Shown one piece after another: positions 1-64,000 of a stretch of DNA of 64,000 nt. Both the position numbers and the translations under genes were made by a program. Each line of letters opens with the position of its first letter. Within the stretch, counting starts at the first letter, position 1. Source of the DNA: Gynurincola endophyticus (GTDB lineage Bacteria > Bacteroidota > Bacteroidia > Chitinophagales > Chitinophagaceae); assembly GCF_003991195.1 (NCBI RefSeq), contig NZ_RCWL01000005.1, positions 197,078 to 261,077 on the forward strand. The letters are read 5' to 3'. The notes below the pieces were generated by a model, which was not told the origin of the DNA, ran no database searches, and saw only the letters and a list, made by a program, of their open reading frames with translations.

Positions 1-9
1 GGCCAGCCT

Positions 10-2691
10 TTGAGCAATTCAGATTTTGAGTTCTCTATGGCTGATACCAATAGTGGCAGTATTACTTTCACCGAGGCAGGTGTGGGTAACAATCTTGCAC
101 TTACGGAAGAAGAATTGCTCACAAACCTCAACAAAGTTCAGACGGAAAATGAGCTAAGAGAAGACGAAATATCACCTGCCATTGAAAAGCTTTGGTACAA
201 TGAAGACGCATCCGTAAAAGGCGTTCTGGAAGGTAAAACGGTAGTAACCGAGTTTCCCAACTACTCCGTAGAAATGGAAACCGGAACAGGCAAAACCTAT
301 GTGTATCTCCGTTCTGTTTACGAACTCAACAAGGTGTATGGCTTTAAGAAGTTTGTAATTGTAGTTCCTTCCGTGGCTATCCGTGAAGGAGTTATCAAAT
401 CCCTCCAAATCACCTTCGATCACTTTCAGGAAATCTACGAAAATCAACCTGCGGATTACAAGGTCTATGATTCAGGCCGTTTGTCAGACTTGGGCAATTT
501 TGCCAAAAGCAACGCCATACAAATTTTAGTAATCAATATTGATTCCTTCACCAAAGATGCCAACGTCATCAATCAGGTAAGAGAATCAGGCATAAAGCCC
601 ATAGAGTACATTCAGAAATCCAATCCGATTGTGATTATAGACGAGCCGCAGAATATGGAAACGGATATTCGAAAGCGAGCTATTGCCAATCTAAACCCCC
701 TATTTACACTGAGGTATTCTGCTACACACAAAAACCTTTACAACCTGGTCTATAAGCTTGACCCGGTGAAGGCGTATGATTTAGGCTTGGTAAAGCAAAT
801 TGAGGTTGATTCCGTTATAGCCCGAAACGATAGTTCAGGAGCCTTTATTAGTGTAGATGGTTTCCGTATGGCTAAGAAATCAGTAACTGCCAAGGTTTCA
901 ATATTTGTCAATGAAAAAACAGGTGTACAGAAGAAACAAGTTTCCGCAAATGTTGGAGACGACCTTTATAAGCTTTCTAAAAATTGGGACATATACAAGG
1001 ACGGCTATGTAATCAATGAGATAGATGCCGACAATCAGTTCATTGAATTTTCAAGTGGTCAAATTGTCTATCAGGGTCAAGCCGTAGGGGGTCTTACCGA
1101 CCAGATACTTAGGGAAATGGTAGATGCCACGGTAGAGAACCACTTCAAGAAGGAGAAAGAGTTGCAGGGCAAAGGAATCAAGGTCTTATCAATCTTTTTT
1201 ATCGACCGTGTGGCAAACTACCGTGAGTATGATGATAGCGGAAACACCGTACAGGGGAAGTTTGCCGAATGGTTTGAAGAAAGCTATACCAAATGGCAAA
1301 GTATGCCTGCTTACAGGGGTTTAATGAGCTTCAAAGCTAAAGACGTGCATGATGGATATTTCAGCCAGGATAAAGCAGGTAAATACAAAGACACCAAAGA
1401 AACTCGAACTACCAAAGCTGATGATGATACCTTCAACCTAATCATGCGAGATAAGGAAAGGCTATTGGATGAAAAAGTGCCTCTCCGATTCATTTTCAGT
1501 CACTCCGCATTGCGTGAAGGTTGGGACAATCCCAATGTATTCCAAATCTGTACGCTTAACGAAACCAAGTCGGATATAAAGAAACGACAGGAAATCGGAA
1601 GAGGTCTCCGCTTATGCGTTGACCAAACCGGAGCAAGAAACCTTGACCGTGCTATCAATAGGCTTACTGTCATCGCCAATGAAGCCTATGAATCATTCTC
1701 TAAAGCCTTACAAAAGGAAATAGAGGAAGATTGTGGCGTGAAGTTCGAAGGCCGTATCAAAAATGCAAGAGCAAGAACAAGCGTAAAACTCAAAGACAAA
1801 TGGATGGAGGATGCGCTATTCCTTGAGCTTTGGGAGAAAATAAGAGCTAAAACAGAATATAAAGTTGATTATAGCACCGAAGAGCTAATTGCAAATTGTG
1901 TGGCTGCATTGCAAGCAATGCCCCCTATCGAACGTCCTGTAATCTACCGTGAAAAGAATGTAGCAAAATTCGTTAGGGATGCCAAAGGCAAGCTGATTGA
2001 ATTAGGCGGAGAGCAGAAAGGCTCAAAGGAGAAAATGGTAAAGGACACCAATTATGAAATCCCTGATTTCATTGCTTATATCCAGTCTAAAACAGAGCTT
2101 ACCCGAGATACCATTACCCAAATCGTATTGAACTCAAACCGATTGGGCGAAATCTTTAACAACCCTCAGTTATTCATGGATAGCGTGGTACGCATCATCA
2201 AACATGAATTTGACCGAATCAAGATCAATGGCATCCAATATGAAAAGATTGCCGGACAGGTCTATGAAATGAAGTTGTTTGAATCCGCAGAAATTGAGCA
2301 GTATTTAGAAAACCTGATAGAGGTTAAGAAACAAGCCAAAACGCTTTACAACTATGTGGCCATTGATTCACTCAGTTCACCGGAACGCAGGTTTGCCGAA
2401 GATTGCGAAAACAGGGATGATATACTTTTCTATGTAAAGCTTCCAAGAACATTTGTGGTCAAAACTCCAATTGGTCCCTACAATCCTGATTGGGCATTGA
2501 TTAAGAAAGAGGACGGTGAAGAAACCAAAATCTACTTTGTAGCTGAAACCAAAGACCCTAAAGCAGCAAAAGACCGCACCTTATTAAGAGATAGCGAGCG
2601 ATTGAAAATAGCATGTGCAGAAAAGCATTTTGAAGTAATAGATCATGTGAATTACCGTGTAGTTGGCTCAGTGAGTGATTTGAAAGTTTGA
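10..2691 (+). CDS. Type III restriction Res-like SF2 helicase fused to C-terminal PD-(D/E)xK nuclease (probably 5-prime partial; frame open to window edge)
   Basis: Walker A METGTGKTYV; motif II IIDEPQN; motif VI QEIGRGLRL; C-terminal PD-(D/E)xK YNPDWAL...VAETK; reading frame open upstream of position 10, listed start is TTG. Confidence 0.7.
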   Translation: MSNSDFEFSMADTNSGSITFTEAGVGNNLALTEEELLTNLNKVQTENELREDEISPAIEKLWYNEDASVKGVLEGKTVVTEFPNYSVEMETGTGKTYVYLRSVYELNKVYGFKKFVIVVPSVAIREGVIKSLQITFDHFQEIYENQPADYKVYDSGRLSDLGNFAKSNAIQILVINIDSFTKDANVINQVRESGIKPIEYIQKSNPIVIIDEPQNMETDIRKRAIANLNPLFTLRYSATHKNLYNLVYKLDPVKAYDLGLVKQIEVDSVIARNDSSGAFISVDGFRMAKKSVTAKVSIFVNEKTGVQKKQVSANVGDDLYKLSKNWDIYKDGYVINEIDADNQFIEFSSGQIVYQGQAVGGLTDQILREMVDATVENHFKKEKELQGKGIKVLSIFFIDRVANYREYDDSGNTVQGKFAEWFEESYTKWQSMPAYRGLMSFKAKDVHDGYFSQDKAGKYKDTKETRTTKADDDTFNLIMRDKERLLDEKVPLRFIFSHSALREGWDNPNVFQICTLNETKSDIKKRQEIGRGLRLCVDQTGARNLDRAINRLTVIANEAYESFSKALQKEIEEDCGVKFEGRIKNARARTSVKLKDKWMEDALFLELWEKIRAKTEYKVDYSTEELIANCVAALQAMPPIERPVIYREKNVAKFVRDAKGKLIELGGEQKGSKEKMVKDTNYEIPDFIAYIQSKTELTRDTITQIVLNSNRLGEIFNNPQLFMDSVVRIIKHEFDRIKINGIQYEKIAGQVYEMKLFESAEIEQYLENLIEVKKQAKTLYNYVAIDSLSSPERRFAEDCENRDDILFYVKLPRTFVVKTPIGPYNPDWALIKKEDGEETKIYFVAETKDPKAAKDRTLLRDSERLKIACAEKHFEVIDHVNYRVVGSVSDLKV

Positions 2692-5600
2692 AACAACCAG
2701 CATTGACCCGTTTTGATATGGCAACAGAGAAACAATTTTTAACCAGGCTACAGGAGATTAAGCAAAGAGACGTGGAAGTTTTGCTTAAAAAGGCGTACCG
2801 TGGTATTTGGGAAACAGCAATTAAGAAGTATTCCGACAGTGCCCACTTCGTTTATGAATTGCTGCAGAACGCAGATGATACAAAAGCCACTTGGGTTGAT
2901 TTTCGCCTTGAAGAAGACGGACTTTGGTTTAAGCACAATGGCTCTGTTCGCTTCTCCATATCAGACCCGGACAATGAAGATGAAGATTCAGAAACTGGCA
3001 ACCTTGGCCATATAAACGCCATTACTTCCATTGGCAATTCAACCAAGATTGATGAACAAAAAATCGGAAAGTTTGGAATAGGCTTCAAAGCGGTTTTTGC
3101 TTACAGCATGTCTCCGCACATTTATGATGATAATTTCAACTTCAAACTGGAAAACTACATTGTGCCCAATGAAATTGAATCCTTGAATGGCCAGAGGGCA
3201 GCAGGTGAAACAGTTTTCTACTTCCCTTTTAATCACATTTCAAAGTCGCCAGAGGATGCCTATACCGAGATTGAGGACAAATTAGATTCACTCTTTCAAC
3301 CTATTTTATTCCTTACCAATCTTCAAAAGATAACTTGGAAATCCAATGAGAAAGAAGGCATCTATTCAAAGCGAGCATTAAAAACAGAACAGTTCGACAA
3401 TATCCGAGCTGAGTTAATGGAGGTTGAAAGCGTAGAAAATGAAGTCAATAAAAAAGAATTGATATGGTTATTCTCTACTGGCGTTTCACACAAGCAGCTT
3501 AAATCCCACCACCGCATCTATGTGGGTTTCTTTGTTCTCGATCAAAAGGAACTGGAAACTGGATATACCTATGAAGCATTTTGCTTCTTTCCAACCAAAG
3601 AAGAAACCAAGTTAGGATTTGTTATTCAGGCCCCATTCCTTTTGACAGATAGTAGAGAGGGAATAAAAGCAGGTGAGCAATGGAATGTGGAAATCATGCA
3701 GCTTGCGGCAAAGCTTGCTGCCAATTCTTTACCGATACTCAAAACCATTGGTGAAAGGGATAAAACCTACCTACTCAACGACAGTATTTTAGAACTGATT
3801 CCATACAAGGAAAGTGATTTTTCAGACGTAGGTAGTAAAGCGAAAATTTCATTCAAACCCTTCTATACCGAAATCCTAAAGAAGTTTCAAGCCGACCAAT
3901 TACTGCCTGGCAGAAATGGGAAGTACTACAAAACTGCAAAGTCATATTGGGCATCAGATCCCGAGTTAGCAGAACTCTTTTCCGACCAACAAATCAGCAA
4001 GCTAATGGGCAACCCAGATTCAGGATTGGTGTTCGTAAGCAAGGGACAGAAGCAACTTAACCAAGCGAATAAGACCTTAGAAAGCTATATCAATTCAATC
4101 ATTAACGACACCTTAGACCCTAAAAAACTTCTGAGGAGAATTGATGCTTCTTTCATGGAAGCACAATCAGATGAATGGTTATTGAAATTCTATGCCTATT
4201 TGGGAGGTCGAAAATCTCTTTGGGACGATAAAGAGAAGCTTGCTCAAAAACGACCAATCCTGCTAAATCAAGACAGAAAGGCCGTTGTACCCTTCAATGA
4301 TGATTTAACAGCACCAAATATTTTTCTACCTTCTGAAAGGGCAACAAGCTACGATACCATTTACAAGCCATTTACAGAGGATGAAGAAGCCCTGGACTTC
4401 TTCAAGGGTTTGGGTATTGGTAAACCCGACTTACGAGCTGAAATCTTCAAGACCATAATTCCGCAATACAAGAATGGGTTTAACTATGATGATAAGGACA
4501 AAATCTTAGCCCACTTCGATTCTTTCTTATCCTACTATGATGCTTGCCCGGCTTCTCTCCAAAGTGACTATCTCGATAAGCTCCAAGAGACTTGTTTCAT
4601 AGCATCCCGAAAAGCCAGTGACCCTGATACAATTTACTTTTGCTTCCCTGAGTCCGTTTACATTCCAAGTGAAAAGCTCAACAAATACTTTGCTAACGCA
4701 AAGGAGGTATATATTTTGGATGAAGATTACTATTTGGATTTTATCCATAGTCCTCGCAAAAGCTCGTTCTATTCATTTCTTTCGGCCTTAGGTTGCAGCA
4801 ATCAACCCCGTTTGATAGATAGGGAATTAGAATCCAACTACGAGAACAAGGAAAGATTTGGTCTTGAAGAAATTGAAGTATCACAAACCTATGTCTCTAA
4901 TCAAACTATTACAGATACCATTCTGGAAGGAATAGAGGAAGCAGTATCAAACATCAATCCCGAACTATCAGCCCTGATTTGGGAATACATGTTATTCCAT
5001 GTACATGGTAAGTCGTCTTACTCGCTCGAATCAAGTATCATGGGCAACTTTCGATACGTCCCCAAATGGAACCAATATCCAAAGTCCCAAAAGTTTGAAT
5101 CCACACTATCATCTATTCTCAAAAATGATAAATGGCTATATGATACAGAGGGCAATTTAAAATCAGCATCAGAAATTCAAAGAGAAGACCTAAACGAAAT
5201 CTACACTTCACAGGATTTTGACATTTCTGCATTCCTTGAATTTTTAGGAATTGAAAGCCCTGAAGATGAATTAGACCTCTCCGAGGAACAACGAGCAGCT
5301 TACCTGCTTGGCAAAAAACTACAAGAGGAAGGAATCACTGAAGAAGAATTAGCAGAGGCATTGAGCATGATAAAGGCTAAAAAGAAGTCCGCAGGTGCTC
5401 AGGGCAATCCCAATACTGATGAAGAAGAAGACTTCATGGATGATGCCATTGAAGACACCTTAGACCGCCTTAAAAAGGGAATCAAAAAGAAGCGAAAGGC
5501 CAGAGCTGAAAATCAAGATGAAGAAACTCAAAAAGAAGAGCAGGAATCTCCTGAATCAATGGCAGATCAGGATGAATACACAAAACCTTCTGTTGACCTT

Positions 5601-7535
5601 CAAAAGAAGATTGACAAGCTAAAGGAACAGACAGAAGCTCAAATTGAAGACCTTACCCGAATTGAGAAACTGAACGAGATTGTTGATGAATCTGAAATGT
5701 ATTCCTATGCTTGGTTCAAAGCTTTGCTTGAACTGGAATACCTGAGTAGTTCAGAATCCAACACTCAAGGAAAAGAAATATCAATCCAATTCACTAAAGC
5801 AGAAAAAGAACCGGGTACAGAAAGGACATTGATTCTCAAGCATCCGAACAGATATATCCCTCAATCCATTGAGGATATTGGAGACCTGCAAATTCGCTTG
5901 TATCATGGTGAAGAATCCAAGACCGTAACCGTGGAGGTTGTGAGTGTTAAAGAATATACCCTTCGGGCAAAGCTGAAAAAGTCTGCCGACATTTCAGAGA
6001 TTGACCTATCTAAGGTAAACCGAATAGTCATTGACATAAAGAATCCTGTTTTCATTCTTGAAGAACTTAGAAAAGCCTTCAATCAACTTGGCTTAGAGGA
6101 TGATTATAATCTACAGCAAAACCTTCCAGAGGATATTCGATTCATATTTGGCCCTCCCGGTACAGGTAAAACAACCTATCTCGCAACCAATGAGATTATA
6201 CCTCTTATGCAGCAGGAAGAAAACCTCAAAGTGCTAGTACTTACACCAACCAATAAATCAGCAGACGTTCTTACAAAGCGTATTATTGAAAAAATGGGTG
6301 ATGATGAAACCTATCACCATTGGCTTCTCCGCTTTGGAAATACAAGTGATGAATCACTGGAAAATAGCTCGGTTGTAATTGATAAAGCGTTCGACATTAG
6401 AACCAAGCCCAAGAATACCACAATAACCACAATTGCGAGATTTGCTTACGACTATTTCCAACCCGAAATCCATGATGAACGCCTGCACCTGAAATTTCTT
6501 GAATGGGACTACATTATCATTGATGAAGCTTCAATGGTGAACTTGGCCAGTATAGCTTACGTCCTTTATCAAAAGCCAGATGCAAAATTTGTAATAGCAG
6601 GAGATCCTTTCCAGATTCAACCAATTACACTTATTGACCATTGGAAGGATATGAATATCTACAGCATGGTCAATCTCGACAGATTCGTAGAGCCAACAAC
6701 TGTTCCCCATGAATTTGAAATAGTTAACCTACGCAAGCAATATAGGGCAGTTCCCACCATTGGAAATGTTTTCAGTCACTTCACTTACAATGGCATTCTC
6801 GAACACCATAGAACAAGTACAGAGCAAAAGCCATTGACCATATCCGGCTTTGATTTCAAGGACATTAACATTATCAAATTTCCAGTAGCAAAGTTTGAAA
6901 GCATTTACAAGCCAAATACGCTTAACAAATCAAACTATCAGGTCTATTCAGCTTTGTTCACGGTTGAGTTCGCCCAGTCACTTGCTTTTCAGATTCAATC
7001 AAGCCACAAAGACAAATTCAGAATTGGAATCATTTGTCCTTACAAGGCTCAAGCTACTCTAATTGAAAAGCTCCTTGCTCAACAATTTGAAGACACTGAT
7101 AAGGTAGAAATCCTTATCGGGACTATTCACGGCTTCCAAGGTGATGAATGTGATATTATCATTTCGATTTTTAACCCGCCATACTCGATAAGCAAACACC
7201 CGGGTATGTTCCTCAATAAGCAGAACATACTCAATGTATCCATTAGTCGGGCAAGAGATTATTTATTCATCATAATGCCAGACGACAACACGCAGGATAT
7301 TGAGAACCTATATAAAATCAAGAAAATAGAAAGATTGATTTATCGCCATGCTCCTAACAATCACTCAGTTTACGAATCCACGGAGATTGAGGAAATTATG
7401 TTTGGCAGCGATACCTACATTTATGACAACTCCTTCGCTACTTCTCACCAAACTGTAAATGTGTATTCAAAACCAGAGCGGAAGTATGAAGTCCGTTGTG
7501 AAGAGGTAGCTGTTGACGTTCAAATTAAACAATGA
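2688..7535 (+). CDS. Large multidomain protein: N-terminal sacsin/GHKL-type (HATPase_c-like) ATPase, acidic/basic coiled-coil linker, C-terminal Upf1/DNA2-like SF1B helicase (AAA_11/AAA_12-like)
   Basis: N-box ELLQNADD and G2-box GKFGIGFKAVF near N-terminus; SF1B motifs FIFGPPGTGKTT (I), IIIDEASMV (II), VIAGDPFQIQP (III), LRKQYRAVP (IV), IGIICPYKAQ (V), GTIHGFQGDECDIII (VI); start overlaps stop of upstream gene by 4 bp (TTG at 2688; alternative ATG at 2718). Confidence 0.7.
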   Translation: MKQPALTRFDMATEKQFLTRLQEIKQRDVEVLLKKAYRGIWETAIKKYSDSAHFVYELLQNADDTKATWVDFRLEEDGLWFKHNGSVRFSISDPDNEDEDSETGNLGHINAITSIGNSTKIDEQKIGKFGIGFKAVFAYSMSPHIYDDNFNFKLENYIVPNEIESLNGQRAAGETVFYFPFNHISKSPEDAYTEIEDKLDSLFQPILFLTNLQKITWKSNEKEGIYSKRALKTEQFDNIRAELMEVESVENEVNKKELIWLFSTGVSHKQLKSHHRIYVGFFVLDQKELETGYTYEAFCFFPTKEETKLGFVIQAPFLLTDSREGIKAGEQWNVEIMQLAAKLAANSLPILKTIGERDKTYLLNDSILELIPYKESDFSDVGSKAKISFKPFYTEILKKFQADQLLPGRNGKYYKTAKSYWASDPELAELFSDQQISKLMGNPDSGLVFVSKGQKQLNQANKTLESYINSIINDTLDPKKLLRRIDASFMEAQSDEWLLKFYAYLGGRKSLWDDKEKLAQKRPILLNQDRKAVVPFNDDLTAPNIFLPSERATSYDTIYKPFTEDEEALDFFKGLGIGKPDLRAEIFKTIIPQYKNGFNYDDKDKILAHFDSFLSYYDACPASLQSDYLDKLQETCFIASRKASDPDTIYFCFPESVYIPSEKLNKYFANAKEVYILDEDYYLDFIHSPRKSSFYSFLSALGCSNQPRLIDRELESNYENKERFGLEEIEVSQTYVSNQTITDTILEGIEEAVSNINPELSALIWEYMLFHVHGKSSYSLESSIMGNFRYVPKWNQYPKSQKFESTLSSILKNDKWLYDTEGNLKSASEIQREDLNEIYTSQDFDISAFLEFLGIESPEDELDLSEEQRAAYLLGKKLQEEGITEEELAEALSMIKAKKKSAGAQGNPNTDEEEDFMDDAIEDTLDRLKKGIKKKRKARAENQDEETQKEEQESPESMADQDEYTKPSVDLQKKIDKLKEQTEAQIEDLTRIEKLNEIVDESEMYSYAWFKALLELEYLSSSESNTQGKEISIQFTKAEKEPGTERTLILKHPNRYIPQSIEDIGDLQIRLYHGEESKTVTVEVVSVKEYTLRAKLKKSADISEIDLSKVNRIVIDIKNPVFILEELRKAFNQLGLEDDYNLQQNLPEDIRFIFGPPGTGKTTYLATNEIIPLMQQEENLKVLVLTPTNKSADVLTKRIIEKMGDDETYHHWLLRFGNTSDESLENSSVVIDKAFDIRTKPKNTTITTIARFAYDYFQPEIHDERLHLKFLEWDYIIIDEASMVNLASIAYVLYQKPDAKFVIAGDPFQIQPITLIDHWKDMNIYSMVNLDRFVEPTTVPHEFEIVNLRKQYRAVPTIGNVFSHFTYNGILEHHRTSTEQKPLTISGFDFKDINIIKFPVAKFESIYKPNTLNKSNYQVYSALFTVEFAQSLAFQIQSSHKDKFRIGIICPYKAQATLIEKLLAQQFEDTDKVEILIGTIHGFQGDECDIIISIFNPPYSISKHPGMFLNKQNILNVSISRARDYLFIIMPDDNTQDIENLYKIKKIERLIYRHAPNNHSVYESTEIEEIMFGSDTYIYDNSFATSHQTVNVYSKPERKYEVRCEEVAVDVQIKQ

Positions 7536-7595
7536 TTAAACACCCGTTAAAAGAAAAAATGAAAACTTAATATCGAATTAAAACCCTCGTTCATA

Positions 7596-9695
7596 ATGGC
7601 AAAGCACTGTTTCAACATACTAACATTCAATCATCCGAGCGAATCGCTCACCTTCTATTTTTCCGAGAAGGAGCAAGAAGGAACTACACGAATTTATCAT
7701 TCATTGGTTCCTGATGAGGTCATTGATAAGTATGCAGAACAGGAACATTACTACACTTCATTTTGCCAAGAAAAAGAAGGGTTTATTCCGGTTACTAAGC
7801 CAACTACACCAACCTATGAGAAAATCACTAACGAAGAAGGAATTGAAAAATCAGTTCAGGTTTCCAATTCCGCATTGTCTTCATCCATTCTCAAACGTTA
7901 CTACAATTCACTAATTCATAACCATTTCAAGTCAAAGGGCTGTTTGGTCAAACCTAACTTTGTCAGCGATACAGAAGTTTGGTTGCCAAGCGATACACAA
8001 GACAAGGAAGGGATATACAAAACCTTTGACCGTTTTTCATTGAAGGTGCAGTTCAGAACAGTTTCCAATAGTCTTGAATTATTGGTCACATTTGAAGGCA
8101 AGTCAAAGATTTTTAAAACTCCTGTATCAGAACTTTTTGAAGAAGTACCTGTAAGGGCATTCAATTGGGTGGTCTATGAAAAAGGACTACACCGCTTTGA
8201 TGAATTGCCAGATGATGGGAAAAGAAATTACGATAAGGTTTATCCTGTTTGGAATTTTGAAATAAGGGATGCTTTGCACCAGGAGACAGAAGCCCCGGAC
8301 AAGACGAACAAATACAGGAAGTTCAAAACGGCCATTGATAAATTTTACAGGGAGCAGCTTAATGCAGCCGAGTTCAAGGCCATCATTCCGCTTTCATCTA
8401 AAGGGTTTATTACAGTTGATGAAGTCCGCATCGGTTCAATTGAAAAGTCCAGCAACAAACTCGTATTTGGAAATCAAAAGCTGCACCATGTACCGTATTA
8501 TGGCATTACAGAAAATGGTCCTTTCGAGTTAAGCCCATCATCAAAGATTCATTTCTTTTTTATTCTCCATGAAGATGATAGAGAAGTAGCTGCCAAGATT
8601 CACAACTACTTTAATGGCAAACTCAACGGCTTTAGAGGGCTATCAAAATTCATTCATACACCGTATCATCCAGATAAAGAACTCGCAATCTATTTCAAGG
8701 ATAGGGATAACCCTTGGCCGGAACTGTATGAGCAAATCAATGACAAGGACTTTGATACCGACATTCAGCACATAGCTATTTACATTTCCCCAATCAGCAA
8801 GAATGTTCCAGTCAAATCTCAGAGGTTGATTTACTACAAGCTGAAAGAGCTACTATTGAAAAAAGGAGTTTCCTCTCAGGTGATAGATCCTGACAAAGTG
8901 ATTACCAACGACAAGTATCATTTCAGCTTGCCAAACATCGCAATAGCCATTCTCGCAAAGCTCAATGGCACTCCGTGGAGGTTGGACACAAAGCTGAAGA
9001 ATGAATTGATTGTTGGAGTTGGAGCATTCAAGCACACAGAAGTTGACATCCAATATATCGGCAGTGCTTTCAGTTTCTCCAATACAGGGAAATTCAACCG
9101 ATTTGAATGCTTTCAGAAAGACCAAACAAAAGAGTTGGCAGGTTCAATTCTAAGAGCAGTTAAAGACTATGTGAATGTAAATACAGGAATCAGAAGGCTT
9201 GTAATTCACTTCTACAAAGACATGAGTAGAGAGGAAGTAGAACCGATTGAGAACGGCCTGAAAGAATTGGACTTGAACATTCCGGTCTTTATCGTCACCA
9301 TCAACAAAACGGAATCATCCGATATTGTTGCCTTTGATTTGGACTGGAAAGATTTGATGCCCGTAAGTGGCACTTTTATCAAATTAGGCTACAACAGATT
9401 TCTACTTTTCAACAATACCAGGTATTCAGCATCAGAGTTCAATTTCAATGATGGATTTTCATTTCCAGTAAAGCTCAAGATAAATTGCTCCAATCCTGAA
9501 TTGGTTGATGATTACAAAACAGTAAAGGAGCTTATCGATCAAGTATATCAGTTCAGTCGCATGTACTGGAAGTCAGTAAGACAACAAAATTTGCCCGTTA
9601 CAATCAAGTACCCTGAAATGGTTGCAGAAATGCTCCCTTACTTTGAAGGCAACGAGATTCCTGATTACGGTAAAGACAATCTTTGGTTCTTATGA
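7596..9695 (+). CDS. Prokaryotic Argonaute-like protein, long form with catalytically inactive PIWI (long-B-like)
   Basis: MID motif LIYYKLKELLLKKGVSSQVI...NIAIAILAKLNGTPWRL (Y-x3-K...Q...K-LNG, the Argonaute 5-prime-phosphate pocket / KLGG motif); position of first catalytic Asp reads IVGVGAF instead of GxDV; ~380 aa N-terminal region compatible with N-L1-PAZ-L2. Confidence 0.65.
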   Translation: MAKHCFNILTFNHPSESLTFYFSEKEQEGTTRIYHSLVPDEVIDKYAEQEHYYTSFCQEKEGFIPVTKPTTPTYEKITNEEGIEKSVQVSNSALSSSILKRYYNSLIHNHFKSKGCLVKPNFVSDTEVWLPSDTQDKEGIYKTFDRFSLKVQFRTVSNSLELLVTFEGKSKIFKTPVSELFEEVPVRAFNWVVYEKGLHRFDELPDDGKRNYDKVYPVWNFEIRDALHQETEAPDKTNKYRKFKTAIDKFYREQLNAAEFKAIIPLSSKGFITVDEVRIGSIEKSSNKLVFGNQKLHHVPYYGITENGPFELSPSSKIHFFFILHEDDREVAAKIHNYFNGKLNGFRGLSKFIHTPYHPDKELAIYFKDRDNPWPELYEQINDKDFDTDIQHIAIYISPISKNVPVKSQRLIYYKLKELLLKKGVSSQVIDPDKVITNDKYHFSLPNIAIAILAKLNGTPWRLDTKLKNELIVGVGAFKHTEVDIQYIGSAFSFSNTGKFNRFECFQKDQTKELAGSILRAVKDYVNVNTGIRRLVIHFYKDMSREEVEPIENGLKELDLNIPVFIVTINKTESSDIVAFDLDWKDLMPVSGTFIKLGYNRFLLFNNTRYSASEFNFNDGFSFPVKLKINCSNPELVDDYKTVKELIDQVYQFSRMYWKSVRQQNLPVTIKYPEMVAEMLPYFEGNEIPDYGKDNLWFL

Positions 9696-9944
9696 TGATT
9701 ACGGAACACCCACCGCACATTTGCCAACCCGCACCAATGTGCTTCCAGTAGGTTCATTCCGGTCGTTCGTTCCTCACTCTCTTCATTCACCCACTTCCAG
9801 CACCGCACAGCAAGAGTAGCCCGTTATTCCATTCCGCTGCGCTACATTCCATACCGTGCCACACTTGCTTTTCCCAACGCACCCCCCAACGCAGGTAAAG
9901 CGGTGTTCGTCAGTCGTTCCGTTTTGTTCCGCAAAAACATATCT

Positions 9945-9981
9945 GCAAGGGTAAAATGCACTCCCTTCGGTCGCCCTTGCA
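9945..9981. repeat. Hairpin element, 8-bp stem TGCAAGGG/CCCTTGCA with 21-nt loop containing CCCTTCGG
   Basis: Read directly: tgcaagggtaaaatgcactcccttcggtcgcccttgca. Confidence 0.6.
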
Positions 9982-10927
9982 CATACCGTTCACTTACCAG
10001 TTCGTTTGCGCTCCAGTAGGTGCTCACTCACTGCCGTTCACTTGTTTTGCTTCACACACTCTCTCCTTCCTCACTCGCAGCTATTTCATCCCCCCAAACC
10101 CCTTCTATGGTGTTCGCTAAACTCACAATATTTTTTATTGGGGGTCTGCCGCTGCTTATTGTTTTTGCTCGCCTGCGGGTCGCTGCGGGCTGATCGGGCT
10201 GTCATGTTTTTTGCTTTCCCCTATGTGCTTTCAGTCGCTTCGTTTCAGTCATTCGTTCCTCATTCCTTCAACTCAGCCACTTTCAGCACCGCTCACAAGC
10301 GTAGCTCTTTCACTACACTACACGAGCCAACGTACCGTCATTCCGCAATCTGCCTGCAATCCTTCTCCAATGGGTTTGTACTCCAATCAAAAAATACAAA
10401 CCCAACCAATGCTATTGCAGGCAGTTATTGCTCCATTCCCTTCCAATAATCGTTTCGTTTCGTTCAGTCGCTACCCTTGCCTTTGCCGACCCTGATGCAA
10501 AAAAACACGCCAGCCCTGCCGTAAACGGTAGGCGTCTGCCGCCCTCATTCTTCGGGCTTTTGCAGCCACCACCCTTGCTCCGCTCGCAGGCGGCTCGCAG
10601 AAATGGCTTCGCCTTGGTTTACCTGCGTTTCCCGCTTTTTTCCCACCGCACAATTGAGTACATTCGTTAACAATGAAAGAACTATTTGAAGACTTTTATT
10701 ATTTAATATTCCCCAGGGATGAAGAAGGTGTTTACAAGACAGACACCGACAGTCCTTTATGGGTTAAAATTCTGGTTGTTGCTTTCATCGGGTTTATGTG
10801 TTTCATGCTTGCAATAGCATCTTAATAGAAACAGATTCCAGTTTTCTAATCCTTCAATTCGACCTTAACTCGGGTCAATAAATAACTCAAACATAAAGCA
10901 AAGTTACAGGCGTGCGGATGCGAGAGC

Positions 10928-11003
10928 TGCAAGGGTTCGCTTCGCCTGTTTGGGAAAAAAATCTCCACCCTACGGGTAGTATTTTTTTCCCACAGCCCTT
11001 GCA
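10928..11003. repeat. Composite nested-hairpin element, copy 1 (outer TGCAAGGG/CCCTTGCA stem; inner GGGAAAAAAA...TTTTTTTCCC stem; central CCCTACGGG mini-hairpin)
   Basis: tgcaagggttcgcttcgcctgtttgggaaaaaaatctccaccctacgggtagtatttttttcccacagcccttgca. Confidence 0.6.
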
Positions 11004-11291
11004 TCAATCGCACCGTCCTGTAGTGTGAGGGTATTATGTTTAAGTTATTATTCAGAGTCCGTTTCGGCAGCCGGTGGTTGTTGGCGGGCGTTCGCACCTC
11101 AGGTCGTCCGTTCCATGCAGGCGTTCAGCGTTTCGGTATCACTGATTATACGCTGCGTGTCTTTTGGTTCGAGTTGTGCCTTTCAGAGCTTCCTTTTTAG
11201 GGGGCTCTTTTTTTTACTCGTACAGGGAAAATTTTAAAAAGAGAATAGCAAAGATAGGCGGGTTCGCACATGCCCAACGCACTTTCGGACA

Positions 11292-11364
11292 GTCAAGGTC
11301 AAGCCCTACGGGTTTTGAAAAAAATCTCTACCCGAAGGGTAGTATTTTTTCCAAAAACCTTGAC
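11292..11364. repeat. Composite nested-hairpin element, copy 2 (outer GTCAAGG/CCTTGAC; inner TTTTGAAAAAAA...TTTTTTCCAAAA; central CTACCC-GAA-GGGTAG)
   Basis: gtcaaggtcaagccctacgggttttgaaaaaaatctctacccgaagggtagtattttttccaaaaaccttgac; same orientation as copy 1, ~365 bp downstream. Confidence 0.6.
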
Positions 11365-11430
11365 AGCCGAGCCTCACCCGCCTGAAAGACAGCTTTCTCT
11401 TTTCTTTTTTTCCCTTTTTTCTTTTCTCTT

Positions 11431-11916
11431 TTGAAAAAATATATGCGAAGCGCAGCGAGCAAAACTTTAATGGCTCACTGTATGAAATCGTTTCGTATCA
11501 AAACACACCGACTGGAAAGCAGCTACCAACAGCCGCACTTCTTTATCCTGAATAAAGGATTGAACAGCGGGAAACCGCTCAACCAAGCTTGCCCGAATTG
11601 CTTTGTTTGCCTCACCGACAACCAAGAGGACAGGGAATTTCTCTTTTGGCTATGCTTTGGATTGTGGAGGTCAAAATCATTTCACTATCTCCTGAAAGGC
11701 TCAGTGATTCCATTTGTGACTATTGATGAAATCCGAAAGCTGATTCGGGAAAGCTCCACCAAAGCAAGCTGCAAAGACCAGGCATTTCAGAAGGCAATTC
11801 AAGCCCTTCAACTACTCGATACCAACGAGCAAAAAATCAAGGTCACACTAAAGATGATTGATACTGCCAGACAAGCCATATTTTATGACTTGATGAAAGA
11901 AACAGGAGCAGGATAG
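11431..11916 (+). CDS. Hypothetical protein
   Basis: 161-aa ORF preceded by polypyrimidine tract; no recognisable motifs; true start uncertain. Confidence 0.3.
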   Translation: MKKYMRSAASKTLMAHCMKSFRIKTHRLESSYQQPHFFILNKGLNSGKPLNQACPNCFVCLTDNQEDREFLFWLCFGLWRSKSFHYLLKGSVIPFVTIDEIRKLIRESSTKASCKDQAFQKAIQALQLLDTNEQKIKVTLKMIDTARQAIFYDLMKETGAG

Positions 11917-12094
11917 AATCCTGCACTGCCAAAAAAACAGGGCAACAAAAGCAAAATAAAGCACACTACCGCAACAGCACCCAAGAGAGAACTACCGCTT
12001 AATTCTTGAAGTAATTTAGTTGGCGAAGGGCAAATCCATGGTAAGTCCGTGTCAAGTCCAAGCAAATGTTTAACTCCTTAAAAATCGTAAAGAG

Positions 12095-12736
12095 ATGGGA
12101 AAAATTAATCAAGGTATTCTCGGTGGCGTATCAGGCCAAGTAGGGAATGTAATCGGTGGAACTTGGAAGGGCATCGATTACCTGCGCATCAAACCTTCCA
12201 GTGTAGCGAACCCAAGAACTGAAGGTCAGGTTGACCAGCGTTCTAAATTTTCAACTGTCCTAAGGTTCTTGCAACCAATGACAGACTTCCTGAGAGTCGG
12301 TTTCAAGTTGTATGCAAACCGTATGACCCAATTCAATGCGGCCATGTCTTACAACCTGAATAATGCAGTTACCGGAGCTTATCCAAACTTCATGATTGAC
12401 TATGCAAGTGCATTGGTCACTCGTGGTAACTTGACAGGTGCGGCCAACGGTGCAGCCACTTCTCCAAGTGCTGGAAACGTAGAAGCAACCTGGACAGACA
12501 ACTCAGGAAGCGGAAGTGCTCAAGCAACAGACAAAGCTCTGATTGCTCTTCTGAACACTACCCGAGGGGAAGCAGTGTTCACCACTGCGGGACCAGCAAG
12601 GTCTGCCGGATCAGCGACCATTCCAGTGCCTTCTGAGTACTCAGGAGAAGACGTTGAAGTCTTCTTAGGTTTTGTATCAGAAGACGGAATTAAAGTCGCC
12701 AAAAGCGTTTATTTAGGCTCTGTAACAGTTGCGTAA
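12095..12736 (+). CDS. Hypothetical protein (resembles a Bacteroidota-restricted conserved family with MGKINQGILGG...NPRTEGQ N-terminus; Gly/Ser/Ala-rich C-terminal half)
   Basis: 213-aa ORF with good coding appearance, followed by an intrinsic terminator. Confidence 0.5.
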   Translation: MGKINQGILGGVSGQVGNVIGGTWKGIDYLRIKPSSVANPRTEGQVDQRSKFSTVLRFLQPMTDFLRVGFKLYANRMTQFNAAMSYNLNNAVTGAYPNFMIDYASALVTRGNLTGAANGAATSPSAGNVEATWTDNSGSGSAQATDKALIALLNTTRGEAVFTTAGPARSAGSATIPVPSEYSGEDVEVFLGFVSEDGIKVAKSVYLGSVTVA

Positions 12737-12757
12737 AGCGATTGGTGTTTTCCTTGA

Positions 12758-12788
12758 AAACCGCTTCCTTTGTGAAGCGGTTTTTTTA
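12758..12788 (+). terminator. Rho-independent terminator
   Basis: aaccgcttc-ctttgtg-gaagcggtt followed by TTTTTTT. Confidence 0.7.
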
Positions 12789-13188
12789 TGCCCATACCCC
12801 TCGATTTTTCCTTTATTATCGCTTAGTTTGACATTCCTAAGCGTTTTTTGTTGCTAATGCGTTTCTACACTTTTAGCAATACACTGAATTACAGTAAGTT
12901 AAAAGCAATTAAAATATTTTGTATCGGGAAGTAAAATCAAACTTCTTAGAAAAGTCGAATAATATCACAAAAAGAGCTAAAATAATTTATTAGCTATTAT
13001 ACCACTTTTTCGTTTACATAAATCGTTAGGTTAATAAATTGCCTATAATGATTTTTCTAATGTTTAGTGTTGTTAATGCAATTATGTATATAAAATGTAA
13101 AAAAAAGTACAGAGTTAAAATAGATGTAAGAGATGATAAAATGTACTATTGGCAATAGTAACAATCAAATAAATTATTACCTCAATAA

Positions 13189-13827
13189 TTGAAATATAAT
13201 AAAGTGAGCGCAGTTTTTATTATAGGTAAAAGTATTGAAAATGGACAACCATTGCATGTTCGAGATGCGAGTAATGGTTTGTCTTGTAATTGCATTTGTT
13301 ATGAATGTGAACAAAAGTTAGAAGCAGTACAGGGAAAACGGGATTGGTATTTTCGTCACTATAATAAATCTGCTTGCAAGGGAAATAATGAAACAGCCTT
13401 GCACAACTATGCAAAATTATTACTTTGCCAAAACACATTCATTCAATCAAAAAAAAAGATAATTAATTACACAAATCCATCTTTAGAAACAGTTACTGAT
13501 AAATACCGCTCTGATGTGAGTGTTAAATACAATGATTCAATACTGCATTTTGAAATTGTAGTCAGAAATAAATTAACCTCAGAAAAGATTAATTATTATA
13601 AAAAGAATAAGATAAACTGCATCAAGATTGATTTAAGTAGTCGTATTTTATTGTCTGCTGAACCTAAAGATATTAGAGATGCGGTAATAGAAGATAAAAA
13701 AAATAAAGACTTCATTCAATGGAATGAAGATGAGAATTGTAATTGGCTGATTGCATGTGGATTGTTTATTGCATCATTATTTGTTTTAAATGGATTGTTA
13801 CGTGGCCGACATAAAATTAAAAAATAG
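13189..13827 (+). CDS. Hypothetical protein, possibly CoiA-like nuclease family (Cys cluster CNCICYEC, KRDWYFRHY, ETALHNYAK); very AT-rich
   Basis: ORF with TTG start listed; motif resemblance only; C-terminal hydrophobic segment. Confidence 0.35.
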   Translation: MKYNKVSAVFIIGKSIENGQPLHVRDASNGLSCNCICYECEQKLEAVQGKRDWYFRHYNKSACKGNNETALHNYAKLLLCQNTFIQSKKKIINYTNPSLETVTDKYRSDVSVKYNDSILHFEIVVRNKLTSEKINYYKKNKINCIKIDLSSRILLSAEPKDIRDAVIEDKKNKDFIQWNEDENCNWLIACGLFIASLFVLNGLLRGRHKIKK

Positions 13828-13864
13828 AATATATGTTTGTACTCAAATGATCTAAGCCCATGAC

Positions 13865-14497
13865 TTACATCAACCTGTTCTCCGTCGCTATTCTCACCAG
13901 CTCTATCATGTTTCTGGCCTTAAATTTTTGTAGCAGGTTGCGGCGATGAGTTTCTACCGTAATCAGACTGATAAATAGTTTTTCAGCAATTTGGGCAGAC
14001 GTATTTCCTTCGGCAATAGATTGCAATATTTGTTTTTCACGCTTGGTGATTTTGGGTAGTTCATATGAATAAACCGGTTGTGTCAACATGATTTCCTGAA
14101 CTTCTTTGCTTAAAACTACTTTCCCATTTAAAGCTTCTTTAATACAGCTGATAATTTCCTGCGAATCCGCATTTTTTAGAATATAGCCACTCGCTCCATT
14201 TTGTAATAACTGAAAAATGATGCTTCTTTCAGCCTGGTTACTAACACCGATCACTATCGTTTTGGGAGATAGCTTTTTAATAGATTTACAGAAATCTAAC
14301 CCACTGCCATCACTTAAAACGATATCCAGCAGTACAAGGTCTACTTCATTGCCTGTAATGAAATCTAAAAATGCAGTGCCCTTAGTAAAAGAATAAATCT
14401 GATAATTTTCCTGCGATTGGATTAAAGATTTTAACCCTTCCAGTACCATAGGATGGTCGTCAACGATCGCTAAGGTTATTTTACTTTCTTTAGACAT
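13865..14497 (-). CDS. Response regulator, NarL/FixJ (LuxR-type HTH) family
   Basis: REC domain (IVDDHPMV...LVLLDIVLSDGSG) plus LuxR HTH (LTKREKQILQSIAEGNTSAQIAEKLFISLITVETHRRNL). Confidence 0.9.
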   Translation of the reverse strand: MSKESKITLAIVDDHPMVLEGLKSLIQSQENYQIYSFTKGTAFLDFITGNEVDLVLLDIVLSDGSGLDFCKSIKKLSPKTIVIGVSNQAERSIIFQLLQNGASGYILKNADSQEIISCIKEALNGKVVLSKEVQEIMLTQPVYSYELPKITKREKQILQSIAEGNTSAQIAEKLFISLITVETHRRNLLQKFKARNMIELVRIATENRLM

Positions 14498-16469
14498 AAC
14501 ATTCTACATTTATAGTGGTTCCTTCGCCTTTGGAGGAGTTTATTTCTAGTAATCCATTAATGAGCTGAACACGGTTTTCTATATTTTTTATACCTGATCC
14601 GTAAACGATGCTGTCCTGGTCATAACCGATTCCATCGTCTTCTATGGTTAGTTGTAAACTGTTCTCATTTTGACTGATTTGAACAATTACAGTGCTGGCT
14701 TGTGCATGTTTCAAAACATTACTGATACATTCCTGCACAATTCTATATAATGCCAATTCTGTTTTAAAAGGTACGTGACGACATAAGTTATACGCTTCAA
14801 ATTGTATGGCAAGATGATTATGATTCATAGAGTCGCACAATTCTTTTAAAGCAGTTTCTAAACCGAGATTTTTGAGTGTTTCGGGCATGAGGTTTCTTGA
14901 GATTCTTCTCATTTCGAGTATGGCCTGATCCAACTTTTTGAGAATTTCTTTATCGCTGTTACTATCGGTTGACAGGTTCATTCTAATGCTGGCTAACATG
15001 CCTCCCATACTGTCGTGAAGATCTTGCGCCACCCGTTGACGTTCCTGTTCTTCACCCTGCAGGATAGCCTGTGCTGCTTCGAATTTTCTGTCGTTCGATA
15101 TCTGATTTAACTTCTGTTGATGGTTGATATGTATTTGTTCGTTCAGTTGCCGTTGATTACGGTAGTTGAAATAAATCAGAATACTGATGGAAATCACCAG
15201 ACCAAGCGCAACAATCAAAATCAGAATCCTAAGATTTTTATTTTGATCCATTAGTTCTGCCTGCATTTTTTCCTGCTCCAGTTTATTGATTGTTTTTTGC
15301 TTTTCTGCCGTTTCATGAACAATTTCCAGTTCGTTCATTTTTTCTAATAACCTGGCCGCCTGAATACTATCACTCAATGCAAACGACTTTTTTAACCAAT
15401 AATATGCTTCTTTAAAATTGCCCATTGCTTCATCCACAATAGATAATTGGGTCAGTACTATTTTCCTGTTATTCACCTCCGCTGTTAAAATTCCTTCTCT
15501 TAATATATTCTCCAGTACAGCTTTAGCCTCAGAATATTTTTTTTGTACCAGGTAGTTATTGTAAATGCGAAACTCAATTAATTGAAGCGATTGAATCTGC
15601 TGATATTCTTTTGCCAGTTCTACCCCTTTTTGTAAGCTTTCAAGGGCCTTGGTGCTATTGCTGGTGGTTGTATAATACATGCCCTCCTGATAGTAATAGT
15701 TTACATAATGAAAAGAAGATGGATACTTTTTTAGGATGTCAGCAGCTTTGTCGAGGTATATTTTTGCCGTTTTGCTGTCAGGCATATAACAATAGTTACT
15801 CACCATATTCAGATAAGTAATCAGGTGAACATTTTCTTCTTCCGGGATGCCTTGCAGAATGCTCAAAGATTTCTGATGTTGTTCATCAGCTTTGCTCAAT
15901 TGCCCGACCGACATAAAGATCAGTCCTAATTGTGTATAGTAATATGCCTGTAGTGGAAGGTCATTTATTTCACTTGCTAACGGGATACATTTGTTGGTTA
16001 ACAGATCTACCATGTAATCATAACCTTTACTCTGAAATCTTAGATACGCCAGATTGTACAAGGTTTGTGCTAATGTTCTTTTAGTAATACTGTCTGAGGC
16101 TTTTTCAAGTAAAAAAACAGCCCGCTCAAAAAGTTTTTCTGCTTTGCTTTTTTCGAGTAATTTATTCCAGTACAATGCTTCGTAATATAATATGGTTCCG
16201 CTGGTTGCCGGACTGTTACCGCCAATTGATCTGGCAGCTGTTAACGCGTTTTTACTTTTCAGTGTATCTTTTTGCAGCCAGTATTCAGAGAGCAACAGAT
16301 AGGTCTGAAGGCGTTTACTGTTTTCCTTCTCTTGCTGTAAGTTTTCGTTTAATTGCTGGTAATATTGCTGTTCGTTAAGTGGTAAAAGCTGTTGAGCCTG
16401 AACAGGTGAATAAAGCTGCAATAACAGCGTAAAAAGAACTATAATCGGAACTCTGAACATAGGGTGCAA
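14490..16469 (-). CDS. Sensor histidine kinase with extracytoplasmic TPR repeats, one TM helix, HisKA_3 and HATPase_c
   Basis: Signal peptide; TPR-like repeats; TM LRILILIVALGLVISISILIYF; H-box QERQRVAQDLHDSMGG; EDDGIGYD; 8-bp overlap with the regulator gene. Confidence 0.85.
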   Translation of the reverse strand: MHPMFRVPIIVLFTLLLQLYSPVQAQQLLPLNEQQYYQQLNENLQQEKENSKRLQTYLLLSEYWLQKDTLKSKNALTAARSIGGNSPATSGTILYYEALYWNKLLEKSKAEKLFERAVFLLEKASDSITKRTLAQTLYNLAYLRFQSKGYDYMVDLLTNKCIPLASEINDLPLQAYYYTQLGLIFMSVGQLSKADEQHQKSLSILQGIPEEENVHLITYLNMVSNYCYMPDSKTAKIYLDKAADILKKYPSSFHYVNYYYQEGMYYTTTSNSTKALESLQKGVELAKEYQQIQSLQLIEFRIYNNYLVQKKYSEAKAVLENILREGILTAEVNNRKIVLTQLSIVDEAMGNFKEAYYWLKKSFALSDSIQAARLLEKMNELEIVHETAEKQKTINKLEQEKMQAELMDQNKNLRILILIVALGLVISISILIYFNYRNQRQLNEQIHINHQQKLNQISNDRKFEAAQAILQGEEQERQRVAQDLHDSMGGMLASIRMNLSTDSNSDKEILKKLDQAILEMRRISRNLMPETLKNLGLETALKELCDSMNHNHLAIQFEAYNLCRHVPFKTELALYRIVQECISNVLKHAQASTVIVQISQNENSLQLTIEDDGIGYDQDSIVYGSGIKNIENRVQLINGLLEINSSKGEGTTINVECYV

Positions 16470-16623
16470 ATGAATTAATCGTACAAATATCCTAATAAAA
16501 ACGGTAAATATTTTTACTTAGAAAGATATCACTGTATACCATGAGAAAAAAATCATGGTATATCGGGATTGTTCGTGATGGACGGCTTCAGGAACTTTGC
16601 TCTAACAATTTAAATAATTCGTA

Positions 16624-17088
16624 ATGAGAAAACTGAATCTGAAAATCACAATGTTATGCGTAACAGCATTATTTGCTGTAAGCTCTATGGTAACCGGTTG
16701 CAGCAAGAAAAAAGATGATGAACCTACAGGACAGGGAGCGATTGAAGCCGCGGTGGGTACTTACAAAGGAAAAATCAGTGTGTATGAACAAATTCCCGGT
16801 GATAACAGATGGGAATTCTTTGATGCTATTATTGTGGTGAGCAAAGAAGGAAATGACAAACTTAAAATCGCAGCCAAATCAGGCGAAGCTTATTCAGGTA
16901 TTACCTCTAAAACCTTTACCGTAGAAGCCGGCGCATTTTTCGGACAAGCTCCGGTAGATGTTATTTCTAAAATTGGTTCAGTTGAAGGAATGTTTGCTTA
17001 TTACGGTTCTAATAAAACGATTACTGTGGTTACCCAGAAACAGGGTGCGAATGAAATTCATTATTCATTTGACGGAACCAAACAATAG
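16624..17088 (+). CDS. Lipoprotein, hypothetical
   Basis: Lipobox MVTGCSKKKDD. Confidence 0.6.
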   Translation: MRKLNLKITMLCVTALFAVSSMVTGCSKKKDDEPTGQGAIEAAVGTYKGKISVYEQIPGDNRWEFFDAIIVVSKEGNDKLKIAAKSGEAYSGITSKTFTVEAGAFFGQAPVDVISKIGSVEGMFAYYGSNKTITVVTQKQGANEIHYSFDGTKQ

Positions 17089-17127
17089 GTGCCGGTAATT
17101 TATCCGTTTATCATGTAAATATCATGA

Positions 17128-17168
17128 AGCCCTTTTCAACATTTTAATGCTGAAAAGGGCTTTTCTTT
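17128..17168 (+). terminator. Rho-independent terminator
   Basis: agcccttttc-N14-gaaaagggct + T-run. Confidence 0.7.
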
Positions 17169-17182
17169 AATATATTTGACAT

Positions 17183-18118
17183 ATGAAAAGTATTAAAAAT
17201 ATCTTGTTCTTACTAGCGATACTGGTGGTGGGATGTAGTAAATCCGGAAGTAATGATTCTCCTGATGATCAGAATGTAATTAAAGATACTTTTAAGGAAG
17301 GAGTGATTGAAATGGGAATCTATAGCGGAGGTGCAGATTTGGGAGTGGTCATTGATCAGGTGAACTGGTCTGCAGATAATGTGCGTGAACAGGTTGAAAA
17401 TGTTTTGAACAATTTATCTGATGAAGAAAATCCGATGAAAATTATTCAAAAGGTCAGTGAGAATAATCCATGGCTGGCTTTTTCTTTAATTCTAAATATG
17501 ACTAATTGTGATTATTACATTAAAGACCAGACTGTGTTGGGTAAAGCGAGAGGAATGGGGTGGGTAATGGATAATTATCATAACCGATCTGCTGATAAAG
17601 GAAGTGTATATATTGAAACACTGGTTCAGACAGATGAGATCAGTGATGCCGATAAAAGAATTTTTGCAACCTACACACCTTCTGAAGATTTAGGAAGTCA
17701 ATTGAATGCCATTGACTTTAGTAATTTTAAAAGAGAGCAGCAGCCAAAGAAAGAAAATGTTTTGAATTATTTATGTGATGTAACTACCTATACTGCTGTT
17801 AATAATGTTCCGGGAAGTCAGTTGAACCTTTATAAAATTGTTGTATATACATCATCTTTGTTTGATAAAACGATCAATTTTACACATCCGTATTATCTTC
17901 CTGAAGACGGAGGTATCTTACGGTTAGATATTTATTTTGAAAATATTCCCGAGCCAACTCTGGTAATGGCTCCAAAATCAATCATCCCAAGAGTTGTTAC
18001 TTCTGGTGAGTTAACTACCAGAACAGCCACCCCATCTACTACTATTAATGACCCGGCCTGGGGCTTTAAAGCATTGGGTCTTTTAATGAGTGGATTCTCC
18101 GTGTTAAACGAAGAATAA
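17183..18118 (+). CDS. Lipoprotein, divergent fifth member of the paralog family arrayed at 20.7-24.5 kb
   Basis: Lipobox LVVGCSKSG; shared motif HPYYLPEDGGILRLDIYFE vs HPFYFEENGGILKIEV in the tandem paralogs. Confidence 0.6.
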   Translation: MKSIKNILFLLAILVVGCSKSGSNDSPDDQNVIKDTFKEGVIEMGIYSGGADLGVVIDQVNWSADNVREQVENVLNNLSDEENPMKIIQKVSENNPWLAFSLILNMTNCDYYIKDQTVLGKARGMGWVMDNYHNRSADKGSVYIETLVQTDEISDADKRIFATYTPSEDLGSQLNAIDFSNFKREQQPKKENVLNYLCDVTTYTAVNNVPGSQLNLYKIVVYTSSLFDKTINFTHPYYLPEDGGILRLDIYFENIPEPTLVMAPKSIIPRVVTSGELTTRTATPSTTINDPAWGFKALGLLMSGFSVLNEE

Positions 18119-18157
18119 ACTGTCAAAACAAATAATCGTTGTAAATTATACAGAATA

Positions 18158-18188
18158 GAGTCTGGCTATTTTAGTCAGACTTTTTTAT
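18158..18188 (+). terminator. Rho-independent terminator
   Basis: agtctgg-ctattttag-tcagact + TTTTTT. Confidence 0.6.
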
Positions 18189-18280
18189 TCCTAAGTAATT
18201 GATAAATAGATGTTTATTGATTAGGTTGGAATATTGCCGGGCAAGTATTATATTGTATATTCACCATAGGTAGAAAGTTC

Positions 18281-18523
18281 ATGTTTAAGTATTGGCTTAT
18301 TTCTCTGATGCTGTGTTGTTCATTGGTATCTTTGTATGCTGAGAAACCTGAGGCTAGCCTATTGGTTATTCATGATCAGAAAGAATCTGTTGTTTATATC
18401 ACAAAAACCGGAGAGAAGTATCATAAAGAAAGTTGCCGGCATCTCTCTAAGAGTTCCATTAAAATATCACGTAAGGAGGCTATCAAAAACGGATATGCCG
18501 CTTGCAAGATCTGTAAACCCTAG
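18281..18523 (+). CDS. Small secreted protein with C-terminal YH-x3-C...C-x2-C metal-binding-like motif
   Basis: Signal peptide MFKYWLISLMLCCSLVSLYA; KYHKESCRHL...YAACKICKP. Confidence 0.4.
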   Translation: MFKYWLISLMLCCSLVSLYAEKPEASLLVIHDQKESVVYITKTGEKYHKESCRHLSKSSIKISRKEAIKNGYAACKICKP

Positions 18524-18570
18524 TGCCACAAAAAGACTGTAGTCATTTATTCAACTACTTTAAACAAATT

Positions 18571-19122
18571 TGTATGGTACAATTTTCATCGGATAATCCG
18601 CTTTCCACTGAGCTTCAATCAGCTTTTTCCCGTTTACTAAAATACCATAATCATACTGAGTTTGTAACAGGTATCATGACTCAAATTTCCGAAAAAGGAT
18701 ACATTACCCGTCAGGATTTAAATGCAATTCAAAATCATTTTCCGGATGTCACTTTGTTGAAGTACAAGAATGAACTATTAGATCTGGTGATTGATTATAT
18801 CATATTAGCATTAAATGATCACTTGTTAACAGATGAAGAAATCGAAAATGTGTTATACCTAAAACGTCTGTTCGAAATAAGAGAGGGAGATTTTTATAGG
18901 GAAAAGTATATGGCGATCGGTCTGGTTTTAGATAAACAATTTCAATTGATTTATAGAAATGATTATAAAGTAAGTCTGGAAGAAGCTCTACGCAAAGTTC
19001 ATCTACAGGATATATTTGATTTGAGTTATGATCAGTTGTTGGAATTCAAAGAGAAAGAAATCCGCAATGCGCTCAATAACGGTGCAGATTTAAGAGATTT
19101 AGATACAGGCAAAATTCCATAA
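18571..19122 (+). CDS. Hypothetical cytoplasmic protein
   Basis: ORF 18523..19122; likely ATG start at ~18571 (MVQFSSDNP). Confidence 0.4.
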   Translation, partial: CMVQFSSDNPLSTELQSAFSRLLKYHNHTEFVTGIMTQISEKGYITRQDLNAIQNHFPDVTLLKYKNELLDLVIDYIILALNDHLLTDEEIENVLYLKRLFEIREGDFYREKYMAIGLVLDKQFQLIYRNDYKVSLEEALRKVHLQDIFDLSYDQLLEFKEKEIRNALNNGADLRDLDTGKIP

Positions 19123-19123
19123 C

Positions 19124-19150
19124 GAAGCATTAAGGATGCTTCTTTTTTGA
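19124..19150 (+). terminator. Rho-independent terminator
   Basis: gaagcat-taagg-atgcttc + TTTTTT. Confidence 0.7.
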
Positions 19151-19201
19151 TTTATAGTAAGATGGTTTATTATTAAAAATTCATTATAAAACTGTTATCA
19201 G

Positions 19202-19777
19202 ATGAACGAAAATGAAATTACCGGTATGATTAACCACAGCAATGAACATATCAGTAAACTACATGACATTGTAAAGAAAACCATGCAGGAAGAAGAACTG
19301 ATCGTAAATAATTTACTGCATCCTCCCAAAGATATTCTAACTACCGGTCAGCGTGTTTCTGATAAAGTAGCGCGCTTTGGAGGTAGCTGGATGTTTATCA
19401 TTTTGTTTATCATCATTCTTTTTGGCTGGATTATATATAACTCTCTGACACCAAAAAGTGATCAGTTCGATCCTTATCCTTTTATCTTAATGAATCTGAT
19501 TTTGTCTTGTATTGCAGCACTTCAGGCACCCATCATTATGATGAGCCAGAACAGGCAGGAAGAAAAAGACAGGATGCGTGGAGAAAATGATTACCTGATC
19601 AATCTGAAAGCTGAACTCGAAATCAGAAGTCTGCATCAAAAACTCGATGTATTATTAGAAGAACAGGTGAGGGAACTGTATGAATCACAGGTAACTCAAT
19701 TAGAATTATTGAAAACACTTTCTGCTAAAATTGAAGCACTCGAGAAAAGAGTTGATACTCCTCCGGCAAAAGATTAA
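19202..19777 (+). CDS. DUF1003-like membrane protein
   Basis: Two TM helices and conserved DPYPFILMNLILSCIAALQAPIIMMSQNRQ followed by coiled coil. Confidence 0.55.
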   Translation: MNENEITGMINHSNEHISKLHDIVKKTMQEEELIVNNLLHPPKDILTTGQRVSDKVARFGGSWMFIILFIIILFGWIIYNSLTPKSDQFDPYPFILMNLILSCIAALQAPIIMMSQNRQEEKDRMRGENDYLINLKAELEIRSLHQKLDVLLEEQVRELYESQVTQLELLKTLSAKIEALEKRVDTPPAKD

Positions 19778-19813
19778 TGGATCGGTATAAATGGTTTAAG
19801 TGTCTTTAAATTT

Positions 19814-20527
19814 TTATTTGAAACCCACATAGGATGCAAAACAAAGTTTTTTATGCAGGAGGTCAACATTTTTGAATCCAACTTTTTCCATTAGTTGTAA
19901 TTGATACACCAGACTTCTAGGCGAATCTTCCTTTTCGATGTAACTAAATACATGGTCTCTATATTTTTCATCTTTTAATGAAATCAGATATTCTCCATAC
20001 TTTTGCTCGTAGATAAATTTTTGCAGCGATAAATTATTTTGTTGAATCAGATCGAATATCCAGATACTTCCGCCCGGAGCTAATAGATTGTACAGTTTTT
20101 TGAATGAGGTTTCCCAGTCCTGATCATCGCGTAAATGATGCAGTACTGCAGTGGCGATAATAACATCAAATTTTTGATCGGGTAAACCAACTGTTCTGAA
20201 ATCACTTTTAAAAGTAGTGACAGTACCGGTAGTTAATGTCTGAACGCGTTCTTTTGCTTTATCCAGCATCGGCTGACTAAGGTCTACCAACGTAACGTTT
20301 GTAGTACCGGTTTTTTGAAGTAGCTTAACAGGATAGTTACCTGCTCCACAGCCAATATCTAAAACCTCTTTTAAATCAGGATATAGCTGATTGATTGCAT
20401 CAGTAATTAAGTTCATGTTAAAGGTAGCATCAAGCGTAGTTGCCTGACCTGTTTCAAGGTTGGAAAAACGTTCAACGTCTTTGTCAAAACGTTCTTCAAT
20501 TTCCTTTAAACTGGATTTATGTTGCAT
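19814..20527 (-). CDS. Class I SAM-dependent methyltransferase
   Basis: Motif I VLDIGCGAGNY; motif post-I TLVDLS; ~237 aa. Confidence 0.8.
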   Translation of the reverse strand: MQHKSSLKEIEERFDKDVERFSNLETGQATTLDATFNMNLITDAINQLYPDLKEVLDIGCGAGNYPVKLLQKTGTTNVTLVDLSQPMLDKAKERVQTLTTGTVTTFKSDFRTVGLPDQKFDVIIATAVLHHLRDDQDWETSFKKLYNLLAPGGSIWIFDLIQQNNLSLQKFIYEQKYGEYLISLKDEKYRDHVFSYIEKEDSPRSLVYQLQLMEKVGFKNVDLLHKKLCFASYVGFK

Positions 20528-20645
20528 AACAAAAGGAATTTTAGATTGTACAGATTGTTTTGCTGGTACTGAGTACCTTTAAAGATAAATAAAATTCTGA
20601 ACAGATTACAGGGGGAGAATAGTAAATAGTAATTTTGGAAAGCAA

Positions 20646-20672
20646 TAAAAAAAGCCACTGTTAAACAGTGGC
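20646..20672 (-). terminator. Rho-independent terminator (minus strand)
   Basis: gccactg-ttaaa-cagtggc preceded by A-run on + strand (T-run on - strand). Confidence 0.6.
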
Positions 20673-20685
20673 TCTGAGAAAAGAA

Positions 20686-21570
20686 TTAGAATATAAAGGA
20701 CGTGATATTTCTGAATTTTTCATAAACAATGTTTGCTGCATCGTCATCTCCTGTATTAACTACATCATCAGAGATTGCATTTGTAATTTCCTCAGTACTA
20801 ACATTTCTCTTCACGAAATTTTTCATTTCATAAATGATTTTACCAAAGTCTGCATCTCTTACACCTACTTCAATTTTCAGAATACCTCCGTTTTCTTCAA
20901 AATAGAAGGGGTGTAAAAGGTTAATGCCTTTGTTAATATCAGCAGCTACGTAAAGCTCAAGTTTTTGTACAACAACTCTGTCGAACTCAGGTTTGGCAGT
21001 ATAAGTTACTTTCTTTACGGGATATCCTTCAATAGAACTGGTTTCTCCTTCGGTTCTTACATAAACACCCTCTCCGGTGGTGAGGGTAATGCCTGTTTCA
21101 GGAAGAAAATCTGACTCATAGCTAAATGACATGCTTTGACCGTTACCAAAAGTTCTTGCAACATATACATTTCCTTTAGCAGTTTCGGTATTCCAGATGT
21201 TTTGAGTTTCATGAGCAATTCCTCTACCCACTAAACGAACAATATTGCCTTTTATATAAATATCATTGCTGAAAATTGGTGATCGGTAAAGATGATCAAC
21301 AATACTCCAGTTGTCTTCGAACAGATTGCCCAGTGTATTATTTTCTTCTGATGTCAGATTACTCCAGGCATCATCGTACGCATATGCGGGATGTTTGCTG
21401 CTATTTTCAATACTGTTAAAGAATTTCGCTACCAATGGGTTTGTAAAAGTAACTTCCAATTCTATTTTTCCTTCCTGAAAGTTTGCATTGTTGTTGTCGT
21501 CGTCTTTGTCTTTCGTACAACCAACTAAAGAGATAATCGCTAAGAGAAATAAATAAGAAAGTTTTCTCAT
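20686..21570 (-). CDS. Lipoprotein, paralog 1 of tandem array
   Basis: Lipobox LVGCTKDKDDD; conserved KGNIVRL, GIAHE, LHPFYF, GGILKIEV, C-terminal ITSFIF. Confidence 0.7.
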   Translation of the reverse strand: MRKLSYLFLLAIISLVGCTKDKDDDNNNANFQEGKIELEVTFTNPLVAKFFNSIENSSKHPAYAYDDAWSNLTSEENNTLGNLFEDNWSIVDHLYRSPIFSNDIYIKGNIVRLVGRGIAHETQNIWNTETAKGNVYVARTFGNGQSMSFSYESDFLPETGITLTTGEGVYVRTEGETSSIEGYPVKKVTYTAKPEFDRVVVQKLELYVAADINKGINLLHPFYFEENGGILKIEVGVRDADFGKIIYEMKNFVKRNVSTEEITNAISDDVVNTGDDDAANIVYEKFRNITSFIF

Positions 21571-21663
21571 GGATAAAGTTTAATGATGTTGATAAATGTT
21601 TTGTAGCTAATAAACGGATACTCACACACTTATATTGTAATTGAAGATGGCATGTATAAAAAA

Positions 21664-21687
21664 TAAAAGCTACCTGCAGGTAGCTTT
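21664..21687. terminator. Perfect palindromic hairpin, probable bidirectional terminator
   Basis: aaaagctacctgcaggtagctttt flanked by A/T runs. Confidence 0.6.
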
Positions 21688-21699
21688 TATTTTTAGATT

Positions 21700-22593
21700 T
21701 TATACAAAGAAGGAGGTAATACTTCTGATTTCCAGATAAAGTGTTTCGAACTCTTCTGGTGTTTGGGGGTTAAGTGTTTCGGCCGGTGTTGAGTTGATTA
21801 ATTCCTGTGCGCTTACTGCTCTTTTTTCTACTTTCTTTAATTCGTAAACGATTTTACCAAAATCAGTTTTAATCATTTCAACTTCAATTTTAATTACTCC
21901 GGCTGCTTCATTGGTAATAAACGGATGCATTAAATTGATTGACTTATCTAAAGAAGAGGCAACATAGACATCAATCTTTTTAATTTCATAAAAATCCTGT
22001 ACAGCAGTTTTTACTGTGTAAGTTATTTTTTTAGCTGTAATACCTTCGATTGTGATCGATTCATTGGTTTCTGTTCTGGTAAAATCATCCGGATCTACAC
22101 TTACAGATAAACCTGTTTCTCCCAGGATGTTTTGTTCGTAGCTGAAACCAAGACTATTGTCATTCATTAAACTTCCAACATAATAATTGCCTTTAATGGC
22201 GTCATTGTTCCATAAGTTTTGTATTTCATGAGCAATACCTCTTGAAACACCTCTTACCTGCGCTCCCTTAATGAAAATTTCATTTTTTACTATCGGCAGC
22301 CTTACTAAATAACCGGCTATTGTTGGGTTATTTGAGAACAAAGAAGATAGTTGGTTGTCTTCTTCACTGGTTAAATTGTCCCACGAATCATAATACGCCT
22401 GCCATGGTAAACTGTTACCGGTTTTAATATAACTAAAGAATTTATTTACAACGGGGTTGCTAAAACTGATGTCCAGTTCAAGTCTTGCTTCCGTAATTTC
22501 TGAAGTTTGAGAGTTGTCATCGCCGTCTTTGTCTTTCGAACAACTGGCAAAAGAAATTAATGCCAATAAAAGTAGATAAGATAGTTTTTTCAT
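21700..22593 (-). CDS. Lipoprotein, paralog 2 of tandem array
   Basis: Lipobox FASCSKDKDGDD; shares motifs with paralog 1 (KNEIFIKG, GIAHEIQN, MHPF, IKIEV, ITSFFV). Confidence 0.7.
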   Translation of the reverse strand: MKKLSYLLLLALISFASCSKDKDGDDNSQTSEITEARLELDISFSNPVVNKFFSYIKTGNSLPWQAYYDSWDNLTSEEDNQLSSLFSNNPTIAGYLVRLPIVKNEIFIKGAQVRGVSRGIAHEIQNLWNNDAIKGNYYVGSLMNDNSLGFSYEQNILGETGLSVSVDPDDFTRTETNESITIEGITAKKITYTVKTAVQDFYEIKKIDVYVASSLDKSINLMHPFITNEAAGVIKIEVEMIKTDFGKIVYELKKVEKRAVSAQELINSTPAETLNPQTPEEFETLYLEIRSITSFFV

Positions 22594-22661
22594 CTATATT
22601 TTTTTGAAACAGATAAATGTTTTTTATTAAAACGAATGTGTATTATTCTTTTTTGCGCTTA

Positions 22662-23555
22662 TTAACGAAGGAATGACATGAGGTTTAATAATTTTTCATT
22701 TATCTCTAATTTCGTATCAAAATCGTTGTCTGTGATATGTTCCGGAGCTACTTTAATATCCAATTCGCCGGCAGTTACAGCTCTTGCTTCTACTTTGGTT
22801 ACTTCATATATTAATTTACCCATATCACTATTTTTGAAGTCTATTTCCATTTTAACAATGCCATGCTCTTCATTAGTATGCATGAAGTGTAAAATGTTTG
22901 CTTCTTTTCTGATCTGTTCAGAAACGTAAATTTTTATATTAGAAGTGAAATCGTACTGTCCGATTGTTTTTAGTGCGTAATTGATCACTTTTGTATTGAA
23001 GCCAAAAACAGTAGCGTTTTCATTCAACTCAGATCTGTCATATAATTCTTCTGTACTAATTGGGCTCAGCGTGCTGATTCCTTTAGCAAATTCCAGATCA
23101 AAAGTGAAGGAAAGGTTATTTTCGAATTCATTCTCTATATAGTAACTACCTGTTCCTTTGCGTATGTCCCATGCTTTTTCGATGTTATAAGATAATGAAT
23201 GCGTATTGCTTCTGGTATGATTATCTGAAATGAAAATTTCATTTTTTATAATTGGCAAAGTGTAAATAGCGAAAAATCCCATCGGATTATCGTCACGAAA
23301 GTTATTGATCGTTTGCTGCTCTTCATCCGTCAAAAGTTCGAACGCTTCTTCTATAGCCTGATCTGAACGTTTATCACTTTCTTTAATATAGTTTACATAC
23401 TTGGCTAAAGTAGGGTTTGTGAAAGTGTAAGAGTATTCAATTCTACCCTGAACGTAATTTTCTAAAATAGGTGCCTGGTCATCGTCACCTTTGTCTTTCG
23501 TGCAACTGGTAAATGAAACTATTGCTAATAGTAACAGATAAGAGAGTTTCTTCAT
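22662..23555 (-). CDS. Lipoprotein, paralog 3 of tandem array
   Basis: Lipobox FTSCTKDKGDDD; KNEIFISD, GIVKMEI. Confidence 0.7.
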   Translation of the reverse strand: MKKLSYLLLLAIVSFTSCTKDKGDDDQAPILENYVQGRIEYSYTFTNPTLAKYVNYIKESDKRSDQAIEEAFELLTDEEQQTINNFRDDNPMGFFAIYTLPIIKNEIFISDNHTRSNTHSLSYNIEKAWDIRKGTGSYYIENEFENNLSFTFDLEFAKGISTLSPISTEELYDRSELNENATVFGFNTKVINYALKTIGQYDFTSNIKIYVSEQIRKEANILHFMHTNEEHGIVKMEIDFKNSDMGKLIYEVTKVEARAVTAGELDIKVAPEHITDNDFDTKLEINEKLLNLMSFLR

Positions 23556-23639
23556 AGTTTTTTTGTTGATAAATGTCGTTAAATGAATGTGAACTATACG
23601 AAAAACCCCAAACCACGAGATGTGTTGGGGGTTCGTAAA

Positions 23640-24515
23640 TTATCTTGGAAGAGAAATGATCTGGTGAATTTTTTCACTGATTTCATTTCTTGCACCGTCT
23701 TCTTTTGAGTCAATTATATGAGCAGATGTTGAGTTGGTTAACTCATCATCGCTAACTGCTCTGTTCTCTACTTTCGCCACTTCATAAATCATACTGCCTA
23801 ATGTGTTGTTAGAATATTCCAGCTCTATTCTGATAATACCATTTTCTTCCTGAGTATATACAGGATGAAATGCGTTGTACATTTTGTCAATAGCAGTTGA
23901 AGTATGTACATGAATGGCTTTTAAGCCTTCACTCATACCTTCTTTCAATGTGTAAGTAATTTTTTTGGCAGGTAAACCGTTAAGAGTGGTGATAATAGAC
24001 TCCTCGTTTCTGTCGTAATAACCTGTTTTAAGCGGTAGATTTGTAATTAATCCTCCTAGTAATTCTAAATCGTAATCGAATGAAATATCATCGTCTCTTC
24101 TGTTGGTAATAAAATAATTACCCTCACTGGTGGTGTTATTCCATTTTTTCTCTACAGTGTAAGTGATAGAGGTAGATACCATTCTGAATTCGTCGGCTTT
24201 GAAGAAAATTTCATTTTTTACAAAAGGCTTCATAAAGAAGTCTTCCAGTAAAAACCAGCTTTCCATGCCTAATTCATCTAAAAATTCCAGTTCTTCAGCA
24301 GTCAAACCCAGTCTGGCTTCTATAATAGCTTCGGGCCCTACTTTATTACTTGCTTTCATTAACTGAAAAAATTTGTTAACGGTGGCATTCGTAAAGCTCA
24401 TTGAAAGTTCTATTCTTCCCTGATCGGTTACGGTTGGAGTATCACCGTCTTTGTCTTTCGAACAACCTACAAAAGTAATAACCGAAATAAACAGCAAATA
24501 GAAAATTTTTCTCAT
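23640..24515 (-). CDS. Lipoprotein, paralog 4 of tandem array
   Basis: Lipobox FVGCSKDKDGD; VKNEIFFKA, GIIRIELE. Confidence 0.7.
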   Translation of the reverse strand: MRKIFYLLFISVITFVGCSKDKDGDTPTVTDQGRIELSMSFTNATVNKFFQLMKASNKVGPEAIIEARLGLTAEELEFLDELGMESWFLLEDFFMKPFVKNEIFFKADEFRMVSTSITYTVEKKWNNTTSEGNYFITNRRDDDISFDYDLELLGGLITNLPLKTGYYDRNEESIITTLNGLPAKKITYTLKEGMSEGLKAIHVHTSTAIDKMYNAFHPVYTQEENGIIRIELEYSNNTLGSMIYEVAKVENRAVSDDELTNSTSAHIIDSKEDGARNEISEKIHQIISLPR

Positions 24516-24726
24516 GGATAATGTGTAATTAATGATGATAATTTTTTTTGTTTTTGAGAGTCATCATTAAACGGCGATCAATGAGAATATATTGTTGAAT
24601 AATTTTCAAAAGTTGTTGAGAAAGATTGAATTATGTAAAATAGCAGACGACTGCTTTTGTAGAGTACTTGTGAAATGCTACGAAAGTGGTATTGCTGGTA
24701 AAGGTTATTTGAAACTGATTAAAAAA

Positions 24727-25731
24727 TTATAGTGTTTTACTTTCTGAACGGATTTTTTGTACCTGTAAGATATTGTTCTGGATATCCTGCATAATCCATC
24801 TTGCCCACCAGCTGGCGTAGAAGTTAAAAGTGGTTTTTAATTCGAAGTAGCTGTATAAATGTAAGCGGTATTGATTGATGCCCAGTTGCTCGAGTTCATA
24901 AGTACCGTTTAATACATCAAAGTAATCGCCTCCTATGACGATGTGTTTGTCTAATGTTGTGGAAGGTATCTCATGTGGATTGGCAGTAATGCTGAATGAC
25001 ATTTTTTTCTGATGAATGTACTGAGTCACTTTTTCATGAAAAACGAGCCCGTTGGTAAAGATCGCTTCTCTGTAACCGCCTACCTCTTCATGGTCAAGTT
25101 CGGCTTTTACAGGACGTGGAAATTGTAAAAAACGCGTGAGATATCCTTTATCCATTTCTTCCGGAATTTCATGTACTCTTGTTACATTGTTCCATATTTT
25201 TTCGGCTGGAGCATCAATATCAATATAGGTATATGCCTGGTAAGTACCAGGAATTACTTTAATCATCTGTTCAAGAGGAGATATAAAGAAGGGTAGCAGG
25301 ATTAATAATTGAACGGTTAGTTTTTCGTTTTTGCGCAAAGTGCGGATAAATCCGGCTATTAAACCACCGATTGAGGAGGATACTAAAAATATGGGAAGTA
25401 TCATTACCCAGCAGGCCCATCCCTCCAGATTGATAAGCAGGGTGAGTACAAAAAATATTAGGATGGAAATCCAGGGATAAAGTATGCGGTATGAAATTTT
25501 TTTTATTTTTTCTTCGCTCGACCAGTTAATGGCTATTACACCAATAGCTACAGGTATTAGCCCGATAAATGTAATTCCCATCAGGTTGTATAACTCTAAA
25601 CTGATATCCAGATTGAATAATACTCTTGCGATTAATGCATAAACAACGGGTAGTACTATAGTAAAGAGAATGGTGTAAAATGTTGACTTTTTCATGAGCA
25701 TGCAATTCACTGTTGGCAATGGATGAGACAA
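24727..25731 (-). CDS. Membrane-anchored SRPBCC (Bet v1/polyketide-cyclase-like) domain protein
   Basis: About 5 N-terminal TM helices, C-terminal soluble ~180 aa domain; true start probably an internal Met (~25693). Confidence 0.5.
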   Translation of the reverse strand: MSHPLPTVNCMLMKKSTFYTILFTIVLPVVYALIARVLFNLDISLELYNLMGITFIGLIPVAIGVIAINWSSEEKIKKISYRILYPWISILIFFVLTLLINLEGWACWVMILPIFLVSSSIGGLIAGFIRTLRKNEKLTVQLLILLPFFISPLEQMIKVIPGTYQAYTYIDIDAPAEKIWNNVTRVHEIPEEMDKGYLTRFLQFPRPVKAELDHEEVGGYREAIFTNGLVFHEKVTQYIHQKKMSFSITANPHEIPSTTLDKHIVIGGDYFDVLNGTYELEQLGINQYRLHLYSYFELKTTFNFYASWWARWIMQDIQNNILQVQKIRSESKTL

Positions 25732-25734
25732 TAG

Positions 25735-26160
25735 TTAATCGGTTTCTATTACTTTTTTTATTGATTCGAGCATTGAGTTGATATGCGTCTGAAAAATCTG
25801 TTGCTCGATAATGGTGGGAATGTTTTCTCTTGTATAATTTAAATAGACTCCTCCTTCCTGCTCAGTTAACTGATAAGTAACTTCCGAATAGTTTTCCGGA
25901 GCGTCAGCATCTCCACCCATTCCACTCCAATAACTATATTTTAATAACGTATAGGGGTGATAAGTTAATACTACACCTTTATTTACAAAAGGTGTTCCGT
26001 GCATGTCTCCTTCCCACGTAATTGCACTGCCGGCCTTCCAGTCTGTCTTTAAGGTTGACCCTAAATACCGTATGACTTTAGAAGGGTTGACGAGCGCATC
26101 CCATACTTCTTCCACACTTCTGGTAATCAGAATGTTGCCCTGAACCGTTGAACTTGACAT
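25735..26160 (-). CDS. SRPBCC / AHSA1-like domain protein
   Basis: 141 aa; ITRSVEEVWDALVNP... typical Aha1/SRPBCC size and pattern. Confidence 0.7.
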   Translation of the reverse strand: MSSSTVQGNILITRSVEEVWDALVNPSKVIRYLGSTLKTDWKAGSAITWEGDMHGTPFVNKGVVLTYHPYTLLKYSYWSGMGGDADAPENYSEVTYQLTEQEGGVYLNYTRENIPTIIEQQIFQTHINSMLESIKKVIETD

Positions 26161-26208
26161 GATCTTTGTGTTTAACTTAGTGGAATATAGTAAAGATCAT
26201 AGAGTTTT

Positions 26209-27696
26209 TTATAAAAGTGTAAGTATATTTTTTTTCAGAATATTTACCGATTCGGTCATTTCTTCTATACTCAGATGCCCGAAACCTATACGCATTGCTG
26301 TAATGTGTTTATTCTGATATAAAATGTTTTTGGGAATAAACAAGTTGTCTTTGGCAGAGGCCTGTGAGAGTTTTAACAAGGATAATGGAAAATGCCATTC
26401 CGTCCAGACGGCTAAGCCGCCCGAGGGTTTTCTGTAACTGATAAGGTCTTTAAAGTGTTCGTCCAGTAATGTACAAATGTTGTTACGCCGTTCACGGTAG
26501 ATCGTCAGTGATTTTTTCAGATGCCGGTGTATATTTCCTTCTTCGATCATTTCTCCCAACACCTGTTCCATCAGAATATCACCCTGCTGATCAATAATGC
26601 CCATGTATTTTCTGAGTTCAGTAATCAGGTTGTCAGGAGCTACAACAAAACCGGTTTTAAAACCCGGAGCCAATGATTTACCGAATGATCCGAGATAAAT
26701 AACCATTCCTTCCACGTCTCCGCTTGCCAGCGGCATTATTGCCGAGCGCTCATATTGAAAGTCAAAATCAAAGTCATCCTCGATAATGGCAAATCCATAT
26801 TGTTTGGCGAGCTGTAATAACGCCACCCTGCGCGAAGCACTTAAGTTTACAGTAGTGGGATAGTGATGATGCGGAGTAATATATATACACCTGATCTTCT
26901 TTTTTTGTACTAACTGTTTTATAGAATCAATACAGATACCTTCATGGTCTACAGGAATGGTTTGCAAACTTGCACCCGCCTGCTGAAAAATCATGTTTGC
27001 AGTAAATAAGCTCAATTCGCCTACTAATACTATATCACCCGGATTAATCAGTACCTGTGCAATAATGTATAAACTCATTTCTGTACTGCGGGTAATAAGT
27101 ATGTTTTGTTTGGATATATGTAATCCACGTGATAAATTCAGATAATTTCCTAATTGAGTTCTGAAATATTCACTACCCTCGCGGTTGGAAGTACTTAATT
27201 TTTTTCGATTGATCTTTCTTTTTAAAGAGGCGGAATATAAACTCGACAAATTTTCTATTTGTGTGAGCCGGTAATCAGGTAAGCCGTCGTTAAAACTGTA
27301 TACGCAATCAGAATGTTCAAACGGATCGTCCAGTATATTCGACTGCTTAAATGAAAATCCGGTTTTCAACGGATATTTTGCCAGTGAAACAAGTTGATTG
27401 TAAGGCTTGGATGAGAATTTGGGAGCAGATTGGTAGATGATATAAGTTCCTTTGTTGGGCCTGATTTCTATCCAACCCTGCGCTTCCAGCTCGGTATAAA
27501 CAGCAACGACTGTTTGCCGGTGAACTTTTAGCAAAGAAGATAAAGTTCTTGTGCCGGGTAACCTGGATCCTACCAACAAGTAACCACGCTGAATGGCATT
27601 GATCATTTGCTGGCTAATTTGCAGATAAACCGCCGTATTGCCGGCACGGTCGATTGTAATAAAACTTTCGAAAGGAATATTAACCGGACTAGTCAT
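26209..27696 (-). CDS. MocR/GabR-type regulator (GntR HTH fused to PLP-dependent aminotransferase-like domain)
   Basis: N-terminal GntR HTH (LPGTRTLSSLLKVHRQTVVAVYTELEAQGWIEIRPNKGTYI); ~350 aa aminotransferase fold with Lys in GSFGKSLAPG. Confidence 0.85.
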   Translation of the reverse strand: MTSPVNIPFESFITIDRAGNTAVYLQISQQMINAIQRGYLLVGSRLPGTRTLSSLLKVHRQTVVAVYTELEAQGWIEIRPNKGTYIIYQSAPKFSSKPYNQLVSLAKYPLKTGFSFKQSNILDDPFEHSDCVYSFNDGLPDYRLTQIENLSSLYSASLKRKINRKKLSTSNREGSEYFRTQLGNYLNLSRGLHISKQNILITRSTEMSLYIIAQVLINPGDIVLVGELSLFTANMIFQQAGASLQTIPVDHEGICIDSIKQLVQKKKIRCIYITPHHHYPTTVNLSASRRVALLQLAKQYGFAIIEDDFDFDFQYERSAIMPLASGDVEGMVIYLGSFGKSLAPGFKTGFVVAPDNLITELRKYMGIIDQQGDILMEQVLGEMIEEGNIHRHLKKSLTIYRERRNNICTLLDEHFKDLISYRKPSGGLAVWTEWHFPLSLLKLSQASAKDNLFIPKNILYQNKHITAMRIGFGHLSIEEMTESVNILKKNILTLL

Positions 27697-27716
27697 TTTG
27701 TTGAATCTGGACTATT

Positions 27717-29624
27717 TTGATGTGCCGGAAAGGTACGAGTTTTGCCCTAAAGTCAATTGAAAATATGTTTAGGAAATTATGTGTGCTGACTCTTTTAGGG
27801 AGTCCTTTTTTCGCCCGGGCCCAGGATACGGCCACTTTAGGAGAAGTGATTATTTCAGAAAGCAGAATGCAGATTCCTTTTAATAAGAATGTCCGCAATA
27901 TTCAGATTATCACCAAAGAAGAAATTGCCCGCTTGTCTGTTAGAAGTATCAATGAAGTATTGAGTTTTATAGCCGGTGTTGATTTACGTCAACGCGGTCC
28001 GTTTGGTTCACAGGCCGATGTAAGTATTGACGGCGGATCTTTTGAACAGACACTCCTCTTGTTGAATGGAATTAAAATATCAGATCCTCAAACTGCTCAC
28101 CATTCTTTGAATATTCCAATTCCATTGGATGCTATCGAACGCATTGAAGTATTAAAAGGACCTGCCGCACGCGTATATGGTATCAATGCCCTCACCGGTG
28201 CAATTAATATCGTTACTAAAACACCTCAGTCGAACGGATTGGATGTAAATGTTTATGCGGGGTCTTCTTTTAAAAACAAAGAAGCGGGAGATGGTACTGG
28301 AATTTACGGTGGCGGTGGAGCCCAATTAACAGGAACCATTGCTAAAGAAAATCATAATCACCTGTTCACACTGAGTAAAGATTATTATAACGGACAACGT
28401 TACAATAGTAAGTCAGATAATAACAGGCTCTTTTATCAGGGCCGCTATCAGTTGCATGAAAAACATCAACTCGATGTAACTGCTGGTTATACACACAATC
28501 AGTTTGGAGCGAATGGATTTTATGCGAGTCCGATCGATAAGGAATCTTATGAAGTAGTAGAAACGTCAGTTTTCAGTATTTCATCCAGCCATCAGATTAC
28601 CGATAAGTTCAGACTGAGAGCCAGAATCAGTGACCGGTATAACGAAGATGATTATCGCTTTTACCGTGATGATTTAAGTCGCTCGAGATCGCTGCATTAT
28701 AACAATGTGCTGGCGGGTGAGTTACATGCCGGTTTACAAACAGGTATTGGTGATTTCGGAATTGGAGTAGAAACAAGATATGAGTCTATCCAAAGTTCTA
28801 ATATCGGTGATCGTAAAAGAAATAACCAGGGTTTTTATGCTGAGTATAAAACAGAAGCTATTAAAAATTTACTCTTAAATGTTGGTACTTATGTTAACTA
28901 TAATTCACAATATGGCTGGCAGGCATTTCCCGGAGTTGATGTTGGTTATAGCATTACTAACCGTTTGAAATTGGGTGCAAATATCGGAACCAGTCAGCGT
29001 ATTCCTTCATTTACAGACTTGTATTTGAACCAAGGTAGTGCCAATATCGGTAACGCTAACCTGGTTTCTGAAAATGCCTTCAGTTATGAGTTTAATGTGA
29101 AGTATCATACCAATGACGTTCAATTGCAAGCCGGTTATTTTAATAGAAATATCAGCGATTTTATAGATTGGATCAGAGAAACCACCGGAAATCCTTATCA
29201 ACCTTTTAACTTAGGTGATTTTAAAATGCAGGGTTGGAATGTGCAGATCGCACAACGCATCAATTTCGGTCATCAGCATTTGTTCCGGTACAGACTGAGT
29301 TATAATTTTTTAAGTCCGAACGAAATGCAACTTCCGGCCGGTTATAATTCTAAATATCAGATTGAGAGTTTAAAGCATCAGTTTTTGTTGAATACAAATG
29401 TGCAGTTGGGTGCATGGAATGTTTCTTTGAATAACCGTTATATCAAAAGAGAGATTAATAAGGGATATTATCTGATGGACATTCGCGCCAGTTATCAATA
29501 TAAAGCTTTCAACATCTATACAGACCTTACCAATGTACTGGATCAGGAATATGTAGAAACGGCTGCAGTACCAATGCCGGGCAGATGGGCTACTGTTGGA
29601 GTGAGATATCATTTTGGTAAGTAG
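27717..29624 (+). CDS. TonB-dependent receptor (plug + beta-barrel); start likely at internal Met ~27765
   Basis: Signal peptide ...SPFFARAQDT; plug motifs; beta-strand-rich C-terminus ending aromatic-rich. Confidence 0.8.
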   Translation: MMCRKGTSFALKSIENMFRKLCVLTLLGSPFFARAQDTATLGEVIISESRMQIPFNKNVRNIQIITKEEIARLSVRSINEVLSFIAGVDLRQRGPFGSQADVSIDGGSFEQTLLLLNGIKISDPQTAHHSLNIPIPLDAIERIEVLKGPAARVYGINALTGAINIVTKTPQSNGLDVNVYAGSSFKNKEAGDGTGIYGGGGAQLTGTIAKENHNHLFTLSKDYYNGQRYNSKSDNNRLFYQGRYQLHEKHQLDVTAGYTHNQFGANGFYASPIDKESYEVVETSVFSISSSHQITDKFRLRARISDRYNEDDYRFYRDDLSRSRSLHYNNVLAGELHAGLQTGIGDFGIGVETRYESIQSSNIGDRKRNNQGFYAEYKTEAIKNLLLNVGTYVNYNSQYGWQAFPGVDVGYSITNRLKLGANIGTSQRIPSFTDLYLNQGSANIGNANLVSENAFSYEFNVKYHTNDVQLQAGYFNRNISDFIDWIRETTGNPYQPFNLGDFKMQGWNVQIAQRINFGHQHLFRYRLSYNFLSPNEMQLPAGYNSKYQIESLKHQFLLNTNVQLGAWNVSLNNRYIKREINKGYYLMDIRASYQYKAFNIYTDLTNVLDQEYVETAAVPMPGRWATVGVRYHFGK

Positions 29625-29898
29625 AGTAGTATTTTTTACCATTAAGAAATTAAGAAGCTTCTACCGCTTCGTTTTGATTTGTTCTATCTGTTAATTGCAA
29701 TTTAAACATGAAGGTAATGAAGCTAAAAAGCGAATGAAGGATTCTGTCCATCAATGAACCATCAGCGTATTTGTTGCCGAAGTAACAACGTTACTTCCTC
29801 TTCATTTCTTCATTTCCTTCATGTTTACATTCTGATTAACCAATTGAAACTATCAAATTGTCGTGAGTATATTTTTATTAATTTTCTTAATGGTTCAA

Positions 29899-30918
29899 CT
29901 ACTCTTTTCTGGTATAATTCATCACCATTTTCTGCATTCTCCTGATAATACGGTCACGCAAAAGTCGTGGAGCCATTACTTTCATCGATTCTCCAAATCC
30001 CAGAATTTCGCGTTCGAGTTCGAAGTTGGGAATAACATCTATCCTGAACCATACAGATCCGTCTTCTTCTGCTTTAATAATTTGTTGTGAATGATGTAAA
30101 GGTTTTGTTTCTACATAAGGAGCATTTTTCGCATCCACCAACAGTATCACTTTTTGCGGCCGGTCTTTTTCAGACTTGGTTACGCCAATCAGATCAGAAT
30201 AGTAACGGTCAAACGAAACACCTTTATAAGGTTTAAAATCCTTTTTAGACATTTCATGTACTTCCTGAATACGATCAAGTGCAAGTGTCAGTAAGGTTTG
30301 ATTTCGATTGTTCCGGCAAATAAGAAACCACCGGTTTCTGTATTCTTTCAGTAAATACGGGTGATAAATATCCTGTGTCGGACTTTGGCTTTTAAATGAT
30401 TTGTATTTTATCAATACCGGTATTTCTTCCCTGATGGCTTTATGCAAAACCGGAATACATTTCAACCCATGTACCAGCGGGTTTTCTTCAATCTGAATAC
30501 TGATTTTTGATTCATCCTGATAATGGGTAACGTTTGCTTCTAACCTTGCGATCAGGTCATTCATCTCTTCAAAGTAAGAAAAACCATTAAAGTATTTAAG
30601 GATGCCGATAGCGTCTTTCATTTTCTCCACATCATTGAGCGACAAGGGAGATTGTGTAATGCTATAGGCGGGGTCGCTATATTCGTAATACTTCTTGTCT
30701 TTAATAACAATTGGTGCTCCATAACCGAGATTAGCATCCCGCATAAACTGAATATCATATTGTATGGTTCTTTTGCTGATAGAGGTAATTCCCTCCCGTT
30801 CATAAAGCTCTTCTGCTACTTTATTTACCAGGTTGTCTAAAGTCCATTTGCGATTTCTTCTGCGCAGGCAATTGTCGATAATTTTATAGCGCATCAACGC
30901 TAATTTATTACTGGCCAT
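29899..30918 (-). CDS. WYL-domain transcriptional regulator (N-terminal wHTH, central WYL, C-terminal WCX-like)
   Basis: HTH MRYKIIDNCLRRR...TIQYDIQFM; WYL motif HPYLLKEYRNRWFLICRN...LALDRIQEV. Confidence 0.75.
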   Translation of the reverse strand: MASNKLALMRYKIIDNCLRRRNRKWTLDNLVNKVAEELYEREGITSISKRTIQYDIQFMRDANLGYGAPIVIKDKKYYEYSDPAYSITQSPLSLNDVEKMKDAIGILKYFNGFSYFEEMNDLIARLEANVTHYQDESKISIQIEENPLVHGLKCIPVLHKAIREEIPVLIKYKSFKSQSPTQDIYHPYLLKEYRNRWFLICRNNRNQTLLTLALDRIQEVHEMSKKDFKPYKGVSFDRYYSDLIGVTKSEKDRPQKVILLVDAKNAPYVETKPLHHSQQIIKAEEDGSVWFRIDVIPNFELEREILGFGESMKVMAPRLLRDRIIRRMQKMVMNYTRKE

Positions 30919-30949
30919 AGAGTTCTAAAGTAGTGATTATTTTATTTTC

Positions 30950-30968
30950 TGCGCAATCAATTTGCGTA
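30950..30968. promoter_or_regulatory. Near-palindromic candidate operator TGCGCAAT-caa-TTTGCGTA
   Basis: Imperfect inverted repeat in WYL/rtcB divergent intergenic region. Confidence 0.4.
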
Positions 30969-31057
30969 GAAAATGAATGAGTATAATTTTTTTAATTATA
31001 TTTTATTGATATTCACGTATATATGATTGTTCAAGTTTTTTTGTAAAAAATATCTAT

Positions 31058-31076
31058 TACGCAATCGTATTGCGTA
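31058..31076. promoter_or_regulatory. Perfect palindromic candidate operator TACGCAAT-cgt-ATTGCGTA
   Basis: 8-bp perfect arms, 3-bp spacer; same half-site as 30950-30968. Confidence 0.45.
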
Positions 31077-31204
31077 CTTGTAGATGCATTTTTGCATAGA
31101 ACAACAGCAATATACTGTTGTTTCAGGCTGATAGTTTTTCATACTGTTTTTTAAAGCAGAATAGTATTGCCCGGTTGGTTACAATATTCTATTTGAAAAG
31201 GAGG

Positions 31205-31285
31205 TCAGCTCCGGTATACGTGTTGCAGGTTCGAGTCCTGCCTCTTTGTAAAAAGAGTATCTCAATTGGTAGAGAAGTATTGATT
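31205..31285 (+). ncRNA. tRNA-like (Y-RNA/YrlA-like) non-coding element: T-arm, acceptor-like stem closed by GTAA tetraloop, U8-A9, D-arm; no anticodon arm
   Basis: gcagg-TTCGAGT-cctgc (31225-31241); ctcttt-gtaa-aaagag (31242-31257); ta; tctc-aattggta-gaga (31260-31275); gtat (31277-80) can pair with atac (31216-19). Confidence 0.35.
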
Positions 31286-31454
31286 ATCACAAACGAAAAG
31301 CTTTTTGAACCGTGCTTTGTGAATTTTATTTCACCATTGGTTCATCCTTAGCAGCAAAGAACAAATGATGAAAAGATGCGTTTCATGATTCCTTCTTTAT
31401 TCCGGAACACTGGTGAGCACCGTTTGAAAAGCTTATTTAAACAAAACTGATTTT

Positions 31455-32546
31455 ATGAAAAGAATTAAAATTAATAAACACGAGATAGGATTAGTCATTA
31501 AAGACAGGGCCTATGTTCGGATTTTAAAGGAAGGGAAATATTGGATTTTTAATGAAGAGGTATCTATTTTTAACAGATTCTCAGAATTTACTTTAGACCT
31601 TTGGATTGACCAGCTAATGCTGGTAGACGGTTTCAGGGAAGAAGTTGAAATGGTAGATGTTCCGTTGAATCATCTGGCACTGGTTTTTGTAGATCAAAAG
31701 TTAACCTATGTGTATACCGCAGGTAAACATGCGGTTTGGAAATCAAACCTGCCTGTTCGCGTTCAATATGAAAGTATTGCAGACTATCATATCGGCGAAT
31801 CAGTAGAACGTGAATTGTTAAATGTTGTGCCTCTAAAAAATTACATTCGTGAACTGGATATCGCAGCACATGAAAAAGCAGTTTTACTGGTTGACGGAAA
31901 AATGATGGGTCTGTTAGATGCCGGAATATATACCTATTGGAAAAATATCAATAAAATAGAAGTGAAGCGTGTGGATATGCGGGTTCGAAACATTGAATTG
32001 ACAGGACAAGAACTGTTAACCAAAGATAAGGCACAGATTCGCATGAACTTTGTAGCACAATATCAGGTAAGGGATGTGGAAAAGGCTTTATTGGAGAACA
32101 GCGATTACGAACGCCAGTTATATGTAATGTTACAAATTGCTTTGCGTAATTATATAGGCTTGCAAAGCCTGGATGAGTTGATGTTGAGTAAAGATCAGGT
32201 GAGCGAAGCTGTAAATGCCAGTATGGCATCAACTGGTGCAATGTTAGGCATTGAATTGTTACATTCAGGATGTAAAGATTTGATTTTACCGGGTGAAATC
32301 CGTGATATCATGAATCAGGTATTGGTAGCAGAGAAAAAAGCACAGGCAAATGTTATTACCCGCAGGGAAGAAACAGCTTCCACCCGAAGCTTACTAAATA
32401 CTGCGAAATTACTGGAAGAAAATGCGATGTTGTACAAGTTGAAAGAGTTGGAATACGTGGAGCGGATGGCAGAAAAAATTTCAGAGGTTTCGCTGAATGG
32501 AAACGGTCAGTTATTAGACCAATTAAAAACCTTATTTGTAAAATAG
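31455..32546 (+). CDS. SPFH/band-7 (slipin/stomatin-like) domain protein
   Basis: SPFH core with ...RMNFVAQYQVRDVEKAL... and C-terminal coiled coil; 3-bp gap to rtcB. Confidence 0.75.
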   Translation: MKRIKINKHEIGLVIKDRAYVRILKEGKYWIFNEEVSIFNRFSEFTLDLWIDQLMLVDGFREEVEMVDVPLNHLALVFVDQKLTYVYTAGKHAVWKSNLPVRVQYESIADYHIGESVERELLNVVPLKNYIRELDIAAHEKAVLLVDGKMMGLLDAGIYTYWKNINKIEVKRVDMRVRNIELTGQELLTKDKAQIRMNFVAQYQVRDVEKALLENSDYERQLYVMLQIALRNYIGLQSLDELMLSKDQVSEAVNASMASTGAMLGIELLHSGCKDLILPGEIRDIMNQVLVAEKKAQANVITRREETASTRSLLNTAKLLEENAMLYKLKELEYVERMAEKISEVSLNGNGQLLDQLKTLFVK

Positions 32547-32548
32547 TT

Positions 32549-33964
32549 ATGGAAAGAATAAACGGAAATGATTTGTTGAATTTGGGTTATGACGAGAATA
32601 AAATGTTAGGAATCGCCCTGCAAATCAATAAAAAAAGAACCGGCTATACACGTCAGGAAATGTTAGATCATTATAAGGCAGTGTTAGAAAATCCTGAAGT
32701 GTATAAAGAGGATAAAGTATTTAAAACCTTAGCGGTTGCATTGTTAAATAAAGAAGAGTTATTGGCTAAAACAATTCCTTTACGTGAAACAGCAGAAACC
32801 TACCGTGTATATGGTGCTGAGCAGATTGAGCAGGGAGCTATCGACCAAATGAATACTGCAATGTTACTTCCTGTAACAGTTGCCGGCGCCTTAATGCCGG
32901 ATGCTCATCAGGGGTATGGGTTGCCGATCGGAGGTGTATTAGCTACTAATAATGCAGTTATTCCTTATGGGGTGGGAGTTGATATCGGCTGCAGAATGGC
33001 CCTTTCAGTTTTTGATCTGCCTTCTGCATTGATTGAAACAAAACTTGATTGGTTAACCGACATTATTATCGATCACACTGCTTTTGGTGCCGGAAACGGA
33101 TTTAGGGGAAAAGAAAAATCTGACCACAGCGTTTTAGAGAATCCGCTTTTTGCAGAACATGCTTTTATTAAAAACCTGAAAGATAAAGCATGGACTCAAT
33201 TAGGTTCATCTGGCGGAGGAAACCACTTTGTTGAGTTTGGGATGATGCAATTTGCAGAAGATGATGAAGTGCTGGGAATTAAAAAAGGGGAATACCTTGC
33301 TTTGTTGACACACTCGGGTTCGAGAGGATTAGGAGCTACTATTGCTGATCATTATACCAGGCTGGCGAAACAAATTTGTGAATTGCCTTATAAAGCACAG
33401 AATCTTGCTTATCTGGATTTAAATTCGGAAGCCGGACAGGAATATTGGTTAGCAATGAACCTGGCAGGTGATTATGCCTCTGCAAATCATGAAATCATTC
33501 ACGCAAAAATTACAAAGGCATTAGGTGCTGAAGTATTGGCGAAGGTAGAGAACCATCATAATTTTGCCTGGAAGGAAGTACTGAACGGAGAAGAAGTAAT
33601 TGTTCACCGTAAAGGTGCTACTCCGGCCGGTAAGGGAGTGATGGGTATCATTCCTGGCTCTATGGCTACTCCGGGGTTTCTGGTAAGAGGAAGAGGAGAA
33701 CCGGAAGCCATTCATTCTGCATCACACGGTGCCGGCCGGTTAATGAGCCGCACGCAGGCAATTAAAACCTATACCAGAGGAACTTTAAATAAAATATTGA
33801 AAGAAGAAGGAATCACCCTGATCGGTTCGGGAATGGATGAAGTGCCGATGGCTTATAAAGACATACATACTGTTATGGCCGAACAAAAAGATCTGGTAGA
33901 TGTTGTGGCAACTTTCCATCCGAAGATTGTTAGAATGGCAGATGACGGAAGTAAGGAAGATTGA
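32549..33964 (+). CDS. rtcB: RNA-splicing ligase RtcB
   Basis: Conserved RtcB motifs HQGYGLPIGGV, GAGNGFRG, GGGNHF, HSGSRGLG, NHHNF, HSASHGAGR. Confidence 0.95.
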   Translation: MERINGNDLLNLGYDENKMLGIALQINKKRTGYTRQEMLDHYKAVLENPEVYKEDKVFKTLAVALLNKEELLAKTIPLRETAETYRVYGAEQIEQGAIDQMNTAMLLPVTVAGALMPDAHQGYGLPIGGVLATNNAVIPYGVGVDIGCRMALSVFDLPSALIETKLDWLTDIIIDHTAFGAGNGFRGKEKSDHSVLENPLFAEHAFIKNLKDKAWTQLGSSGGGNHFVEFGMMQFAEDDEVLGIKKGEYLALLTHSGSRGLGATIADHYTRLAKQICELPYKAQNLAYLDLNSEAGQEYWLAMNLAGDYASANHEIIHAKITKALGAEVLAKVENHHNFAWKEVLNGEEVIVHRKGATPAGKGVMGIIPGSMATPGFLVRGRGEPEAIHSASHGAGRLMSRTQAIKTYTRGTLNKILKEEGITLIGSGMDEVPMAYKDIHTVMAEQKDLVDVVATFHPKIVRMADDGSKED

Positions 33965-34040
33965 TCAATGAACTGTGAAGAATTAGAAAATATGAATTTG
34001 AGTGTATCATTCTGAAATGCTTTTTAATATGAATCAACAA

Positions 34041-34082
34041 AACCCATTAATAAATCAAGTGTTCTTAATTTATTAATGGGTT
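34041..34082. terminator. 15-bp perfect inverted repeat, bidirectional terminator between convergent rtcB and S9 peptidase
   Basis: aacccattaataaat-N12-atttattaatgggtt. Confidence 0.7.
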
Positions 34083-34131
34083 TATATTATAGCGTCTCTT
34101 ACTTTTCACTCTTCACATTCCATTCAAGAAA

Positions 34132-36657
34132 TTATCTTTTTAACGGAACTTCTCTGTTCATTTCAAGAATGTCAACGTCGTTAATTTTAGAGTCTCCTAA
34201 TAAATGTTCTGCAAAGTAATCAGCCATTTTCCAGAAGAAATATTCAGTCATGTTGCCGAAGCCGTGTGCCTGACCAGGTAATAATAAGAAATCAAAACGT
34301 TTATTGGCTTTAATCAAAGCTTCAGCCATTCTGATGGTGTTAGCAGGGTGAACATTGTTATCAACATCACCGGTTGCTAATAATAATTTACCTTTTAAGT
34401 TTTTAGCCAGCTCAGTATTTTTTTCGATTGCATAAGTAAAAGTAGTGTCGCCTTTAGCACTTACTACTTCTTTTACACCATGGTGTCTTTCACTCCACCA
34501 GCGATTATAGATATTATTTTCGTGATTACCTGCACCTGATACTGCTACTTTGTAGAAGTCAGGATAAACAAGCATTGCTGCAGTAGACATAAATCCACCA
34601 CCTGAGTGTCCGGTAATACCTACTTTGTTGATATCGATAAATGAATAACGATTGGCTAATTGTTCAACTGTTACTTTTTTATCATCCAGGCCGTAATCTC
34701 TTAAATTACCATATCCATAAGTATGATACCATTTAGAACGCGCAGGGTGTCCGCCTCTGTTACCTACAGTTACTACTACAAATCCTACTTGTGCTAAACG
34801 ATCGATACGATCCATACTACGACCAAAAGCTTTGTTTACTGACTCTGTTTGAGGGCCTGGATATACATACTCGATGATCGGATACTTTTTAGTTGAATCG
34901 AAATCAAATGGTTTGTACATTACGCCATACAAGTCTGTAACACCGTCACCGGCTTTTACTTTGAACGGTTCCGGAAATTTGTATCCTGCAGCAAAAAGAA
35001 GTGATAAATCAGCCTCTTCCAGTTTCATGATTAACTGTCCTGCTGAATTATAAAGAGCAGATGCCGGAACTGTATTTACTCTTGAATAGTTGTCAATGAA
35101 AAATTTACCGCTTTCGCTTACAGAAACCTGGTGATCAAAGTTGCCTTTATTTAACAACTTCGGTTCTCCACCTTTGTACGACAGTGAATAATGGTGTACA
35201 TAATACGGGTCTTCATTCTCTTCTTTTCCGTTTGCGGTGAAAGTGAATGTTTGTGTAGCATCATCGTGACCGGTAATTCTTTCTGTGTTATAAGAACCTC
35301 TGGTTAACTGGCCCACCAGACTTCCGTCTGCATTGTAAAGGTAATAATGTCCCCAACCGTCTCTTTGCGACCAATGGATGAATTGTTTACCATTATTGAT
35401 GAAGTAAGGTGCGTTGATATCTAAGTATACATTTGAACGCTCTTCAACCACTGTTCTTACTTTACCGTCAGTGCTGATAGCAATAATGTCAATTCTCTTT
35501 AAATCTCTGCTTGCTCTTTGTGCGTAGAATTCGTTATTTGTACCTAACCAATACCAGATAGGAATTTTTCCAACGTAAGAATCTTTTTTGAAAGGCTTAC
35601 GGAAGCTTCCGATAGTTTGGTTTTTGAAGGCACCCACATCTATTCTTTTAAAGCTATTGCCTGCTACATTATAAATATAGAATTCTATTTCAGTTGAATC
35701 AGACTCTCCCGGCATTTGATATTTGTAGGTTTCTAATGAAGGCCTTTTGCTACCTACATTATTGATTACCCATAATGGGCTCAAATGACGGCTGTCTTTT
35801 CTGGTAATGGTAAAATGTTTACCGTCAGGAGACCAGGTTACGCCGATACCTTTTCTTTTTTTGGTTTCATCTTCGGTATTGTCGCCGCCGGTAGTGATGC
35901 TGTAAGAGTCACCGCCCCATGCGTAGTTAAGAATACCGTCGGTGGTAATCTGATGTTCTATGATCGTACTGTCTTTTTCGTCTTTTAAAGCTTTTTCATA
36001 GTTTACTTTATCCATCCAATACAAATTATAATTCTTAGCGAAATATACTTTTGATGTATCCGGGTTAAAAGTTGCCCAGCTGGCGTGGCGACGATCTTTC
36101 AAAGAATCAGCAATTTCTCTGAGTTCACGTGTAGCAATATTATACTCTAAGTAGTAAGTTTTCTTTTTAATCGTATCGCTTTTGTTTTTCAGTTTTTCTA
36201 TTTCTTCTTTGGTTTTAACAGTGTCTTTGGTGCTACGCACTTCAAAACGGATGCTTTTTTCATCATCAGTAAAAGTCAACCCATTAATCTCTAAATGTTG
36301 TGCATCAAAAGGGTTTTTTACGATATTGGTGATTTTAGCAGCAAGATCGGCATTGTCGAAAAGCGATTGTTTTGTTTTCGCAGCCGGATTTACTAAATAC
36401 CAGTTTTTTCCTGCCGGTGTAGAATATACATACCAGAATTTGTCACCGTTGTTAATCCAGTTAGGAGAAACGGCAGTAGAGAAAATCAGGTTTTGCAGTT
36501 TGGTAGGGGAAAATTTAGAGGCCTGGTGGTAGTTGGCTTTTACTTCAGAGCCATTATTTTGTGCCACTAAGCCCATACTTAATAATAAGAACGTGCTTAC
36601 AAGTAGGTGCTTCATGAAAAATGATAATTTTGGTTGATGAAATCTAAAAATAGACAA
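34132..36657 (-). CDS. S9 family serine peptidase (DPP-IV/prolyl oligopeptidase-like beta-propeller + alpha/beta hydrolase)
   Basis: Signal peptide; catalytic GHSGGG nucleophile elbow; C-terminal hydrolase fold with D and H. Confidence 0.85.
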   Translation of the reverse strand: MSIFRFHQPKLSFFMKHLLVSTFLLLSMGLVAQNNGSEVKANYHQASKFSPTKLQNLIFSTAVSPNWINNGDKFWYVYSTPAGKNWYLVNPAAKTKQSLFDNADLAAKITNIVKNPFDAQHLEINGLTFTDDEKSIRFEVRSTKDTVKTKEEIEKLKNKSDTIKKKTYYLEYNIATRELREIADSLKDRRHASWATFNPDTSKVYFAKNYNLYWMDKVNYEKALKDEKDSTIIEHQITTDGILNYAWGGDSYSITTGGDNTEDETKKRKGIGVTWSPDGKHFTITRKDSRHLSPLWVINNVGSKRPSLETYKYQMPGESDSTEIEFYIYNVAGNSFKRIDVGAFKNQTIGSFRKPFKKDSYVGKIPIWYWLGTNNEFYAQRASRDLKRIDIIAISTDGKVRTVVEERSNVYLDINAPYFINNGKQFIHWSQRDGWGHYYLYNADGSLVGQLTRGSYNTERITGHDDATQTFTFTANGKEENEDPYYVHHYSLSYKGGEPKLLNKGNFDHQVSVSESGKFFIDNYSRVNTVPASALYNSAGQLIMKLEEADLSLLFAAGYKFPEPFKVKAGDGVTDLYGVMYKPFDFDSTKKYPIIEYVYPGPQTESVNKAFGRSMDRIDRLAQVGFVVVTVGNRGGHPARSKWYHTYGYGNLRDYGLDDKKVTVEQLANRYSFIDINKVGITGHSGGGFMSTAAMLVYPDFYKVAVSGAGNHENNIYNRWWSERHHGVKEVVSAKGDTTFTYAIEKNTELAKNLKGKLLLATGDVDNNVHPANTIRMAEALIKANKRFDFLLLPGQAHGFGNMTEYFFWKMADYFAEHLLGDSKINDVDILEMNREVPLKR

Positions 36658-36974
36658 AAAAGAACAATTCCTTTTACCTCTTTTACAAGCGGTATCGAAT
36701 AAAGGATACCTGAATCTGCTTATTTCCTTCTAAATATATTTTCGTGTTTCTGCTAACCGCACTAAGGCATTGAATCAGGTTGCAGACCAGCTGCAGGTAT
36801 TTTTTTCTTCATTAGCGGTAACTGGGTATTTGTGAGATGTATTCTTATCATGATCTTTTCTTCATTTTTTTGTCAGAAATCAAATCTGTGTTATCGATTA
36901 AAAACTTTTAGATACATCAATTGTTATCATATTTTAAGTGTAGGAACGCTTTATTCACTATAAATCATTAGCAT

Positions 36975-37550
36975 ATGAAGTTTAGAAGAGCTGAAATGAA
37001 AGATGCCGGAATGCTTGCAGAGTTTATGTTGCTGGCAATGAAGGATATCGTATATAAGTTTATCGGCAAAGAGGATGATAAAGAAGCACTTCGTTTTATG
37101 ACTCATTTTACTGCTCAGGAGAATAATCAATATTCTTTTAATAATTGTTGGGTAGTTGAATTGTCGGGAGATCCGGTAGCTGTTGCGAATGTGTATAATG
37201 GTGCAGACCTGATCTCACTGCGTCAGCCTGTTTTGAATTATATTGCTGCAAACTATACTGAGCTGTCTTCGCTGGAAGAGGAAACTACGGCAGGAGAGTA
37301 TTATCTTGACACGATTGCTGTTTCTCCGAAAGCACAGGGTAAAGGCGTTGGTAGCAAATTATTACAGTCATTGATCAGCCATTTTGTAGCAGAAAAGCAG
37401 GCTGTGCTCGGACTATTGGTAGACGATGACAATCCGAATGCCCGGAAACTGTATGAGAAAATGGGCTTTCAATTTGTGCAGGCTAAAAAGCTGGTCGGAA
37501 AATCATTGGCGCATCTCCAGTATCATCCTGATTATCTTGTAAAATTATAA
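36975..37550 (+). CDS. GNAT family N-acetyltransferase
   Basis: Acetyl-CoA motif QGKGVGSKLL. Confidence 0.7.
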   Translation: MKFRRAEMKDAGMLAEFMLLAMKDIVYKFIGKEDDKEALRFMTHFTAQENNQYSFNNCWVVELSGDPVAVANVYNGADLISLRQPVLNYIAANYTELSSLEEETTAGEYYLDTIAVSPKAQGKGVGSKLLQSLISHFVAEKQAVLGLLVDDDNPNARKLYEKMGFQFVQAKKLVGKSLAHLQYHPDYLVKL

Positions 37551-37553
37551 ATC

Positions 37554-37979
37554 TTGTTTATGTATAACAGAATTGCATCTTTTGCGCTGGTGGTGAAAGA
37601 TTATGATGAAGCAATCGATTTTTATGTGAATAAGCTTGGATTTGATTTGATTGAAGATACCGTGTTATCTCCTGCAAAAAGATGGGTTCAGGTAGCTCCG
37701 AAAGGTGCAAAGGAATGTACCATCTTATTAGCAAAGGCATCCTCAGAAATACAAGAGAAGTGTATCGGTCACCAAACCGGGGGAAGGGTAGGGTTTTTTA
37801 TGTTTACCGATGATTTTGATCGTGAGTATACCCGTATTACCCAAAATGGCGTTGAAATTGTTCGGCCACCGGTAACGGAAACTCATGGTAAAGTAGCCGT
37901 TTTTAAGGATTTGTACGGAAATCAATGGGATCTCATCGAACCTACAGTTGTTAATAAAGGATTATCTATAGCTCCGTGA
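37554..37979 (+). CDS. VOC (glyoxalase/bleomycin-resistance) family protein
   Basis: 141 aa; paired beta-alpha-beta-beta-beta modules typical of VOC. Confidence 0.65.
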   Translation: MFMYNRIASFALVVKDYDEAIDFYVNKLGFDLIEDTVLSPAKRWVQVAPKGAKECTILLAKASSEIQEKCIGHQTGGRVGFFMFTDDFDREYTRITQNGVEIVRPPVTETHGKVAVFKDLYGNQWDLIEPTVVNKGLSIAP

Positions 37980-38047
37980 CTTTAATTACTTCAAACGAAT
38001 ACGGCAATTAAATTATATTTGCAGGCTCCGTTAAAGGAGACAATTTT

Positions 38048-39547
38048 ATGTTGTATTCCATCTTCGATCTGAAACAAAAGATTAATTATAAAAACGAAAT
38101 TTTAGCCGGTTTAACCGTTGCAATGACAATGATTCCGGAATCATTGTCATTTGCTATTGTAGCCGGTTTACCTCCCCTCACCGGTTTGTATGCCGCATTT
38201 ATTATGGGGATTGTGACAGCCATTTTAGGGGGGCGTCCCGGTATGGTTTCCGGTGGTGCAGGTGCTACCATTGTTACTATGGTAGCTTTAATCGCCACAC
38301 ACGGTATTCAGTACTTATTTGCTGCCGTTATTTTGGCCGGCACTATTCAGATATTAGTAGGCGTGTTGAAGTGGGGAAAGTTTATCCGCCTCATTCCACA
38401 ACCAGTAATGTATGGTTTCCTGAACGGATTGGCTGTAATCATCTTTATGTCGCAGATAAGTCAGTTCAAAAATACATCCGGCGATTGGTTAACCGGAACT
38501 CCTTTGCTGATAATGGCAGGATTAACTTTGTTGACGATATTGATCGTGCACTTTTTTCCTAAAATTACTAAAGCGGTACCGGCTTCACTGGTGGCAATTC
38601 TTGTAGTGTTCGGAGTAGTAATCGGACTGGGTATTGAAACTAAAAAAGTAATCGATATTGCCGGCATCAGCGGCAGCTTACCTTCATTCAGTATTCCTTC
38701 TATTCCTTTTACATTTGAGACCTTACAAATTATTTTTCCTTACGCGTTGGTAATGGCAGGTGTGGGTTTAATTGAATCATTACTTACTTTATCAATGGTA
38801 GACGAAATCACTGAAACAAGAGGTAATACGAATCGTGAATCAGTGGCACAGGGAACAGCCAATATCTTCAATGGATTTTTCGGTGGTATGGGCGGCTGTG
38901 CAATGGTTGCACAAACTCTGGTAAACCTGAATGCCGGATCCAGGGCAAGGCTATCGGCAATCGTCGGAGCGCTTACCATTTTATTTATTATACTCGTAGG
39001 TGCACCCGTTATAGAACAAATTCCGATGGCTGCGTTAGTAGGAGTGATGATGGTGGTATCTCTCAGCACGTTTCAATGGATATCTTTCAGGATTACGAAC
39101 AAAATGCCGAAGTCGGATATTATTGTGGGTGTTACTGTAGCATTAATTACAATCGTATTACATAACCTGGCTCTCGCTGTATTGATAGGGGTGGTAATTG
39201 CTGCGCTGGTTTTTGCCTGGGACAATGCAAAAAGGATTCGTGCAAAAAAAACAATAGATGATAAAGGTCGTAAAGTGTATTCCATCTACGGACCTTTATT
39301 TTTCGGTTCAACAACAGCTTTTTTAGAAAAGTTTTCGCCCAAAGAAGACCCTGATGAAATCGTTATTGATTTTAAAGAAAGCAGGGTGGTAGATATGAGT
39401 GCACTGGATGCATTACATAAAATCACTGCAAAATATATAAAGGAAAATAAAAAAGTGACTTTAATCAATCTGAGTCGTGACTCTATGCGTCTTATTCATA
39501 CAGCCAAAGAGGTGATTCAGGTAAATATAGAAGAAATCAAATCATAA
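38048..39547 (+). CDS. SulP family anion transporter with C-terminal STAS domain
   Basis: SulP signature SLSFAIVAGLPPLTGLYAAF...GGRPGMVSGGAGAT; ~11 TM; STAS at C-terminus. Confidence 0.85.
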   Translation: MLYSIFDLKQKINYKNEILAGLTVAMTMIPESLSFAIVAGLPPLTGLYAAFIMGIVTAILGGRPGMVSGGAGATIVTMVALIATHGIQYLFAAVILAGTIQILVGVLKWGKFIRLIPQPVMYGFLNGLAVIIFMSQISQFKNTSGDWLTGTPLLIMAGLTLLTILIVHFFPKITKAVPASLVAILVVFGVVIGLGIETKKVIDIAGISGSLPSFSIPSIPFTFETLQIIFPYALVMAGVGLIESLLTLSMVDEITETRGNTNRESVAQGTANIFNGFFGGMGGCAMVAQTLVNLNAGSRARLSAIVGALTILFIILVGAPVIEQIPMAALVGVMMVVSLSTFQWISFRITNKMPKSDIIVGVTVALITIVLHNLALAVLIGVVIAALVFAWDNAKRIRAKKTIDDKGRKVYSIYGPLFFGSTTAFLEKFSPKEDPDEIVIDFKESRVVDMSALDALHKITAKYIKENKKVTLINLSRDSMRLIHTAKEVIQVNIEEIKS

Positions 39548-39625
39548 TATATGTTATTTAACGTATGCAAAATGTTTGGTTAACGGTTTCTGAGATTGAT
39601 GAAATTTAGGTAAATTGAAAATAAA

Positions 39626-40153
39626 ATGTCTATTCAGTTATTAAATCCGACAGATGAACATTTTGAACTGATTGACGATTTGATACAGGCTGCATTTGAC
39701 AGAAAGGCGGAGGCCGAATTAGTTCGAAAATTAAGACTGAACTCAAATGTTTACGATCCGTTATTAGAGTATCTCATACTTTCGAATAACACACCTGTTG
39801 CACATATTCTATATACACATAATAGAATTATACAGGGAGATTTTGTTCATTCAGTTTTAGTAATGGCACCTGTTTCGGTACATCCTGCTTTTCAAAGACA
39901 AGGCATCGGAACGAGAATTATTACAGAAACTTTACAGGATCTTGCCGATCGTAATTATGAAGCGGTTCTGGTATTAGGTCATGCTGGTTTTTATCCACGA
40001 TTTGGATTTCAATCAAGTACTTTGTGGCAAATTGAAGCACCCTTTCCGGTACCGGAGGATGCATTCATGGCTTTAGAGTTGAGACCCGGATCATTAAGCA
40101 ATAAATCGGGTGTGTTACAATATGCAGAAGAGTTTTATTCTACCGTAGCGTAA
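39626..40153 (+). CDS. GNAT family N-acetyltransferase
   Basis: FQRQGIGTRII acetyl-CoA motif. Confidence 0.75.
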   Translation: MSIQLLNPTDEHFELIDDLIQAAFDRKAEAELVRKLRLNSNVYDPLLEYLILSNNTPVAHILYTHNRIIQGDFVHSVLVMAPVSVHPAFQRQGIGTRIITETLQDLADRNYEAVLVLGHAGFYPRFGFQSSTLWQIEAPFPVPEDAFMALELRPGSLSNKSGVLQYAEEFYSTVA

Positions 40154-40634
40154 ATAGTTGTAATAACAATAGTAAGCAGGCGAATGATGGTTTATGTAAC
40201 TATCGTAACAGTACTTGCCGGATATTCAAGAAATACGAATAGGATTGATGAACATTAAATAGTTCAAGTGAAACCTGATTTTAGGCTCCATGCATTAACA
40301 TCTTTGTATATATACGATAGTTACTGATATATTTGGTCAAAATGTGTTTCGATGCCGACCTATTATATCAATTCCAGACAACTGGTTTTTTCCAATAAAC
40401 ATGATGTACACATCAGAGCCTGTTATTTTTTTCCTACCGATTATGAATCTATAGGAGAATTCTTCCATTGTCAGCCCGCTTTAGAAAAAGCTACCAAACT
40501 CTTTCCCCGTTGGGAGGTGGTTCCCTGCCCGCACTGTTGCCAGGAATGTATTGGTACTTCTGAAAATTAAATGTTCCTGAACATTGTTTACATTTGATGT
40601 GAAAACTTTAGTTTATATCAAATTAGATTATTTC

Positions 40635-41102
40635 ATGATGGAGATCGTACAGCTACCTGCAACTACTGTTGCTGTTATACCTGTTTCCTGTGGTTTTGAA
40701 GAGTTATCTGTATTGGTGCCGCCGGTTTTTCAAAAATTAAGTGCTCCCGATTATCTAAGTGGGCTAAAGAAAAACCCTCTCGAACTCATTTGTATTACCA
40801 AAGATATTCAAGAGGGAATATTTAACGAGGGTGTCGGCTTTTTGTTGAATGATTCAGCAACTTTACCGGTTGATATGGAGTTATGGACTATTCCTGCCGG
40901 AAGATTTGTTAAATACCGCCATGAAGGTTTAGATACGCCTGCTTCGTTTCATAAAATCTTTGTATGGATGAAGCAGCATCAGCTGGAGTTTACTCCCGAT
41001 CATAATGATCATCCGCATTTTGAAATCTACGATTTAACCAGCCATCAGGCCGATTATTTCGTATTTGATATATATGTAAGGATATTAGAAGTAACCGGTT
41101 AA
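40635..41102 (+). CDS. GyrI-like small-molecule-binding domain protein (start taken at MMEIVQ)
   Basis: ~155 aa; GyrI-like pattern; listed ORF begins 40584. Confidence 0.45.
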   Translation: MMEIVQLPATTVAVIPVSCGFEELSVLVPPVFQKLSAPDYLSGLKKNPLELICITKDIQEGIFNEGVGFLLNDSATLPVDMELWTIPAGRFVKYRHEGLDTPASFHKIFVWMKQHQLEFTPDHNDHPHFEIYDLTSHQADYFVFDIYVRILEVTG

Positions 41103-43690
41103 AGCGCAAAGTTCAATTTTAATAATCCCATCATTCCCCTCAGTTCATACACTGCGTGGTTTTGTACAATGGAATTTAGTGAATAGGTTTCGAATCTGCG
41201 AACATTTGTAAGATTATAAAGCATCAGTTCCAGTTCATATTTTTTATTCATTTTGTAACGAACAGATGCGTCCAGGAAATGATAGTTCCAGTTCATCTGG
41301 TTGCTTTGTTGCACATGGTGAAACTTCCATGACATGCTTGCCATAATTTTTCCCAGCGCAATGTAGCTTAATCTTGTATCCAAACGGTTTGCAGTAAAAT
41401 TGGTAGCCGGAATTTTGTCATTCAATTCCCGTAATTTATTGCTGCTGTTTTGATGTGTCCAGGAACTGGTGAGTGTAGTTTTTGATCCAAACTCCTGGGT
41501 TATTTTGAATTCTACATTGGATGTACGTTGTATATACGCATACAGGTCGTTATTTAAAAACTGATTATAGAAAGCCCAGTTTGATTTTAAATTCAGATTA
41601 ATATTAGTTTTTGTGCTATGTACAATTTTACTTGTGCCTGCACGAGCTTCCCAGTTGTCTACTTTATTATCCATAGGAATTGTAAAGTTTTCAATTCCAT
41701 TTTCAGTAAGTCTGGATGAAATGATAAAATTGGCCGTTTGAGAAAAATAAGTACCACCGGCATTCAGATAAAATAAACTCATCGCTTCAGAGAATTTCCA
41801 GTCTAATATACCCATGTAAGCATTTTTATAGTTTAACGAGTTAAGCTTTTGCTCCATTGTTCTGTAATTGGTCAGAATAGGACTTCTGTACATGGTATTG
41901 ATTCCTTCGAATCGCTTATTAAAGGCGCCTGTTAGTTGTATGTAATGATGATCATGGAAACTGTATTTTGCAAAGGCTCTCGGTTCGGCATACCATCTGT
42001 TTTCATTGTTGCTGTAACTGGCAATAGTATCTGTCAGGTTCCAGTTGCCATAGTTAAACGGTATTCCTATACTGAATTGCCATTTATCTTTTTTATAGAA
42101 CAAATTGGGTTTTAATGAAGCTCTTTGTTCTCTCCATCTGAATTGGTTTAACCAAAGTGCATTAAACGTATTCTCATAATTTCCAAGTAATGAATGAAGG
42201 TTTTGATTCGTATATGTATAATCTCCACCTAATGAAAGATTAAAGTTTCCCACTTTCTTCATTAGAGATGCATTCACCGTGGTGTTCCAGTTCGGCAACT
42301 TCACAGATTGCTGAAGGTCTGCATTACTTAATTGTTCAATGGCAATATTCGGTGAAACGAATAGATCTTCCGTACCCTGGATGCTATTAAATTTCCAGCC
42401 GAAGTTCAGGGTATAACCTTTTTTCAGTGATTTATTGTACTCAAGGTTATTCGATAAATGCATATGACGGTTACTGTATTTCTGATCAACAGGCTGATCG
42501 TTCAATAAACTGTTAGAGGTTAAATGATGCTGCCGGTATAAAAACTGAGTTTTGTTTCTGAAGAAATGTGTAAACTCATTTGATTCAATAGTGGCACCAA
42601 TATTTGCTGCTAAAGGTTTGCTTCTGAATGATTGTTGTTCTGTATAAGTGTAACTATCATTTTCAAGCAGGTATTTTTGTTGATTCTGACTTCCGAATAT
42701 TTCTTTATCGGCAAAGAAACCTCCCTGAAGATTAAAGTCATATTTCTTTAAAAGTTTCTTTGAAAAAGCAGTTGAATTGGCCCACGACTGGTTATTGTAA
42801 TAGCGATTCTTATCAATGGAAGGGGTACTGGCTGTAGAACCGTTAATCATATTGGTGAAAGTGTTCTCAGGTGCGATGTCTTTTCCGATATTATTGAAAC
42901 TGGTACTGCTGATGAATTTGAAACGTTGATTAAAAGCGGTTAAGTCAGACTTTACATCGTAGAGTTTTGGATAACCAACCCCTAATTGGTGTAAACTGGT
43001 AAGCTTAACCGGAAGATTTTCTTTCAACCTTAAATTCACTGCAAGTTCTTCACTTTCCGTTTTTCCTTTCATCATTTTTTTATCATGATAATCGCTGATT
43101 ACTTCCAGATCTTTTACCTGATCTTTACGAATAGCGTCACCTCCGAGTTTAGTATTGTTGCCCAGTATTTTGTCGCCTTCTACCAGCAAGTTGTTTACTC
43201 TTTGACCATTGTAAAATATTTTACCGTCATCAGTATATTGCATTCCCGGCATCCTGTTCATCACATCTCCGATACTTCTGTCTTCCTCTTTGGCAAAAGA
43301 GCTTACATTGTAACTCATGGTATCACCTTTTTGTTTTACCATTGGCCGGCTTTTAACCACTACCTGATCAAGCAGGCTTTTATTTTCTTCAAGTTCTATT
43401 TTGTAATCTTTTTTACTCCAGTCTATGGTAACCTGTTTTTTTTGATAACTAATATGTTGAATCTGCAAATATCTGGCAGTTTTTTTAAGGCTGTCAGATA
43501 CGGGTATAGAAAACCTTCCCTGATCTGAACTGGAAACGGTTTTAATTACCTGCAGCTCTTCATTGAGCAGGTTGATGGTGGCAAAAGAGATCGCACTCCC
43601 TGTTTTATTGACAATGGAGCCTTCTATATTTTGAGAAAAAAGTGCAAAGGGGCCTAATAAAATGCAAATCAGCAGTATATTTATTTTCAT
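41099..43690 (-). CDS. Outer-membrane beta-barrel / TonB-dependent-receptor-like protein with N-terminal carboxypeptidase-regulatory-like domain
   Basis: Signal peptide; CarbopepD_reg-like GSIVNKTGSAISFATINLL; plug-like segment; long beta-rich region. Confidence 0.7.
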   Translation of the reverse strand: MKINILLICILLGPFALFSQNIEGSIVNKTGSAISFATINLLNEELQVIKTVSSSDQGRFSIPVSDSLKKTARYLQIQHISYQKKQVTIDWSKKDYKIELEENKSLLDQVVVKSRPMVKQKGDTMSYNVSSFAKEEDRSIGDVMNRMPGMQYTDDGKIFYNGQRVNNLLVEGDKILGNNTKLGGDAIRKDQVKDLEVISDYHDKKMMKGKTESEELAVNLRLKENLPVKLTSLHQLGVGYPKLYDVKSDLTAFNQRFKFISSTSFNNIGKDIAPENTFTNMINGSTASTPSIDKNRYYNNQSWANSTAFSKKLLKKYDFNLQGGFFADKEIFGSQNQQKYLLENDSYTYTEQQSFRSKPLAANIGATIESNEFTHFFRNKTQFLYRQHHLTSNSLLNDQPVDQKYSNRHMHLSNNLEYNKSLKKGYTLNFGWKFNSIQGTEDLFVSPNIAIEQLSNADLQQSVKLPNWNTTVNASLMKKVGNFNLSLGGDYTYTNQNLHSLLGNYENTFNALWLNQFRWREQRASLKPNLFYKKDKWQFSIGIPFNYGNWNLTDTIASYSNNENRWYAEPRAFAKYSFHDHHYIQLTGAFNKRFEGINTMYRSPILTNYRTMEQKLNSLNYKNAYMGILDWKFSEAMSLFYLNAGGTYFSQTANFIISSRLTENGIENFTIPMDNKVDNWEARAGTSKIVHSTKTNINLNLKSNWAFYNQFLNNDLYAYIQRTSNVEFKITQEFGSKTTLTSSWTHQNSSNKLRELNDKIPATNFTANRLDTRLSYIALGKIMASMSWKFHHVQQSNQMNWNYHFLDASVRYKMNKKYELELMLYNLTNVRRFETYSLNSIVQNHAVYELRGMMGLLKLNFAL

Positions 43691-43699
43691 TGCTATAGA

Positions 43700-44560
43700 T
43701 TAAAGTTCTATCCGGTTATTGTTTCTTTTTTTGTCTTCTTCCGCACTTTGTTTCATTATTGCCTTCATCTCGTCTATTGAAATTTCACGACTGTCGCCGC
43801 CGTTTGGACTACTAATCATGATTTTAGAGTTAGGATTACCGCTGGTTAAACTTTCCAGGTAAGCGCCGGTATTATCCTGAAACTTTTCCTTGGTGGTTAA
43901 AAAAATCTTATAACTAACTGTTTTGGGAGTACCCTGGAAAATAGTTAAAGGACGCGGTTCGTCAAACATGTCGAATCCTTCATAGGTGATCGAAATGTCA
44001 CCGCTTTTGTCGGTTACTTCAAGTACTAATCCCGGAAGGCCGGTGAATTTCCACGGACCGGTTGTGAATGGGAGCTCTTCCGTAAACCATACTTCATAAT
44101 CACGCCCTTTCCAACTGATGGTGGCTTTCTTCGATTCATATCCACCAATTTCTTTCTTTTCTTCTGTTATATTCCATTTTGTAGGACGTTCATCTACTAA
44201 AGCTGTGAACTCTGAACCGAATTGTCCTAAAGCCATTAATTCATTAGACTTAAACTTGTAATAAAATGGTTCAACTATAGGACTACTGCCTGAAACAAAT
44301 GCCATGCTTCTGCTGGTTACTATAGATGAATTTCCTTTATTTGGTGTAGGTTCTTTTTCTTTGGGAAGTATAAGCGTATAAAGACTAAATTCCTTACCAA
44401 TAACGGTATAAATATTTGTTTCATAAAAGTTCGTTTTGTTGGTAGTGTCATTTACAAACTTTATATGATATTTTACATAAGCCAAACCATTTTCTACGGT
44501 TTGCGCTTTTAGTGAGTATATACAGAACAAAGCTGATGTTAGTAAAGCGATTCTTTTCAT
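43700..44560 (-). CDS. GLPGLI family protein (Bacteroidota-specific), paralog A
   Basis: Signal peptide; TGPWKFTGLPGLVLEV signature. Confidence 0.7.
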   Translation of the reverse strand: MKRIALLTSALFCIYSLKAQTVENGLAYVKYHIKFVNDTTNKTNFYETNIYTVIGKEFSLYTLILPKEKEPTPNKGNSSIVTSRSMAFVSGSSPIVEPFYYKFKSNELMALGQFGSEFTALVDERPTKWNITEEKKEIGGYESKKATISWKGRDYEVWFTEELPFTTGPWKFTGLPGLVLEVTDKSGDISITYEGFDMFDEPRPLTIFQGTPKTVSYKIFLTTKEKFQDNTGAYLESLTSGNPNSKIMISSPNGGDSREISIDEMKAIMKQSAEEDKKRNNNRIEL

Positions 44561-44932
44561 GACCTATCTTTTTACAAAATGACACAAAATGGAGTTACTA
44601 ACTTTATTTCAAGTGTTAATTAGTGTTGCAGTTTTTGAATAATGTTAAAAACTGTTACAAATTGTGAAATTGTGTTACAGACTCTTTTGGTTCAGAATAC
44701 TTACGCAGGTATGCTTAACTGTAAGTGTTCTGACAGTTGAATAACTTTTGTTGTTGTTCTAAAACAGGGTAGTTTTTTAAGGTTGGATTTTTATCAGTTG
44801 CCGGATGATTGGCAGTAAACAAGAGGACCATTGCTTTTTGTTAGCAATGGTACCTTCTATGTTTTGAGAAAACAAGCTGCCCGAAAGCAGAAGAATATGA
44901 ACAGCAAACAGGCTTGTTTTCATGGCTATATC

Positions 44933-45787
44933 TTAGAATTCTACGGGGTTATTATTTCTTTTTTTACCATCTTCCGCACTTTTCTTCATCATTGCCTTCA
45001 TCTCGTCAATAGACATTTCCTGGCCGTCTTTACCTTTGATGGTAATTTTTGCCCCCGGATTGCTGTTCAGCATATTGTCCAGATGACTGCCGGCATTATC
45101 CTGAAACTGTTTACGTGTTTTTACAAAATCTGTATAGCTTACCAGCTTCGGAGTACTGTAGTATAGCGTGAAAGGACGTGGTTCGTCAAATTTGTCGAAT
45201 CCTGCATATTCTATATGAATATCACCACTTTTATCTTTTACTTCTAATACTAATCCCGGAAGGCCCACAAATTTCCATGGTCCGGTAGCGAAAGGAATCT
45301 CTTTGGTAAACCAAACTTCATAGTCTCTTCCCTTCCAGTGAATAGTTGCTTTCTGTGCATCATAGCCACCGATTTCTTTTGTTTCTTCGGTAATGTTCCA
45401 TTTGGTAGGTACCTGGTCAACAATAGCCATAAAGTCAGAACCGAATCTGCCTATAGAGATTAATTCATTCGACGGAAATTTGTAAAAGAACGGTTCCATG
45501 ATAGGTGGTGCTCCGGCAGCGTAAGAAACATTGCTGGTTACTCTGACCGTACCACCGCTGGATAGATTTGTTTCCGGTGCAGGCGGCTCAGGAAGACGCA
45601 TGGTATAAACACTGTATTCCTTACCGATTACTGTGTATATATCAGTTTCAAAATATTTTGCTCTGTTATTGGTGTCGTTCGCAAATTTGATATGATATTT
45701 TACATAGGCCAGACCCGGTTCTGTAACCTGAGCCTGTAGGGTGGTTATACCGAATAATACTGCTGCAATTAGAACAATCTTTTTCAT
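44933..45787 (-). CDS. GLPGLI family protein, paralog B
   Basis: TGPWKFVGLPGLVLEV; ~70% identical to paralog A. Confidence 0.7.
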   Translation of the reverse strand: MKKIVLIAAVLFGITTLQAQVTEPGLAYVKYHIKFANDTNNRAKYFETDIYTVIGKEYSVYTMRLPEPPAPETNLSSGGTVRVTSNVSYAAGAPPIMEPFFYKFPSNELISIGRFGSDFMAIVDQVPTKWNITEETKEIGGYDAQKATIHWKGRDYEVWFTKEIPFATGPWKFVGLPGLVLEVKDKSGDIHIEYAGFDKFDEPRPFTLYYSTPKLVSYTDFVKTRKQFQDNAGSHLDNMLNSNPGAKITIKGKDGQEMSIDEMKAMMKKSAEDGKKRNNNPVEF

Positions 45788-45946
45788 GAATCTTATTTTT
45801 TACAAAAAGAAAGAAATCCGCTAAGCCCGCTGAATTTCAAGTGTTAATTAGTGTTACTATTTTTCTACAGTGTTAAAAAGTGTTACAAATTGTGAAATTG
45901 TGTTATAGTGTTCTGTTCTTTTGTAGTTAAGTCATAGATTTGACAG

Positions 45947-47554
45947 ATGAAAAAGGGTAATGACTTAAAACGTATCTATCTGCTGATAGGCGCCGTACTG
46001 GTGCTTCTATTGGTATATCAGGGATACCTCCTGAACCGTCAGTACCAGCTTTTGAAAGCGAAAGTGTATGAGGTCGTGTTGAATAATTTCAATGATTTGA
46101 ACGCTCAGTACAGCGAGATGCAGCGAACCAGATTTTTCAGAACCGCCGGTACTACTAACCTGACTTTTGGAGAAGTGAAAGGAACCGGTAAAATAAATAC
46201 TAAAACAAATATTACCATCAGAGGCATCACCAGCCCGGATACTATAAGAAAGATTTCTGCCGATAGTCTGAAGATCATTGGTACCAAATCTACTGCCAGG
46301 ATTAGTTTTGATTATAAGTATGACTCCGTAGCAAAGCCGGATTCAGTTATTAATCTGGTATTGAATAAAAGTAATCCTGATATTAATTTGGACGGGCTAG
46401 ACCCGCAACGGATAAAAAGCGTACATGTAAATAAGAACGTAAATAAAGACACCCCAAAGTGCGATACCTGTAGTGATAAAGGATCTGACAGAGACATCGT
46501 AATTCAGATTGTATATGATGATGAAGACTACCGTGATAAAATGAAGCGAATATATAAAAGTCTTGATACGGTACTTGAGAAACTATACACACCATATGAA
46601 GAAATTTTTGAGTATCAGTATGGAGTAGGAAATGTAAATGAAGATTCGGTGGTGTATTATAGTGGTGATTTTGTAGAGAGCGTTGATGATTACTTTTTTA
46701 AAAGAGAACTAGGTCAATCTGAGCCCGTCATCTTCTACCTGAATACTACCATGAAGTCGGGCTACTGGGCTAAACATATTCTGTTCGGTATATTTATTTC
46801 ATTGTCAGTAGTGGCGGCATTGGTTTTATTGTTTTATCAGTTATTCAGAATTATCAATAAACAAAAAAGGTTAGACTCGATGAAAACCGATTTCATCAAT
46901 AACATGACACATGAATTCAAGACGCCGATTGCTACCGTATCACTGGCACTTGAATCGATTCAAAATTTCGGTGTGCGCGACCAGCCTGAAAAAATGGATG
47001 AATATCTTGATATCGCACAAGGTGAGCTGAAGAAAGTTAACAGAATGATTGAGCAGGTGTTGAATATTTCGAAAGAAACTACTTTCAAGCTGAAACTGAC
47101 ACCCACTCATTTACCTGAACTCATCGGCAAATCGATCGATCAGATGAAAACATTGGGTAAAGCACATAATGCTCATTTTGATCTGCAGGTGGAGAATGAT
47201 ATACCAATGATCAATGTAGACCAATTCCATCTGAACAATGTATTTGTGAATTTGATTGACAATAGTTTTAAATACAAATCTGGTGATCCGGAAATAAGAA
47301 TAAGAGTAACTAAAAACGAATCAAATGTTGTTATCACTTTCCGTGATAACGGACGAGGCATCAGTGAACAATATTTACCTTATATTTTTGATACGTTTTT
47401 CCGTGTTCCTTCCGGCAATGTACATAATGTGAAAGGTTTTGGCGTGGGTTTGAGTTATGTTTCTAAAATAATAGCAAACCACCAGGGAACTATATCCGTA
47501 GAAAGTGAACCCGATTCTTTTACTGAATTTACAATTACTCTACCTATTCTTTAA
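45947..47554 (+). CDS. Sensor histidine kinase (HisKA + HATPase_c)
   Basis: TM helices; H-box MTHEFKTPIATV; N/G boxes IDNSFKY, GFGVGLSYV. Confidence 0.85.
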   Translation: MKKGNDLKRIYLLIGAVLVLLLVYQGYLLNRQYQLLKAKVYEVVLNNFNDLNAQYSEMQRTRFFRTAGTTNLTFGEVKGTGKINTKTNITIRGITSPDTIRKISADSLKIIGTKSTARISFDYKYDSVAKPDSVINLVLNKSNPDINLDGLDPQRIKSVHVNKNVNKDTPKCDTCSDKGSDRDIVIQIVYDDEDYRDKMKRIYKSLDTVLEKLYTPYEEIFEYQYGVGNVNEDSVVYYSGDFVESVDDYFFKRELGQSEPVIFYLNTTMKSGYWAKHILFGIFISLSVVAALVLLFYQLFRIINKQKRLDSMKTDFINNMTHEFKTPIATVSLALESIQNFGVRDQPEKMDEYLDIAQGELKKVNRMIEQVLNISKETTFKLKLTPTHLPELIGKSIDQMKTLGKAHNAHFDLQVENDIPMINVDQFHLNNVFVNLIDNSFKYKSGDPEIRIRVTKNESNVVITFRDNGRGISEQYLPYIFDTFFRVPSGNVHNVKGFGVGLSYVSKIIANHQGTISVESEPDSFTEFTITLPIL

Positions 47555-47556
47555 AT

Positions 47557-48243
47557 ATGAAAATATACGTATTACTGGCAGAAGATGAACCTTTGTTGGG
47601 GAAAATCATAAAAGAAACGCTTGAAAGCAGAGACTTTTTGGTGGAATGGACAATTGATGGTGTGAAAGCATTTTCAAAGTTCAAAAACCAAAAATTTGAT
47701 ATCTGTGTGCTCGATGTAATGATGCCCCTGAAAGACGGATTTTCATTGGCAAAAGAGATAAGGGCTGTTAATAAAGACATACCGATTCTTTTTTTAACGG
47801 CTAAATCTACTACAGAAGATGTGATTGAAGGTTTTAATGCCGGCGCAAATGATTATCTGAAGAAGCCGTTCAGTATGGAGGAGCTGATCATCAGAATGCG
47901 TCACCTCACTAAAAATTTAAGCTATCAGGAAATTCCGGAAACAGAAACTGTTGTACTAGGCGAGTACTCTTTTAATTTCAAAAAACAAACCTTATTAATA
48001 AAAGGCGAAACCATTGAACTTTCTTATAAAGAAGCGATGCTGTTAAAAATGCTTTATGAAAATAAAAATGATGTATTAGACAGAACCATTGCGCTTGAAT
48101 TAATATGGGGAACAGCATCTATGTTTAATGCCCGGAGTATGGACGTATATATTACTAAACTCAGAAAATATCTGAACGAAGACCCGCAAATAAAAATTAT
48201 CAATATCAGAGGAATAGGCTATAAACTTTTAATTGAAAGTTAA
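47557..48243 (+). CDS. Response regulator, OmpR/PhoB winged-helix family
   Basis: REC (LLAEDEP...VLDVMMP) + winged helix (ARSMDVYITKLRKYL). Confidence 0.9.
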   Translation: MKIYVLLAEDEPLLGKIIKETLESRDFLVEWTIDGVKAFSKFKNQKFDICVLDVMMPLKDGFSLAKEIRAVNKDIPILFLTAKSTTEDVIEGFNAGANDYLKKPFSMEELIIRMRHLTKNLSYQEIPETETVVLGEYSFNFKKQTLLIKGETIELSYKEAMLLKMLYENKNDVLDRTIALELIWGTASMFNARSMDVYITKLRKYLNEDPQIKIINIRGIGYKLLIES

Positions 48244-48311
48244 ACCTGTTTTTTACTTTTCATTTACATTTCTCAATTTCCAATTCCGGAATTATTTAAT
48301 TAATTTCAAGT

Positions 48312-48983
48312 ATGAATTGGGAACATTTAGATAATCCGGTATGGTACGCGTTATGGGATGTACAAGATCAACAGGCTGCATTATTTCCGCACTTGCAGGC
48401 CTATTTACCTGAGTATGCAGACTTCGCGGCATCTTTGTATCCCAACAAAATTGCGAATTCATTGGAAATTTATTCCCAGTTAAGTCCTCATTTTTACTTT
48501 GTCGGAGACAAGCCTTCACTCCCCAAAAGTTTATCTATTAAAAAAGAACTTCCATGTGATCAGATGGTGTGGAAAGGTGCTCAGCCATTTGATAATATTG
48601 ATCCGGTAGTTACTTTGTTAAATGATTCAAATCGTAAAGAAATTGTTGAGCTGATCAGCCTTGTTCAACCGGGTTACATAAAAGAACAAACCCCCGATCT
48701 GGGAAATTATTATGGAATTTTTGATCAGGGTAAATTAGTTTCGGTAGGCGGTCAACGGATGCAGACGAATAACTTCATAGAGGTGAGCGGATGTGTAACA
48801 CATCCGGATTATCAGAAGCGCGGATTACAACGTAAAATTATTCAGGCAGTGGTAAATGATATTCTGCTAAAAGATAAAATTCCTTTTTTGCACGTTTTGT
48901 CGGCTAATACCGGCGCTATAGAATTATACAGGCAATCGGGGTTTGAGTTCAGAAGGCAAATCAGCTTTTGGGAGATTCAGTAA
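48312..48983 (+). CDS. GNAT family acetyltransferase (C-terminal GNAT fold)
   Basis: HPDYQKRGLQRKII motif. Confidence 0.55.
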   Translation: MNWEHLDNPVWYALWDVQDQQAALFPHLQAYLPEYADFAASLYPNKIANSLEIYSQLSPHFYFVGDKPSLPKSLSIKKELPCDQMVWKGAQPFDNIDPVVTLLNDSNRKEIVELISLVQPGYIKEQTPDLGNYYGIFDQGKLVSVGGQRMQTNNFIEVSGCVTHPDYQKRGLQRKIIQAVVNDILLKDKIPFLHVLSANTGAIELYRQSGFEFRRQISFWEIQ

Positions 48984-50385
48984 TATTTCCGGCCAGCTCC
49001 GCTCCGTCCGTTTTCTTTAATCTCAGAAACAACAAACTCGATAATGCAGTAATGATACCCATGGTAAGAAATGTATCATGGAAAGGTTGTAGATTGGTGT
49101 AGCTTTCTACTCCTCTGATTTCTCTGAAAGTTGAAATAAGAAAAGCTCCTACGGAAATTCCTAAACTCATAGACAACTGTTGCATAACCATCAGAATACT
49201 ATTGCCTCCTGAAGCTGTTTGCTGGTCAAGGTCGGATAGTGATAATGTATTCATTGCAGTTAACTGTATTGAATTTACTGCACCGAAAATTACCAGTAAT
49301 GGAATCAGATTAGGCAGTGGGGTAGATGTATCAGTGAAAGAAAAGAGACTGATAACAACAGCTATAATAATCGTGTTTATTAAGAGTGTTTTTTTGTATC
49401 CGAGGAAACGTACAATCGGTACTACCCATTGTTTAATCAGTACTGCACTGAGTGCTACAGGTATCATCATCATGCCTGATACCATGGCGCTATGTTGTAA
49501 TCCGACCTGAAATAATAAAGGAAGCATCAAGGGCATTCCCCCTATGCCTAGCCGGGTAAGAAGATTTCCGAAAATACCTATCCTCAATGTTCGGATACGT
49601 ATCAGATGAAGATTGATAATCGGACTTTCTGTTCTTTTGTAATGCCAGTAGTATAAGTTCATTAATAAAAAACCTAATCCGATAATGGCGAGTAGCCACC
49701 ATTTGGCAATTACCTTTTCACTTCCCAACTCAATGCCGACGGTTAACAAAACCAGCGATCCGCCGAATAGCAACATACCCGAAAAGTCAAATTTCTTCTT
49801 TGCCTGTTTATAGTCTGGCATTACTTTCCTTGCCCATAAAACTCCTATTACACCAATGGGAATATTGATTAGAAAAATCCAGTGCCAGGAGGCAATATCT
49901 ACCAGCCAGCCTCCGAGGGTGGGCCCTACAATCGGCCCCACCAATCCGGGAATGGTGATAAAATTGATAACTGTTAAAAGTTTATCTTTTGAATAAGTAT
50001 AAAGAATGGCTAAACGTGATACGGGCACCATCATCGATCCACCCACTGCTTGTAAAATTCTGGAAGCAACCAGTTCGGGTAGTGTTTGCGAAACGGCACA
50101 GGCAAATGAACCTAATGTGAAAAGTGACATCGCCAGTATGAAAACTTTTTGCGATCCGAACCTGTCAGCTAACCAGCCGCTTAAAGGAATCAGTAGCGCC
50201 AATGTCAATGTATAACAAACAATAACAGATTGCATCGACAATGCGGAGCGGTTAAGATCTCTGGCAATAGAAGGTAAAGCTGTATTGAGAATAGTGGCAT
50301 CTAACGACTGCATGAACATTGCAAGCGCTGCAATCCAGGGTAGGTTTTTCTGAATCTTCTCATCGGGTAATGTAACACTGGTCAA
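48961..50385 (-). CDS. MFS transporter, DHA2/EmrB-like (14 TMS)
   Basis: MFS motif GWLADRFGSQKV; 14 predicted TM segments. Confidence 0.85.
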   Translation of the reverse strand: MTSVTLPDEKIQKNLPWIAALAMFMQSLDATILNTALPSIARDLNRSALSMQSVIVCYTLTLALLIPLSGWLADRFGSQKVFILAMSLFTLGSFACAVSQTLPELVASRILQAVGGSMMVPVSRLAILYTYSKDKLLTVINFITIPGLVGPIVGPTLGGWLVDIASWHWIFLINIPIGVIGVLWARKVMPDYKQAKKKFDFSGMLLFGGSLVLLTVGIELGSEKVIAKWWLLAIIGLGFLLMNLYYWHYKRTESPIINLHLIRIRTLRIGIFGNLLTRLGIGGMPLMLPLLFQVGLQHSAMVSGMMMIPVALSAVLIKQWVVPIVRFLGYKKTLLINTIIIAVVISLFSFTDTSTPLPNLIPLLVIFGAVNSIQLTAMNTLSLSDLDQQTASGGNSILMVMQQLSMSLGISVGAFLISTFREIRGVESYTNLQPFHDTFLTMGIITALSSLLFLRLKKTDGAELAGNITESPKS

Positions 50386-50593
50386 GATATATCATTTCAA
50401 AAGTGAATACAATTATTATTCCTCCGGCAACAACATCAGGTGTGTAGAAATGGGTGGAGGTACAAATATAAAAAACCCCCAATGATCCTGGGGGTTATTG
50501 ACTAAAACTTCTATTGATAATAGGAATCAAAATAAGTATTCAAATATAATTAAATTAGTTGTAATTTAAAATTATTTCTAATCGTAATTAATT

Positions 50594-50624
50594 TAAAAAA
50601 AACTCATCTTGAAACAAGATGAGT
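50594..50624 (-). terminator. Rho-independent terminator (minus strand)
   Basis: ctcatcttg-aaa-caagatgag preceded by A8 on + strand. Confidence 0.55.
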
Positions 50625-50811
50625 GGTGGATAAAGTTTAATGGCATTATTTAGAATAATAATAAACAAATGTTTCCGGTGCCCGTGCTTATTTAAATTTA
50701 AGCTAAACTGCTCAATAAAAATAGAATTGAATGAGGACAAAAGGCGGACATTTGATATTGTTTATTTATGAAATATAAAAAACATTAAAAGGCAGTGTTT
50801 TACGAAATGGT

Positions 50812-52611
50812 TTAAGAGATTTTTTTCAGCAATTCTTCAAGGTCTATCGGACCGTTTATCATAAGACGATGGCGCAGCCTGCGCTTACTTCGGGCCACAC
50901 TGTCTTTACTGATGCCCAGTGCATTTCCTATTTGCTGATGGTCAAGGCCTAATACAATGAGCGATAATAACCTTTGCTCGGCAGGGGTTGGATGAGGGAG
51001 ATGCTCTTTCACCACTTTTTGAAAGTGAGGGTATACTTTCAGAAATTCGAGCTTAAACCGCTCCCATTCTTTTTCTGTTATTAAGGTTTGTTCGAATAAA
51101 GATTGATTCAATTCTGTTTTCTGACTGATGTTAACTTTTGCGGATAGCTCCTCAATCAGTTTATTTTTTTCAATGATGTTATTCTTGAAGTTTTGTATTT
51201 GTGCTTCTGAAAAAGCCATTTCAATAGCAAAGGTTTCTTTTTCTTTTTTGCTCATTAACACACGGTGTTGATTTCTCATTCGCATACGTAAAGTAATAGC
51301 GACGGCGATGATGAAAAGAAAAAGAAAGAGGTATGTGATGTTGTTTCTTTTAACTTTTTCTTTCTCCAATTCGGCTTTTGATTCGGCAAGAGCTCCCTGT
51401 GTACGTTCAACTTGTTGAATCGCCTGCAGGCGGTTCAGGTTAATCAGATCGAGATATTGCTGATGTTCCTGAGTAAATCTGGTAAAAAGTTGTTCGTATT
51501 CAAGTGCTTTTTGATAGTGTTTTTGCTGAATAGAAAGATCTCTGAGTTTGTTAGCGGCATACGAAGCGTAAGCATGGGCCTGATTGAGCTGCGCTGATTC
51601 TAATGCGAGGCGGAAATATTTCTCTGCAGCGGTGTATTCTTTTTCCCGAAGATATAAATCTCCCAGCCTGTTGCCGGCAATGGCAATATTCAAATGATCT
51701 TCATATTTGAACGCTGTATCAAAGTGAGTAAAAGTTTTTTGAAGAGCCTGTTGATAATCGCCTTTCAGGTAATCTACCTGTGCTGCGTTACCGGTAAAAA
51801 TACTGACCCATAAATTCCGTTCACGTGTTTCTGTAAATATTTTCGGAGTATATTCCAGACCAAGACTGAAATATTTTTGAGCGCTGTCTAATTCATTCAA
51901 ATGTAAGTAATCGTTTCCAAGAATATCAAAAATGTAAACATAGATGCCGGTATCAAAAACGCGTTGGGTGGTCATTACCTGGCGAAGGCTTTCCATACCA
52001 TAATAAATACTTTTCCGGTATTCTTTTGCATTTAATAAAGTTCTGCTGATATCGAAGAATCTGTTTTGTACATAGGTGAAATACTCGAGCCCGAATTTTT
52101 CCTGAATTTCCAGTGATTTTAAGCTATAAAACAAGTAAGTACCATCATGACCATAGAGTGTAGCATACACTGCATAAATTTCTGAACTGAGCATTTCATC
52201 ACCCAATTGTTCTGCCAGCAGTGCTGCTTTATCAAGAAGCTGAACATCCGGAATATGTGTTAAACGAAGTAGTTTTGACCCAAGAACGTGATAAAGAAGA
52301 GTTTGTGCTTCAATTCTTTTGTCAGGATGATGACCGAGATAGTTATAAAGTGCAAGTATTTCTTTTTCAAAAAGAGCTGAGTCCTGACGGTTGATAAGAT
52401 CGGCTACCACTTCATAGGTAATAATAGATTGGTCAATACCGGTTTTTTGCCATAGCCGGATATGTTTTTCTATGATCGGATCAACTTTTTCACTGTCACA
52501 CCCAGCAAGTAACCCTACTATCAAAAGTGAAAAAAAATACAAACGCATCATCTGCCTCCTGTTAATGAGGGCGAAGGTACAAATTAGTGTTTTTGCCTTA
52601 GCATTTACCAT
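50812..52611 (-). CDS. TPR-repeat regulator with one TM helix and C-terminal LuxR/sigma-70-region-4-like HTH
   Basis: Lipoprotein-like N-terminus (LLAGCDSEKV); TPR repeats; TM NNITYLFLFLFIIAVAI; HTH QRLLSLIVLGLDHQQIGNALGISKDSVARSKRRLRHRL. Confidence 0.6.
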   Translation of the reverse strand: MVNAKAKTLICTFALINRRQMMRLYFFSLLIVGLLAGCDSEKVDPIIEKHIRLWQKTGIDQSIITYEVVADLINRQDSALFEKEILALYNYLGHHPDKRIEAQTLLYHVLGSKLLRLTHIPDVQLLDKAALLAEQLGDEMLSSEIYAVYATLYGHDGTYLFYSLKSLEIQEKFGLEYFTYVQNRFFDISRTLLNAKEYRKSIYYGMESLRQVMTTQRVFDTGIYVYIFDILGNDYLHLNELDSAQKYFSLGLEYTPKIFTETRERNLWVSIFTGNAAQVDYLKGDYQQALQKTFTHFDTAFKYEDHLNIAIAGNRLGDLYLREKEYTAAEKYFRLALESAQLNQAHAYASYAANKLRDLSIQQKHYQKALEYEQLFTRFTQEHQQYLDLINLNRLQAIQQVERTQGALAESKAELEKEKVKRNNITYLFLFLFIIAVAITLRMRMRNQHRVLMSKKEKETFAIEMAFSEAQIQNFKNNIIEKNKLIEELSAKVNISQKTELNQSLFEQTLITEKEWERFKLEFLKVYPHFQKVVKEHLPHPTPAEQRLLSLIVLGLDHQQIGNALGISKDSVARSKRRLRHRLMINGPIDLEELLKKIS

Positions 52612-52705
52612 TAAATGTTAGTGAAACTTTAATATTTAAGGGGTACTTGATAAACTTTTGTCTACTCAGTTTATTTTGAATAGATTTAGGCTAAACCTCC
52701 TTATT

Positions 52706-53137
52706 ATGAACAAATTCGATCTAACCACCTCTAAGATTGTTAATACCCGGGCGAATCCGGTCTGGAAAAAAATAATCGATGCCGACGCCATTAAAAAGTG
52801 GTGGAATGGAGCCAGGGTGGCAACTGATTGGAAGGTGGGCAGTAAAGTAGAATTTATGTTTGTTGAACAGCCAACTCCACGATTCGATCATGGAAAAATA
52901 ATTGAGTTGGTAGAAAATGAACGTTTGGTGCTAAACTTGTGGAGTGTGGATTATGGAAATCCTGATGAGGACGAGCCGTATAAAGTGGTGATCTATGATT
53001 TGAAATACCTGGGTAATGAGCAAACCAGGCTTACTTTATCGGTAGCTTCTTATGATAGCGAAGAAGAAATGGAAAAAAGACGCCCGCTCGTGGATACAAT
53101 TGTTAATAAAATTAAGTTTTTAGCTGAGCATGAATAA
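52706..53137 (+). CDS. SRPBCC / AHSA1-like domain protein
   Basis: Start taken at MNKFDL; ~143 aa. Confidence 0.55.
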   Translation: MNKFDLTTSKIVNTRANPVWKKIIDADAIKKWWNGARVATDWKVGSKVEFMFVEQPTPRFDHGKIIELVENERLVLNLWSVDYGNPDEDEPYKVVIYDLKYLGNEQTRLTLSVASYDSEEEMEKRRPLVDTIVNKIKFLAEHE

Positions 53138-53744
53138 ATGGAATGCTATAAAAAAATGGATGATGGCCTGTATGGTAGCAAGTGTGGTATGGATGGGATG
53201 TGGAGAAGATACTCCGGCCAACTTACCGCAAAACCCCGTAGTAAGCAGTGCAACATTATATGACATGGGCGATGAAATTATCAGCGCCTTGAAAAAGTCT
53301 GATTGGGAAAAATTTGCTGCTTATTTTCATCCAACCGAAGGAGTTCGTTTTTCACCTTATGCTTATGTCAATACAGTTACCGATGTTTGTTTAACAAGAG
53401 ATGAGTTTTTGAATTTTGCAAAGTCTGGAAATGTTATTGTGTGGGGAGAGTTTGATGGAACCGGCGATACGATCCGTTACAACTTAAATGATTATGTAAA
53501 AAGATTTGTAATGGATAAGCCGTATGATACGGTTACCGAACGAACATTGAATAACTATGTGCATCACGGCTCTTCACTGGATAATCTTCGTGAAATTTAT
53601 CCCGATGTTGAGGTGGTAGAGTATTATGTTCCGGGCACCGAAGAATATGCCCAAATGGATTGGGGCCAGCTGAAACTTGTTTTTAAAATGGATGCAAATA
53701 AGTTTTATCTGATTGCTGTTATCCATAATGTATGGACCACGTAA
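53130..53744 (+). CDS. Lipoprotein, hypothetical
   Basis: VVWMGCGEDTP lipobox; overlaps upstream gene by 8 nt. Confidence 0.5.
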   Translation: MNKWNAIKKWMMACMVASVVWMGCGEDTPANLPQNPVVSSATLYDMGDEIISALKKSDWEKFAAYFHPTEGVRFSPYAYVNTVTDVCLTRDEFLNFAKSGNVIVWGEFDGTGDTIRYNLNDYVKRFVMDKPYDTVTERTLNNYVHHGSSLDNLREIYPDVEVVEYYVPGTEEYAQMDWGQLKLVFKMDANKFYLIAVIHNVWTT

Positions 53745-53913
53745 ATAATTAAGAATTAGTAATTGAGAATTAGGGATTAGCAGTGGTGATATGTGTTTCT
53801 CAGAAAATATGTTGAATGCCTGCTAACAGGTATTTATTAAAAAAGCGTTGAACTTTACTAATAAGAAAGTTCAACGCTTTTTTAGTTAAGTATACATACT
53901 AAATATTATACTA

Positions 53914-54996
53914 TTAATTGTAGTAGGGGTCAATGGTTTCAATAGAACCGTCTGCATTGTGTTTGAGTTCGGTTACTTTAACGTTTCTCAACCATGTTTT
54001 ACCTGATAATTGAACGTCATGATAGAATAAATACCATTTTCCGTTTACCTGGGTAATAGAGTGGTGATTCGTCCAGCCTGCTACCGGTTTCAAAACAACC
54101 CCTTTGTATACAAAAGGTCCGTAGGGATTATCGCCTACTGCATAACAGATCAGGTGAGTATCTCCGGTTGAATACGAGAAGTAATATTTTCCGTTGTATT
54201 TGTGCACCCAGGCTGCTTCAAAAAAACGTTTGTTATTATCCAGCTCTTTGAAGAGATTACCATTTTCATCTACTAATTGAACTTCACGTGGTGTTTCTGC
54301 AAATTCAAGCAGCGTACTATCCATTTTAGCGATTCTTGGTAATGCTGCTATTTCTTCAGGCTTTTTAAGTTGGTCACCGGCAGTGTAATTGTTTTGTGCG
54401 TCCCAGTTTTGTAGCTGTCCGCCCCAGATGCCACCAAAATACATATAGTACGATCCGTCGTCATCTTTAAATACGGCGGGGTCCATTGAGTAAGAACCTT
54501 TGATGGCTTCAGGTTGAGCTGTAAAAGGCCCTTCCGGTTTATCTCCAACAGCCACCCCGATTCTGAAAATATCCTGTTTGTCTTTTGCAGGAAAGAATAG
54601 ATAATATTTGCCGTCTTTTTCTGCAGCATCAGGTGCCCACATCTGTCTTCCCGCCCATGGAACATCGGCTAATGTTAAACCTACACCATGTTCGGTTACT
54701 TTACCGCCGATACTATCCATTGATAAAATTCGATAGTCTTGCATGTCGAAATGGTCACCATTATCATTTTCAGAGTTGATACCGGTGGCAGTATCATGAG
54801 ATGGATAAATATAAACTCTGTTGTTAAATACATGTGCTGACGGATCGGCTGTATATATATGTGAAACCAATGGTTCCGAAACAGGTTTTTTCCCTTCCAG
54901 ATGTTGATAGTCTGGTGTTTTCTCGGGGGCAGCATCGTTACAGGCAATTGCTAATAACGCACCGAATATCCAATAGCTTGTTTGACGTGTTAGCAT
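53914..54996 (-). CDS. Glycoside hydrolase family 43
   Basis: YTADPSAHVF... N-terminal catalytic Asp region, five-bladed propeller pattern; signal peptide. Confidence 0.75.
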   Translation of the reverse strand: MLTRQTSYWIFGALLAIACNDAAPEKTPDYQHLEGKKPVSEPLVSHIYTADPSAHVFNNRVYIYPSHDTATGINSENDNGDHFDMQDYRILSMDSIGGKVTEHGVGLTLADVPWAGRQMWAPDAAEKDGKYYLFFPAKDKQDIFRIGVAVGDKPEGPFTAQPEAIKGSYSMDPAVFKDDDGSYYMYFGGIWGGQLQNWDAQNNYTAGDQLKKPEEIAALPRIAKMDSTLLEFAETPREVQLVDENGNLFKELDNNKRFFEAAWVHKYNGKYYFSYSTGDTHLICYAVGDNPYGPFVYKGVVLKPVAGWTNHHSITQVNGKWYLFYHDVQLSGKTWLRNVKVTELKHNADGSIETIDPYYN

Positions 54997-55010
54997 GACG
55001 TTTGGTTTAA

Positions 55011-57542
55011 TTATTTACGAGTTGATGGGGGACCTAAGAAACTTGGTTTTTCTCCTCCCATATTTAAAACTAATTTTTGTAAAACAACACCGTTGTCTAC
55101 CAACCAGTAACGGATGGTATGTTTTCCGGCTTTTTTAATATAATGTTTTGTTGTTTTCTGAATGATGTTTCTACGCATCCATTCTTCCCATATATCAGTA
55201 TCGTGGTCTTCGGCATTAATGCCTACAATCTGTGGTGTTTCATGATCGATCTGTATAGCATATCTTAATCCTGTTTCAGCGTGATAGATGTTCAACGTAG
55301 GGGAGAAGTAGGCTGTTAGAGAAACCTGCCCTTTACCGGTAGTATGAATTTCATATTCCAGATAAGGCGATTTTTTAGTCAGCTGTGCAGGTGCCGATGT
55401 AGCCGGAAATGAAGTGATGGCATCGGCCGTTCTTCCTAAGTCAGGTAAAACTTTCCAGCTAAAACCCTGTGTTTCTTTTTTAGCCGTATATTCTGCGGCA
55501 TCAATACTTACTACTCCTTCTACTTCTTTGTAGAGGTTTTTCGCCCGGTTGAAGTTTTCTGTAACAGGTTGATAAGTGGCAATTGTATCGTTTTTAAAAC
55601 TTCCTTCCTGTAAAACTTTTACAGAAGGCATGATGTTTTTTTCAGGTTGTTGCCAGATGGTATAACCGATATGCGTCTGACTCATCATATGATTCCATTT
55701 GCCGTTGTTGATTGTATGATAGCGAACGGTAATGAGAGAGTCTTTTGTAAAAAGATCTTTTGCTTTAGCGGCAGCAATGTTTGCCCTTAGATCTCCTTTA
55801 TCGGCATAATGGTGATTCAGTGCTACCTGGTAATAAAGTTCGTTCAGATTTGCACAGGCTATGATTGGGTGAAGTACCAATTGAAAAAATGACGATTCGT
55901 ATTCTTCAGGTAATTGTGCATACAATTGTTCAGCTTTCTTCGCCAGTTGCTGATATTCGTGCACCACCTTTCCGAATTCATTGTAATGGGTGAGTGAATA
56001 GGTCTGATGGTCGAGCAGCTCAGGTTTTCTGCGGCCATTAATTTTGGCATAAGCCGCTAATAAACCGGCAATCTCTTCCCCATATTGTTGCCCGAATTGT
56101 TGAGTTGCCCATTGAACAGTAAAGTCTTTTACCTGATCAATAGAAATACGGGTAGGGTTCCAGGCCTGATGCAGGAAGAAGCTGATAGGAAGTTCCATTG
56201 GTTTTATATCTCCTACGTTTACTACCCATAATTCTTTTACCTGATGTTCCCAGGTAAGGTTCATTTGCTCCCATACTCTGGGAAGTGGATTGGTATTTAA
56301 CCATTTATAGTTTCTTGGTCCGCCTACATAGTCAAAGTGATAATACATACCATAGCCACCTGTGCGGGCAGGATCGGTAATTTTTGGTAATCTGCGAACA
56401 TTGCCCCAGTTGTCATCACAGATTAATAAAGTAACGTCGTCGGGTACGCGCATTCCTTTATCGTAATAATCTTGTACTTCTTTATAGAGTGCCCAAACCT
56501 GCGGACTTTTTTCTGCCGGTTGACCGCTAACTTCTTCAATAATTTTTCTTTGATCGGCAACAATCCGTTCCAGTAACCCGGTGGCAGTTTCGTTACTCAT
56601 TGGTTCATCACCATCACCCCGCATTCCGAGGGTAATAATTTTTTCATTTTTGGAGCGGTATAAAGAAGAACGCCAGAAGGTACGAAGGGTAGAATCATTC
56701 GTTTGGTAATTCCATGCTCCTTTTCCATATCTTCTCCATTCGTCGTGTGCACGCATGAGTGGTTCGTGGTGTGAAGTACCGATTACAATACCCCAGTCTT
56801 CAGCTACGTATTGATTTTTCGGGTCATCATCATAAAAAGCAGAACCCCACATTGCCGGCCAAAGGAAATTACCTTTGTTTCTTAATATAAGTTCAAAAAC
56901 TTTGGTATAGAAGAGGTGGTTAAAGCCGCCAAATTTTTGCCTGCTCCAGTTACTTAACGCAGGTGCTTCATCGTTAATAAAGATGCCTCTGTATTTTACT
57001 AAAGGAGCATCTTTAAAAATATCCTTCACTTCTACAAAAATGTTTTCCTGTTTCTTAACCGGAACATCTGCCCACCAGTACCAGGGTGAAACGCCCATTA
57101 ATTCAGAAAGAAGTAATGTGCCATAAGCAGCGCCGCGTTTATTGAAACCAATAATAACAAGTGCTTGTTGAACATCGGGGAAGGGGTTGGCTACGATTTG
57201 AATCGAATATCCATCCCATCCGGCAGGTAAAGACTGTTGTGTTAGTTTTCCGTTTTTAAGTAAAAGTTGAATGTGTTTAGATTCGGTCGTTCCGATGATA
57301 ACTAAAGGAGAATTGTTTTTCTCTGTGTAAATAGTTGATTCATTACCCGTCACAGATTGGATATCCTGCTGTAATAATTGAGCAGCAATTTTAATCAGTT
57401 TAGGTTCATTATCGTCGTAAAGAATCGAAGACCGGTTCAGGTGAAAAGTGTTCTGACCGGGGTTAGAAACAACGCTCACCTGGGCGAAAGTATATAAAGA
57501 GCTGATTGAAAAAATACAGCAAACAATCAAATTTTTTAACAT
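55011..57542 (-). CDS. Glycoside hydrolase, probable family 115 (xylan alpha-glucuronidase-like); start taken at MLKNLI
   Basis: ~840 aa; LWPAMWGSAFYDDDP segment; secreted. Confidence 0.55.
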   Translation of the reverse strand: MLKNLIVCCIFSISSLYTFAQVSVVSNPGQNTFHLNRSSILYDDNEPKLIKIAAQLLQQDIQSVTGNESTIYTEKNNSPLVIIGTTESKHIQLLLKNGKLTQQSLPAGWDGYSIQIVANPFPDVQQALVIIGFNKRGAAYGTLLLSELMGVSPWYWWADVPVKKQENIFVEVKDIFKDAPLVKYRGIFINDEAPALSNWSRQKFGGFNHLFYTKVFELILRNKGNFLWPAMWGSAFYDDDPKNQYVAEDWGIVIGTSHHEPLMRAHDEWRRYGKGAWNYQTNDSTLRTFWRSSLYRSKNEKIITLGMRGDGDEPMSNETATGLLERIVADQRKIIEEVSGQPAEKSPQVWALYKEVQDYYDKGMRVPDDVTLLICDDNWGNVRRLPKITDPARTGGYGMYYHFDYVGGPRNYKWLNTNPLPRVWEQMNLTWEHQVKELWVVNVGDIKPMELPISFFLHQAWNPTRISIDQVKDFTVQWATQQFGQQYGEEIAGLLAAYAKINGRRKPELLDHQTYSLTHYNEFGKVVHEYQQLAKKAEQLYAQLPEEYESSFFQLVLHPIIACANLNELYYQVALNHHYADKGDLRANIAAAKAKDLFTKDSLITVRYHTINNGKWNHMMSQTHIGYTIWQQPEKNIMPSVKVLQEGSFKNDTIATYQPVTENFNRAKNLYKEVEGVVSIDAAEYTAKKETQGFSWKVLPDLGRTADAITSFPATSAPAQLTKKSPYLEYEIHTTGKGQVSLTAYFSPTLNIYHAETGLRYAIQIDHETPQIVGINAEDHDTDIWEEWMRRNIIQKTTKHYIKKAGKHTIRYWLVDNGVVLQKLVLNMGGEKPSFLGPPSTRK

Positions 57543-57552
57543 GGCAATGAGT

Positions 57553-58290
57553 TTAGAATCCGATAGAGTTGCCTCCATCAACAGGAAGAACAACACCTGT
57601 AATATATTTAGCTTTATCAGTACATAAGAATAATGCGGCTTCACCAACGTCTGAAGGAGATCCTAAGAAACCCATCGGTGTTCTGCCTAGTACTTTTGCT
57701 TTTCTTTCGGGATCGTTATTCAGTGCTTTGGCAGACATGTCTGTAGCGATAAATCCAGGAGCAATAGCATTTACGCGGATACCATGGGGCGAAAGGTCTA
57801 CTGCCATGCTATGTGTCATTCCATCAATTGCAGATTTACTGGCAGTATAAGCAATAACTTTAGGAATTCCGTATTGTGCAGCCATTGAACTGATATTCAG
57901 AATAACTCCTTTCTTATTTGGAAGCATCTGTTTTACTACTTCCCGGCTGAGAGAAAAAACAGCCTGTAGGTTTGTTTGAAGAATACTATCAAAGTCTTCA
58001 TCCGTTACTTCCCAGAATTCTTTTTTAAGGTTAATGCCGGCATTGTTTACGAGAATATCTATCGGTCCATGGTCACTAACAATAGTTGTAATGAGTTGGG
58101 GGATGTTAGCGCGGTCGTTTAAATCAAAAGCATAGAAGCTTACATTTTTACCAATGCTTTCTGCTGCGGATTGTAATTTCTGAACGTCTCTTCCTATCAG
58201 AATCACATGGATATCGTTGTGGGCAAATGTATGTGCGATTGCCAGGCCGATACCGGATCCGCCACCTGTAATTATAGCATGCTGCTTCAT
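57553..58290 (-). CDS. SDR family oxidoreductase; start taken at MKQHAI
   Basis: TGGGSGIGLAIA cofactor motif; catalytic YTASK. Confidence 0.8.
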   Translation of the reverse strand: MKQHAIITGGGSGIGLAIAHTFAHNDIHVILIGRDVQKLQSAAESIGKNVSFYAFDLNDRANIPQLITTIVSDHGPIDILVNNAGINLKKEFWEVTDEDFDSILQTNLQAVFSLSREVVKQMLPNKKGVILNISSMAAQYGIPKVIAYTASKSAIDGMTHSMAVDLSPHGIRVNAIAPGFIATDMSAKALNNDPERKAKVLGRTPMGFLGSPSDVGEAALFLCTDKAKYITGVVLPVDGGNSIGF

Positions 58291-58940
58291 ATAGAACAAT
58301 CTAAATAAGTTAAAAGAAAGGATAAATCTAGGCAAAAAAACAAAACAATGTTGCAATCGGTTGCATTATTTTTTTCATTTTCATGCTCTTGTGCGTAAAC
58401 TAAGTTGCAAAATGCAAAAAGCCGGCAGAGGAATGGTACGGTTACATTAGTTTGTTGTGAAATAATTGTTAGTTAAATATATTTAATATGTATTTGCTTG
58501 ATTGTATTTTATATATGTAACCTTTTGTGAACAAAGGTTTCCCTGATATACAGAAAAAGGCTGTTAACAACTGCTTATTAAAGGTTGGATAAATAAATGT
58601 ATACAGGCCTGATGGTTAAATATTTGTCTTTGAAAAGGCAAAGAAAGCCGGAAAATGCAAAGACTTTATGTAAAATCAATCGTTTTTCAAAAAGGGTAGA
58701 AAAAAATGAAAAAAAATATGTAATCGGTTTCAAAAATCAAAAATTGGATTATATTCGCTTTACCAAGCACCTAAAATACGATTGCTGAAGCTTAGTGGGC
58801 TGTATGAAAAAGAGGTAATGAGAGTCGTAAAACCGATCTTATTACTCAACCATTCCTGTATATTATAATCTTCTACTCTTCTTTTTCTACAGGTATTCTA
58901 CTAGTCTTCAACATTCAAACTAATTGCCAAAAAGATTTAT

Positions 58941-61900
58941 ATGAAACAAACTGTAGAACTACCAAACTACTGCAGGAGTAAATCGGCATTCAGTAAACCA
59001 TTATTACTTATAATAGCTTTACTGTTTCAATGCACTTTGCTCACACAAACCTTATCTGCACAAAACATTTCAGTATCAGGCCAGGTTGTTGACGAGTCTG
59101 GCAATCCCGTTTCTTTCGCCTCCATAGTGGTGTCGGGAGCTACAGGCGGGGTTCAATCCGATGAAAAAGGAAATTTCACTTTAACGGTTGCTCCAAATGC
59201 AGTTTTATCTATATCTGCTGCAGGATTTGCTTCTCAGGATGTACGTGTTGAGGGCAAAACAACTTTAAAAATTACATTAAAACTACAGGCTGCCTTGGAT
59301 CAGGTAGTAGTGGTGGGATATGGTACCCAACGTAAAAAAGATGTTACCGGTTCGATTGTTTCGGTAGATGAGAAAGTGATTCGTGAGGTTCCTGCTGCGA
59401 GTCTTGACAGAGCATTACAGGGTAGAGTTGCCGGTGTGCAGATTCAATCTTCTTCGAATCAGCCGGGCGGTGGCACACAAATCCGTATTCGCGGTATCCG
59501 TTCAATTTCAGGAAGTAACGATCCGTTTATTGTTCTGGACGGTATTCCTTATGAAGGTAATCTGAATGATATCAATTCTGAAGACATCGCCAGTTTAGAT
59601 GTATTAAAAGATGCATCTGCTACTGCTATTTATGGTTCACGAGGTGCTAACGGTGTTATTCTGATTACTACTAAAAGAGGTAAAAGCGGTAAAGCCAGCA
59701 TCTCTTATAACGGCTATCATGGTATCGGTAAGGCTTTTAATCCTTATCCGGTATATGATGCAACTGAATACCAGGCTATGCGTAATGCTTCTACCTGGAG
59801 TTTAGGATATCTGCCTGATGAAATTCAGGGAATGGCCGACGGTACCAATACCAACTGGCAGGATGTGATGTATCAGAATGCTAACCGTGCCGACCATAAT
59901 ATTTCTGTAACAGGCGGAGCGAATGGCAGTAATTATTCTTTAGGTGCCGGTTATTTTAATGAAACAACTTTAATGCCTGGTGAAGAATTTAAACGCTTCA
60001 CAGCCAGAGCTACTTTAGATATTAAATTGAGTAACAAAGCAAAAATTGGGTTAACCTCTTTAACAAACTACAGCATCAACGAAGGAAGCCAGTTTGTTTC
60101 AGGATCTGCAATGTTCTCTTTACTGGCTATTACGCCACTTACCAAACCGCGTAATGCAGATGGTAGTATCAATAATATTCCATGGGGTAACGTAGATGAC
60201 GTAAACGGTAATTCACGTTATAGCCCACTTTATTTATATGAAAATGAAGGAACATGGGTAGATGAAAACAGAAGAATTCGCAATTTTACCACCTTATATG
60301 GAGAATATGAATTTATTAAAGGATTAAAGTACAGAGTGAATGCCGGGGTAAACCTTGCCCAATCACGCATTGCTACTTTTGTTCCGGGTGATGAGCCTAC
60401 TGCGCCTTCCTATTTCAGACCTGCTCAGGGAAATCAGGCTTCGGTTAATAATAGTGAGTTTTTAAGTTATACTGTTGAACATTTATTATACTGGGATAAA
60501 ACATTTGGCGATCACCGTTTCAATGTAACCGGTATGACTTCTACTCAAAAAGATCACAGCAACAATACTTATATCAGAAAAGATAGTATTGATGCAAACT
60601 TCGTGCAGTGGTATAATCTTGCTATGTCACAACCGGTTTCATCGCTGAATACCTTGTTGGGCGGAGGTGAATCTACTTCAGGGTTGGTTTCTTACATGGC
60701 TCGTTTAAACTATGGTTATAAAGACAAATATATTTTAACAGGTACGATCCGTCATGATAAATCTTCAAGACTTGCACCCGGAAATCAAGGGTTCACTTAT
60801 CCTGCAATCGCTTTAGGATGGAATGTTTCTGAAGAAGATTTTATGATGAATCTTACCTGGATTGATAACCTGAAATTGAGAGCTGGTTATGGTATTACTT
60901 CTAACCAGGCAATTGCTCCTTACTCTTCTCTCGGACGTGTTTCTAATAGCAGCGGAAATAATACGGTGATTTCTTATAACTGGGGGCAGGATCAGATTGT
61001 TACCGGTTATGGAATCACAGCACTTCCTAACAGTTCTTTGAAATGGGAGTTCAGCCGCAACTATAATGTTGGTATTGATTTCGGTTTGTTTAACAACAGA
61101 TTGACCGGTAGTATCGATTGGTACGACGTTTATACCAATAATATCCTTTACAGTGTAACGCTTCCTGTAACGAGTGGTGTAGCCGGTGGTTATACCAGTA
61201 ACGTAGGTGCAATGAGTAATAAGGGTATTGAATTTAATCTGAGCTCAGAAAATATTGTAAGTCCAAGCGGATTTAGCTGGTATACCGATTTCAATATTTA
61301 TCATAACAAAAACAGAATTGAGCACCTTTCTAACAACGTTGAAAGAGATATTGCCAATCAGTTGCACAAAGGATATTCGATGACTGCTATTTTTGATTAT
61401 AATAAACTGGGTATCTGGCAACAACATGAAGCACTGGAAGCTGCACAATACGGATCTATTCCCGGACAGCTGAAATTAGAGGATATCAATAAAGACGGTG
61501 TAATCAATGAAGCTGACCGTCGGGTTATTGGTGATGGTGATGCCAGATGGCAAGGTGGTTTAACCAACCGTTTCGCTTATAAAGGATGGGATCTCAGCAT
61601 TGTAATGACAGGCCGATTCGGTGGTAATCTTGTATCCACTTTACACCAGCCTAACGCTGCTTATATCACAGCACTGGACGGAAGAAGAAATCAGTTAAAA
61701 GTTGATTACTGGACGCCAAACAATCCTACTAATTGGTTCCCTGCACCGCAAACACAAATTTCACCTGTTTCTGACGCCTGGAGAACTTTGGGTTACTATG
61801 ATGCCTCTTACGTGAAACTTAGAAATATCAGCTTAGGATATACATTTAGCAAAGGAGTTGTTGACTATCTGAAAGTTCAATCAATTCGTTTATACTTTAA

Positions 61901-62099
61901 TGCCGATAACCTGGCAGTACTGTATTCGCCTTTTTATAAGTTAACAGGTGTCGACCCTGAAGGTACAGGTACCGGTTACCAGGGAGTAGGATCAAACTAT
62001 AACCTGAGAAACAATAACGGAGGAAACGGATTTGTAACGATCGGTTTATCTACACCTTCAAGAAAAACATTCACTTTTGGTGCTGTTGTAAAATTCTAA
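58941..62099 (+). CDS. susC: SusC/RagA family TonB-linked outer membrane protein
   Basis: N-terminal carboxypeptidase-regulatory-like domain, TonB box region, plug and large barrel; C-terminal F. Confidence 0.9.
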   Translation: MKQTVELPNYCRSKSAFSKPLLLIIALLFQCTLLTQTLSAQNISVSGQVVDESGNPVSFASIVVSGATGGVQSDEKGNFTLTVAPNAVLSISAAGFASQDVRVEGKTTLKITLKLQAALDQVVVVGYGTQRKKDVTGSIVSVDEKVIREVPAASLDRALQGRVAGVQIQSSSNQPGGGTQIRIRGIRSISGSNDPFIVLDGIPYEGNLNDINSEDIASLDVLKDASATAIYGSRGANGVILITTKRGKSGKASISYNGYHGIGKAFNPYPVYDATEYQAMRNASTWSLGYLPDEIQGMADGTNTNWQDVMYQNANRADHNISVTGGANGSNYSLGAGYFNETTLMPGEEFKRFTARATLDIKLSNKAKIGLTSLTNYSINEGSQFVSGSAMFSLLAITPLTKPRNADGSINNIPWGNVDDVNGNSRYSPLYLYENEGTWVDENRRIRNFTTLYGEYEFIKGLKYRVNAGVNLAQSRIATFVPGDEPTAPSYFRPAQGNQASVNNSEFLSYTVEHLLYWDKTFGDHRFNVTGMTSTQKDHSNNTYIRKDSIDANFVQWYNLAMSQPVSSLNTLLGGGESTSGLVSYMARLNYGYKDKYILTGTIRHDKSSRLAPGNQGFTYPAIALGWNVSEEDFMMNLTWIDNLKLRAGYGITSNQAIAPYSSLGRVSNSSGNNTVISYNWGQDQIVTGYGITALPNSSLKWEFSRNYNVGIDFGLFNNRLTGSIDWYDVYTNNILYSVTLPVTSGVAGGYTSNVGAMSNKGIEFNLSSENIVSPSGFSWYTDFNIYHNKNRIEHLSNNVERDIANQLHKGYSMTAIFDYNKLGIWQQHEALEAAQYGSIPGQLKLEDINKDGVINEADRRVIGDGDARWQGGLTNRFAYKGWDLSIVMTGRFGGNLVSTLHQPNAAYITALDGRRNQLKVDYWTPNNPTNWFPAPQTQISPVSDAWRTLGYYDASYVKLRNISLGYTFSKGVVDYLKVQSIRLYFNADNLAVLYSPFYKLTGVDPEGTGTGYQGVGSNYNLRNNNGGNGFVTIGLSTPSRKTFTFGAVVKF

Positions 62100-62117
62100 C
62101 GATAAAAACTACTTGTT

Positions 62118-63917
62118 ATGAAATTAATTAATAAGATATTTTTCGCTGCTGTAACAGTAGGTACTTTATCTGTTACGAGTTGTAATAATATATTGAAAGA
62201 AGAACCTAAAACAGTCTTCTCTACTGAGTACTTTAAAACTCCTGAAGGATTCGAATCAGGTATTGTAACACTATATTCTACCATGCGTTATTTATATGGG
62301 CCGGAAGGTGCTGTAAGTATCAGCGTTAATGGTACAGACGAATGGACGTATGCAGAACAACCACGTAATGGTGCAGGTGGTACAGCCGATCACCTGACGC
62401 TGGGCAATTATACACTCGATGCTGCAAATGGTGGTATCCTCACTCCGTGGAACAGAAGCTTTAACGCGATTAACATGGCAAACATGTTATTAAGTTTTGC
62501 CGAAGAAACCGGAATGGCAGAATCTATGCTCAACGAAAAAAGAGCAGAGATTCATTTTCTGAGAGGATTGTACTATATGAATCTTGTAGCGCAGTTCGGT
62601 GCAGTTCCTTTAGATTTAGGATCTGGTGAGCTGATGTTTAACGATAAACCTTTTCAGGGCTTCAATCGTGAAAATCTTGCAGAGTTACTGGTGAAAAATT
62701 ATAATCTGATTATTGAAGATTTTCAATATGCTACTCAGTTTTTAGCAGAGAGACGCCCTAATAATGCATTCAGGTTATCAAAGTCTGCAGCTTATCATAT
62801 GTTGGCCAAAGCTTATATCCACAGAGGATATTCAAATGCTGCTCAGCCGTCTGACTTCGAAAATGCTTATTTAGCGGCAAAAGAACTCATCGATAACAGA
62901 TCACAGTACGGAACTGAACTGCAAACATATTATGAAGACATTCATGCTGCAGGGAATGATTACAACTCAGAAATTCTATTTTCAATCGAGCGGGTTGTTG
63001 GAAACTTCAATGCAAATGAAGTGAGCGATCCAACCAGTATCAGCGGTTCTAAAGGAATAGATGCACACAATGATTTTTGTGGCGATTACACTTCTGTTCG
63101 TTCACCTCGTTTGAGTTCCAGTACGAGACCAACTGCAACCAGAGCTGTACCATATGGTCGCCCGATTCGTCGTTTCTGTCCGACTCCTTATACTTATTTT
63201 ACCGCTTTTGCCAATAAAAGAGAAGATAGCCGTTATGACGGGTCTTTCAGAAGAGTATACATGGCTACTGAAAATGCAGGTGATTTTGTAGCAGGAGAGG
63301 ATACGGCATTTGTATTGGTGAATTCAGATTATGAAAGAGATTCTTTATATGCGTTGAACAAACCTTACAGAGCAATTCCTCCTTCTGAATATTACTTTAT
63401 CAGCGGTAGTGTGGATGCAAGTCTGACTGCTAACTTTTACCCTTCATTAAGTAAGTATGAAGATCCGGGTAATATTCAGCCGAATAACTCTGCAACAAGA
63501 CCTTTTCCGGTAGCAAAACTTGCTGAAACTTATCTGCTGGCTGCTGAAGCGGCTATGCAAACTAACCGTTTAACGGAAGCACGCGATTATATCAATGTTT
63601 TAAAAAGAAGAGCAGCTAACAGAAAGAACCTTGACGGAGCTACCATCTTGACCAATTATGAAGTATTAAGAGTTGTAAATGCGAATACCATAACTCTTGA
63701 TTATATTCTGGATGAACGTACCAGAGAGTTGTGTGGTGAATCTATGCGCTGGCCTGATCTGGCAGTTAGAAAAAAACTGGTAGAAAGAGTTCGTGCTTAT
63801 AACACTGACGGTGCAGGTAATATTCAGGATCATCACATGTTAAGACCGATCCCAAGATCGCAGTTAGACAATGTATCTGATCCGAATCCGTCCAGATTCC
63901 AAAATCCAGGTTATTAA
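62118..63917 (+). CDS. susD: SusD/RagB family nutrient-binding outer membrane lipoprotein
   Basis: Lipobox LSVTSCNN; TPR-like SusD fold; adjacent to susC. Confidence 0.9.
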   Translation: MKLINKIFFAAVTVGTLSVTSCNNILKEEPKTVFSTEYFKTPEGFESGIVTLYSTMRYLYGPEGAVSISVNGTDEWTYAEQPRNGAGGTADHLTLGNYTLDAANGGILTPWNRSFNAINMANMLLSFAEETGMAESMLNEKRAEIHFLRGLYYMNLVAQFGAVPLDLGSGELMFNDKPFQGFNRENLAELLVKNYNLIIEDFQYATQFLAERRPNNAFRLSKSAAYHMLAKAYIHRGYSNAAQPSDFENAYLAAKELIDNRSQYGTELQTYYEDIHAAGNDYNSEILFSIERVVGNFNANEVSDPTSISGSKGIDAHNDFCGDYTSVRSPRLSSSTRPTATRAVPYGRPIRRFCPTPYTYFTAFANKREDSRYDGSFRRVYMATENAGDFVAGEDTAFVLVNSDYERDSLYALNKPYRAIPPSEYYFISGSVDASLTANFYPSLSKYEDPGNIQPNNSATRPFPVAKLAETYLLAAEAAMQTNRLTEARDYINVLKRRAANRKNLDGATILTNYEVLRVVNANTITLDYILDERTRELCGESMRWPDLAVRKKLVERVRAYNTDGAGNIQDHHMLRPIPRSQLDNVSDPNPSRFQNPGY

Positions 63918-63943
63918 TCGGTAACTCTTTAAACACTTACACA

Positions 63944-64000
63944 ATGACTAAAAATATTATTCGAAATACCTTTTATGCAGCTTCCGCACTGGTGCTGGTG
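63944..64000 (+). CDS. Start of a further secreted protein (3-prime end outside window)
   Basis: MTKNIIRNTFYAASALVLV signal-peptide-like start. Confidence 0.3.
   Translation, partial: MTKNIIRNTFYAASALVLV

Follow-up and report, generated by a model that had tools for sequence, protein, structure and literature searches.

Within a 64,000-nucleotide stretch of the Gynurincola endophyticus genome (the window), a very large gene, here called BIG, lies between a type III restriction subunit and a prokaryotic Argonaute (pAgo). The original prediction read it as a sacsin-like GHKL ATPase fused to a Upf1-like SF1B helicase and pointed to the pAgo next door. This raises two questions: does BIG encode such a fusion, and does its product act alone or with one of its neighbours? 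The relevant features, all on the plus strand, are as follows.

1..2691, +, type III restriction subunit Res (helicase and endonuclease domains; PADLOC, Pfam)
2688..7535, +, BIG, whole gene: sacsin-like GHKL module and Upf1-like helicase (ORF list, translation)
2799..3302, +, sacsin-class ATPase domain of the GHKL (Bergerat-fold) type, aa ~38-205
2856-2879, +, N-box ELLQNADD, aa 57-64
2934-2942, +, HNG, standing where DxGxG is expected
3066-3098, +, G2 box GKFGIGFKAVF, aa 127-137
3327..3677, +, beta-rich second domain in the position of a GHKL transducer or Hsp90 middle domain, aa ~214-330
3639-3668, +, invariant LLTDSREGIK closing the second domain, with a candidate catalytic Arg
3678..5357, +, central region, conserved, without known fold or Pfam family, aa ~331-890
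5388..5570, +, linker, charged and disordered, aa ~901-961 (model residues 891-951 have pLDDT <50)
5598..6083, +, pair of long stalk helices with a 1B-like beta-barrel, aa ~971-1132 (AF2 model, Foldseek)
6114..7322, +, SF1B helicase core (RecA1/RecA2), aa ~1143-1545
6150-6176, +, helicase motif I, GPPGTGKTT, aa 1155-1163
6513-6536, +, motif II (DEAS, aa 1279-1282)
6600-6623, +, motif III (GDPFQIQP, aa 1305-1312)
7122-7154, +, motif V (TIHGFQGDECD, aa 1479-1489)
7233-7259, +, motif VI (NVSISRARD, aa 1516-1524)
7323..7532, +, conserved C-terminal tail with a small beta element, aa ~1546-1615 (…NSFATSHQTVNVYSKPERKYEVRCEEVAVDVQIKQ)
7596..9695, +, neighbouring pAgo, 699 aa, long-B-like and predicted to be catalytically inactive; not part of BIG

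Two ATPases in one polypeptide

The BIG reading frame has 1,615 codons when counted from the first TTG at 2688 and ends with a TGA at 7533-7535. The length of 1,615 aa given in the original prediction holds for that TTG. Homologues start at ATG 2718, and because they begin there (homologue consensus, together with the junction sequence) this is the probable start, giving a protein of 1,605 aa. The NCBI gene model has 1,610 aa, and the homologue search returned a Gynurincola endophyticus protein 100% identical to the BIG product. A search for tRNA genes and Rfam families at window positions 1-14000 gave none.

Profile and fold searches confirm that BIG is a true fusion, with a sacsin-class GHKL ATPase and a Upf1-like SF1B helicase in one polypeptide. 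Pfam assigns SACS (PF25794, 40.3 bits; cut-off 32.8) together with AAA_11, AAA_12, AAA_19 and AAA_30, and a PDB search with the BIG family profile retrieves sacsin SR1 (E=1e-7) as well as SEN1 and UPF1 (both ~1e-14). All the motifs quoted in the original prediction were located in the translation. The N-box, the G2 box and helicase motifs I-VI are invariant in an alignment of 116 sequences (35-96% identity), and the segments carrying them are the best-conserved parts of the protein. Judged by their motifs, both ATPases look active.

The N-terminal domain adopts the Bergerat fold and carries an N-box and a G2 box of the sacsin type, as in sacsin SR1, and it passes the thresholds of curated families, including NCBIfam NF047352, 'sacsin N-terminal ATP-binding-like' (69.6 bits; cut-off 50). 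The original motif match here thus survived both profile and fold searches. The two predicted GHKL catalytic residues, E57 and N61, are invariant among the aligned homologues. In sacsin, GHKL motif II is HNG and not DxGxG, and the same is true of BIG; binding of nucleotide (ATP) by sacsin itself is debated (PMC9880540). As in sacsin SR1, MutL, MORC and GyrB, the ATPase domain is followed by a transducer-like domain. BIG differs from sacsin in being prokaryotic and in having a single copy of the module, joined to a helicase.

A region of roughly 700 aa of unknown function and a coiled-coil linker had been described between the two ATPases. Part of this description stands: aa ~331-890 match no known fold. 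The remainder is the transducer-like domain, a linker that is disordered, and the stalk and 1B elements of the helicase. The central region is less conserved than the two ATPases. The linker (19 D/E and 10 K/R in 61 residues) is the least conserved segment of all (0.38).

The helicase half has motifs I, Ia, II, III, IV, V and VI intact, and the quoted Upf1 signature IGIICPYKAQ lies at aa 1446-1455. Its core scores 89 bits with AAA_12 and 52 bits with AAA_11 and also matches the IGHMBP2 family TIGR00376; PDB sequence matches include UPF1, SEN1 and SETX. An AF2 model of the C-terminal part (pTM 0.80) places helices at model residues 14-44 and 50-68 and strands at 74-160, and Foldseek aligns 640-700 columns of this model to UPF1, IGHMBP2, Sen1, SETX, Dna2 and ZNFX1 at 14-18% identity. 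The stalk helices and the 1B beta-barrel on RecA1, the accessory elements typical of Upf1-like SF1B helicases, are thus present in the model. From family membership only, the enzyme would be expected to translocate 5'-3' on RNA or single-stranded DNA. The tail beyond the core is detected in most full-length family members; it has invariant N, Y, E, R, D and Q residues, forms beta strands in the AF2 model and has no Pfam match.

The central region had been put forward as a place to look for a cryptic nuclease. None was found by PDB profile search, by Pfam at E<=10 in the central regions of three homologues, or among the invariant columns on inspection. The additional C-terminal tails of longer family members, when inspected, were variable, with some CxxC pairs and no obvious nuclease. 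In BIG as a whole, no nuclease or toxin domain was detected.

Relationship to Tiamat and other known systems

To our knowledge, Tiamat is a named anti-phage system whose mechanism is not known. Its protein, TmtA, resembles BIG in being encoded by a single large gene found in defence islands, and the first ~880 residues of BIG form a single module that is homologous to, and colinear with, the N-terminus of TmtA. Two PADLOC TmtA models match BIG (PDLC03972, 191 bits, aa 48-835; PDLC03968, 147 bits, aa 14-921). The BIG module can also be aligned colinearly by BLASTP (26% identity, 868 columns) with a SACS and NOV_C protein on a Sulfuricurvum plasmid. That protein reaches 279 bits with the TmtA model and 61.9 bits with the Pfam model for NOV_C, and its gene is flanked by a NERD-domain gene and a Qat system. 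We propose that the central region is a sensor or specificity region common to Tiamat-type proteins. When the N-terminal module was used as query, the top 150 matches in the representative library were all members of the BIG family or fragments, and this search therefore revealed no other architectures.

The two proteins differ at the C-terminus. TmtA ends in a NOV_C/DUF3883 nuclease of the PD-(D/E)XK type, which is absent from BIG by Pfam; in its place BIG has ~700 aa comprising the linker, stalk helices, 1B barrel, SF1B core and tail. The TmtA profiles (1,302-1,486 positions) are accordingly matched by BIG only over the first ~810-895. Although it shares the N-terminal module, BIG is therefore not a Tiamat protein, because NOV_C is absent. 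The PD-(D/E)XK domain is ascribed to TmtA on the strength of a review, which lists Tiamat among systems of one gene and gives it a PD-(D/E)XK structure (10.1101/2024.10.26.620412), and of the Sulfuricurvum protein that matches the TmtA model. The preprint of Millman et al. does not mention Tiamat.

Mokosh is related to BIG through the other half of the protein, the BIG helicase belonging to the same COG1112/Upf1-like family. PADLOC MkoA and MkoC models match aa 1266-1530 (76-103 bits), and tblastn with BIG finds MkoA-type genes on plasmids, where they carry the annotation serine/threonine kinase and have a PLD gene alongside. In the work that defines the system, defence by Mokosh depends on its Upf1-like helicase (10.1101/2022.05.11.491447). 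The N-terminal module of BIG is entirely different from that of Mokosh, no PLD nuclease was found fused to BIG by Pfam or adjoining it (its neighbours are the type III Res and the pAgo), and there is no kinase domain. BIG was thus not assigned to Mokosh.

Among eukaryotic proteins, UPF1, IGHMBP2, SEN1/SETX, Dna2 and ZNFX1 share the overall fold of the BIG helicase, including the stalk helices, the 1B-type barrel and all motifs. BIG differs from them in having neither a CH/zinc domain nor a Dna2-type nuclease and in its fused GHKL module. Long-B pAgo systems (BPAN, BPAS, BPAM and SLFN-pAgo) also invite comparison, since BIG lies beside, and in the same orientation as, a long-B-like pAgo predicted to be inactive, but BIG has no conserved co-occurrence with pAgo. 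The GHKL domain of SLFN-pAgo belongs to a different Pfam family (PF13749), and kinship with it was rejected. In one defence pAgo, a different GHKL domain drives the protein to oligomerise when it binds ATP (10.64898/2026.05.29.728809).

Distribution and genomic neighbours

The original prediction called the fusion unusual. It is not rare: the homologue search gave 2,545 clusters at 90% identity, the best 120 of which are nearly all ~1,600 aa with a Pfam architecture identical to that of BIG. A genome scan gave 509 candidate relatives and 78 BIG loci, each matched along most or all of the query, from Bacteroidota, Bacillota, Planctomycetota, Verrucomicrobiota, Proteobacteria, Spirochaetota and one methanogen. 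Identity is ~45% between the proteins of Bacteroidota, Bacillota and the methanogen, and the distribution is patchy and at odds with phylogeny. One copy lies in an ICE, adjoining CBASS, and another on a Chryseobacterium plasmid. The homologues are therefore patchy and mobile, and not the widespread housekeeping genes that would have refuted the original prediction.

The 114 immediate neighbours of the BIG loci are mostly unrelated to one another; those that recur are PDC-S68 (12), type III Res (7) and pAgo (3). The argument for a defence-island context is a statistical one, made from raw counts of neighbours. With this reading of the counts, the predicted defence context is borne out, and the BIG family is a widespread, uncharacterised and horizontally mobile family found in defence islands. 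BIG adjoins PDC-S68 at ~18% of loci. Given this adjacency and the recurrent type III restriction-modification (R-M) linkage, BIG may have obligate partners in some lineages.

In the window, the gene upstream of BIG encodes Res (PADLOC REase_III, 901 bits; Pfam ResIII and RE_endonuc) and is cut by the window edge, with ~24 codons missing. Its stop codon lies 26 nt before ATG 2718, and overlaps the start of BIG if the TTG is used. A closely related locus, L114, has both the full 920-aa Res gene and a Mod gene. The linkage of Res to BIG recurs in Bacteroidota at no fewer than 12 loci; the order Mod-X-Res-BIG, on one strand, is found at L002, L003, L005, L007, L008, L009, L011, L081, L114, L124 and L129 and on plasmid pA2BH1. 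In Bacteroidota, then, a mobile type III Mod-X-Res cassette may or may not end with BIG. The original prediction suggested looking for co-occurrence with both pAgo and Res-like genes; the former is not conserved and the latter recurs in this phylum. The original prediction had noticed neither this linkage nor the ~880-aa module common to TmtA.

One of these loci, L081, allows a close comparison with the window. The genes flanking BIG are 95% identical in the two, and the BIG proteins are ~100% identical at both ends, 68% identical in the central region and 40% identical in the linker. Divergence of BIG is mosaic and concentrated in the central region.

Possible functions of BIG

We favour, with moderate confidence, the reading that BIG is an autonomous, mobile protein of defence against phages or other mobile elements, and a relative of TmtA in which a Upf1-like 5'-3' SF1B helicase replaces NOV_C. 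In addition to the defence function itself, we infer dimerisation, a sensing role for the central region, the substrate of the helicase and cooperation with neighbouring nucleases, along the following lines. Driven by ATP, the GHKL and transducer-like domains would dimerise and act as a switch, in the manner of MutL, MORC, Hsp90 and GyrB. The adjoining variable region of ~560 aa would recognise a cue from the invader, either a nucleic-acid structure or a protein, and this recognition would gate the helicase tethered through the disordered charged linker of ~60 aa. The helicase might then load on the invader's single-stranded DNA or RNA, where it would unwind or strip replication or transcription intermediates. 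Because BIG lacks a detectable nuclease, degradation, if it occurs, would fall to other enzymes, such as the upstream type III Res here or the RecD-like PDC-S68 in other phyla. Characterised defence systems do not usually have a helicase as their sole effector, and the way in which such a protein would stop an invader is speculative.

More tentatively, the BIG family may represent a distinct, nuclease-free defence system, made up of an ATP-gated sacsin-like clamp, a fast-diversifying sensor and a Upf1-type helicase directed against invading nucleic acids, with the ~880-aa module ancestral to the repeat unit of sacsin and NO VEIN. If so, BIG would parallel, in prokaryotes, the antiviral factors of eukaryotes that are built on helicases (UPF1, MOV10, ZNFX1), and the bacterial ancestry of the sacsin/NO VEIN repeat would hint at an immune origin of sacsin and NO VEIN.

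The large sacsin-like module of Tiamat is portable: it occurs with a nuclease in TmtA, fused to a Upf1-type helicase in BIG, and beside an SNF2 helicase on a Methanomethylovorans plasmid. A comparison of the three arrangements would make it possible to tell sensing apart from effector functions. It would also provide a bacterial handle on the sacsin type of ATPase, which is poorly understood and whose human homologue is mutated in the ataxia ARSACS. Standard annotation labels the family only as 'AAA domain' or 'DEAD/DEAH box helicase', and in the literature that could be searched we found no papers on its architecture (sacsin/GHKL with a Upf1-like helicase or a prokaryotic Argonaute). Since the family is large, highly conserved and so vaguely annotated, it is a reasonable candidate for experimental defence screens.

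A first alternative to autonomous action is that, in this lineage, BIG does not work alone and assists the type III R-M system encoded upstream of it, for example as a second motor that processes DNA for Res or extends restriction to substrates that would escape it. We regard this as unlikely. The same-strand gene order recurs across loci, even on pA2BH1, where BIG is 43% identical to the BIG of the window; no terminator is predicted at the tight junction with Res, the cassette boundary at L114 falls exactly after BIG, and at least nine further Res relatives apparently share genomes with BIG relatives. Against this, Mod-X-Res occurs without BIG on six of eight long contigs examined that carry a Res at 74-90% identity (a proportion biased by the choice of these contigs partly for their absence from the BIG list). 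The R-M system therefore does not need BIG, and ~70 of the 78 BIG loci, in other phyla, have no adjoining type III R-M.

It is also decidedly improbable that BIG has no defence role and serves in nucleic-acid housekeeping (replication, transfer, repair or RNA surveillance) for mobile elements or the cell. The closest solved relatives of its helicase (UPF1, IGHMBP2, SEN1/SETX and Dna2) are housekeeping enzymes, copies of BIG are carried on ICE and plasmid backbones, and no nuclease or toxin domain was detected. Such a role sits poorly with the conflict between distribution and phylogeny, with neighbours that differ between loci and, where they recur, are defence genes or candidates, with a module shared with the experimentally named defence family TmtA, and with mosaic divergence centred on the central region.

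The proximity of the pAgo, to which the original prediction attached significance, turns out to be incidental. The pAgo itself matches PADLOC model PDLC02385 at 964 bits, and its closest solved relatives are AfAgo, RsAgo and EcAgo. It would be tempting to see BIG as its effector or helper, with the inactive pAgo sensing the invader by its guide and recruiting the ATPase-helicase: the pAgo gene follows BIG in the same orientation after 60 nt, and no terminator is predicted in between; inactive long-B pAgos normally need partner effectors; a pAgo also lies 3' of BIG at L002, L003 and L005 (divergent there, and 37-39% identical); and helicases are reported to be enriched in pAgo operons (10.1101/366930). 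This reading is largely refuted by the co-occurrence data, and we give it very little credence. A pAgo lies 3' of BIG at only four of 79 BIG loci, and only one (L081) of ~17 loci with a pAgo at 64-99% identity and at least 5 kb of upstream sequence has BIG; the others carry type I R-M, BsuBI/PstI R-M, RhuM or nothing in the upstream position. L129 has Res-BIG without pAgo in the same DUF6943-containing context, and L114 is 96.7% identical in nucleotide sequence to positions 1-7532 of the window, with homology ending no more than 3 nt from the BIG stop and unrelated genes beyond. Assayed both from the BIG loci and from the pAgo loci, the two genes assort independently. The pAgo belongs to the constant part of a mobile-element scaffold, and a hotspot for cargo genes lies directly upstream of it. 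For pAgo biology this is a note of caution: adjacency here reflects such a hotspot and no dedicated partnership.

Anatomy of the two-ATPase protein

The protein of interest, which we call BIG together with its full-length homologues, is encoded by an unbroken ORF in the ORF listing:

2688-7535, + strand: BIG, a sacsin-like GHKL module joined to an Upf1-like helicase

The first in-frame start, the TTG at 2688, overlaps the stop of the upstream gene; homologues begin at the ATG at 2718, which gives a protein of 1605 aa. Protein searches returned a 100% identical Gynurincola endophyticus protein annotated 'DEAD/DEAH box helicase', and no paper describing the architecture was found in the literature searched. 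Every motif quoted in the original prediction is present in the translation, and profile searches back both the sacsin-like N-terminus and the Upf1-like helicase C-terminus that it placed in one protein. BIG scores 40.3 bits against Pfam SACS (cut-off 32.8) and 69.6 bits against the NCBIfam 'sacsin N-terminal ATP-binding-like domain' (cut-off 50), and Pfam AAA_11, AAA_12, AAA_19 and AAA_30 cover aa 1143-1529. PDB sequence searches returned UPF1, SEN1, SETX, IGHMBP2 and sacsin SR1.

Two confident AlphaFold2 models, each derived from a 116-sequence alignment, cover aa 11-971 (pLDDT 83) and aa 958-1615 (pLDDT 85). For the C-terminal model, alignments of 640-700 columns were obtained with UPF1 (E=8e-26), IGHMBP2, Sen1/SETX, Dna2 and ZNFX1. 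Because these alignments take in two stalk helices (together with the 1B barrel), part of what had been called a coiled-coil linker is instead an Upf1-type stalk; a disordered, charged segment is nevertheless present. Sequence and models together give two intact ATPase engines joined through a flexible linker, with no nuclease detectable in BIG.

Further parts of BIG
aa ~901-961: linker, disordered, acidic/basic (AlphaFold2 model and composition)
~70 aa after the helicase core: conserved tail

The engines, whose catalytic motifs are invariant, are the best-conserved parts (majority-residue fraction 0.72-0.75; central region 0.55, linker 0.38), and the central region diverges faster than the remainder of the protein. 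For example, the allele at one homologous locus (L081:5123-9937) is ~100% identical to window 2718-7532 at its ends, 68% in the centre and 40% in the linker, while the flanking genes for a type III restriction subunit (Res) and a pAgo are 95% identical to those of the window. This mosaic pattern points to recombination, or to diversifying selection, concentrated on the proposed sensor region.

In two loci BIG is broken into two ORFs (L008:10001-14802, 841+722 aa; L062:2504-7374, 616+1093 aa), a likely result of frameshift, pseudogenisation or assembly error; apart from the split, the former shares 95% identity with the window protein. Many members (1,680-2,150 aa; P0129, P0136, P0145, P0173, P0196, L018-L037), those of Bacillota loci among them, carry extra C-terminal tails of 100-540 aa beyond the conserved tail. 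These are mutually unrelated, some include paired CxxC motifs (zinc-ribbon-like), and no nuclease is evident in them by eye.

The sacsin-like module and a proposed mechanism

According to a review, Tiamat is a single-gene system with a PD-(D/E)XK structure whose mechanism is not known (10.1101/2024.10.26.620412). PADLOC models of its protein, TmtA, align with BIG aa 14-921 at up to 191 bits, over only the first ~810-895 of their 1,302-1,486 positions. The first ~880 aa of BIG are homologous to TmtA and may work like it, but BIG lacks the nuclease domain of TmtA and falls outside Tiamat.

A tblastn search of plasmids gave three informative relatives. The Sulfuricurvum protein combines SACS with NOV_C (DUF3883, a PD-(D/E)XK domain), scores 279 bits against the TmtA models and is encoded with a NERD-domain gene on one side and a Qat system on the other. 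It is colinear with BIG from aa ~48 to ~887 (26% identity, 868 columns); beyond this it carries the nuclease, and BIG the linker and helicase. On Methanomethylovorans hollandica plasmid pMETHO01 (L112:816-7297) the module is a separate 1,113-aa protein without nuclease or helicase, encoded 6 nt after a DrmD-like SNF2 helicase (407 bits against PADLOC DrmD); this pair looks like the same theme in split form, with an SF2 helicase. The Chryseobacterium plasmid encodes a full-length BIG homologue. Since NOV_C, SNF2-adjacent and Upf1-helicase combinations are all found, the module is a portable unit paired with different effectors. BIG is its Upf1-helicase version, a Tiamat-type module with a helicase effector. 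The helicase belongs to the Upf1-like family and is similar to the one in Mokosh, which offers a precedent for such helicases in defence (10.1101/2022.05.11.491447), but BIG has neither the PLD nuclease nor the kinase domain and does not belong to that system.

We lean, by a little, towards BIG as an autonomous defence or anti-mobile-element protein in which a GHKL clamp and a sensor gate the tethered helicase. By analogy with other GHKL proteins, the GHKL unit would be an ATP-driven dimerisation switch; in SLFN-pAgo defence a different GHKL domain drives oligomerisation (10.64898/2026.05.29.728809). The central region would sense an invader cue, and the Upf1-like helicase (5'-3' by family) would then be freed onto invader ssDNA or RNA. 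Any destruction of the invader would fall to other nucleases, which would fit the frequent adjacency of BIG to helicase-nucleases (type III Res and PDC-S68, a PADLOC candidate).

Neighbours, type III cassette and distribution

ORFs were called in 78 BIG loci, and the neighbours were clustered. Most neighbours are unique to their own locus; the 114 immediate neighbours comprise a RecD-like helicase (12), type III Res (7), pAgo (3) and singletons. BIG has a mobile, defence-island lifestyle. The RecD-like helicase (SF1, ~1,200 aa) matches PDC-S68 end to end (1,204 bits) and may form a two-gene system with BIG. It adjoins BIG in ~13 loci spread over several phyla, mostly as the next gene upstream and with the same orientation, and its C-terminal ~110 aa have a nuclease-like look (…SKSEVIIANQL…PDF…WEHLG…).

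PDC-S68 loci
L019, L025, L028, L029, L030, L033, L037, L045, L047, L059, L064, L071 (14772-18410), L077

Mod, a small ORF that varies, Res and finally BIG follow one another on a single strand in seven genome loci, as well as in L081, L114, L124 and L129 and on the Chryseobacterium plasmid, whose BIG shares only 43% identity. For at least nine further Res relatives the longest contig has the same size as that of BIG relatives. We nevertheless consider it unlikely that BIG is an accessory of restriction-modification (R-M): the cassette occurs without BIG on six contigs (Res 74-90% identity, in a sample skewed towards contigs that were not on the BIG list), and type III R-M is absent from most BIG loci outside Bacteroidota. 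The linkage is facultative.

The window begins inside Res (920 aa by comparison with L114); ~24 N-terminal Res codons, the small gene and Mod lie upstream of it. In type III R-M, mod and res are normally adjacent and a gene in between is unusual. Here it encodes 237-306 aa, is replaced by two genes of ~140 aa each, or encodes a 145-aa protein with a weak REase_II-like match; most match nothing in Pfam or PADLOC. Ahead of Mod there is often an HTH gene. In Sphingobacterium multivorum (L124) a conjugative element (TraG, ArdC) harbours the cassette (HTH-Mod-small gene-Res-BIG plus a transposase fragment), which is flanked by duplicated ArdC/DUF4099 genes and adjoins a CBASS operon (SMODS, E2-CBASS, S_4TM); the duplication may mark how it was inserted.

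Features of the cassettes
Window 1-2691: type III Res
Genes between Mod and Res: L114:6448-7212; L007:6071-6787; L002:6364-6777; L113:4868-5302; L124, L125, L127-L132
L124:3181-5874 and 17066-19011: duplicated MPTase-PolyVal/DUF4099 gene sets

The fusion, at first thought unusual, is not rare. A search of 5.8 billion proteins (E<=1e-5) gave 2,545 clusters; almost all of the top 120 are ~1,600 aa long and share one Pfam set (Bacteroidota, Bacillus, Paenibacillus, Desulfosporosinus, Clostridia and Methanimicrococcus; 44-100% identity). A scan of species-representative genomes found at least 509 relatives, of which the best 78 match BIG over most or all of its length and add Planctomycetota, Verrucomicrobiota, Proteobacteria and Spirochaetota. 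The N-terminal module by itself gave 3,558 clusters at 50% identity. Sparse occurrence, combined with ~45% identity between phyla and between domains, speaks for horizontal spread and against a housekeeping gene. Database names for BIG are generic only. A role outside defence is slightly less probable still than the R-M accessory role; the N-terminal module is homologous to a defence protein (TmtA). We regard BIG as a large, conserved candidate defence family of putative function.

The pAgo gene and its mobile-element scaffold

7596-9695, + strand: pAgo, 699 aa, long-B-like, predicted catalytically inactive

The analysis drew on 32 metagenomic loci whose pAgos share 49-99% identity with that of the window. 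The window pAgo belongs, as a fixed gene, to a conserved scaffold of Bacteroidota mobile elements (L079-L110) made up of a BT4734-like gene, a DUF3987/PriCT primase-like gene, an HTH gene, pAgo, DUF6943 and DUF6266. Many of these loci have a Fur-like gene and RND/cation efflux genes between pAgo and DUF6943, and the scaffold may account for the RND transporters reported to be enriched around long-B pAgos (10.1101/366930). Immediately upstream of pAgo is a cargo hotspot holding type I R-M, BsuBI/PstI R-M, RhuM, type III R-M with BIG, or nothing. In L091, L092 and L096 the HTH gene is followed directly by pAgo, with no candidate effector adjoining.

Res and BIG precede pAgo only in L081 among ~17 loci with at least 5 kb upstream. 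The IMG/VR contig L114 matches window 1-7532 at 96.7% identity. All similarity ends no more than 3 nt from the stop codon of BIG, and unrelated opposite-strand genes follow; L129 has Res (96%) and BIG, then DUF6943, with no pAgo. Because of this breakpoint and of L129, the adjacency of BIG and pAgo, previously taken as significant, is co-location in a hotspot, and a partnership between them is very improbable. R-M, BIG and pAgo are three independently assorting modules. With BIG neither rare nor linked to pAgo, the initial surprise is lessened.

Downstream of pAgo, where the sequence is G+C-richer (10-12 kb), repeats and hairpins occur that gave no tRNA or Rfam match. They are a 76-nt direct repeat (9734-9809 and 10220-10295, 78% identity) and two copies (10954-10987 and 11317-11350) of a 34-nt bidirectional terminator-like hairpin (GAAAAAAATCTC-CACCC…GGGTAG-TATTTTTT).

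What the first reader, a model, noticed from the sequence alone, without database searches (positions are those of the whole stretch)
10..2691. Type III Res-like helicase-nuclease without a visible Mod partner, fused into the pAgo operon
The motifs TGTGKT, DEPQ and QEIGRGLRL and the C-terminal PD-D/ExK place this protein with type III Res and DdmD-like helicase-nucleases. No methyltransferase gene lies between it and the pAgo genes. Its stop codon overlaps the next gene start, which argues for translational coupling into the pAgo cassette rather than an independent R-M unit. The 5-prime end runs off the window, so a mod gene could still lie upstream.
Basis: partly seen in the sequence, partly recalled or inferred. 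Interest (0 to 1): 0.55.

Follow-up and report, generated by a model that had tools for sequence, protein, structure and literature searches.

The report
Ordinary type III restriction subunit beside pAgo
The gene is the cutting subunit of a normal type III restriction-modification system whose methylase partner lies just off the window edge, and it sits next to an Argonaute gene because both are defence cargo on the same mobile element.

Summary
The ORF and its motifs are real: TGTGKT, DEPQ, QEIGRGLRL and a C-terminal PD...ETK nuclease. It is a type III Res subunit (PADLOC REase_III 1e-282; EcoP15I Res 6e-54). The window cuts off only its first 24 codons.

A public contig identical to the window over 17,535 nt supplies the upstream DNA. 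The order is HTH regulator, Mod, a 254-aa ORF, then Res, with gaps of 3-6 nt. Mod is a type III methyltransferase (6e-186) with DPPY before FxGxG. Among relatives with enough upstream sequence, 69 of 70 have mod upstream on the same strand.

The claimed stop/start overlap depends on a TTG at 2688. Gene callers and homologues instead start the next gene at 2718 or 2703.

The next gene is a 1605-aa GHKL(sacsin)-SF1 helicase, which stands alone in Firmicutes and an archaeon. The pAgo is a catalytically inactive long-B type.

Nucleotide homology breaks at the gene borders, giving three modules: Res, helicase, pAgo. Of 80 pAgo relatives, some 97% identical, none has this Res or helicase next to it. 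Many instead carry type I, II or other type III R-M systems at the same spot on a shared mobile-element backbone.

Verdict: a complete, ordinary type III R-M stacked in a defence hotspot. Low interest.

The parts
1..2691 (+). Res subunit of a type III R-M system. It is 920 aa in full; the first 24 codons lie upstream of the window and the start is a GTG 72 nt before base 1.
   Evidence: PADLOC REase_III 9.9e-283; EcoP15I Res 4zcf_C, 6.3e-54.
280..297 (+). SF2 helicase motif I (Walker A), TGTGKT.
640..651 (+). SF2 helicase motif II, DEPQ (DExx box).
1588..1614 (+). SF2 helicase motif VI, QEIGRGLRL.
2338..2664 (+). C-terminal PD-(D/E)xK endonuclease domain (Pfam RE_endonuc, residues 768-876 of the 884-aa query). 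It includes PD at 2485-2490 and ETK at 2545-2553.
   Evidence: (4.9e-34).
2692..2717 (+). Spacer between Res and the next gene: 26 nt if the start is ATG 2718, 11 nt if it is TTG 2703. It contains no terminator-like site.
2718..7535 (+). Separate module: a 1605-aa protein. The N-terminus is a sacsin-type GHKL ATPase region (PADLOC TmtA-like, residues 38-825). The C-terminus is a Upf1-like SF1 helicase (AAA_11/AAA_12, MkoA-like). It is not part of the R-M enzyme.
7596..9695 (+). Separate module: a long-B-type pAgo of 699 aa. Catalytic positions are replaced (GVGAF, HFYK).
   Evidence: PADLOC pAgo 8.7e-291; AfAgo, RsAgo.

Best explanation
Window 1-2691 encodes the restriction (Res) subunit of a complete type III restriction-modification operon. 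The rest of the operon lies just upstream of the window, in this order: an XRE-type HTH regulator, Mod, one variable 254-aa ORF, then Res. Mod is a beta-class N6-adenine methyltransferase.

The mechanism is inferred by homology to EcoP15I/EcoP1I and was not tested here. Mod would recognise a short asymmetric site and methylate one strand. Res would bind Mod and use ATP hydrolysis by its SF2 motor to switch into long-range sliding. Its C-terminal PD-(D/E)xK domain would cut DNA when complexes from two inversely oriented unmethylated sites meet.

The operon is one of many alternative R-M cargo modules at one position in a family of Bacteroidota integrative mobile elements. That position lies between the element's primase/HTH genes and a resident long-B pAgo gene.

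The GHKL-SF1 helicase and the pAgo downstream are separate defence modules. They may be transcribed together with Res, but they are not biochemical partners of it.
For: 1. Identity of Res. PADLOC REase_III 9.9e-283. EcoP15I Res 6.3e-54 is the only meaningful PDB match. Pfam finds ResIII plus RE_endonuc. All motifs are intact.

2. Mod partner. L081 is identical to the window over 17,535 nt with 0 mismatches. It carries HTH (4094-4384), Mod (4391-6439), X (6444-7208) and Res (7212-9974). Mod scores 6.2e-186 against PADLOC MTase_III. It has SIDPPYN before FAGSGTT.

3. Conservation. 69 of 70 Res relatives with at least 2.5 kb upstream have mod upstream on the same strand.

4. Modularity. L081 against L082 and L002 shares one block running from the Res start to the helicase end (window -70 to 7563 and 7533; 95% and 91% identity), with pAgo excluded. 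Against L001 the shared block is Res alone (-73 to 2691). Against L086 homology begins at 7594, 2 nt before the pAgo ATG.

5. Independent assortment. Of 80 pAgo relatives (40-97% identity), none has the helicase next to pAgo, and none has this Res adjacent. Only distant Res-like genes occur, several kb away, in about 5 loci. pAgo is only 37-47% identical in loci whose Res is 81-85% identical.

6. Hotspot. In pAgo loci with at least 6 kb upstream (n=40), type I R-M is present in 14 and type III in 4. The primase/HTH backbone abuts pAgo directly in 5. The remaining 17 include type II (PstI-like) and type IIG-like systems.

7. The helicase is stand-alone in Desulfosporosinus, Bacillus and Methanimicrococcus.
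Against: Res, the helicase and pAgo share a strand, with 26-nt and 60-nt spacers and no terminator-like site between them. The only clean Bacteroidetes-type -7 promoter motif in an intergenic region lies upstream of the HTH gene. Co-expression is therefore likely.

Res and the helicase travel as one block in at least L082 and L002. Their divergence from the window copies runs in parallel: Res 97 to 79%, helicase about 95 to 60%.

The pAgo is catalytically inactive and has no recognised effector gene downstream. An SF2 helicase-nuclease, either HsdR or Res, is often the gene right before it. This resembles the ddmD-ddmE logic.

No biochemistry or methylome data were available.
Confidence: 0.85

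Rival explanations
1. Res is a DdmD-like helicase-nuclease effector that the inactive pAgo recruits to guide-matched DNA, and the three genes form one functional cassette.
For: The pAgo lacks the catalytic tetrad and has no known effector downstream. DdmDE sets a precedent for an inactive pAgo paired with an SF2 helicase plus PD-(D/E)xK nuclease. Res lies directly upstream of a pAgo in L010, L052 and L055. Ryazansky 2018 lists type III restriction endonucleases among the orthogroups of proteins encoded in pAgo operons.
Against: Res has its own Mod in 69 of 70 relatives and in the source genome. There is no sequence similarity to DdmD. pAgo copies 97% identical occur without Res. Homology breakpoints separate Res from pAgo. 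Res and pAgo do not co-diverge. The slot upstream of pAgo also holds type I and type II R-M systems, or nothing at all. Known long-B effectors are encoded downstream of pAgo.
Confidence: 0.04
2. Res, or the whole type III R-M, works together with the adjacent GHKL-SF1 helicase as a composite system. The helicase would be an accessory or back-up module tied to restriction. pAgo remains independent.
For: Res and the helicase move as one block with a conserved 25-26-nt spacer. The helicase sits immediately after Res in L002, L006, L009, L011, L012, L014, L016, L081 and L082. Identities of the two proteins to the window copies fall in parallel.
Against: Closely related Res genes (96%, 91%, 85% identity; L001, L003, L005) lack the helicase. 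Full-length helicase homologues in Firmicutes and an archaeon have no type III R-M next to them. Physical linkage on a mobile element explains the co-divergence without any functional tie.
Confidence: 0.15
3. R-M systems of any type and this pAgo clade cooperate generically, for example if restriction products or stalled complexes feed pAgo. The recurrent R-M-then-pAgo order would then be selected rather than a neutral hotspot.
For: By the cluster-based count alone, at least 18 of 40 pAgo loci with enough upstream DNA have an R-M system just upstream on the same strand. Spot checks found more (types I, II, IIG-like and III). Ryazansky 2018 likewise lists R-M components among the proteins encoded in pAgo operons.
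Against: In five loci pAgo sits directly after the backbone HTH with no R-M. The same slot also holds non-R-M genes such as RhuM, GmrSD and SNF2 helicases. No control set of the same elements lacking pAgo was examined. Long-B pAgos studied so far use RNA guides, which gives restriction fragments no obvious role.
Confidence: 0.1

Closest known systems
EcoP15I / EcoP1I-type type III R-M Res subunit (PDB 4ZCF chain C)
   Same: It has an N-terminal SF2 ATPase with motifs I, II and VI, and a C-terminal PD-(D/E)xK nuclease. phmmer gives 6.3e-54 over residues 112-601. A beta-class Mod is encoded upstream on the same strand.
   Different: One variable ORF of 254 aa sits between mod and res. In relatives the mod-res gap ranges from 27 nt to 7 kb and holds unrelated inserts. 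The score against NCBIfam PRK15483 is 310.9, below the 564 cut-off, so this is not an equivalog of the enterobacterial enzymes. Its Mod lacks the TypeIII_RM_meth N-terminal domain that another type III Mod in this data set has.
DdmD of the Vibrio cholerae DdmDE system
   Same: The general architecture matches: an SF2 helicase plus a C-terminal PD-(D/E)xK nuclease, encoded upstream of a catalytically inactive pAgo.
   Different: There is no detectable sequence similarity. The DdmDE preprint describes Arch and INS domains and compares the DdmD structure with the DinG helicase. This protein has a cognate methyltransferase and does not co-occur obligately with pAgo. The pAgo here is long-B-like, whereas DdmE belongs to the 'long-C' clade.
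Long-B pAgo systems BPAN/BPAS/BPAM (Song et al. 2023, PMC10620215)
   Same: The neighbouring pAgo is a catalytically inactive long pAgo, as in those systems.
   Different: Their effectors are encoded downstream of pAgo in 2-3-gene operons and co-evolve with it. Res is upstream, separated from pAgo by a 4.8-kb gene, and does not co-evolve with it. This pAgo fits that paper's 'other' or 'none' categories (associated proteins outside the four named orthogroups, or none).
Restriction-linked ORFs embedded in R-M loci, such as rloA/rloB and prrC in type I loci (recalled from memory, not retrieved)
   Same: Unrelated accessory genes are inserted between the R-M subunit genes. L010 carries an AAA_21 ATPase plus DUF4276 between mod and res.
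   Different: Here the host locus is type III. The insert in the source genome (254 aa) matches no Pfam, PADLOC or NCBIfam model.

Membership tests
Type III R-M Res subunit | SF2 helicase/ATPase core with motifs I, II and VI | tested here: met
   TGTGKT, DEPQ and QEIGRGLRL are present. Pfam ResIII 3e-14.
Type III R-M Res subunit | C-terminal PD-(D/E)xK endonuclease domain | tested here: met
   Pfam RE_endonuc 4.9e-34 at residues 768-876. PD...ETK is intact.
Type III R-M Res subunit | Sequence homology to characterised Res proteins | tested here: met
   EcoP15I Res 4zcf_C 6.3e-54. PADLOC REase_III 9.9e-283. The NCBIfam PRK15483 score of 310.9 is below the equivalog cut-off of 564, so it is a family member but not an equivalog.
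Type III R-M Res subunit | Cognate beta-class N6-adenine Mod encoded upstream on the same strand | tested here: met
   L081 is identical to the window. Mod lies at L081 4391-6439 and scores 6.2e-186 against MTase_III. DPPY precedes FxGxG. One 254-aa ORF intervenes.
Type III R-M Res subunit | mod-res linkage conserved among relatives | tested here: met
   69 of 70 loci with at least 2.5 kb upstream.
Type III R-M Res subunit | ATP-dependent cleavage that needs two inversely oriented unmethylated sites, plus hemimethylation by Mod | not testable with these tools
   This needs biochemistry or a methylome.
DdmD-like pAgo-partner helicase-nuclease | Homology to DdmD | tested here: not met
   phmmer against PDB at E<=0.01 returns only EcoP15I Res and a spurious designed protein. 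The preprint reports DdmD structures 9EZX and 9EZY as deposited. I did not verify that they are in the local PDB copy.
DdmD-like pAgo-partner helicase-nuclease | Obligate co-occurrence with a pAgo and no methyltransferase partner | tested here: not met
   pAgo lies within 10 kb in 6 of 80 Res loci. Mod is present in 69 of 70. Of 80 pAgo relatives, none has this Res adjacent.
Long-B pAgo effector (bAgaN/S/M-type) | Encoded immediately downstream of pAgo in a 2-3-gene operon | tested here: not met
   Res is upstream and separated by the 1605-aa gene. The criterion comes from PMC10620215.
Long-B pAgo effector (bAgaN/S/M-type) | Co-evolution with the pAgo | tested here: not met
   Res is 81-85% identical where pAgo is 37-47%. 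Homology breakpoints fall at gene borders.

The most novel reading that the evidence does not exclude
This effector-less, catalytically inactive long-B pAgo clade sits time after time directly downstream of an R-M system. The preceding gene is often the R-M's SF2 helicase-nuclease subunit, Res or HsdR. The most novel reading is that the pAgo exploits whichever R-M motor-nuclease is encoded upstream, in a DdmDE-like way, or otherwise cooperates with restriction. The HTH-[R-M]-pAgo array would then be a functional unit and not a neutral cargo hotspot.
Probability: 0.07. Interest if true: 0.75.

Novelty: new member of a known kind. Interest (0 to 1): 0.15.

Why it matters
As found, it matters little: it is one more uncharacterised type III R-M enzyme on a Bacteroidota mobile element.

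It does illustrate a scanning pitfall. A window edge can hide the partner gene, and same-strand tight packing in defence islands mimics operon fusion.

The context gives one usable lead. A family of integrative elements carries a slot between a primase/HTH backbone and a long-B pAgo that collects R-M systems of every type. This gives a likely source for the R-M (and RND efflux) genes that Ryazansky et al. 2018 listed among the proteins encoded in pAgo operons. It also offers a natural test bed for R-M/pAgo synergy.

Tried and rejected
- Exact-protein look-ups with the truncated Res and with the pAgo found nothing. The look-up succeeded only with the helicase started at ATG 2718.
- The ORF between mod and res (L081 6444-7208) has no Pfam, PADLOC or NCBIfam match, even at E<=1. 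It is unrelated to the same-sized ORF in L082. It could not be sent to structure prediction because it lies outside the window.
- A literature search for Tiamat/TmtA returned nothing relevant, and pAgo plus sacsin likewise.
- An Rfam scan of the gene-free 1.7 kb after pAgo found nothing.
- The sigma-70 promoter scan was no better than shuffled sequence, as expected for Bacteroidota.
- I considered that the HTH is a dedicated R-M controller protein. This remains undecided, because the same HTH family directly precedes pAgo in loci without any R-M.
- I considered that the helicase is the pAgo's effector. I rejected this as the main model because 0 of 80 pAgo relatives have it adjacent and it occurs alone in other phyla.
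Full report
**Observation**

Frame 1 of the + strand is open from base 1 to a TGA at 2689-2691. The translated protein carries TGTGKT (nt 280-297), DEPQ (640-651), QEIGRGLRL (1588-1614) and a C-terminal PD...ETK (2485-2490 and 2545-2553). Pfam finds ResIII (3e-14), DEAD (6.7e-07) and the RE_endonuc domain (4.9e-34).

Homologues are 919-920 aa, whereas the window holds 896 codons. The gene therefore really does run off the 5' edge, by 24 codons.

The claim that the stop overlaps the next start holds only for a TTG at 2688. The assembly's gene call uses ATG 2718. The NCBI protein of 1610 aa implies TTG 2703. Five homologues share the ATG, 25-26 nt after the Res stop.

**What lies upstream**

An exact-protein look-up with the downstream gene returned a 159.8-kb contig (L081). 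It is identical to the window over the whole 17,535-nt overlap, with no mismatches; window base 1 equals L081 position 7284.

Upstream of Res (L081 7212-9974, GTG start) lie three genes:
- a 254-aa ORF at 6444-7208;
- a 682-aa methyltransferase at 4391-6439;
- a 96-aa XRE-type HTH at 4094-4384.

The gaps between these genes are 3-6 nt.

The methyltransferase scores 6.2e-186 against the PADLOC type III MTase model. It shows SIDPPYN before FAGSGTT, the beta-class motif order. Res scores 9.9e-283 against PADLOC REase_III. Its only meaningful PDB match is EcoP15I Res (6.3e-54).

That check gives the refuting answer.

**Relatives anchored on Res**

A scan of one genome per species returned 80 loci. 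Of the 70 with at least 2.5 kb upstream, 69 have a Mod homologue upstream on the same strand.

The mod-res gap runs from 27 nt to 7 kb, with a median near 1 kb. It holds unrelated inserts:
- several unrelated families of small ORFs;
- an AAA_21 ATPase plus DUF4276 pair (L010);
- a GNAT acetyltransferase (L055).

These are documented. The ORF between mod and res is thus variable cargo and not a core subunit.

Downstream of Res, the neighbours vary widely: integrases, an OLD-family ATPase, a DUF5655 protein, the large helicase, a pAgo, or unrelated genes.

**The two downstream genes**

Window 2718-7535 encodes a 1605-aa protein. Its N-terminal region is a sacsin-type GHKL ATPase, matching PADLOC TmtA models at 7e-57 over residues 38-825. 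Its C-terminal part is a Upf1-like SF1 helicase (AAA_11/AAA_12; MkoA 2.8e-30; UPF1 structures about 6e-10).

Full-length homologues at 44-45% identity occur in Desulfosporosinus, Bacillus toyonensis and the archaeon Methanimicrococcus. None has a type III R-M or a pAgo beside it. This looks like a self-contained single-gene unit.

Window 7596-9695 encodes a 699-aa pAgo (PADLOC 8.7e-291). Its closest solved relatives are AfAgo and RsAgo. The catalytic positions read GVGAF and HFYK, so it is an inactive, long-B-like pAgo.

**Is Res tied to pAgo?**

Three tests all say no.

1. Nucleotide mosaic.
 - Against a Sphingobacterium ICE (L082) and Siphonobacter (L002), L081 shares one block from the Res start to the helicase end. 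It spans window -70 to 7563 and 7533, at 95% and 91% identity, and stops before pAgo.
 - Against Algoriphagus (L001), the block is Res alone (-73 to 2691).
 - Against a pAgo locus (L086), homology starts at 7594, 2 nt before the pAgo ATG.

2. A pAgo-anchored metagenome scan (80 loci, 40-97% identity). No locus has the helicase next to pAgo, and none has this Res adjacent. Copies 97% identical to the window's pAgo (L083, L084) sit in other contexts.

3. Divergence. Where Res is 81-85% identical, pAgo is only 37-47% identical.

**What the neighbourhood is**

The pAgo loci share a mobile-element backbone: integrase, DUF6617, a small HTH_17 protein, a BT4734-like protein, a DUF3987/PriCT primase and an XRE HTH. 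After the HTH comes a variable slot, and then pAgo.

Among 40 loci with at least 6 kb upstream, the cluster-based count gave these contents for the slot:

| Contents of the slot | Loci |
|---|---|
| Type I R-M (HsdM/S/R, often with a YgjP-like gene) | 14 |
| Type III R-M | 4 |
| Nothing; backbone gene directly before pAgo | 5 |
| Other genes | 17 |

The 'other' group includes a PstI-like type II system, a type IIG-like enzyme with HsdS, RhuM, GmrSD and SNF2 helicases.

Ryazansky et al. 2018 listed type III restriction endonucleases, SAM methyltransferases, HsdS and RND efflux pumps among the proteins encoded in pAgo operons. The architecture seen here gives a likely source for those entries. 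The pump genes are the next cargo after pAgo in several loci.

**Expression**

No terminator-like site lies between Res, the helicase and pAgo on the + strand. A Bacteroidetes-type -7 motif (TAAATTTG) sits 30 nt upstream of the HTH start. Another lies inside the helicase 3' end at window 7397. Co-transcription of the array is plausible, but this is consensus-level evidence only.

**Mechanism**

This section is inferred from established knowledge of EcoP15I/EcoP1I and was not tested here. Mod would methylate one strand of an asymmetric site. A Mod-Res complex on unmethylated DNA would hydrolyse ATP to enter a sliding state. It would cut near a site when it meets a second complex at an inversely oriented site. 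Every sequence feature needed for this is intact.

**Comparison and novelty**

The protein is a member of the type III Res family, though below the NCBIfam equivalog cut-off for the enterobacterial enzymes. It is not DdmD-like by sequence. It also fails the criteria for long-B pAgo effectors, which are encoded downstream and co-evolve with their pAgo. It is a new, uncharacterised member of a known kind.

Two residual questions remain:
- Does the tight Res-helicase linkage in Bacteroidota have a functional basis? I put this at about 0.15.
- Is the recurrent R-M-then-pAgo order selected? I put generic cooperation at about 0.1 and a DdmDE-like use of the R-M motor-nuclease at about 0.04-0.07.

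**Verdict**

The feature is ordinary, and its interest is low.

Noticed in passing
window 9696-11430: The 1.7 kb after pAgo has no called gene, yet it is 72-98% conserved at the nucleotide level (mostly 84-97%) in many other pAgo loci, at variable distances from pAgo. It contains a 76-nt direct repeat (9734-9809 and 10220-10295, 78% identical). It also has two copies of a 34-nt hairpin flanked by A and T runs (10954-10987 and 11317-11350). There is no Rfam match and no codon periodicity in the substitutions. It may be an element end, an oriT-like region or an unknown RNA.
   Followed up: partly
window 2718-7535: This 1605-aa protein combines a sacsin-type GHKL ATPase (TmtA/Tiamat-like) with a Upf1-like SF1 helicase (Mokosh MkoA-like). 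Full-length homologues at 44-45% identity occur stand-alone in Firmicutes and an archaeon, some within defence islands. I retrieved no functional study of it.
   Followed up: partly
L081 6444-7208 (window -839 to -75); also L001-L020 between mod and res: The ORF slot between mod and res is hypervariable. It holds at least five unrelated small-ORF families, an AAA_21 plus DUF4276 pair, or a GNAT. The source genome's 254-aa ORF matches no profile and carries a D...ELK motif that hints at a PD-(D/E)xK fold.
   Followed up: partly
L083-L162 (pAgo-anchored loci): This long-B pAgo clade sits on a shared integrative-element backbone: integrase, DUF6617, BT4734-like, DUF3987 primase and HTH. A variable slot just upstream of pAgo is filled mostly by R-M systems of types I, II, IIG-like and III. 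In 5 loci a backbone gene directly precedes pAgo (the HTH in L091, L092 and L096).
   Followed up: partly
L081 3991-5037 vs L082 6920-7966: HTH plus the first ~650 nt of mod are 81% identical between two elements. The rest of mod and the following ORF are unrelated, while res is 95% identical. This implies recombination that swaps the Mod specificity region under a conserved Res.
   Followed up: no
L002 12746-17499: In Siphonobacter the GHKL-SF1 helicase is split into two ORFs of 841 and 722 aa. This may be a frameshift, a pseudogene or a genuine split.
   Followed up: no
L099 12135-17621: A different 1828-aa sacsin/GHKL-domain protein lies immediately downstream of a pAgo that is 68% identical to the window's. 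This is a second, independent GHKL-pAgo adjacency.
   Followed up: no
L083, L089, L090, L093 downstream of pAgo; L010, L052, L055: In L083, L089, L090 and L093, a Fur-family regulator ORF overlapping the pAgo stop is followed by a further small ORF (DUF6660-like in L090) and then an RND efflux pump fused to an outer-membrane (OEP) domain. In L010, L052 and L055 a DUF6660 protein and the same type of pump follow pAgo directly. [quoted passage not shown] The window lacks these genes.
   Followed up: partly
window 11431-12736: The DUF6943 and DUF6266 genes recur downstream of pAgo in several related loci (clusters c12 and c10). They appear to be part of the same mobile-element backbone.
   Followed up: no

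Follow-up and report, generated by a model that had tools for sequence, protein, structure and literature searches.

The window analysed here, a 64 000-nucleotide stretch of DNA, carries the gene of a prokaryotic Argonaute (pAgo) that is probably a catalytically dead long-B protein of the VirE-N/AgaPP-associated subclade. We estimate at about 0.6 the joint probability that the gene is near-core in a family of Bacteroidota integrative elements with a primase-polymerase/helicase replication module, and that the protein would bind DNA with RNA guides without cleaving it. The kind of system is already known, and the pairing of a preserved guide pocket and a dead slicer site is the textbook long-B state, which alone adds nothing new. 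The role of the effector-less VirE-N/AgaPP-associated long-B subclade is a question raised explicitly in PMC10620215 and PMC11724360. In the window locus and more than 150 relatives, the pAgo open reading frame (ORF) keeps a fixed place, with a cargo-insertion site on each side, in an element that has been widely transferred; it has no dedicated partner, and its linkage to the replication module of the element is reciprocal.

The Argonaute and its inactive catalytic site

By sequence and predicted fold, the ORF at 7596-9695 encodes a genuine full-length prokaryotic Argonaute. The Pfam Piwi model matches amino acids 412-679 (3.2e-14), the PADLOC pAgo model PDLC02385 spans amino acids 1-699 (E 8.7e-291) and an NCBIfam match also supports the identification. 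The predicted fold matches RsAgo and PIWI proteins, and DdmE is not among the top fold matches. Only the long-B members AfPiwi, RsAgo and EcAgo were matched with E < 0.01 in the PDB sequence search; animal Piwi proteins come next (E about 0.05), and long-A pAgos are absent even at E 1. The PIWI domain with its RNase H fold places the protein in the Argonaute/PIWI superfamily, and the presence of its own N-terminal lobe on the same polypeptide makes it a long rather than a short pAgo. No Pfam match to PAZ was found, consistent with PAZ*. The features of the locus are reported in table 1.

Table 1. Positions in the window of the pAgo gene, its domains and key codons, and the surrounding features.
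Feature	Position	Strand	Basis or remark
Type III restriction endonuclease (Res) gene	10-2691	+	Pfam ResIII, RE_endonuc; PADLOC REase_III 2e-271
1615-aa sacsin-like GHKL ATPase/SF1 helicase gene	2688-7535	+	Pfam SACS, AAA_11, AAA_12
pAgo gene	7596-9695	+	699 aa plus stop; full-length, predicted catalytically inactive long-B type
N-terminal lobe (N, L1, PAZ-like, L2)	7596-8495	+	about aa 1-300; approximate limits
MID domain	8538-8915	+	about aa 315-440; approximate limits
5'-phosphate pocket codons	8832-8960	+	Y413, K417, Q428, N447, K455
Y413 codon	8832-8834	+	pocket
K417 codon	8844-8846	+	pocket
Q428 codon	8877-8879	+	pocket
PIWI* domain (RNase H fold, predicted inactive)	8916-9692	+	about aa 441-699; Pfam and alignments
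N447 codon	8934-8936	+	pocket
K455 codon	8958-8960	+	pocket
G476 codon	9021-9023	+	catalytic Asp 1 position (TtAgo D478); MAFFT and hhalign concur
Y540 codon	9213-9215	+	catalytic Asp 2 position; opposite TtAgo D546 by MAFFT and hhalign, opposite hAgo2 D669 by MAFFT
E674 codon	9615-9617	+	fourth tetrad position (TtAgo D660, hAgo2 H807); MAFFT
Conserved, apparently non-coding, C-rich backbone region	9700-11430	.	nucleotide identity, repeats, hairpins
DUF6943 gene	11431-11916	+	element backbone; Pfam
DUF6266 gene	12095-12736	+	element backbone; Pfam

Conservation was counted over 190 distinct full-length relatives. The first-pass annotation had described an Argonaute with an intact YKQK-type MID pocket and a D-to-G replacement in the first catalytic motif. 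The pocket is indeed intact: Y413, K417, Q428, N447 and K455 are each kept in 190/190 members, and the segment aligns with the pocket region of RsAgo and AfPiwi, the motif AKLNGTPW being identical in RsAgo. The consensus of the long pAgo pocket is YKQTNK (PMC6299218), and the invariant Y413 and K417 constitute the YK-type MID motif of long-B proteins. The pAgo can probably hold a small guide. The PIWI* domain ends in the conserved C-terminus LWFL, with L696, W697, F698 and L699 each kept in at least 187 of the 190 members.

The D-to-G replacement is present as well, but it is not a special loss of this one gene. Position 476 is a glycine in all 190 members, and this is the clade-wide long-B state (G in RsAgo, G492 in EcAgo). 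The second catalytic aspartate is also lost, position 540 being Y in 172/190 and F in 18/190 members. Position 674 stays acidic, with E in 185 of the 190 members, E in RsAgo (YSERIA versus YPEMVA in the pairwise alignment) and D700 in EcAgo. The glutamate finger is ambiguous, falling on E504 by MAFFT and on E513 by hhalign, and that of RsAgo sits in a loop insertion relative to the window pAgo; this ambiguity leaves the dead-slicer conclusion intact because both aspartates are missing. The tetrad would thus read G476/E504 or E513/Y540/E674, against G492/E532/Q568/D700 in EcAgo (PMC13535254). DEDX is lacking in all long-B pAgos (PMC6299218), and its absence here, found by two alignment methods at both aspartate positions, identifies the domain as PIWI*.

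With both catalytic aspartates replaced, the protein is predicted to be unable to cut. Since the pocket is intact and the slicer site dead, guide binding without slicing, as anticipated by the first-pass annotation, is a sensible prediction. An intact pocket together with lost aspartates is what defines the long-B clade (Ryazansky 2018) and is common to RsAgo and EcAgo; we provisionally place the window pAgo in this clade on the indirect evidence of its PDB matches and genomic context.

The integrative element and its cargo

The gene order of the element is integrase, AgaPP, PriCT-DUF3987 helicase, XRE HTH, variable cargo, pAgo, variable cargo, non-coding region, DUF6943 and DUF6266. Because the first positions of the window already fall within the cargo, the assignment to this element family relies on the relatives and on the downstream backbone, which is 92-97% identical to theirs at the nucleotide level. 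The same evidence points to the published VirE-N/AgaPP-associated long-B subclade on Bacteroidota integrative elements (og_54, the VirE-N subclade defined in PMC10620215). The variable defence genes that lie between the replication module and the pAgo are represented in the window by a type III restriction system and the sacsin-ATPase/SF1 helicase; no cargo occupies the downstream slot. In the relatives, the cargo includes type I and III restriction-modification systems, RhuM, DUF5655 and others.

The homology block formed by the pAgo ORF is exact, with a cargo-insertion site and variable sequence on each side: nucleotide homology to the loci of 95-98% identical pAgos starts at 7593-7596 and stops at 9695-9699. 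These nearly identical pAgos are found across several genera belonging to different Bacteroidota families and classes, a sign of recent spread.

The only strong genetic linkage of the pAgo is to the replication module of the mobile element. Among 67 related loci, the XRE HTH gene lies upstream on the same strand in 48, the PriCT-DUF3987 helicase (AgaPH homologue) in 42 and AgaPP in 32 (both within 10 kb); none of the three is ever downstream. The integrase is upstream in 15/67 loci within 10 kb and essentially never downstream. In the reciprocal test, a pAgo lies at most 10 kb downstream in 24 of 41 AgaPH-anchored metagenome loci; the other 17 show none over that distance, and the gene therefore falls short of being strictly core. 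At the other end of the element, DUF6943 and DUF6266 are found only downstream of the pAgo (DUF6266 in 23/63 loci, upstream in none). In the window and in locus L015, they follow it without inserted cargo genes.

In the window, the pAgo is followed by 1.7 kb of non-coding DNA and then by DUF6943. This non-coding region has 92-97% nucleotide identity to regions in loci L001-L006, L009 and L012, where the counterparts sit kilobases downstream of the pAgo. A direct repeat of 76 nt lies within it, as do two hairpins, each about 90 nt long (z-scores -6.5 to -7.4), and it has no Rfam or tRNA match. A sigma-70 promoter and terminator scan around the pAgo gene, with a tool that does not cover Bacteroidota promoters, gave nothing above shuffled expectation. 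Homology to other elements stops at about 12934-12937, with ordinary chromosomal genes beyond, and this is the probable right end of the element. The tRNA and Rfam scans of the whole window gave no match, hence no tRNA attachment site is visible there.

The gene for the 1615-aa protein ends 60 bp upstream of the pAgo gene, on the same strand. The protein combines a sacsin-like GHKL ATPase domain, a Tiamat (TmtA)-like region and an SF1 Upf1/DNA2-like helicase; PADLOC matches it to TmtA (7.7e-57) and MkoA (2.8e-30), and no nuclease domain was detected with Pfam. Protein P0121 is 100% identical to it. Members of the family are uniformly about 1600 aa long and come from Bacteroidota, Firmicutes and an archaeon, far past the range of the pAgo. 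The family occurs without a pAgo in Elizabethkingia, in the gene order HTH, Mod, 252-aa gene, Res, helicase, and in Bacillus toyonensis. Type III restriction-modification genes stand beside the helicase in the window and in one other locus examined, that of Elizabethkingia. By tblastn, no homologue adjoins the pAgo in any of 80 related loci, including those of 95-98% identical pAgos. The helicase is independent cargo, and we rejected it as a dedicated pAgo partner on the strength of these 0/80 loci and of its homologues in loci without pAgo. The Res gene is likewise upstream cargo, outside the pAgo system.

All-against-all clustering of flanking ORFs revealed no conserved neighbour of the pAgo, no neighbour type reaching more than 18 of the 81 loci on one side or the other. 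Downstream, a Fur-like regulator is seen most often (18/81); the frequent neighbours are either defence candidates in their own right or regulators of metal efflux. In at least six loci, the pAgo has an XRE-type HTH gene immediately on one side and metal-efflux genes immediately on the other. Shared cargo space on one element can account for the published association of long-B pAgos with RND efflux pumps. No APAZ, TIR or SIR2 gene was found near the pAgo by Pfam, PADLOC or neighbour clustering, and no EcbAgaN-type gene lies downstream of it in the window or in 63 related loci. DUF6943 and DUF6266 were considered as hidden effectors, but PADLOC and PHROG searches gave no match for either, and no toxic domain is recognisable in them. 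The first-pass view that interference must be delegated to partner proteins finds no support in the genomic context, given the absence of the helicase from the related loci, the low frequency of every neighbour type, the loci with HTH and metal-efflux genes at the sides of the pAgo and a strong linkage to the replication module only.

Possible functions of the pAgo

By analogy with RsAgo, the most likely function is RNA-guided DNA binding without cleavage, exerted on behalf of the element. RsAgo represses plasmid genes. The window pAgo would load 5'-phosphorylated small RNAs from the transcriptome, and these guides would direct it, without cutting, to complementary DNA of plasmids, phages or competing elements; RsAgo and EcAgo both use 5'-P RNA guides against DNA (PMC10620215, PMC13535254). 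Without a dedicated effector, interference would proceed by occupancy, blocking transcription or replication, or alternatively through nucleases that have no genetic linkage to the pAgo. The carrier element would be the beneficiary. It is at the effector step that the analogy may break down, because RsAgo and EcAgo each have a downstream nuclease gene and the window pAgo has none.

The constant order and strand of the integrase, AgaPP, AgaPH and HTH module, which is the only strong linkage, might suggest that the pAgo serves the life cycle of the element rather than defence, in replication, copy number or excision, or with guides made from short products of the primase-polymerase. The co-phylogeny of pAgo with AgaPP and integrase (PMC11724360) and the adjoining conserved non-coding region with its strong hairpins argue in the same direction. 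We nevertheless consider such a role unlikely, given that the pAgo is located in the section of the element devoted to cargo and defence, with restriction-modification systems and PADLOC candidates around it, and that a need for it in replication is not obvious when 17/41 AgaPH loci lack it within 10 kb. There is, moreover, no evidence of any kind for PrimPol-derived guides, and to our knowledge all characterised pAgos act against foreign nucleic acids. The loss of two catalytic aspartates could also mark a functionless, decaying relic of a former slicer. This idea is effectively refuted by the conservation pattern: the ORF of 699 aa is intact, at least 190 distinct full-length relatives share an invariant MID pocket and C-terminus, and the 95-98% identical relatives across Bacteroidota families and classes point to recent spread.

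All characterised long-B systems use effectors (PMC10620215, PMC13535254), and the pAgo could accordingly be an abortive-infection sensor of the BPAN/BPAS/BPAM kind whose effector, for example DUF6943, DUF6266 or a host nuclease, is unlinked or has been separated from it by cargo insertions. Both DUF genes are conserved backbone, occur only downstream and follow the pAgo without intervening cargo in the window and L015. However, neither resembles a toxin in our searches, 1.7 kb of non-coding DNA parts them from the pAgo even where cargo is missing, and abortive infection by an effector was judged unlikely from context for the AgaPP-associated subgroup by the authors of PMC11724360; we find this explanation quite improbable. 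Even less can be said for a two-gene DdmDE-like system, in which the guide-loaded pAgo would mark DNA and recruit the 1615-aa helicase to unwind or destroy it. The 60-bp spacing on the same strand and the TmtA-like and MkoA-like defence-type domains of the helicase are compatible with it. A giant sacsin-ATPase-like ORF lies directly downstream of the pAgo in 3/80 related loci, two of which (L065 and L077) then have a separate SF1-helicase-like gene. Against these stand the absence of the helicase beside any of the 80 related pAgos, the wide range and constant length of its family, and its occurrence without pAgo in Bacillus toyonensis and, behind type III restriction-modification genes, in Elizabethkingia. 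In addition, neither the sequence matches up to E 1 nor the top fold matches include DdmE, and the helicase belongs to SF1 and has no detected nuclease domain, in contrast to DdmD.

A further reading is that the whole subclade consists of effector-less, element-encoded Argonautes acting by pure guide-directed DNA occupancy, as the means by which an integrative element silences competing replicons. We put this forward tentatively and rate it as rather doubtful. Guides might then come from the primase-polymerase of the element or from transcripts of the adjacent hairpin-rich non-coding region. If true, this would be a pAgo action distinct from slicing and from effector-mediated abortive infection, and effector-free interference with foreign DNA would add to the modes of Argonaute-based immunity known so far.

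Comparison with known systems

SPARTA, SPARSA, SPARDA and SPARHA combine a MID-PIWI-only pAgo with an APAZ-effector partner, whereas the window pAgo is full length. It also differs from BPAN, BPAS and BPAM, two- to three-gene operons with an effector nuclease, SIR2 or TM protein immediately downstream. DdmDE of Vibrio cholerae is alike in concept, with an inactive pAgo and a large adjoining helicase gene on a mobile island. DdmE, however, has no detectable sequence match and no top fold match to the window pAgo, and in place of the conserved helicase-nuclease DdmD there is a helicase that lacks a detectable nuclease domain and recurs in none of the 80 loci.

The best PDB sequence match is AfAgo/AfPiwi (AF1318; PDB 1w9h, 6t5t), at 1.1e-16 across MID and PIWI. 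Like the window pAgo, it is catalytically inactive with a YK-type pocket; it is reduced to MID-PIWI, with a separate N-L1-L2 protein as its partner (PMC10954474), whereas the window pAgo has its own N-terminal lobe. EcAgo of EcBPAN (PDB 23wq; PMC13535254), a long-B protein, matches at 1.6e-7 in the PDB search and shows the same pattern of tetrad loss. It brings in the downstream nuclease EcbAgaN to form an 8:8 complex (PMC13535254). RsAgo of Rhodobacter sphaeroides (PDB 5awh, 6d8a) is about 17% identical to the window pAgo, and its guide and target types are established. A predicted nuclease gene lies downstream of RsAgo (PMC10620215) but not of the window pAgo, and no AgaPP-type element has been reported for RsAgo.

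[quoted passage not shown] S2-3 (PMC11724360): an integrase, a VirE-N/BT4734-like PrimPol, a PriCT-DUF3987 helicase, an HTH gene, variable defence genes and a long-B pAgo, in a Bacteroidota host. Neither these pAgos nor the window pAgo have a dedicated effector, the likeness being one of gene layout. The cargo combination of type III restriction and sacsin/SF1 helicase is specific to the window copy.

The Argonaute gene and its active site

The pAgo is encoded by a single ORF running from ATG to stop (699 aa), which fits positions 7596-9695 of the forward strand exactly, and every motif that the first-pass annotation quoted for it (Y-x3-K, Q, AKLNGTPW and IVGVGAF) is found in the translation. 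Pfam recognizes a Piwi domain (E = 3.2e-14), and the PADLOC pAgo model PDLC02385 covers the protein end to end (E = 8.7e-291). The only PDB sequences matching it at E < 0.01 are AfPiwi (1e-16), RsAgo (2e-14) and EcAgo (1.6e-7). AKLNGTPW is identical in RsAgo; the next motif is VVGMG in RsAgo and IVGVG here.

Features of the window and motifs of its pAgo
Feature	Position	Strand	Remarks
Type III restriction Res gene	10-2691	+	upstream of pAgo
1615-aa protein	2688-7535	+	sacsin-like GHKL ATPase, Tiamat/TmtA-like region, SF1 Upf1/DNA2-like helicase
pAgo motif Y413-x3-K417	aa 413-417		IYYKLKE
pAgo Q428	aa 428		15 residues past Y413
pAgo motif AKLNGTPW	aa 454-461		includes K455
pAgo motif IVGVGAF	aa 472-478		includes G476
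Apparently non-coding C-rich DNA	9700-11430		~1.7 kb, directly after pAgo stop; GC ~46% versus ~38% nearby
76-nt direct repeat	9734-9809 and 10220-10295		within the C-rich DNA
50-codon ORF	10674-10826	+	hydrophobic C-terminal stretch
Two ~90-nt hairpins	10918-11012 and 11283-11372		folding z-scores -6.5 to -7.4
Four tandem paralogues	20686-24515	-	~295 aa each, 32-46% pairwise identity, lipoprotein-type signal sequences; no Pfam match (one copy tested)

The family was aligned with TtAgo and with the PIWI region of human AGO2 by MAFFT and hhalign; the GxDx, RDG and Y(A/L)(H/D) motifs of these two sequences can be clearly recognized there. Both methods place G476 opposite TtAgo D478 and Y540 opposite D546; MAFFT also pairs Y540 with hAgo2 D669, and E674 with TtAgo D660 and hAgo2 H807. 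The glutamate finger is ambiguous (E504 by MAFFT, E513 by hhalign; the loop is modelled poorly). From these positions the tetrad reads G/E/Y/E, the same pattern as in EcAgo (G492/E532/Q568/D700; PMC13535254). The alignments show no complete DEDX at other positions, so the tetrad does not lie elsewhere in the protein, and the D-to-G change proposed at the first catalytic position is confirmed. The protein has an Argonaute fold and an invariant 5'-phosphate pocket, and has lost both catalytic aspartates.

A protein search gave 526 relatives and a genome scan at least 575 pAgo loci, 80 of which were retrieved; Bacteroidota supplied all of them except one MAG, whose label is Proteobacteria. Among 190 distinct sequences (47-98% identity), Y413, K417, Q428, N447, K455 and G476 are invariant, residue 540 is Y or F, residue 674 is E in 185, and the C-terminal LWFL is kept. 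Strong purifying selection acts on the guide-anchoring apparatus, and a dead active site is the ancestral state of the family. According to Ryazansky et al. 2018 (PMC6299218), every long-B pAgo lacks the tetrad, and these proteins are almost exclusively YK-type, usually with a reduced PAZ*. An intact pocket with a dead site is therefore what defines a known clade, and no peculiarity of this pAgo.

A mobile-element backbone with variable cargo

Clustering of all flanking ORFs of the related loci, with Pfam annotation, gives the co-directional upstream order (mnmE), Tyr integrase, DUF6617, HTH_17, BT4734-like/VirE-N protein (the primase-polymerase AgaPP), PriCT_2-DUF3987 protein (the helicase AgaPH) and XRE HTH, followed by a variable segment, the pAgo, a further variable segment, the non-coding region, DUF6943 and DUF6266. 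Where 9 kb or more of upstream sequence is available (67 loci), XRE HTH (48 loci), AgaPH (42) and AgaPP (32) lie upstream on the same strand and never downstream. Reciprocally, a pAgo homologue (33-99% identity) occurs within 10 kb downstream in 24 of the 41 metagenome PriCT-DUF3987 loci that extend 9 kb or more in this direction. The pAgo is tightly linked to this backbone and has no conserved effector: no immediate neighbour is conserved, the commonest type on either side being present in at most 18 of 81 loci. Frequent neighbours are HsdR, RhuM (PADLOC PDC-S05), DUF5655 (PDC-S18), a DUF262-type restriction protein (PADLOC Orf5/HEC-06) and Fur- or AraC-type regulators of heavy-metal efflux cargo. 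At least six loci have XRE HTH and metal-efflux genes directly flanking the pAgo, with no adjacent candidate effector.

Nucleotide homology to the 95-98% identical loci starts at the pAgo ATG (7593-7596) and ends at its stop codon (9695-9699). It returns at about 9724-9737, in backbone sequence that lies kilobases further 3' in other loci, past inserted cargo. Because the homology block is exactly the pAgo ORF, the gene is a conserved anchor with a site of cargo insertion on either side. Homology to other elements (including loci L004, L005, L014 and L015) ends at about 12934-12937, just past DUF6266; ordinary chromosomal genes follow, among them a two-component system and a methyltransferase, and an integrative element probably has its right end (att site) at this point. 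The window contains no tRNA gene; in many related elements, mnmE borders the integrase end. The 95-98% identical pAgos come from Algoriphagus, Sphingobacterium, Marivirga, Roseivirga and Gynurincola (L001-L007 and L081 against the window), and such near-identity across different Bacteroidota families and classes indicates that the element has spread horizontally in recent times.

The non-coding region is 92-97% identical in other elements, where cargo parts it from the pAgo. Its two hairpins share their architecture and differ in outer-stem sequence, and the region has no Rfam match. Such DNA could serve as an oriT, encode a non-coding RNA, or give the PrimPol-helicase its origin or priming site. 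The 50-codon ORF is housed in an AT-rich stretch (10630-10875) shared with L005; most related elements carry different sequence there, and the backbone may have a further small insertion site at this place.

The adjacent helicase and possible modes of action

If the pAgo had a DdmD-like partner, one would look first to the 1615-aa helicase. Its listed ORF starts at TTG and shares 4 bp with the end of the type III Res gene; a 100%-identical G. endophyticus database protein is 5 residues shorter. A tblastn search of 80 loci, including those with 95-98% identical pAgos, found no homologue beside the pAgo; the only match is its sacsin-ATPase-like N-terminus, in three giant downstream ORFs. Homologues of constant length (~1600 aa) occur in Bacteroidota, Firmicutes and one archaeon. 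The Elizabethkingia order is HTH, type III Mod, a 252-aa gene, Res and the helicase homologue, with no pAgo; the Bacillus toyonensis copy lies within a McrBC/kinase island. A type III restriction system precedes the helicase in both Bacteroidota copies examined. Missing beside the pAgo in 80 loci and present elsewhere without one, the helicase was rejected as a partner and is independent cargo; it may act in defence by itself or assist type III restriction-modification systems.

Giant ORFs (1282-2262 aa) lie directly 3' of the pAgo in L026, L049, L062, L065 and L077, with a sacsin-ATPase-like N-terminus in L049, L065 and L077; a separate SF1-helicase-like gene (600-780 aa) follows in L026, L062, L065 and L077. 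The pair could be a split form of the fused window protein. Found in only 3-5 of 80 loci, the arrangement is too rare for a dedicated link to the pAgo.

We hold the identity and context of the pAgo, as read here, with a probability of about 0.9. Its mechanism is more tentative, at somewhat less than even odds. RsAgo and EcAgo, the two characterised full-length long-B pAgos and our models, take their 5'-P small RNA guides from the transcriptome and target DNA (PMC10620215, PMC13535254). By analogy, the pAgo would load small RNAs and bind matching DNA of replicons that enter the cell or compete with the element, leaving that DNA uncut; interference would rest on occupancy, the way in which RsAgo represses plasmid genes, or on unlinked nucleases, and would benefit the carrier element. 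The original proposal is partly supported: guide binding without slicing agrees with the intact pocket and dead slicer; the partners to which interference would be delegated find no counterpart among the variable neighbours.

Linkage to AgaPP and AgaPH leaves some room for a pAgo that serves replication or excision of the element itself, perhaps guided by PrimPol products, which we consider unlikely. Somewhat less probable still is a hidden or distant effector, for which DUF6943 or DUF6266 would be examples. A DdmDE-like pairing with the adjacent helicase is improbable, there being no helicase homologue beside the pAgo in 80 loci, and a functionless relic, given the invariant pocket, is scarcely credible.

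Published counterparts

Song et al. 2023 (PMC10620215) use the associated orthogroup to divide long-B pAgos into four subclades: nuclease (BPAN), SIR2 (BPAS), TM protein (BPAM) and og_54 VirE-N, the last left without explanation. The VirE-N protein, AgaPP, is a primase-polymerase acting with the downstream PriCT-DUF3987 helicase (PMC11724360, NAR 2025). The same study describes integrase, AgaPP, helicase and long-B pAgo as conserved parts of an integrated Bacteroidota mobile element, the pAgo lying 2-8 genes downstream amid changeable defence genes; its authors judge an abortive-infection role of the AgaPP-linked pAgo unlikely. RND efflux pumps were reported, with no explanation offered, in 14% of long-B operons (PMC6299218). 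Heavy-metal cargo (Fur-like regulator, DUF6660, fused CzcA/OEP RND pump, adaptor protein, CDF transporter and P-type ATPase) immediately follows the pAgo stop codon in L001, L002, L008, L016, L081 and others; the pumps are cargo inserted directly 3' of the pAgo, which accounts for the association. The layout around pAgos of the window type is that already published in PMC11724360, and the window pAgo very probably belongs to a catalogued subclade of a kind already known.

Follow-up and report, generated by a model that had tools for sequence, protein, structure and literature searches.

A permuted tRNA-like module of the YrlA type forms the middle domain of a structured leader of ∼350 nt (∼31100-31454) that precedes the gene for an SPFH/Band-7 protein in Gynurincola endophyticus. 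The module (31213-31283, + strand), delimited by a match to the core of the Rfam YrlA model, by a covariance model referred to here as R1 and by covariation, is predicted to be a complete tRNA body with a capped acceptor end and, in place of the anticodon arm, an open 4-bp stem. It was located in a window of 64,000 nt (GCF_003991195.1, NZ_RCWL01000005.1:197078-261077), to the + strand of which all numbering refers, and it recurs ahead of the SPFH gene in most of the related Bacteroidota loci that we have collected. The reading of its role that we favor, at a probability of roughly 0.45 and by analogy with the Y RNA of Ro60, is that the leader RNA is the cognate RNA partner of an SPFH scaffold.

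RNAs of this kind have been foreseen. As cited by Wang et al. 2018 (10.1101/312249), Burroughs and Aravind 2016 predicted systems in which Band-7/SPFH and RtcB go together with a cognate tRNA-like RNA, and pointed out that YrlA adjoins Band-7 proteins in some genomes; according to the same secondary account some bacteria encode RtcB beside a Band-7 protein and a putative 'band 7-associated tRNA', and a scaffold role was proposed for Band-7/SPFH and Ro/TROVE proteins, whose cognates would be a tRNA-like RNA and Y RNA, respectively. Wang et al. add that the Band-7-associated RNA had no experimental validation (10.1101/312249). Because of the 2016 prediction of a tRNA-like RNA by Band-7 and RtcB the window element does not constitute a new class; it is a case of 'YrlA beside Band-7', a kind already predicted computationally at that time, and the locus combines co-oriented SPFH and RtcB genes with a conserved tRNA-like RNA beside the Band-7 gene, as such a system should. 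The abstract of the 2016 paper reportedly speaks of Rot/TROVE and SPFH/Band-7 proteins as scaffolds whose cognates are Y RNAs and a tRNA-like molecule.

Architecture and conservation of the module

Reading from 5′ to 3′, one strand of the 4-bp closing stem (ATAC, 31216-31219, pairing with GTAT at 31277-31280) is followed by the 5-nt equivalent of the variable loop, GTGTT (31220-31224), by the T arm, GCAGG-TTCGAGT-CCTGC (31225-31241), and by an acceptor-like hairpin, CTCTTT-GTAA-AAAGAG (31242-31257), that is closed by a loop of 4 nt (31248-31251). The equivalent of U8/A9, TA (31258-31259), leads into the D arm, TCTC-AATTGGTA-GAGA (31260-31275), and a single A at 31276 takes the place of A26. 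The parts are arranged in the order T arm, acceptor hairpin, U8/A9, D arm, and the anticodon arm is absent. The T arm, the acceptor-like stem with its GTAA loop, the TA, the D arm and the pairing of the flanks had been recognized in a preliminary description of this DNA, and all are present. The whole tRNA core is represented in 31213-31283, with the elbow between T loop and D loop, the coaxial stack of acceptor and T stems, U8-A14 and the equivalent of G15-C48. In the minimum free energy fold of 31210-31286 the four-way junction is retained and the closing stem is displaced slightly; with a z-score of only -1.74, fold energy alone is unconvincing, and the value for the whole leader, -1.62, is weak as well.

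We regard the comparative data as the decisive support that the element is real. A scan with an alignment of the SPFH protein, one genome being kept per species, gave 80 Bacteroidota loci (81 with the window). The seed of R1 consists of 13 sequences, the window and 12 related loci, with acceptor loops normalized to equal length, and independent matches are those in loci outside the seed; the 67.1 bits that R1 assigns to the window module follow by construction since the window is in the seed. Of the 81 loci, 77 have a strong R1 module on the SPFH strand and no farther than 900 nt ahead of the SPFH start, all 197 R1 matches at E values up to 1 are on the SPFH strand, and two or three modules occur in tandem in 12 loci. 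When 76 modules are aligned, 96.2% of the cells are paired, as compared with 69.7% upon shuffling and 40-49% with slid partners, the fitting of the alignment to the model inflating pair counts somewhat, and in this same model-fitted alignment 19 of 20 pairs, in all four helices, have changed on both sides. T54, T55, C56, A58, the G53-C61 pair, U8, A9, A14, G18, A21 and A26 are invariant or nearly so, as are the G and the C at the equivalents of positions 46 and 48, and because the unpaired positions of the core are preserved to this extent the module is best described as a complete tRNA body.

Conservation in related Bacteroidota had been singled out in the preliminary description as a point to check, and a decayed tRNA gene had been named among the outcomes that would refute the proposal; on both counts the comparison speaks for the module. 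A nonfunctional remnant of a tRNA gene or array could draw on the facts that related loci adjoin tRNA arrays and that R1 also scores the junctions of real tandem tRNAs, at up to ∼49 bits, as false positives. The species-level loci, however, preserve the permuted order in 77 of 81 cases, with compensatory changes in all four helices, the RNA domains on either side are conserved, and tRNA genes are missing from the window and from over 40 module-bearing loci. The conservation data thus exclude a dead tRNA for all practical purposes, leaving it a probability of almost nil. Because ARAGORN calls no tRNA in the entire 64-kb window, the module is also not the junction of two tandem tRNA genes, an assignment that was rejected in the same manner for the more than 40 module-bearing loci that have no tRNA genes.

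Several relatives differ from the window in ways that we record separately. Arrays of 3-15 canonical tRNA genes are located directly upstream of the leader, on the SPFH strand, in 19 of the 80 related loci (L036 1701-2949, L040 734-2035, L048 2044-3159, L050 809-2100, L052 143-2235, L063 550-1588 and 13 more), often accompanied by a gene for a TPR protein, a PrfH-like release factor, an AAA ATPase or a YkuK-type RNase H-like protein; the window has none. In two loci (L036 3512-3640 and L046 3517-3640) the 3′ strand of the acceptor hairpin has two alternative pairing partners, the strand just upstream, which gives the permuted module, and one ∼70 nt downstream, which gives a tRNA-like fold of canonical order that scores 31-40 bits with the Rfam tRNA model. 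Both pairings change in step between the two loci, and the arrangement could be an RNA switch or the trace of a duplication.

Outside the Bacteroidota set, a blastn search of phage genomes with the leader gave no match and a scan of a viral contig collection with the SPFH alignment gave no relatives. A metagenome scan with the leader motif CCTTCTNTATTCCGGAACA returned 12 loci, and since the module is present in none of them these were set aside as chance matches.

Relation to YrlA, to tRNA and to Ro60

In a permissive Rfam search, in which 31000-31500 (501 nt) was compared with all 4227 families, the core of YrlA was the sole significant match, positions 21-89 of the 114 in RF02553 aligning to 31215-31283 with 43.9 bits and an E value of 1.4e-8. 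Because this score is below the gathering score of 69, a default scan of the whole window is silent; at gathering thresholds no match is obtained on the module or in 16 related loci. Nor does any family reach its gathering score elsewhere on the leader, so that genome annotation currently misses this RNA. The comparison with YrlA that the preliminary description had called for therefore recovers the core with high significance but not at the gathering level, and the YrlA-type architecture it had proposed is upheld by the core match together with the covariation of the four helices. Its further expectation, that this is not a canonical tRNA, agrees with the order T, acceptor, D and with the negative outcomes of both ARAGORN and the Rfam tRNA model, which has no match at 31213-31283 even at E values up to 10.

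The match to YrlA does not extend to the parts that concern Ro60. Model positions 1-20 and 90-114, which comprise the terminal strands and the Ro60-binding stem, are unmatched in the window. In a search limited to genomes containing Ro60, Chen et al. 2014 based the definition of YrlA on the tRNA-like domain and a 5′ GNCGAAN0-1G motif that is thought to bind Rsr (PMC4201824). This motif is not found upstream of the module in the window, and a single one of 65 loci has it in that position, in keeping with a background rate of 2%; GGTCCGA, looked for at the same time, is not found either. No TROVE/Ro60 domain was detected in 17 of the 20 window ORFs of at least 330 aa, which are all those from 7.6 kb on bar 58941-62099, the scan having left out the three largest (10-2691, 2688-7535 and 58941-62099), and the earlier statement that no Ro60 gene accompanies rtcB in the window is sustained for the neighboring genes and for this set. 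Within ∼4 kb of the 80 related loci there is likewise no shared gene cluster annotated as TROVE/Ro60. For the 64 kb of genome examined it is likely that the RNA is independent of Ro.

It could be argued that we are dealing with an ordinary, Ro60-dependent YrlA whose rsr gene is located elsewhere in the genome, given that YrlA is the only significant Rfam match and that 64 kb of the genome were examined. We consider this very unlikely, as the match is restricted to positions 21-89 with both strands of the Ro60-binding stem unmatched, the two motifs are missing in the window with the first of them at background in the relatives, and no shared TROVE gene emerges from the scanned window ORFs or from the 80 loci.

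Comparison with known RNAs helps to place the element. With YrlA (RF02553; PMC4201824; 10.1101/312249) it has in common the permuted topology, the conserved nucleotides of the tRNA tertiary structure and an operon with RtcB; unlike YrlA, it has neither the Ro60-binding stem nor the GNCGAA motif, no rsr, expected within ∼2 kb of a YrlA gene, is nearby, and the module sits in a leader ahead of an SPFH gene with other conserved RNA domains on its flanks. The b7a-tRNA is likewise a predicted noncoding RNA next to Band-7/SPFH and RtcB genes that has been proposed as the cognate RNA of a scaffold, and in the definition available from a secondary source it strongly resembles authentic tRNA, whereas the window element is permuted, has no anticodon arm and is detected by neither ARAGORN nor the Rfam tRNA model. 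In two related loci (L065 and L080, 3887-3971 in each) a tRNA-Tyr-like element of canonical order, 30 nt before the SPFH gene, replaces the permuted module. It is called by ARAGORN, scores below the Rfam tRNA threshold, lies just downstream of the same operator and promoter box that are described below for the window, and is probably the published 'b7a-tRNA' form. There is also a resemblance to circularly permuted tRNA genes, in which the 3′ half with the T arm precedes the 5′ half with the D arm and the acceptor strands are joined by a short linker. Such genes, known from the red alga Cyanidioschyzon merolae and other organisms, give transcripts that are circularized and processed into functional, anticodon-bearing tRNAs; the window module, unlike them, is part of an mRNA leader and devoid of an anticodon loop.

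The leader RNA, its promoter and the genes downstream

The SPFH/Band-7 ('slipin') protein of 363 aa (31455-32546, + strand; Pfam Band_7, 6.3e-24) is encoded 172 nt from the module on the same strand and is 100% identical to a slipin family protein of Gynurincola endophyticus (Chitinophagaceae). The adjacent and co-oriented gene for an RtcB RNA ligase of 471 aa (32549-33964, + strand; Pfam RtcB, 2.2e-86) starts 3 nt after the SPFH stop. RtcB follows SPFH in 55 of the 81 loci, and in 25 loci the leader RNA and SPFH are found with no adjacent RtcB, unrelated or convergent genes following instead. Because these 25 loci keep both RNA and SPFH, the RNA tracks SPFH and not RtcB; the association with rtcB in the preliminary description is correct as to the neighborhood in the window but not as to the gene with which the RNA travels. 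From the literature it is known that an SPFH gene lies inside the rtc locus of Pseudomonas aeruginosa and that a slipin gene of Anabaena is co-repressed with rtcB and a tRNA operon. Other genes recur in the loci, namely those for RlaP nucleotidyltransferases, a PrfH-like release factor, a YkuK-type RNase H-like protein, an AAA ATPase and a TPR protein; pairs of RlaP genes ('RNA repair pathway DNA polymerase beta family') come after SPFH or RtcB in 11 loci, L009, L014, L021-L024, L034, L038, L039 and L041 among them.

Divergent from SPFH is the gene of a regulator of 339 aa with WYL and WCX domains (29899-30918, - strand; Pfam WYL 1.4e-11, WCX 1.9e-15), a homologue of which is present in the same divergent position in 40 of the 81 loci. 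The intergenic region contains a perfect palindrome, TACGCAAT-cgt-ATTGCGTA (31058-31076), that overlaps the predicted leader promoter, and an imperfect one, TGCGCAA-tcaat-TTGCGTA (30950-30968), near the start of the regulator gene. Both sites conform to the pattern T[AG]CGCA-N7-TGCG[CT]A, which many genera have in the region between regulator and SPFH and which is probably the operator of the WYL/WCX regulator. The -7 consensus of Bacteroidetes promoters is TAnnTTTG, and a box of the form nAnnTTTG, CATTTTTG (31087-31094, + strand), is held at a fixed spacing to the operator across loci, its end lying exactly 17-18 nt past the operator in 25 of the 43 loci with a strict operator match. Transcription is predicted to start near 31100. 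Apart from the T arm itself we find no terminator-like site between module and ATG, and this, in combination with the operator and the -7 box at fixed spacing, leads us to infer a single regulated transcript of leader, SPFH and rtcB. Four loci (L061, L062, L071 and L072) have three palindrome sites each, and three units of operator and box in some Flavobacteriaceae loci suggest a small regulon.

The preliminary description envisaged a transcript of ∼90-130 nt. The module it pointed to is real, but it is part of the larger leader and not a free-standing gene of 80 nt. In the 5′ domain (31100-31209, + strand) a terminal hairpin (31100-31122) is followed by a branched domain, which 31127-31141 and 31194-31209 close by pairing with each other. 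RNAalifold gives it 37 pairs, 6 of which have changed on both sides, in an alignment of only three sequences, the window and loci L081 and L082, which are those available for the window's short-leader lineage; conservation of the 5′ structure is accordingly suggestive. In the 3′ domain (31297-31435, + strand) a long-range stem of 18 bp (31298-31316 with 31416-31434) encloses three hairpins and a conserved TTCCGG motif near 31401, and a TTCCGG hairpin is found in distant loci as well. Six pairs of this closing stem have changed on both sides in L082, the more distant relative, and G·U pairs have become A-U in L081. The SPFH protein of L081 is 89% identical to that of the window and its intergenic region is more than 90% identical from ∼31060 to the ATG, diverging more toward the regulator gene. 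A small protein encoded by an ORF of 77 aa (31118-31351) was considered and rejected, because comparison with L081 reveals indels of 1 and 2 nt that interrupt the frame and there is no Pfam match. Rich in A and U, the last 20 nt ahead of the ATG remain unpaired in the consensus fold, and no structure that would sequester the start codon was found in the leader.

The window's lineage has the shortest leader, with 172 nt from module to ATG as compared with a median of 396, and an acceptor stem of 3-6 bp. In other Chitinophagaceae the leader is longer and a second module is followed by a true anticodon arm (for example in L043, L063 and L029), and there is the same kind of large 3′ domain, with a GGCTTT-ATTAAA end just before the ATG. 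The layout of the window's 3′ domain, AAAGCC and a GGCTTT that is followed by ATTAAA, along with a TTCCG hairpin, can be recognized in Chitinophagaceae loci. A further hairpin, GAAG-N7-CTTC, with CACC, CATC or CAGC in its loop and the complement of that loop (GGTG, GATG or GCTG) a short distance of a few nucleotides farther 3′, occurs ∼100-150 nt after the first module in eight loci (L029, L043, L044, L045, L063, L070, L073 and L076). It looks like an H-type pseudoknot with apparent covariation and is absent from the window.

The SPFH protein itself is stomatin-like in sequence from residue 131 on. In the AlphaFold2 model (pLDDT 83.8) three five-stranded beta units (∼1-45, 60-110 and 130-175) precede the SPFH domain and a helix of 60 residues, and there is no N-terminal membrane helix; two extra beta units (residues 1-130) occupy the place of the membrane hairpin. 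The lack of a membrane segment and the additional units would fit a soluble scaffold. Pfam at E values up to 10 gives neither a Vault repeat nor any other domain in residues 1-177, and we could identify no RNA-binding domain in the protein. A profile search of the PDB with the SPFH protein returns stomatin and HflK and not MVP, the only solved fold (PDB) that also aligns over the N-terminal beta units. The likeness to MVP is therefore one of fold only, as neither the Pfam nor the PDB profile search finds a sequence match.

Possible roles of the leader RNA

Neither bacterial Y-like RNAs nor the accessory proteins of RtcB operons are known to have an established function. In the reading that we favor, the ∼350-nt RNA would form the 5′ portion of an SPFH-rtcB transcript initiated at the promoter that the putative WYL/WCX operator overlaps and, either as leader or after being cut out of it, would partner the SPFH/Band-7 protein. 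An oligomeric SPFH scaffold would hold the RNA, whose tRNA-shaped handle could gather factors that recognize tRNA at times of tRNA damage, possibly the RtcB ligase in loci that have it and enzymes of tRNA processing or modification. This assignment is put forward because the module, in 77 of the 81 loci, is always on the SPFH strand, because 25 loci have no adjacent RtcB, because L065 and L080 carry a tRNA-Tyr-like element at the same place, and because the literature, as reported by a secondary source (10.1101/312249), proposes a Band-7/SPFH scaffold with a cognate tRNA-like RNA. Against it are the absence of an identified RNA-binding domain, with residues 1-177 empty in Pfam, and the location right before the ORF, which suits a cis-acting leader equally well.

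Such a leader would act as a sensor or decoy and not as a stable partner of SPFH, the module, open at the end of the anticodon stem, resembling a tRNA that has been broken in the anticodon loop; it might be a target of the very tRNA nucleases that set off the response, might titrate them, or might have its fragments sensed by the WYL regulator so that expression of the operon is tuned. WYL domains are known ligand sensors, a role that the title of Makarova et al. 2014 is said to support, and the module is always in the SPFH 5′ leader, downstream of a regulated promoter. The 3-15 spare tRNA genes upstream of the leader in 19 related loci would also be in keeping with a context of tRNA attack. 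In Salmonella, moreover, damaged tRNA fragments induce the rtc operon, and Hughes et al. [quoted passage not shown] With no anticodon loop the module offers most anticodon nucleases no target, the leader shows neither a terminator nor sequestration of the start codon, the 20 nt before the ATG being unpaired, and retention of the RNA with SPFH when RtcB is absent needs an explanation specific to SPFH. On balance we find a sensor or decoy unlikely, though it is the main rival of the partner reading. To a permuted precursor we attach scarcely any weight. In such a scheme the leader would yield a circular RNA or one the size of a tRNA, once RNase P or RNase Z had cut the acceptor loop and RtcB had sealed the other ends, and there are points in its favor: the operon encodes an RNA ligase, the larger leaders of relatives L043, L063 and L029 have a second module and a true anticodon arm, and the YrlA of M. 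smegmatis is a substrate of RNase P to which CCA is added (PMC4201824). The window module, however, lacks an anticodon arm, its acceptor loop has only 4 nt and the acceptor stem in its lineage just 3-6 bp, and 25 loci have the RNA and no adjacent RtcB.

A bolder proposal starts from the predicted structure of the SPFH protein, which might form a soluble, miniature MVP-like cage with the leader as its resident RNA, that is, a Ro60-independent vault- or Ro-like particle that would capture broken tRNAs by means of the module, a mimic of a tRNA opened at the anticodon stem, and hand them to RtcB. Its support consists of the domain order in the AlphaFold2 model and of MVP being the sole PDB fold that covers the N-terminal beta units. 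MVP proceeds from beta repeats through an SPFH-like shoulder to a long helix, and the same order is seen in the model; in the eukaryotic Ro60-Y RNA complex and in the vault (MVP, TEP1 and vault RNA) a ring or cage protein is combined with a small structured RNA, and TEP1 and Ro60 have a TROVE domain in common. The window protein has no sequence similarity to MVP and just two extra beta units, and its RNA is unrelated to vault RNA. We rate this particle as rather improbable; if it exists, the scaffolds of bacterial RNA repair and the vaults of eukaryotes would be linked in evolution.

Together with the related loci, the locus is attractive as a compact, apparently Ro60-free system that consists of a regulator with its probable operator, a structured leader with a tRNA-shaped domain, a predicted soluble SPFH protein and a ligase. 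It offers a well-delimited and apparently widespread test case for an RNA that is currently lacking from Rfam, and because carriers include culturable genera such as Pedobacter and Sphingobacterium, the idea of an SPFH scaffold with a tRNA-mimic cofactor is directly testable.

Elsewhere in the window, a gene for a Piwi-domain (prokaryotic Argonaute-like) protein (7596-9695, + strand) comes after two ORFs of 893 and 1615 aa (10-2691 and 2688-7535, respectively), and this region may be a defence locus.
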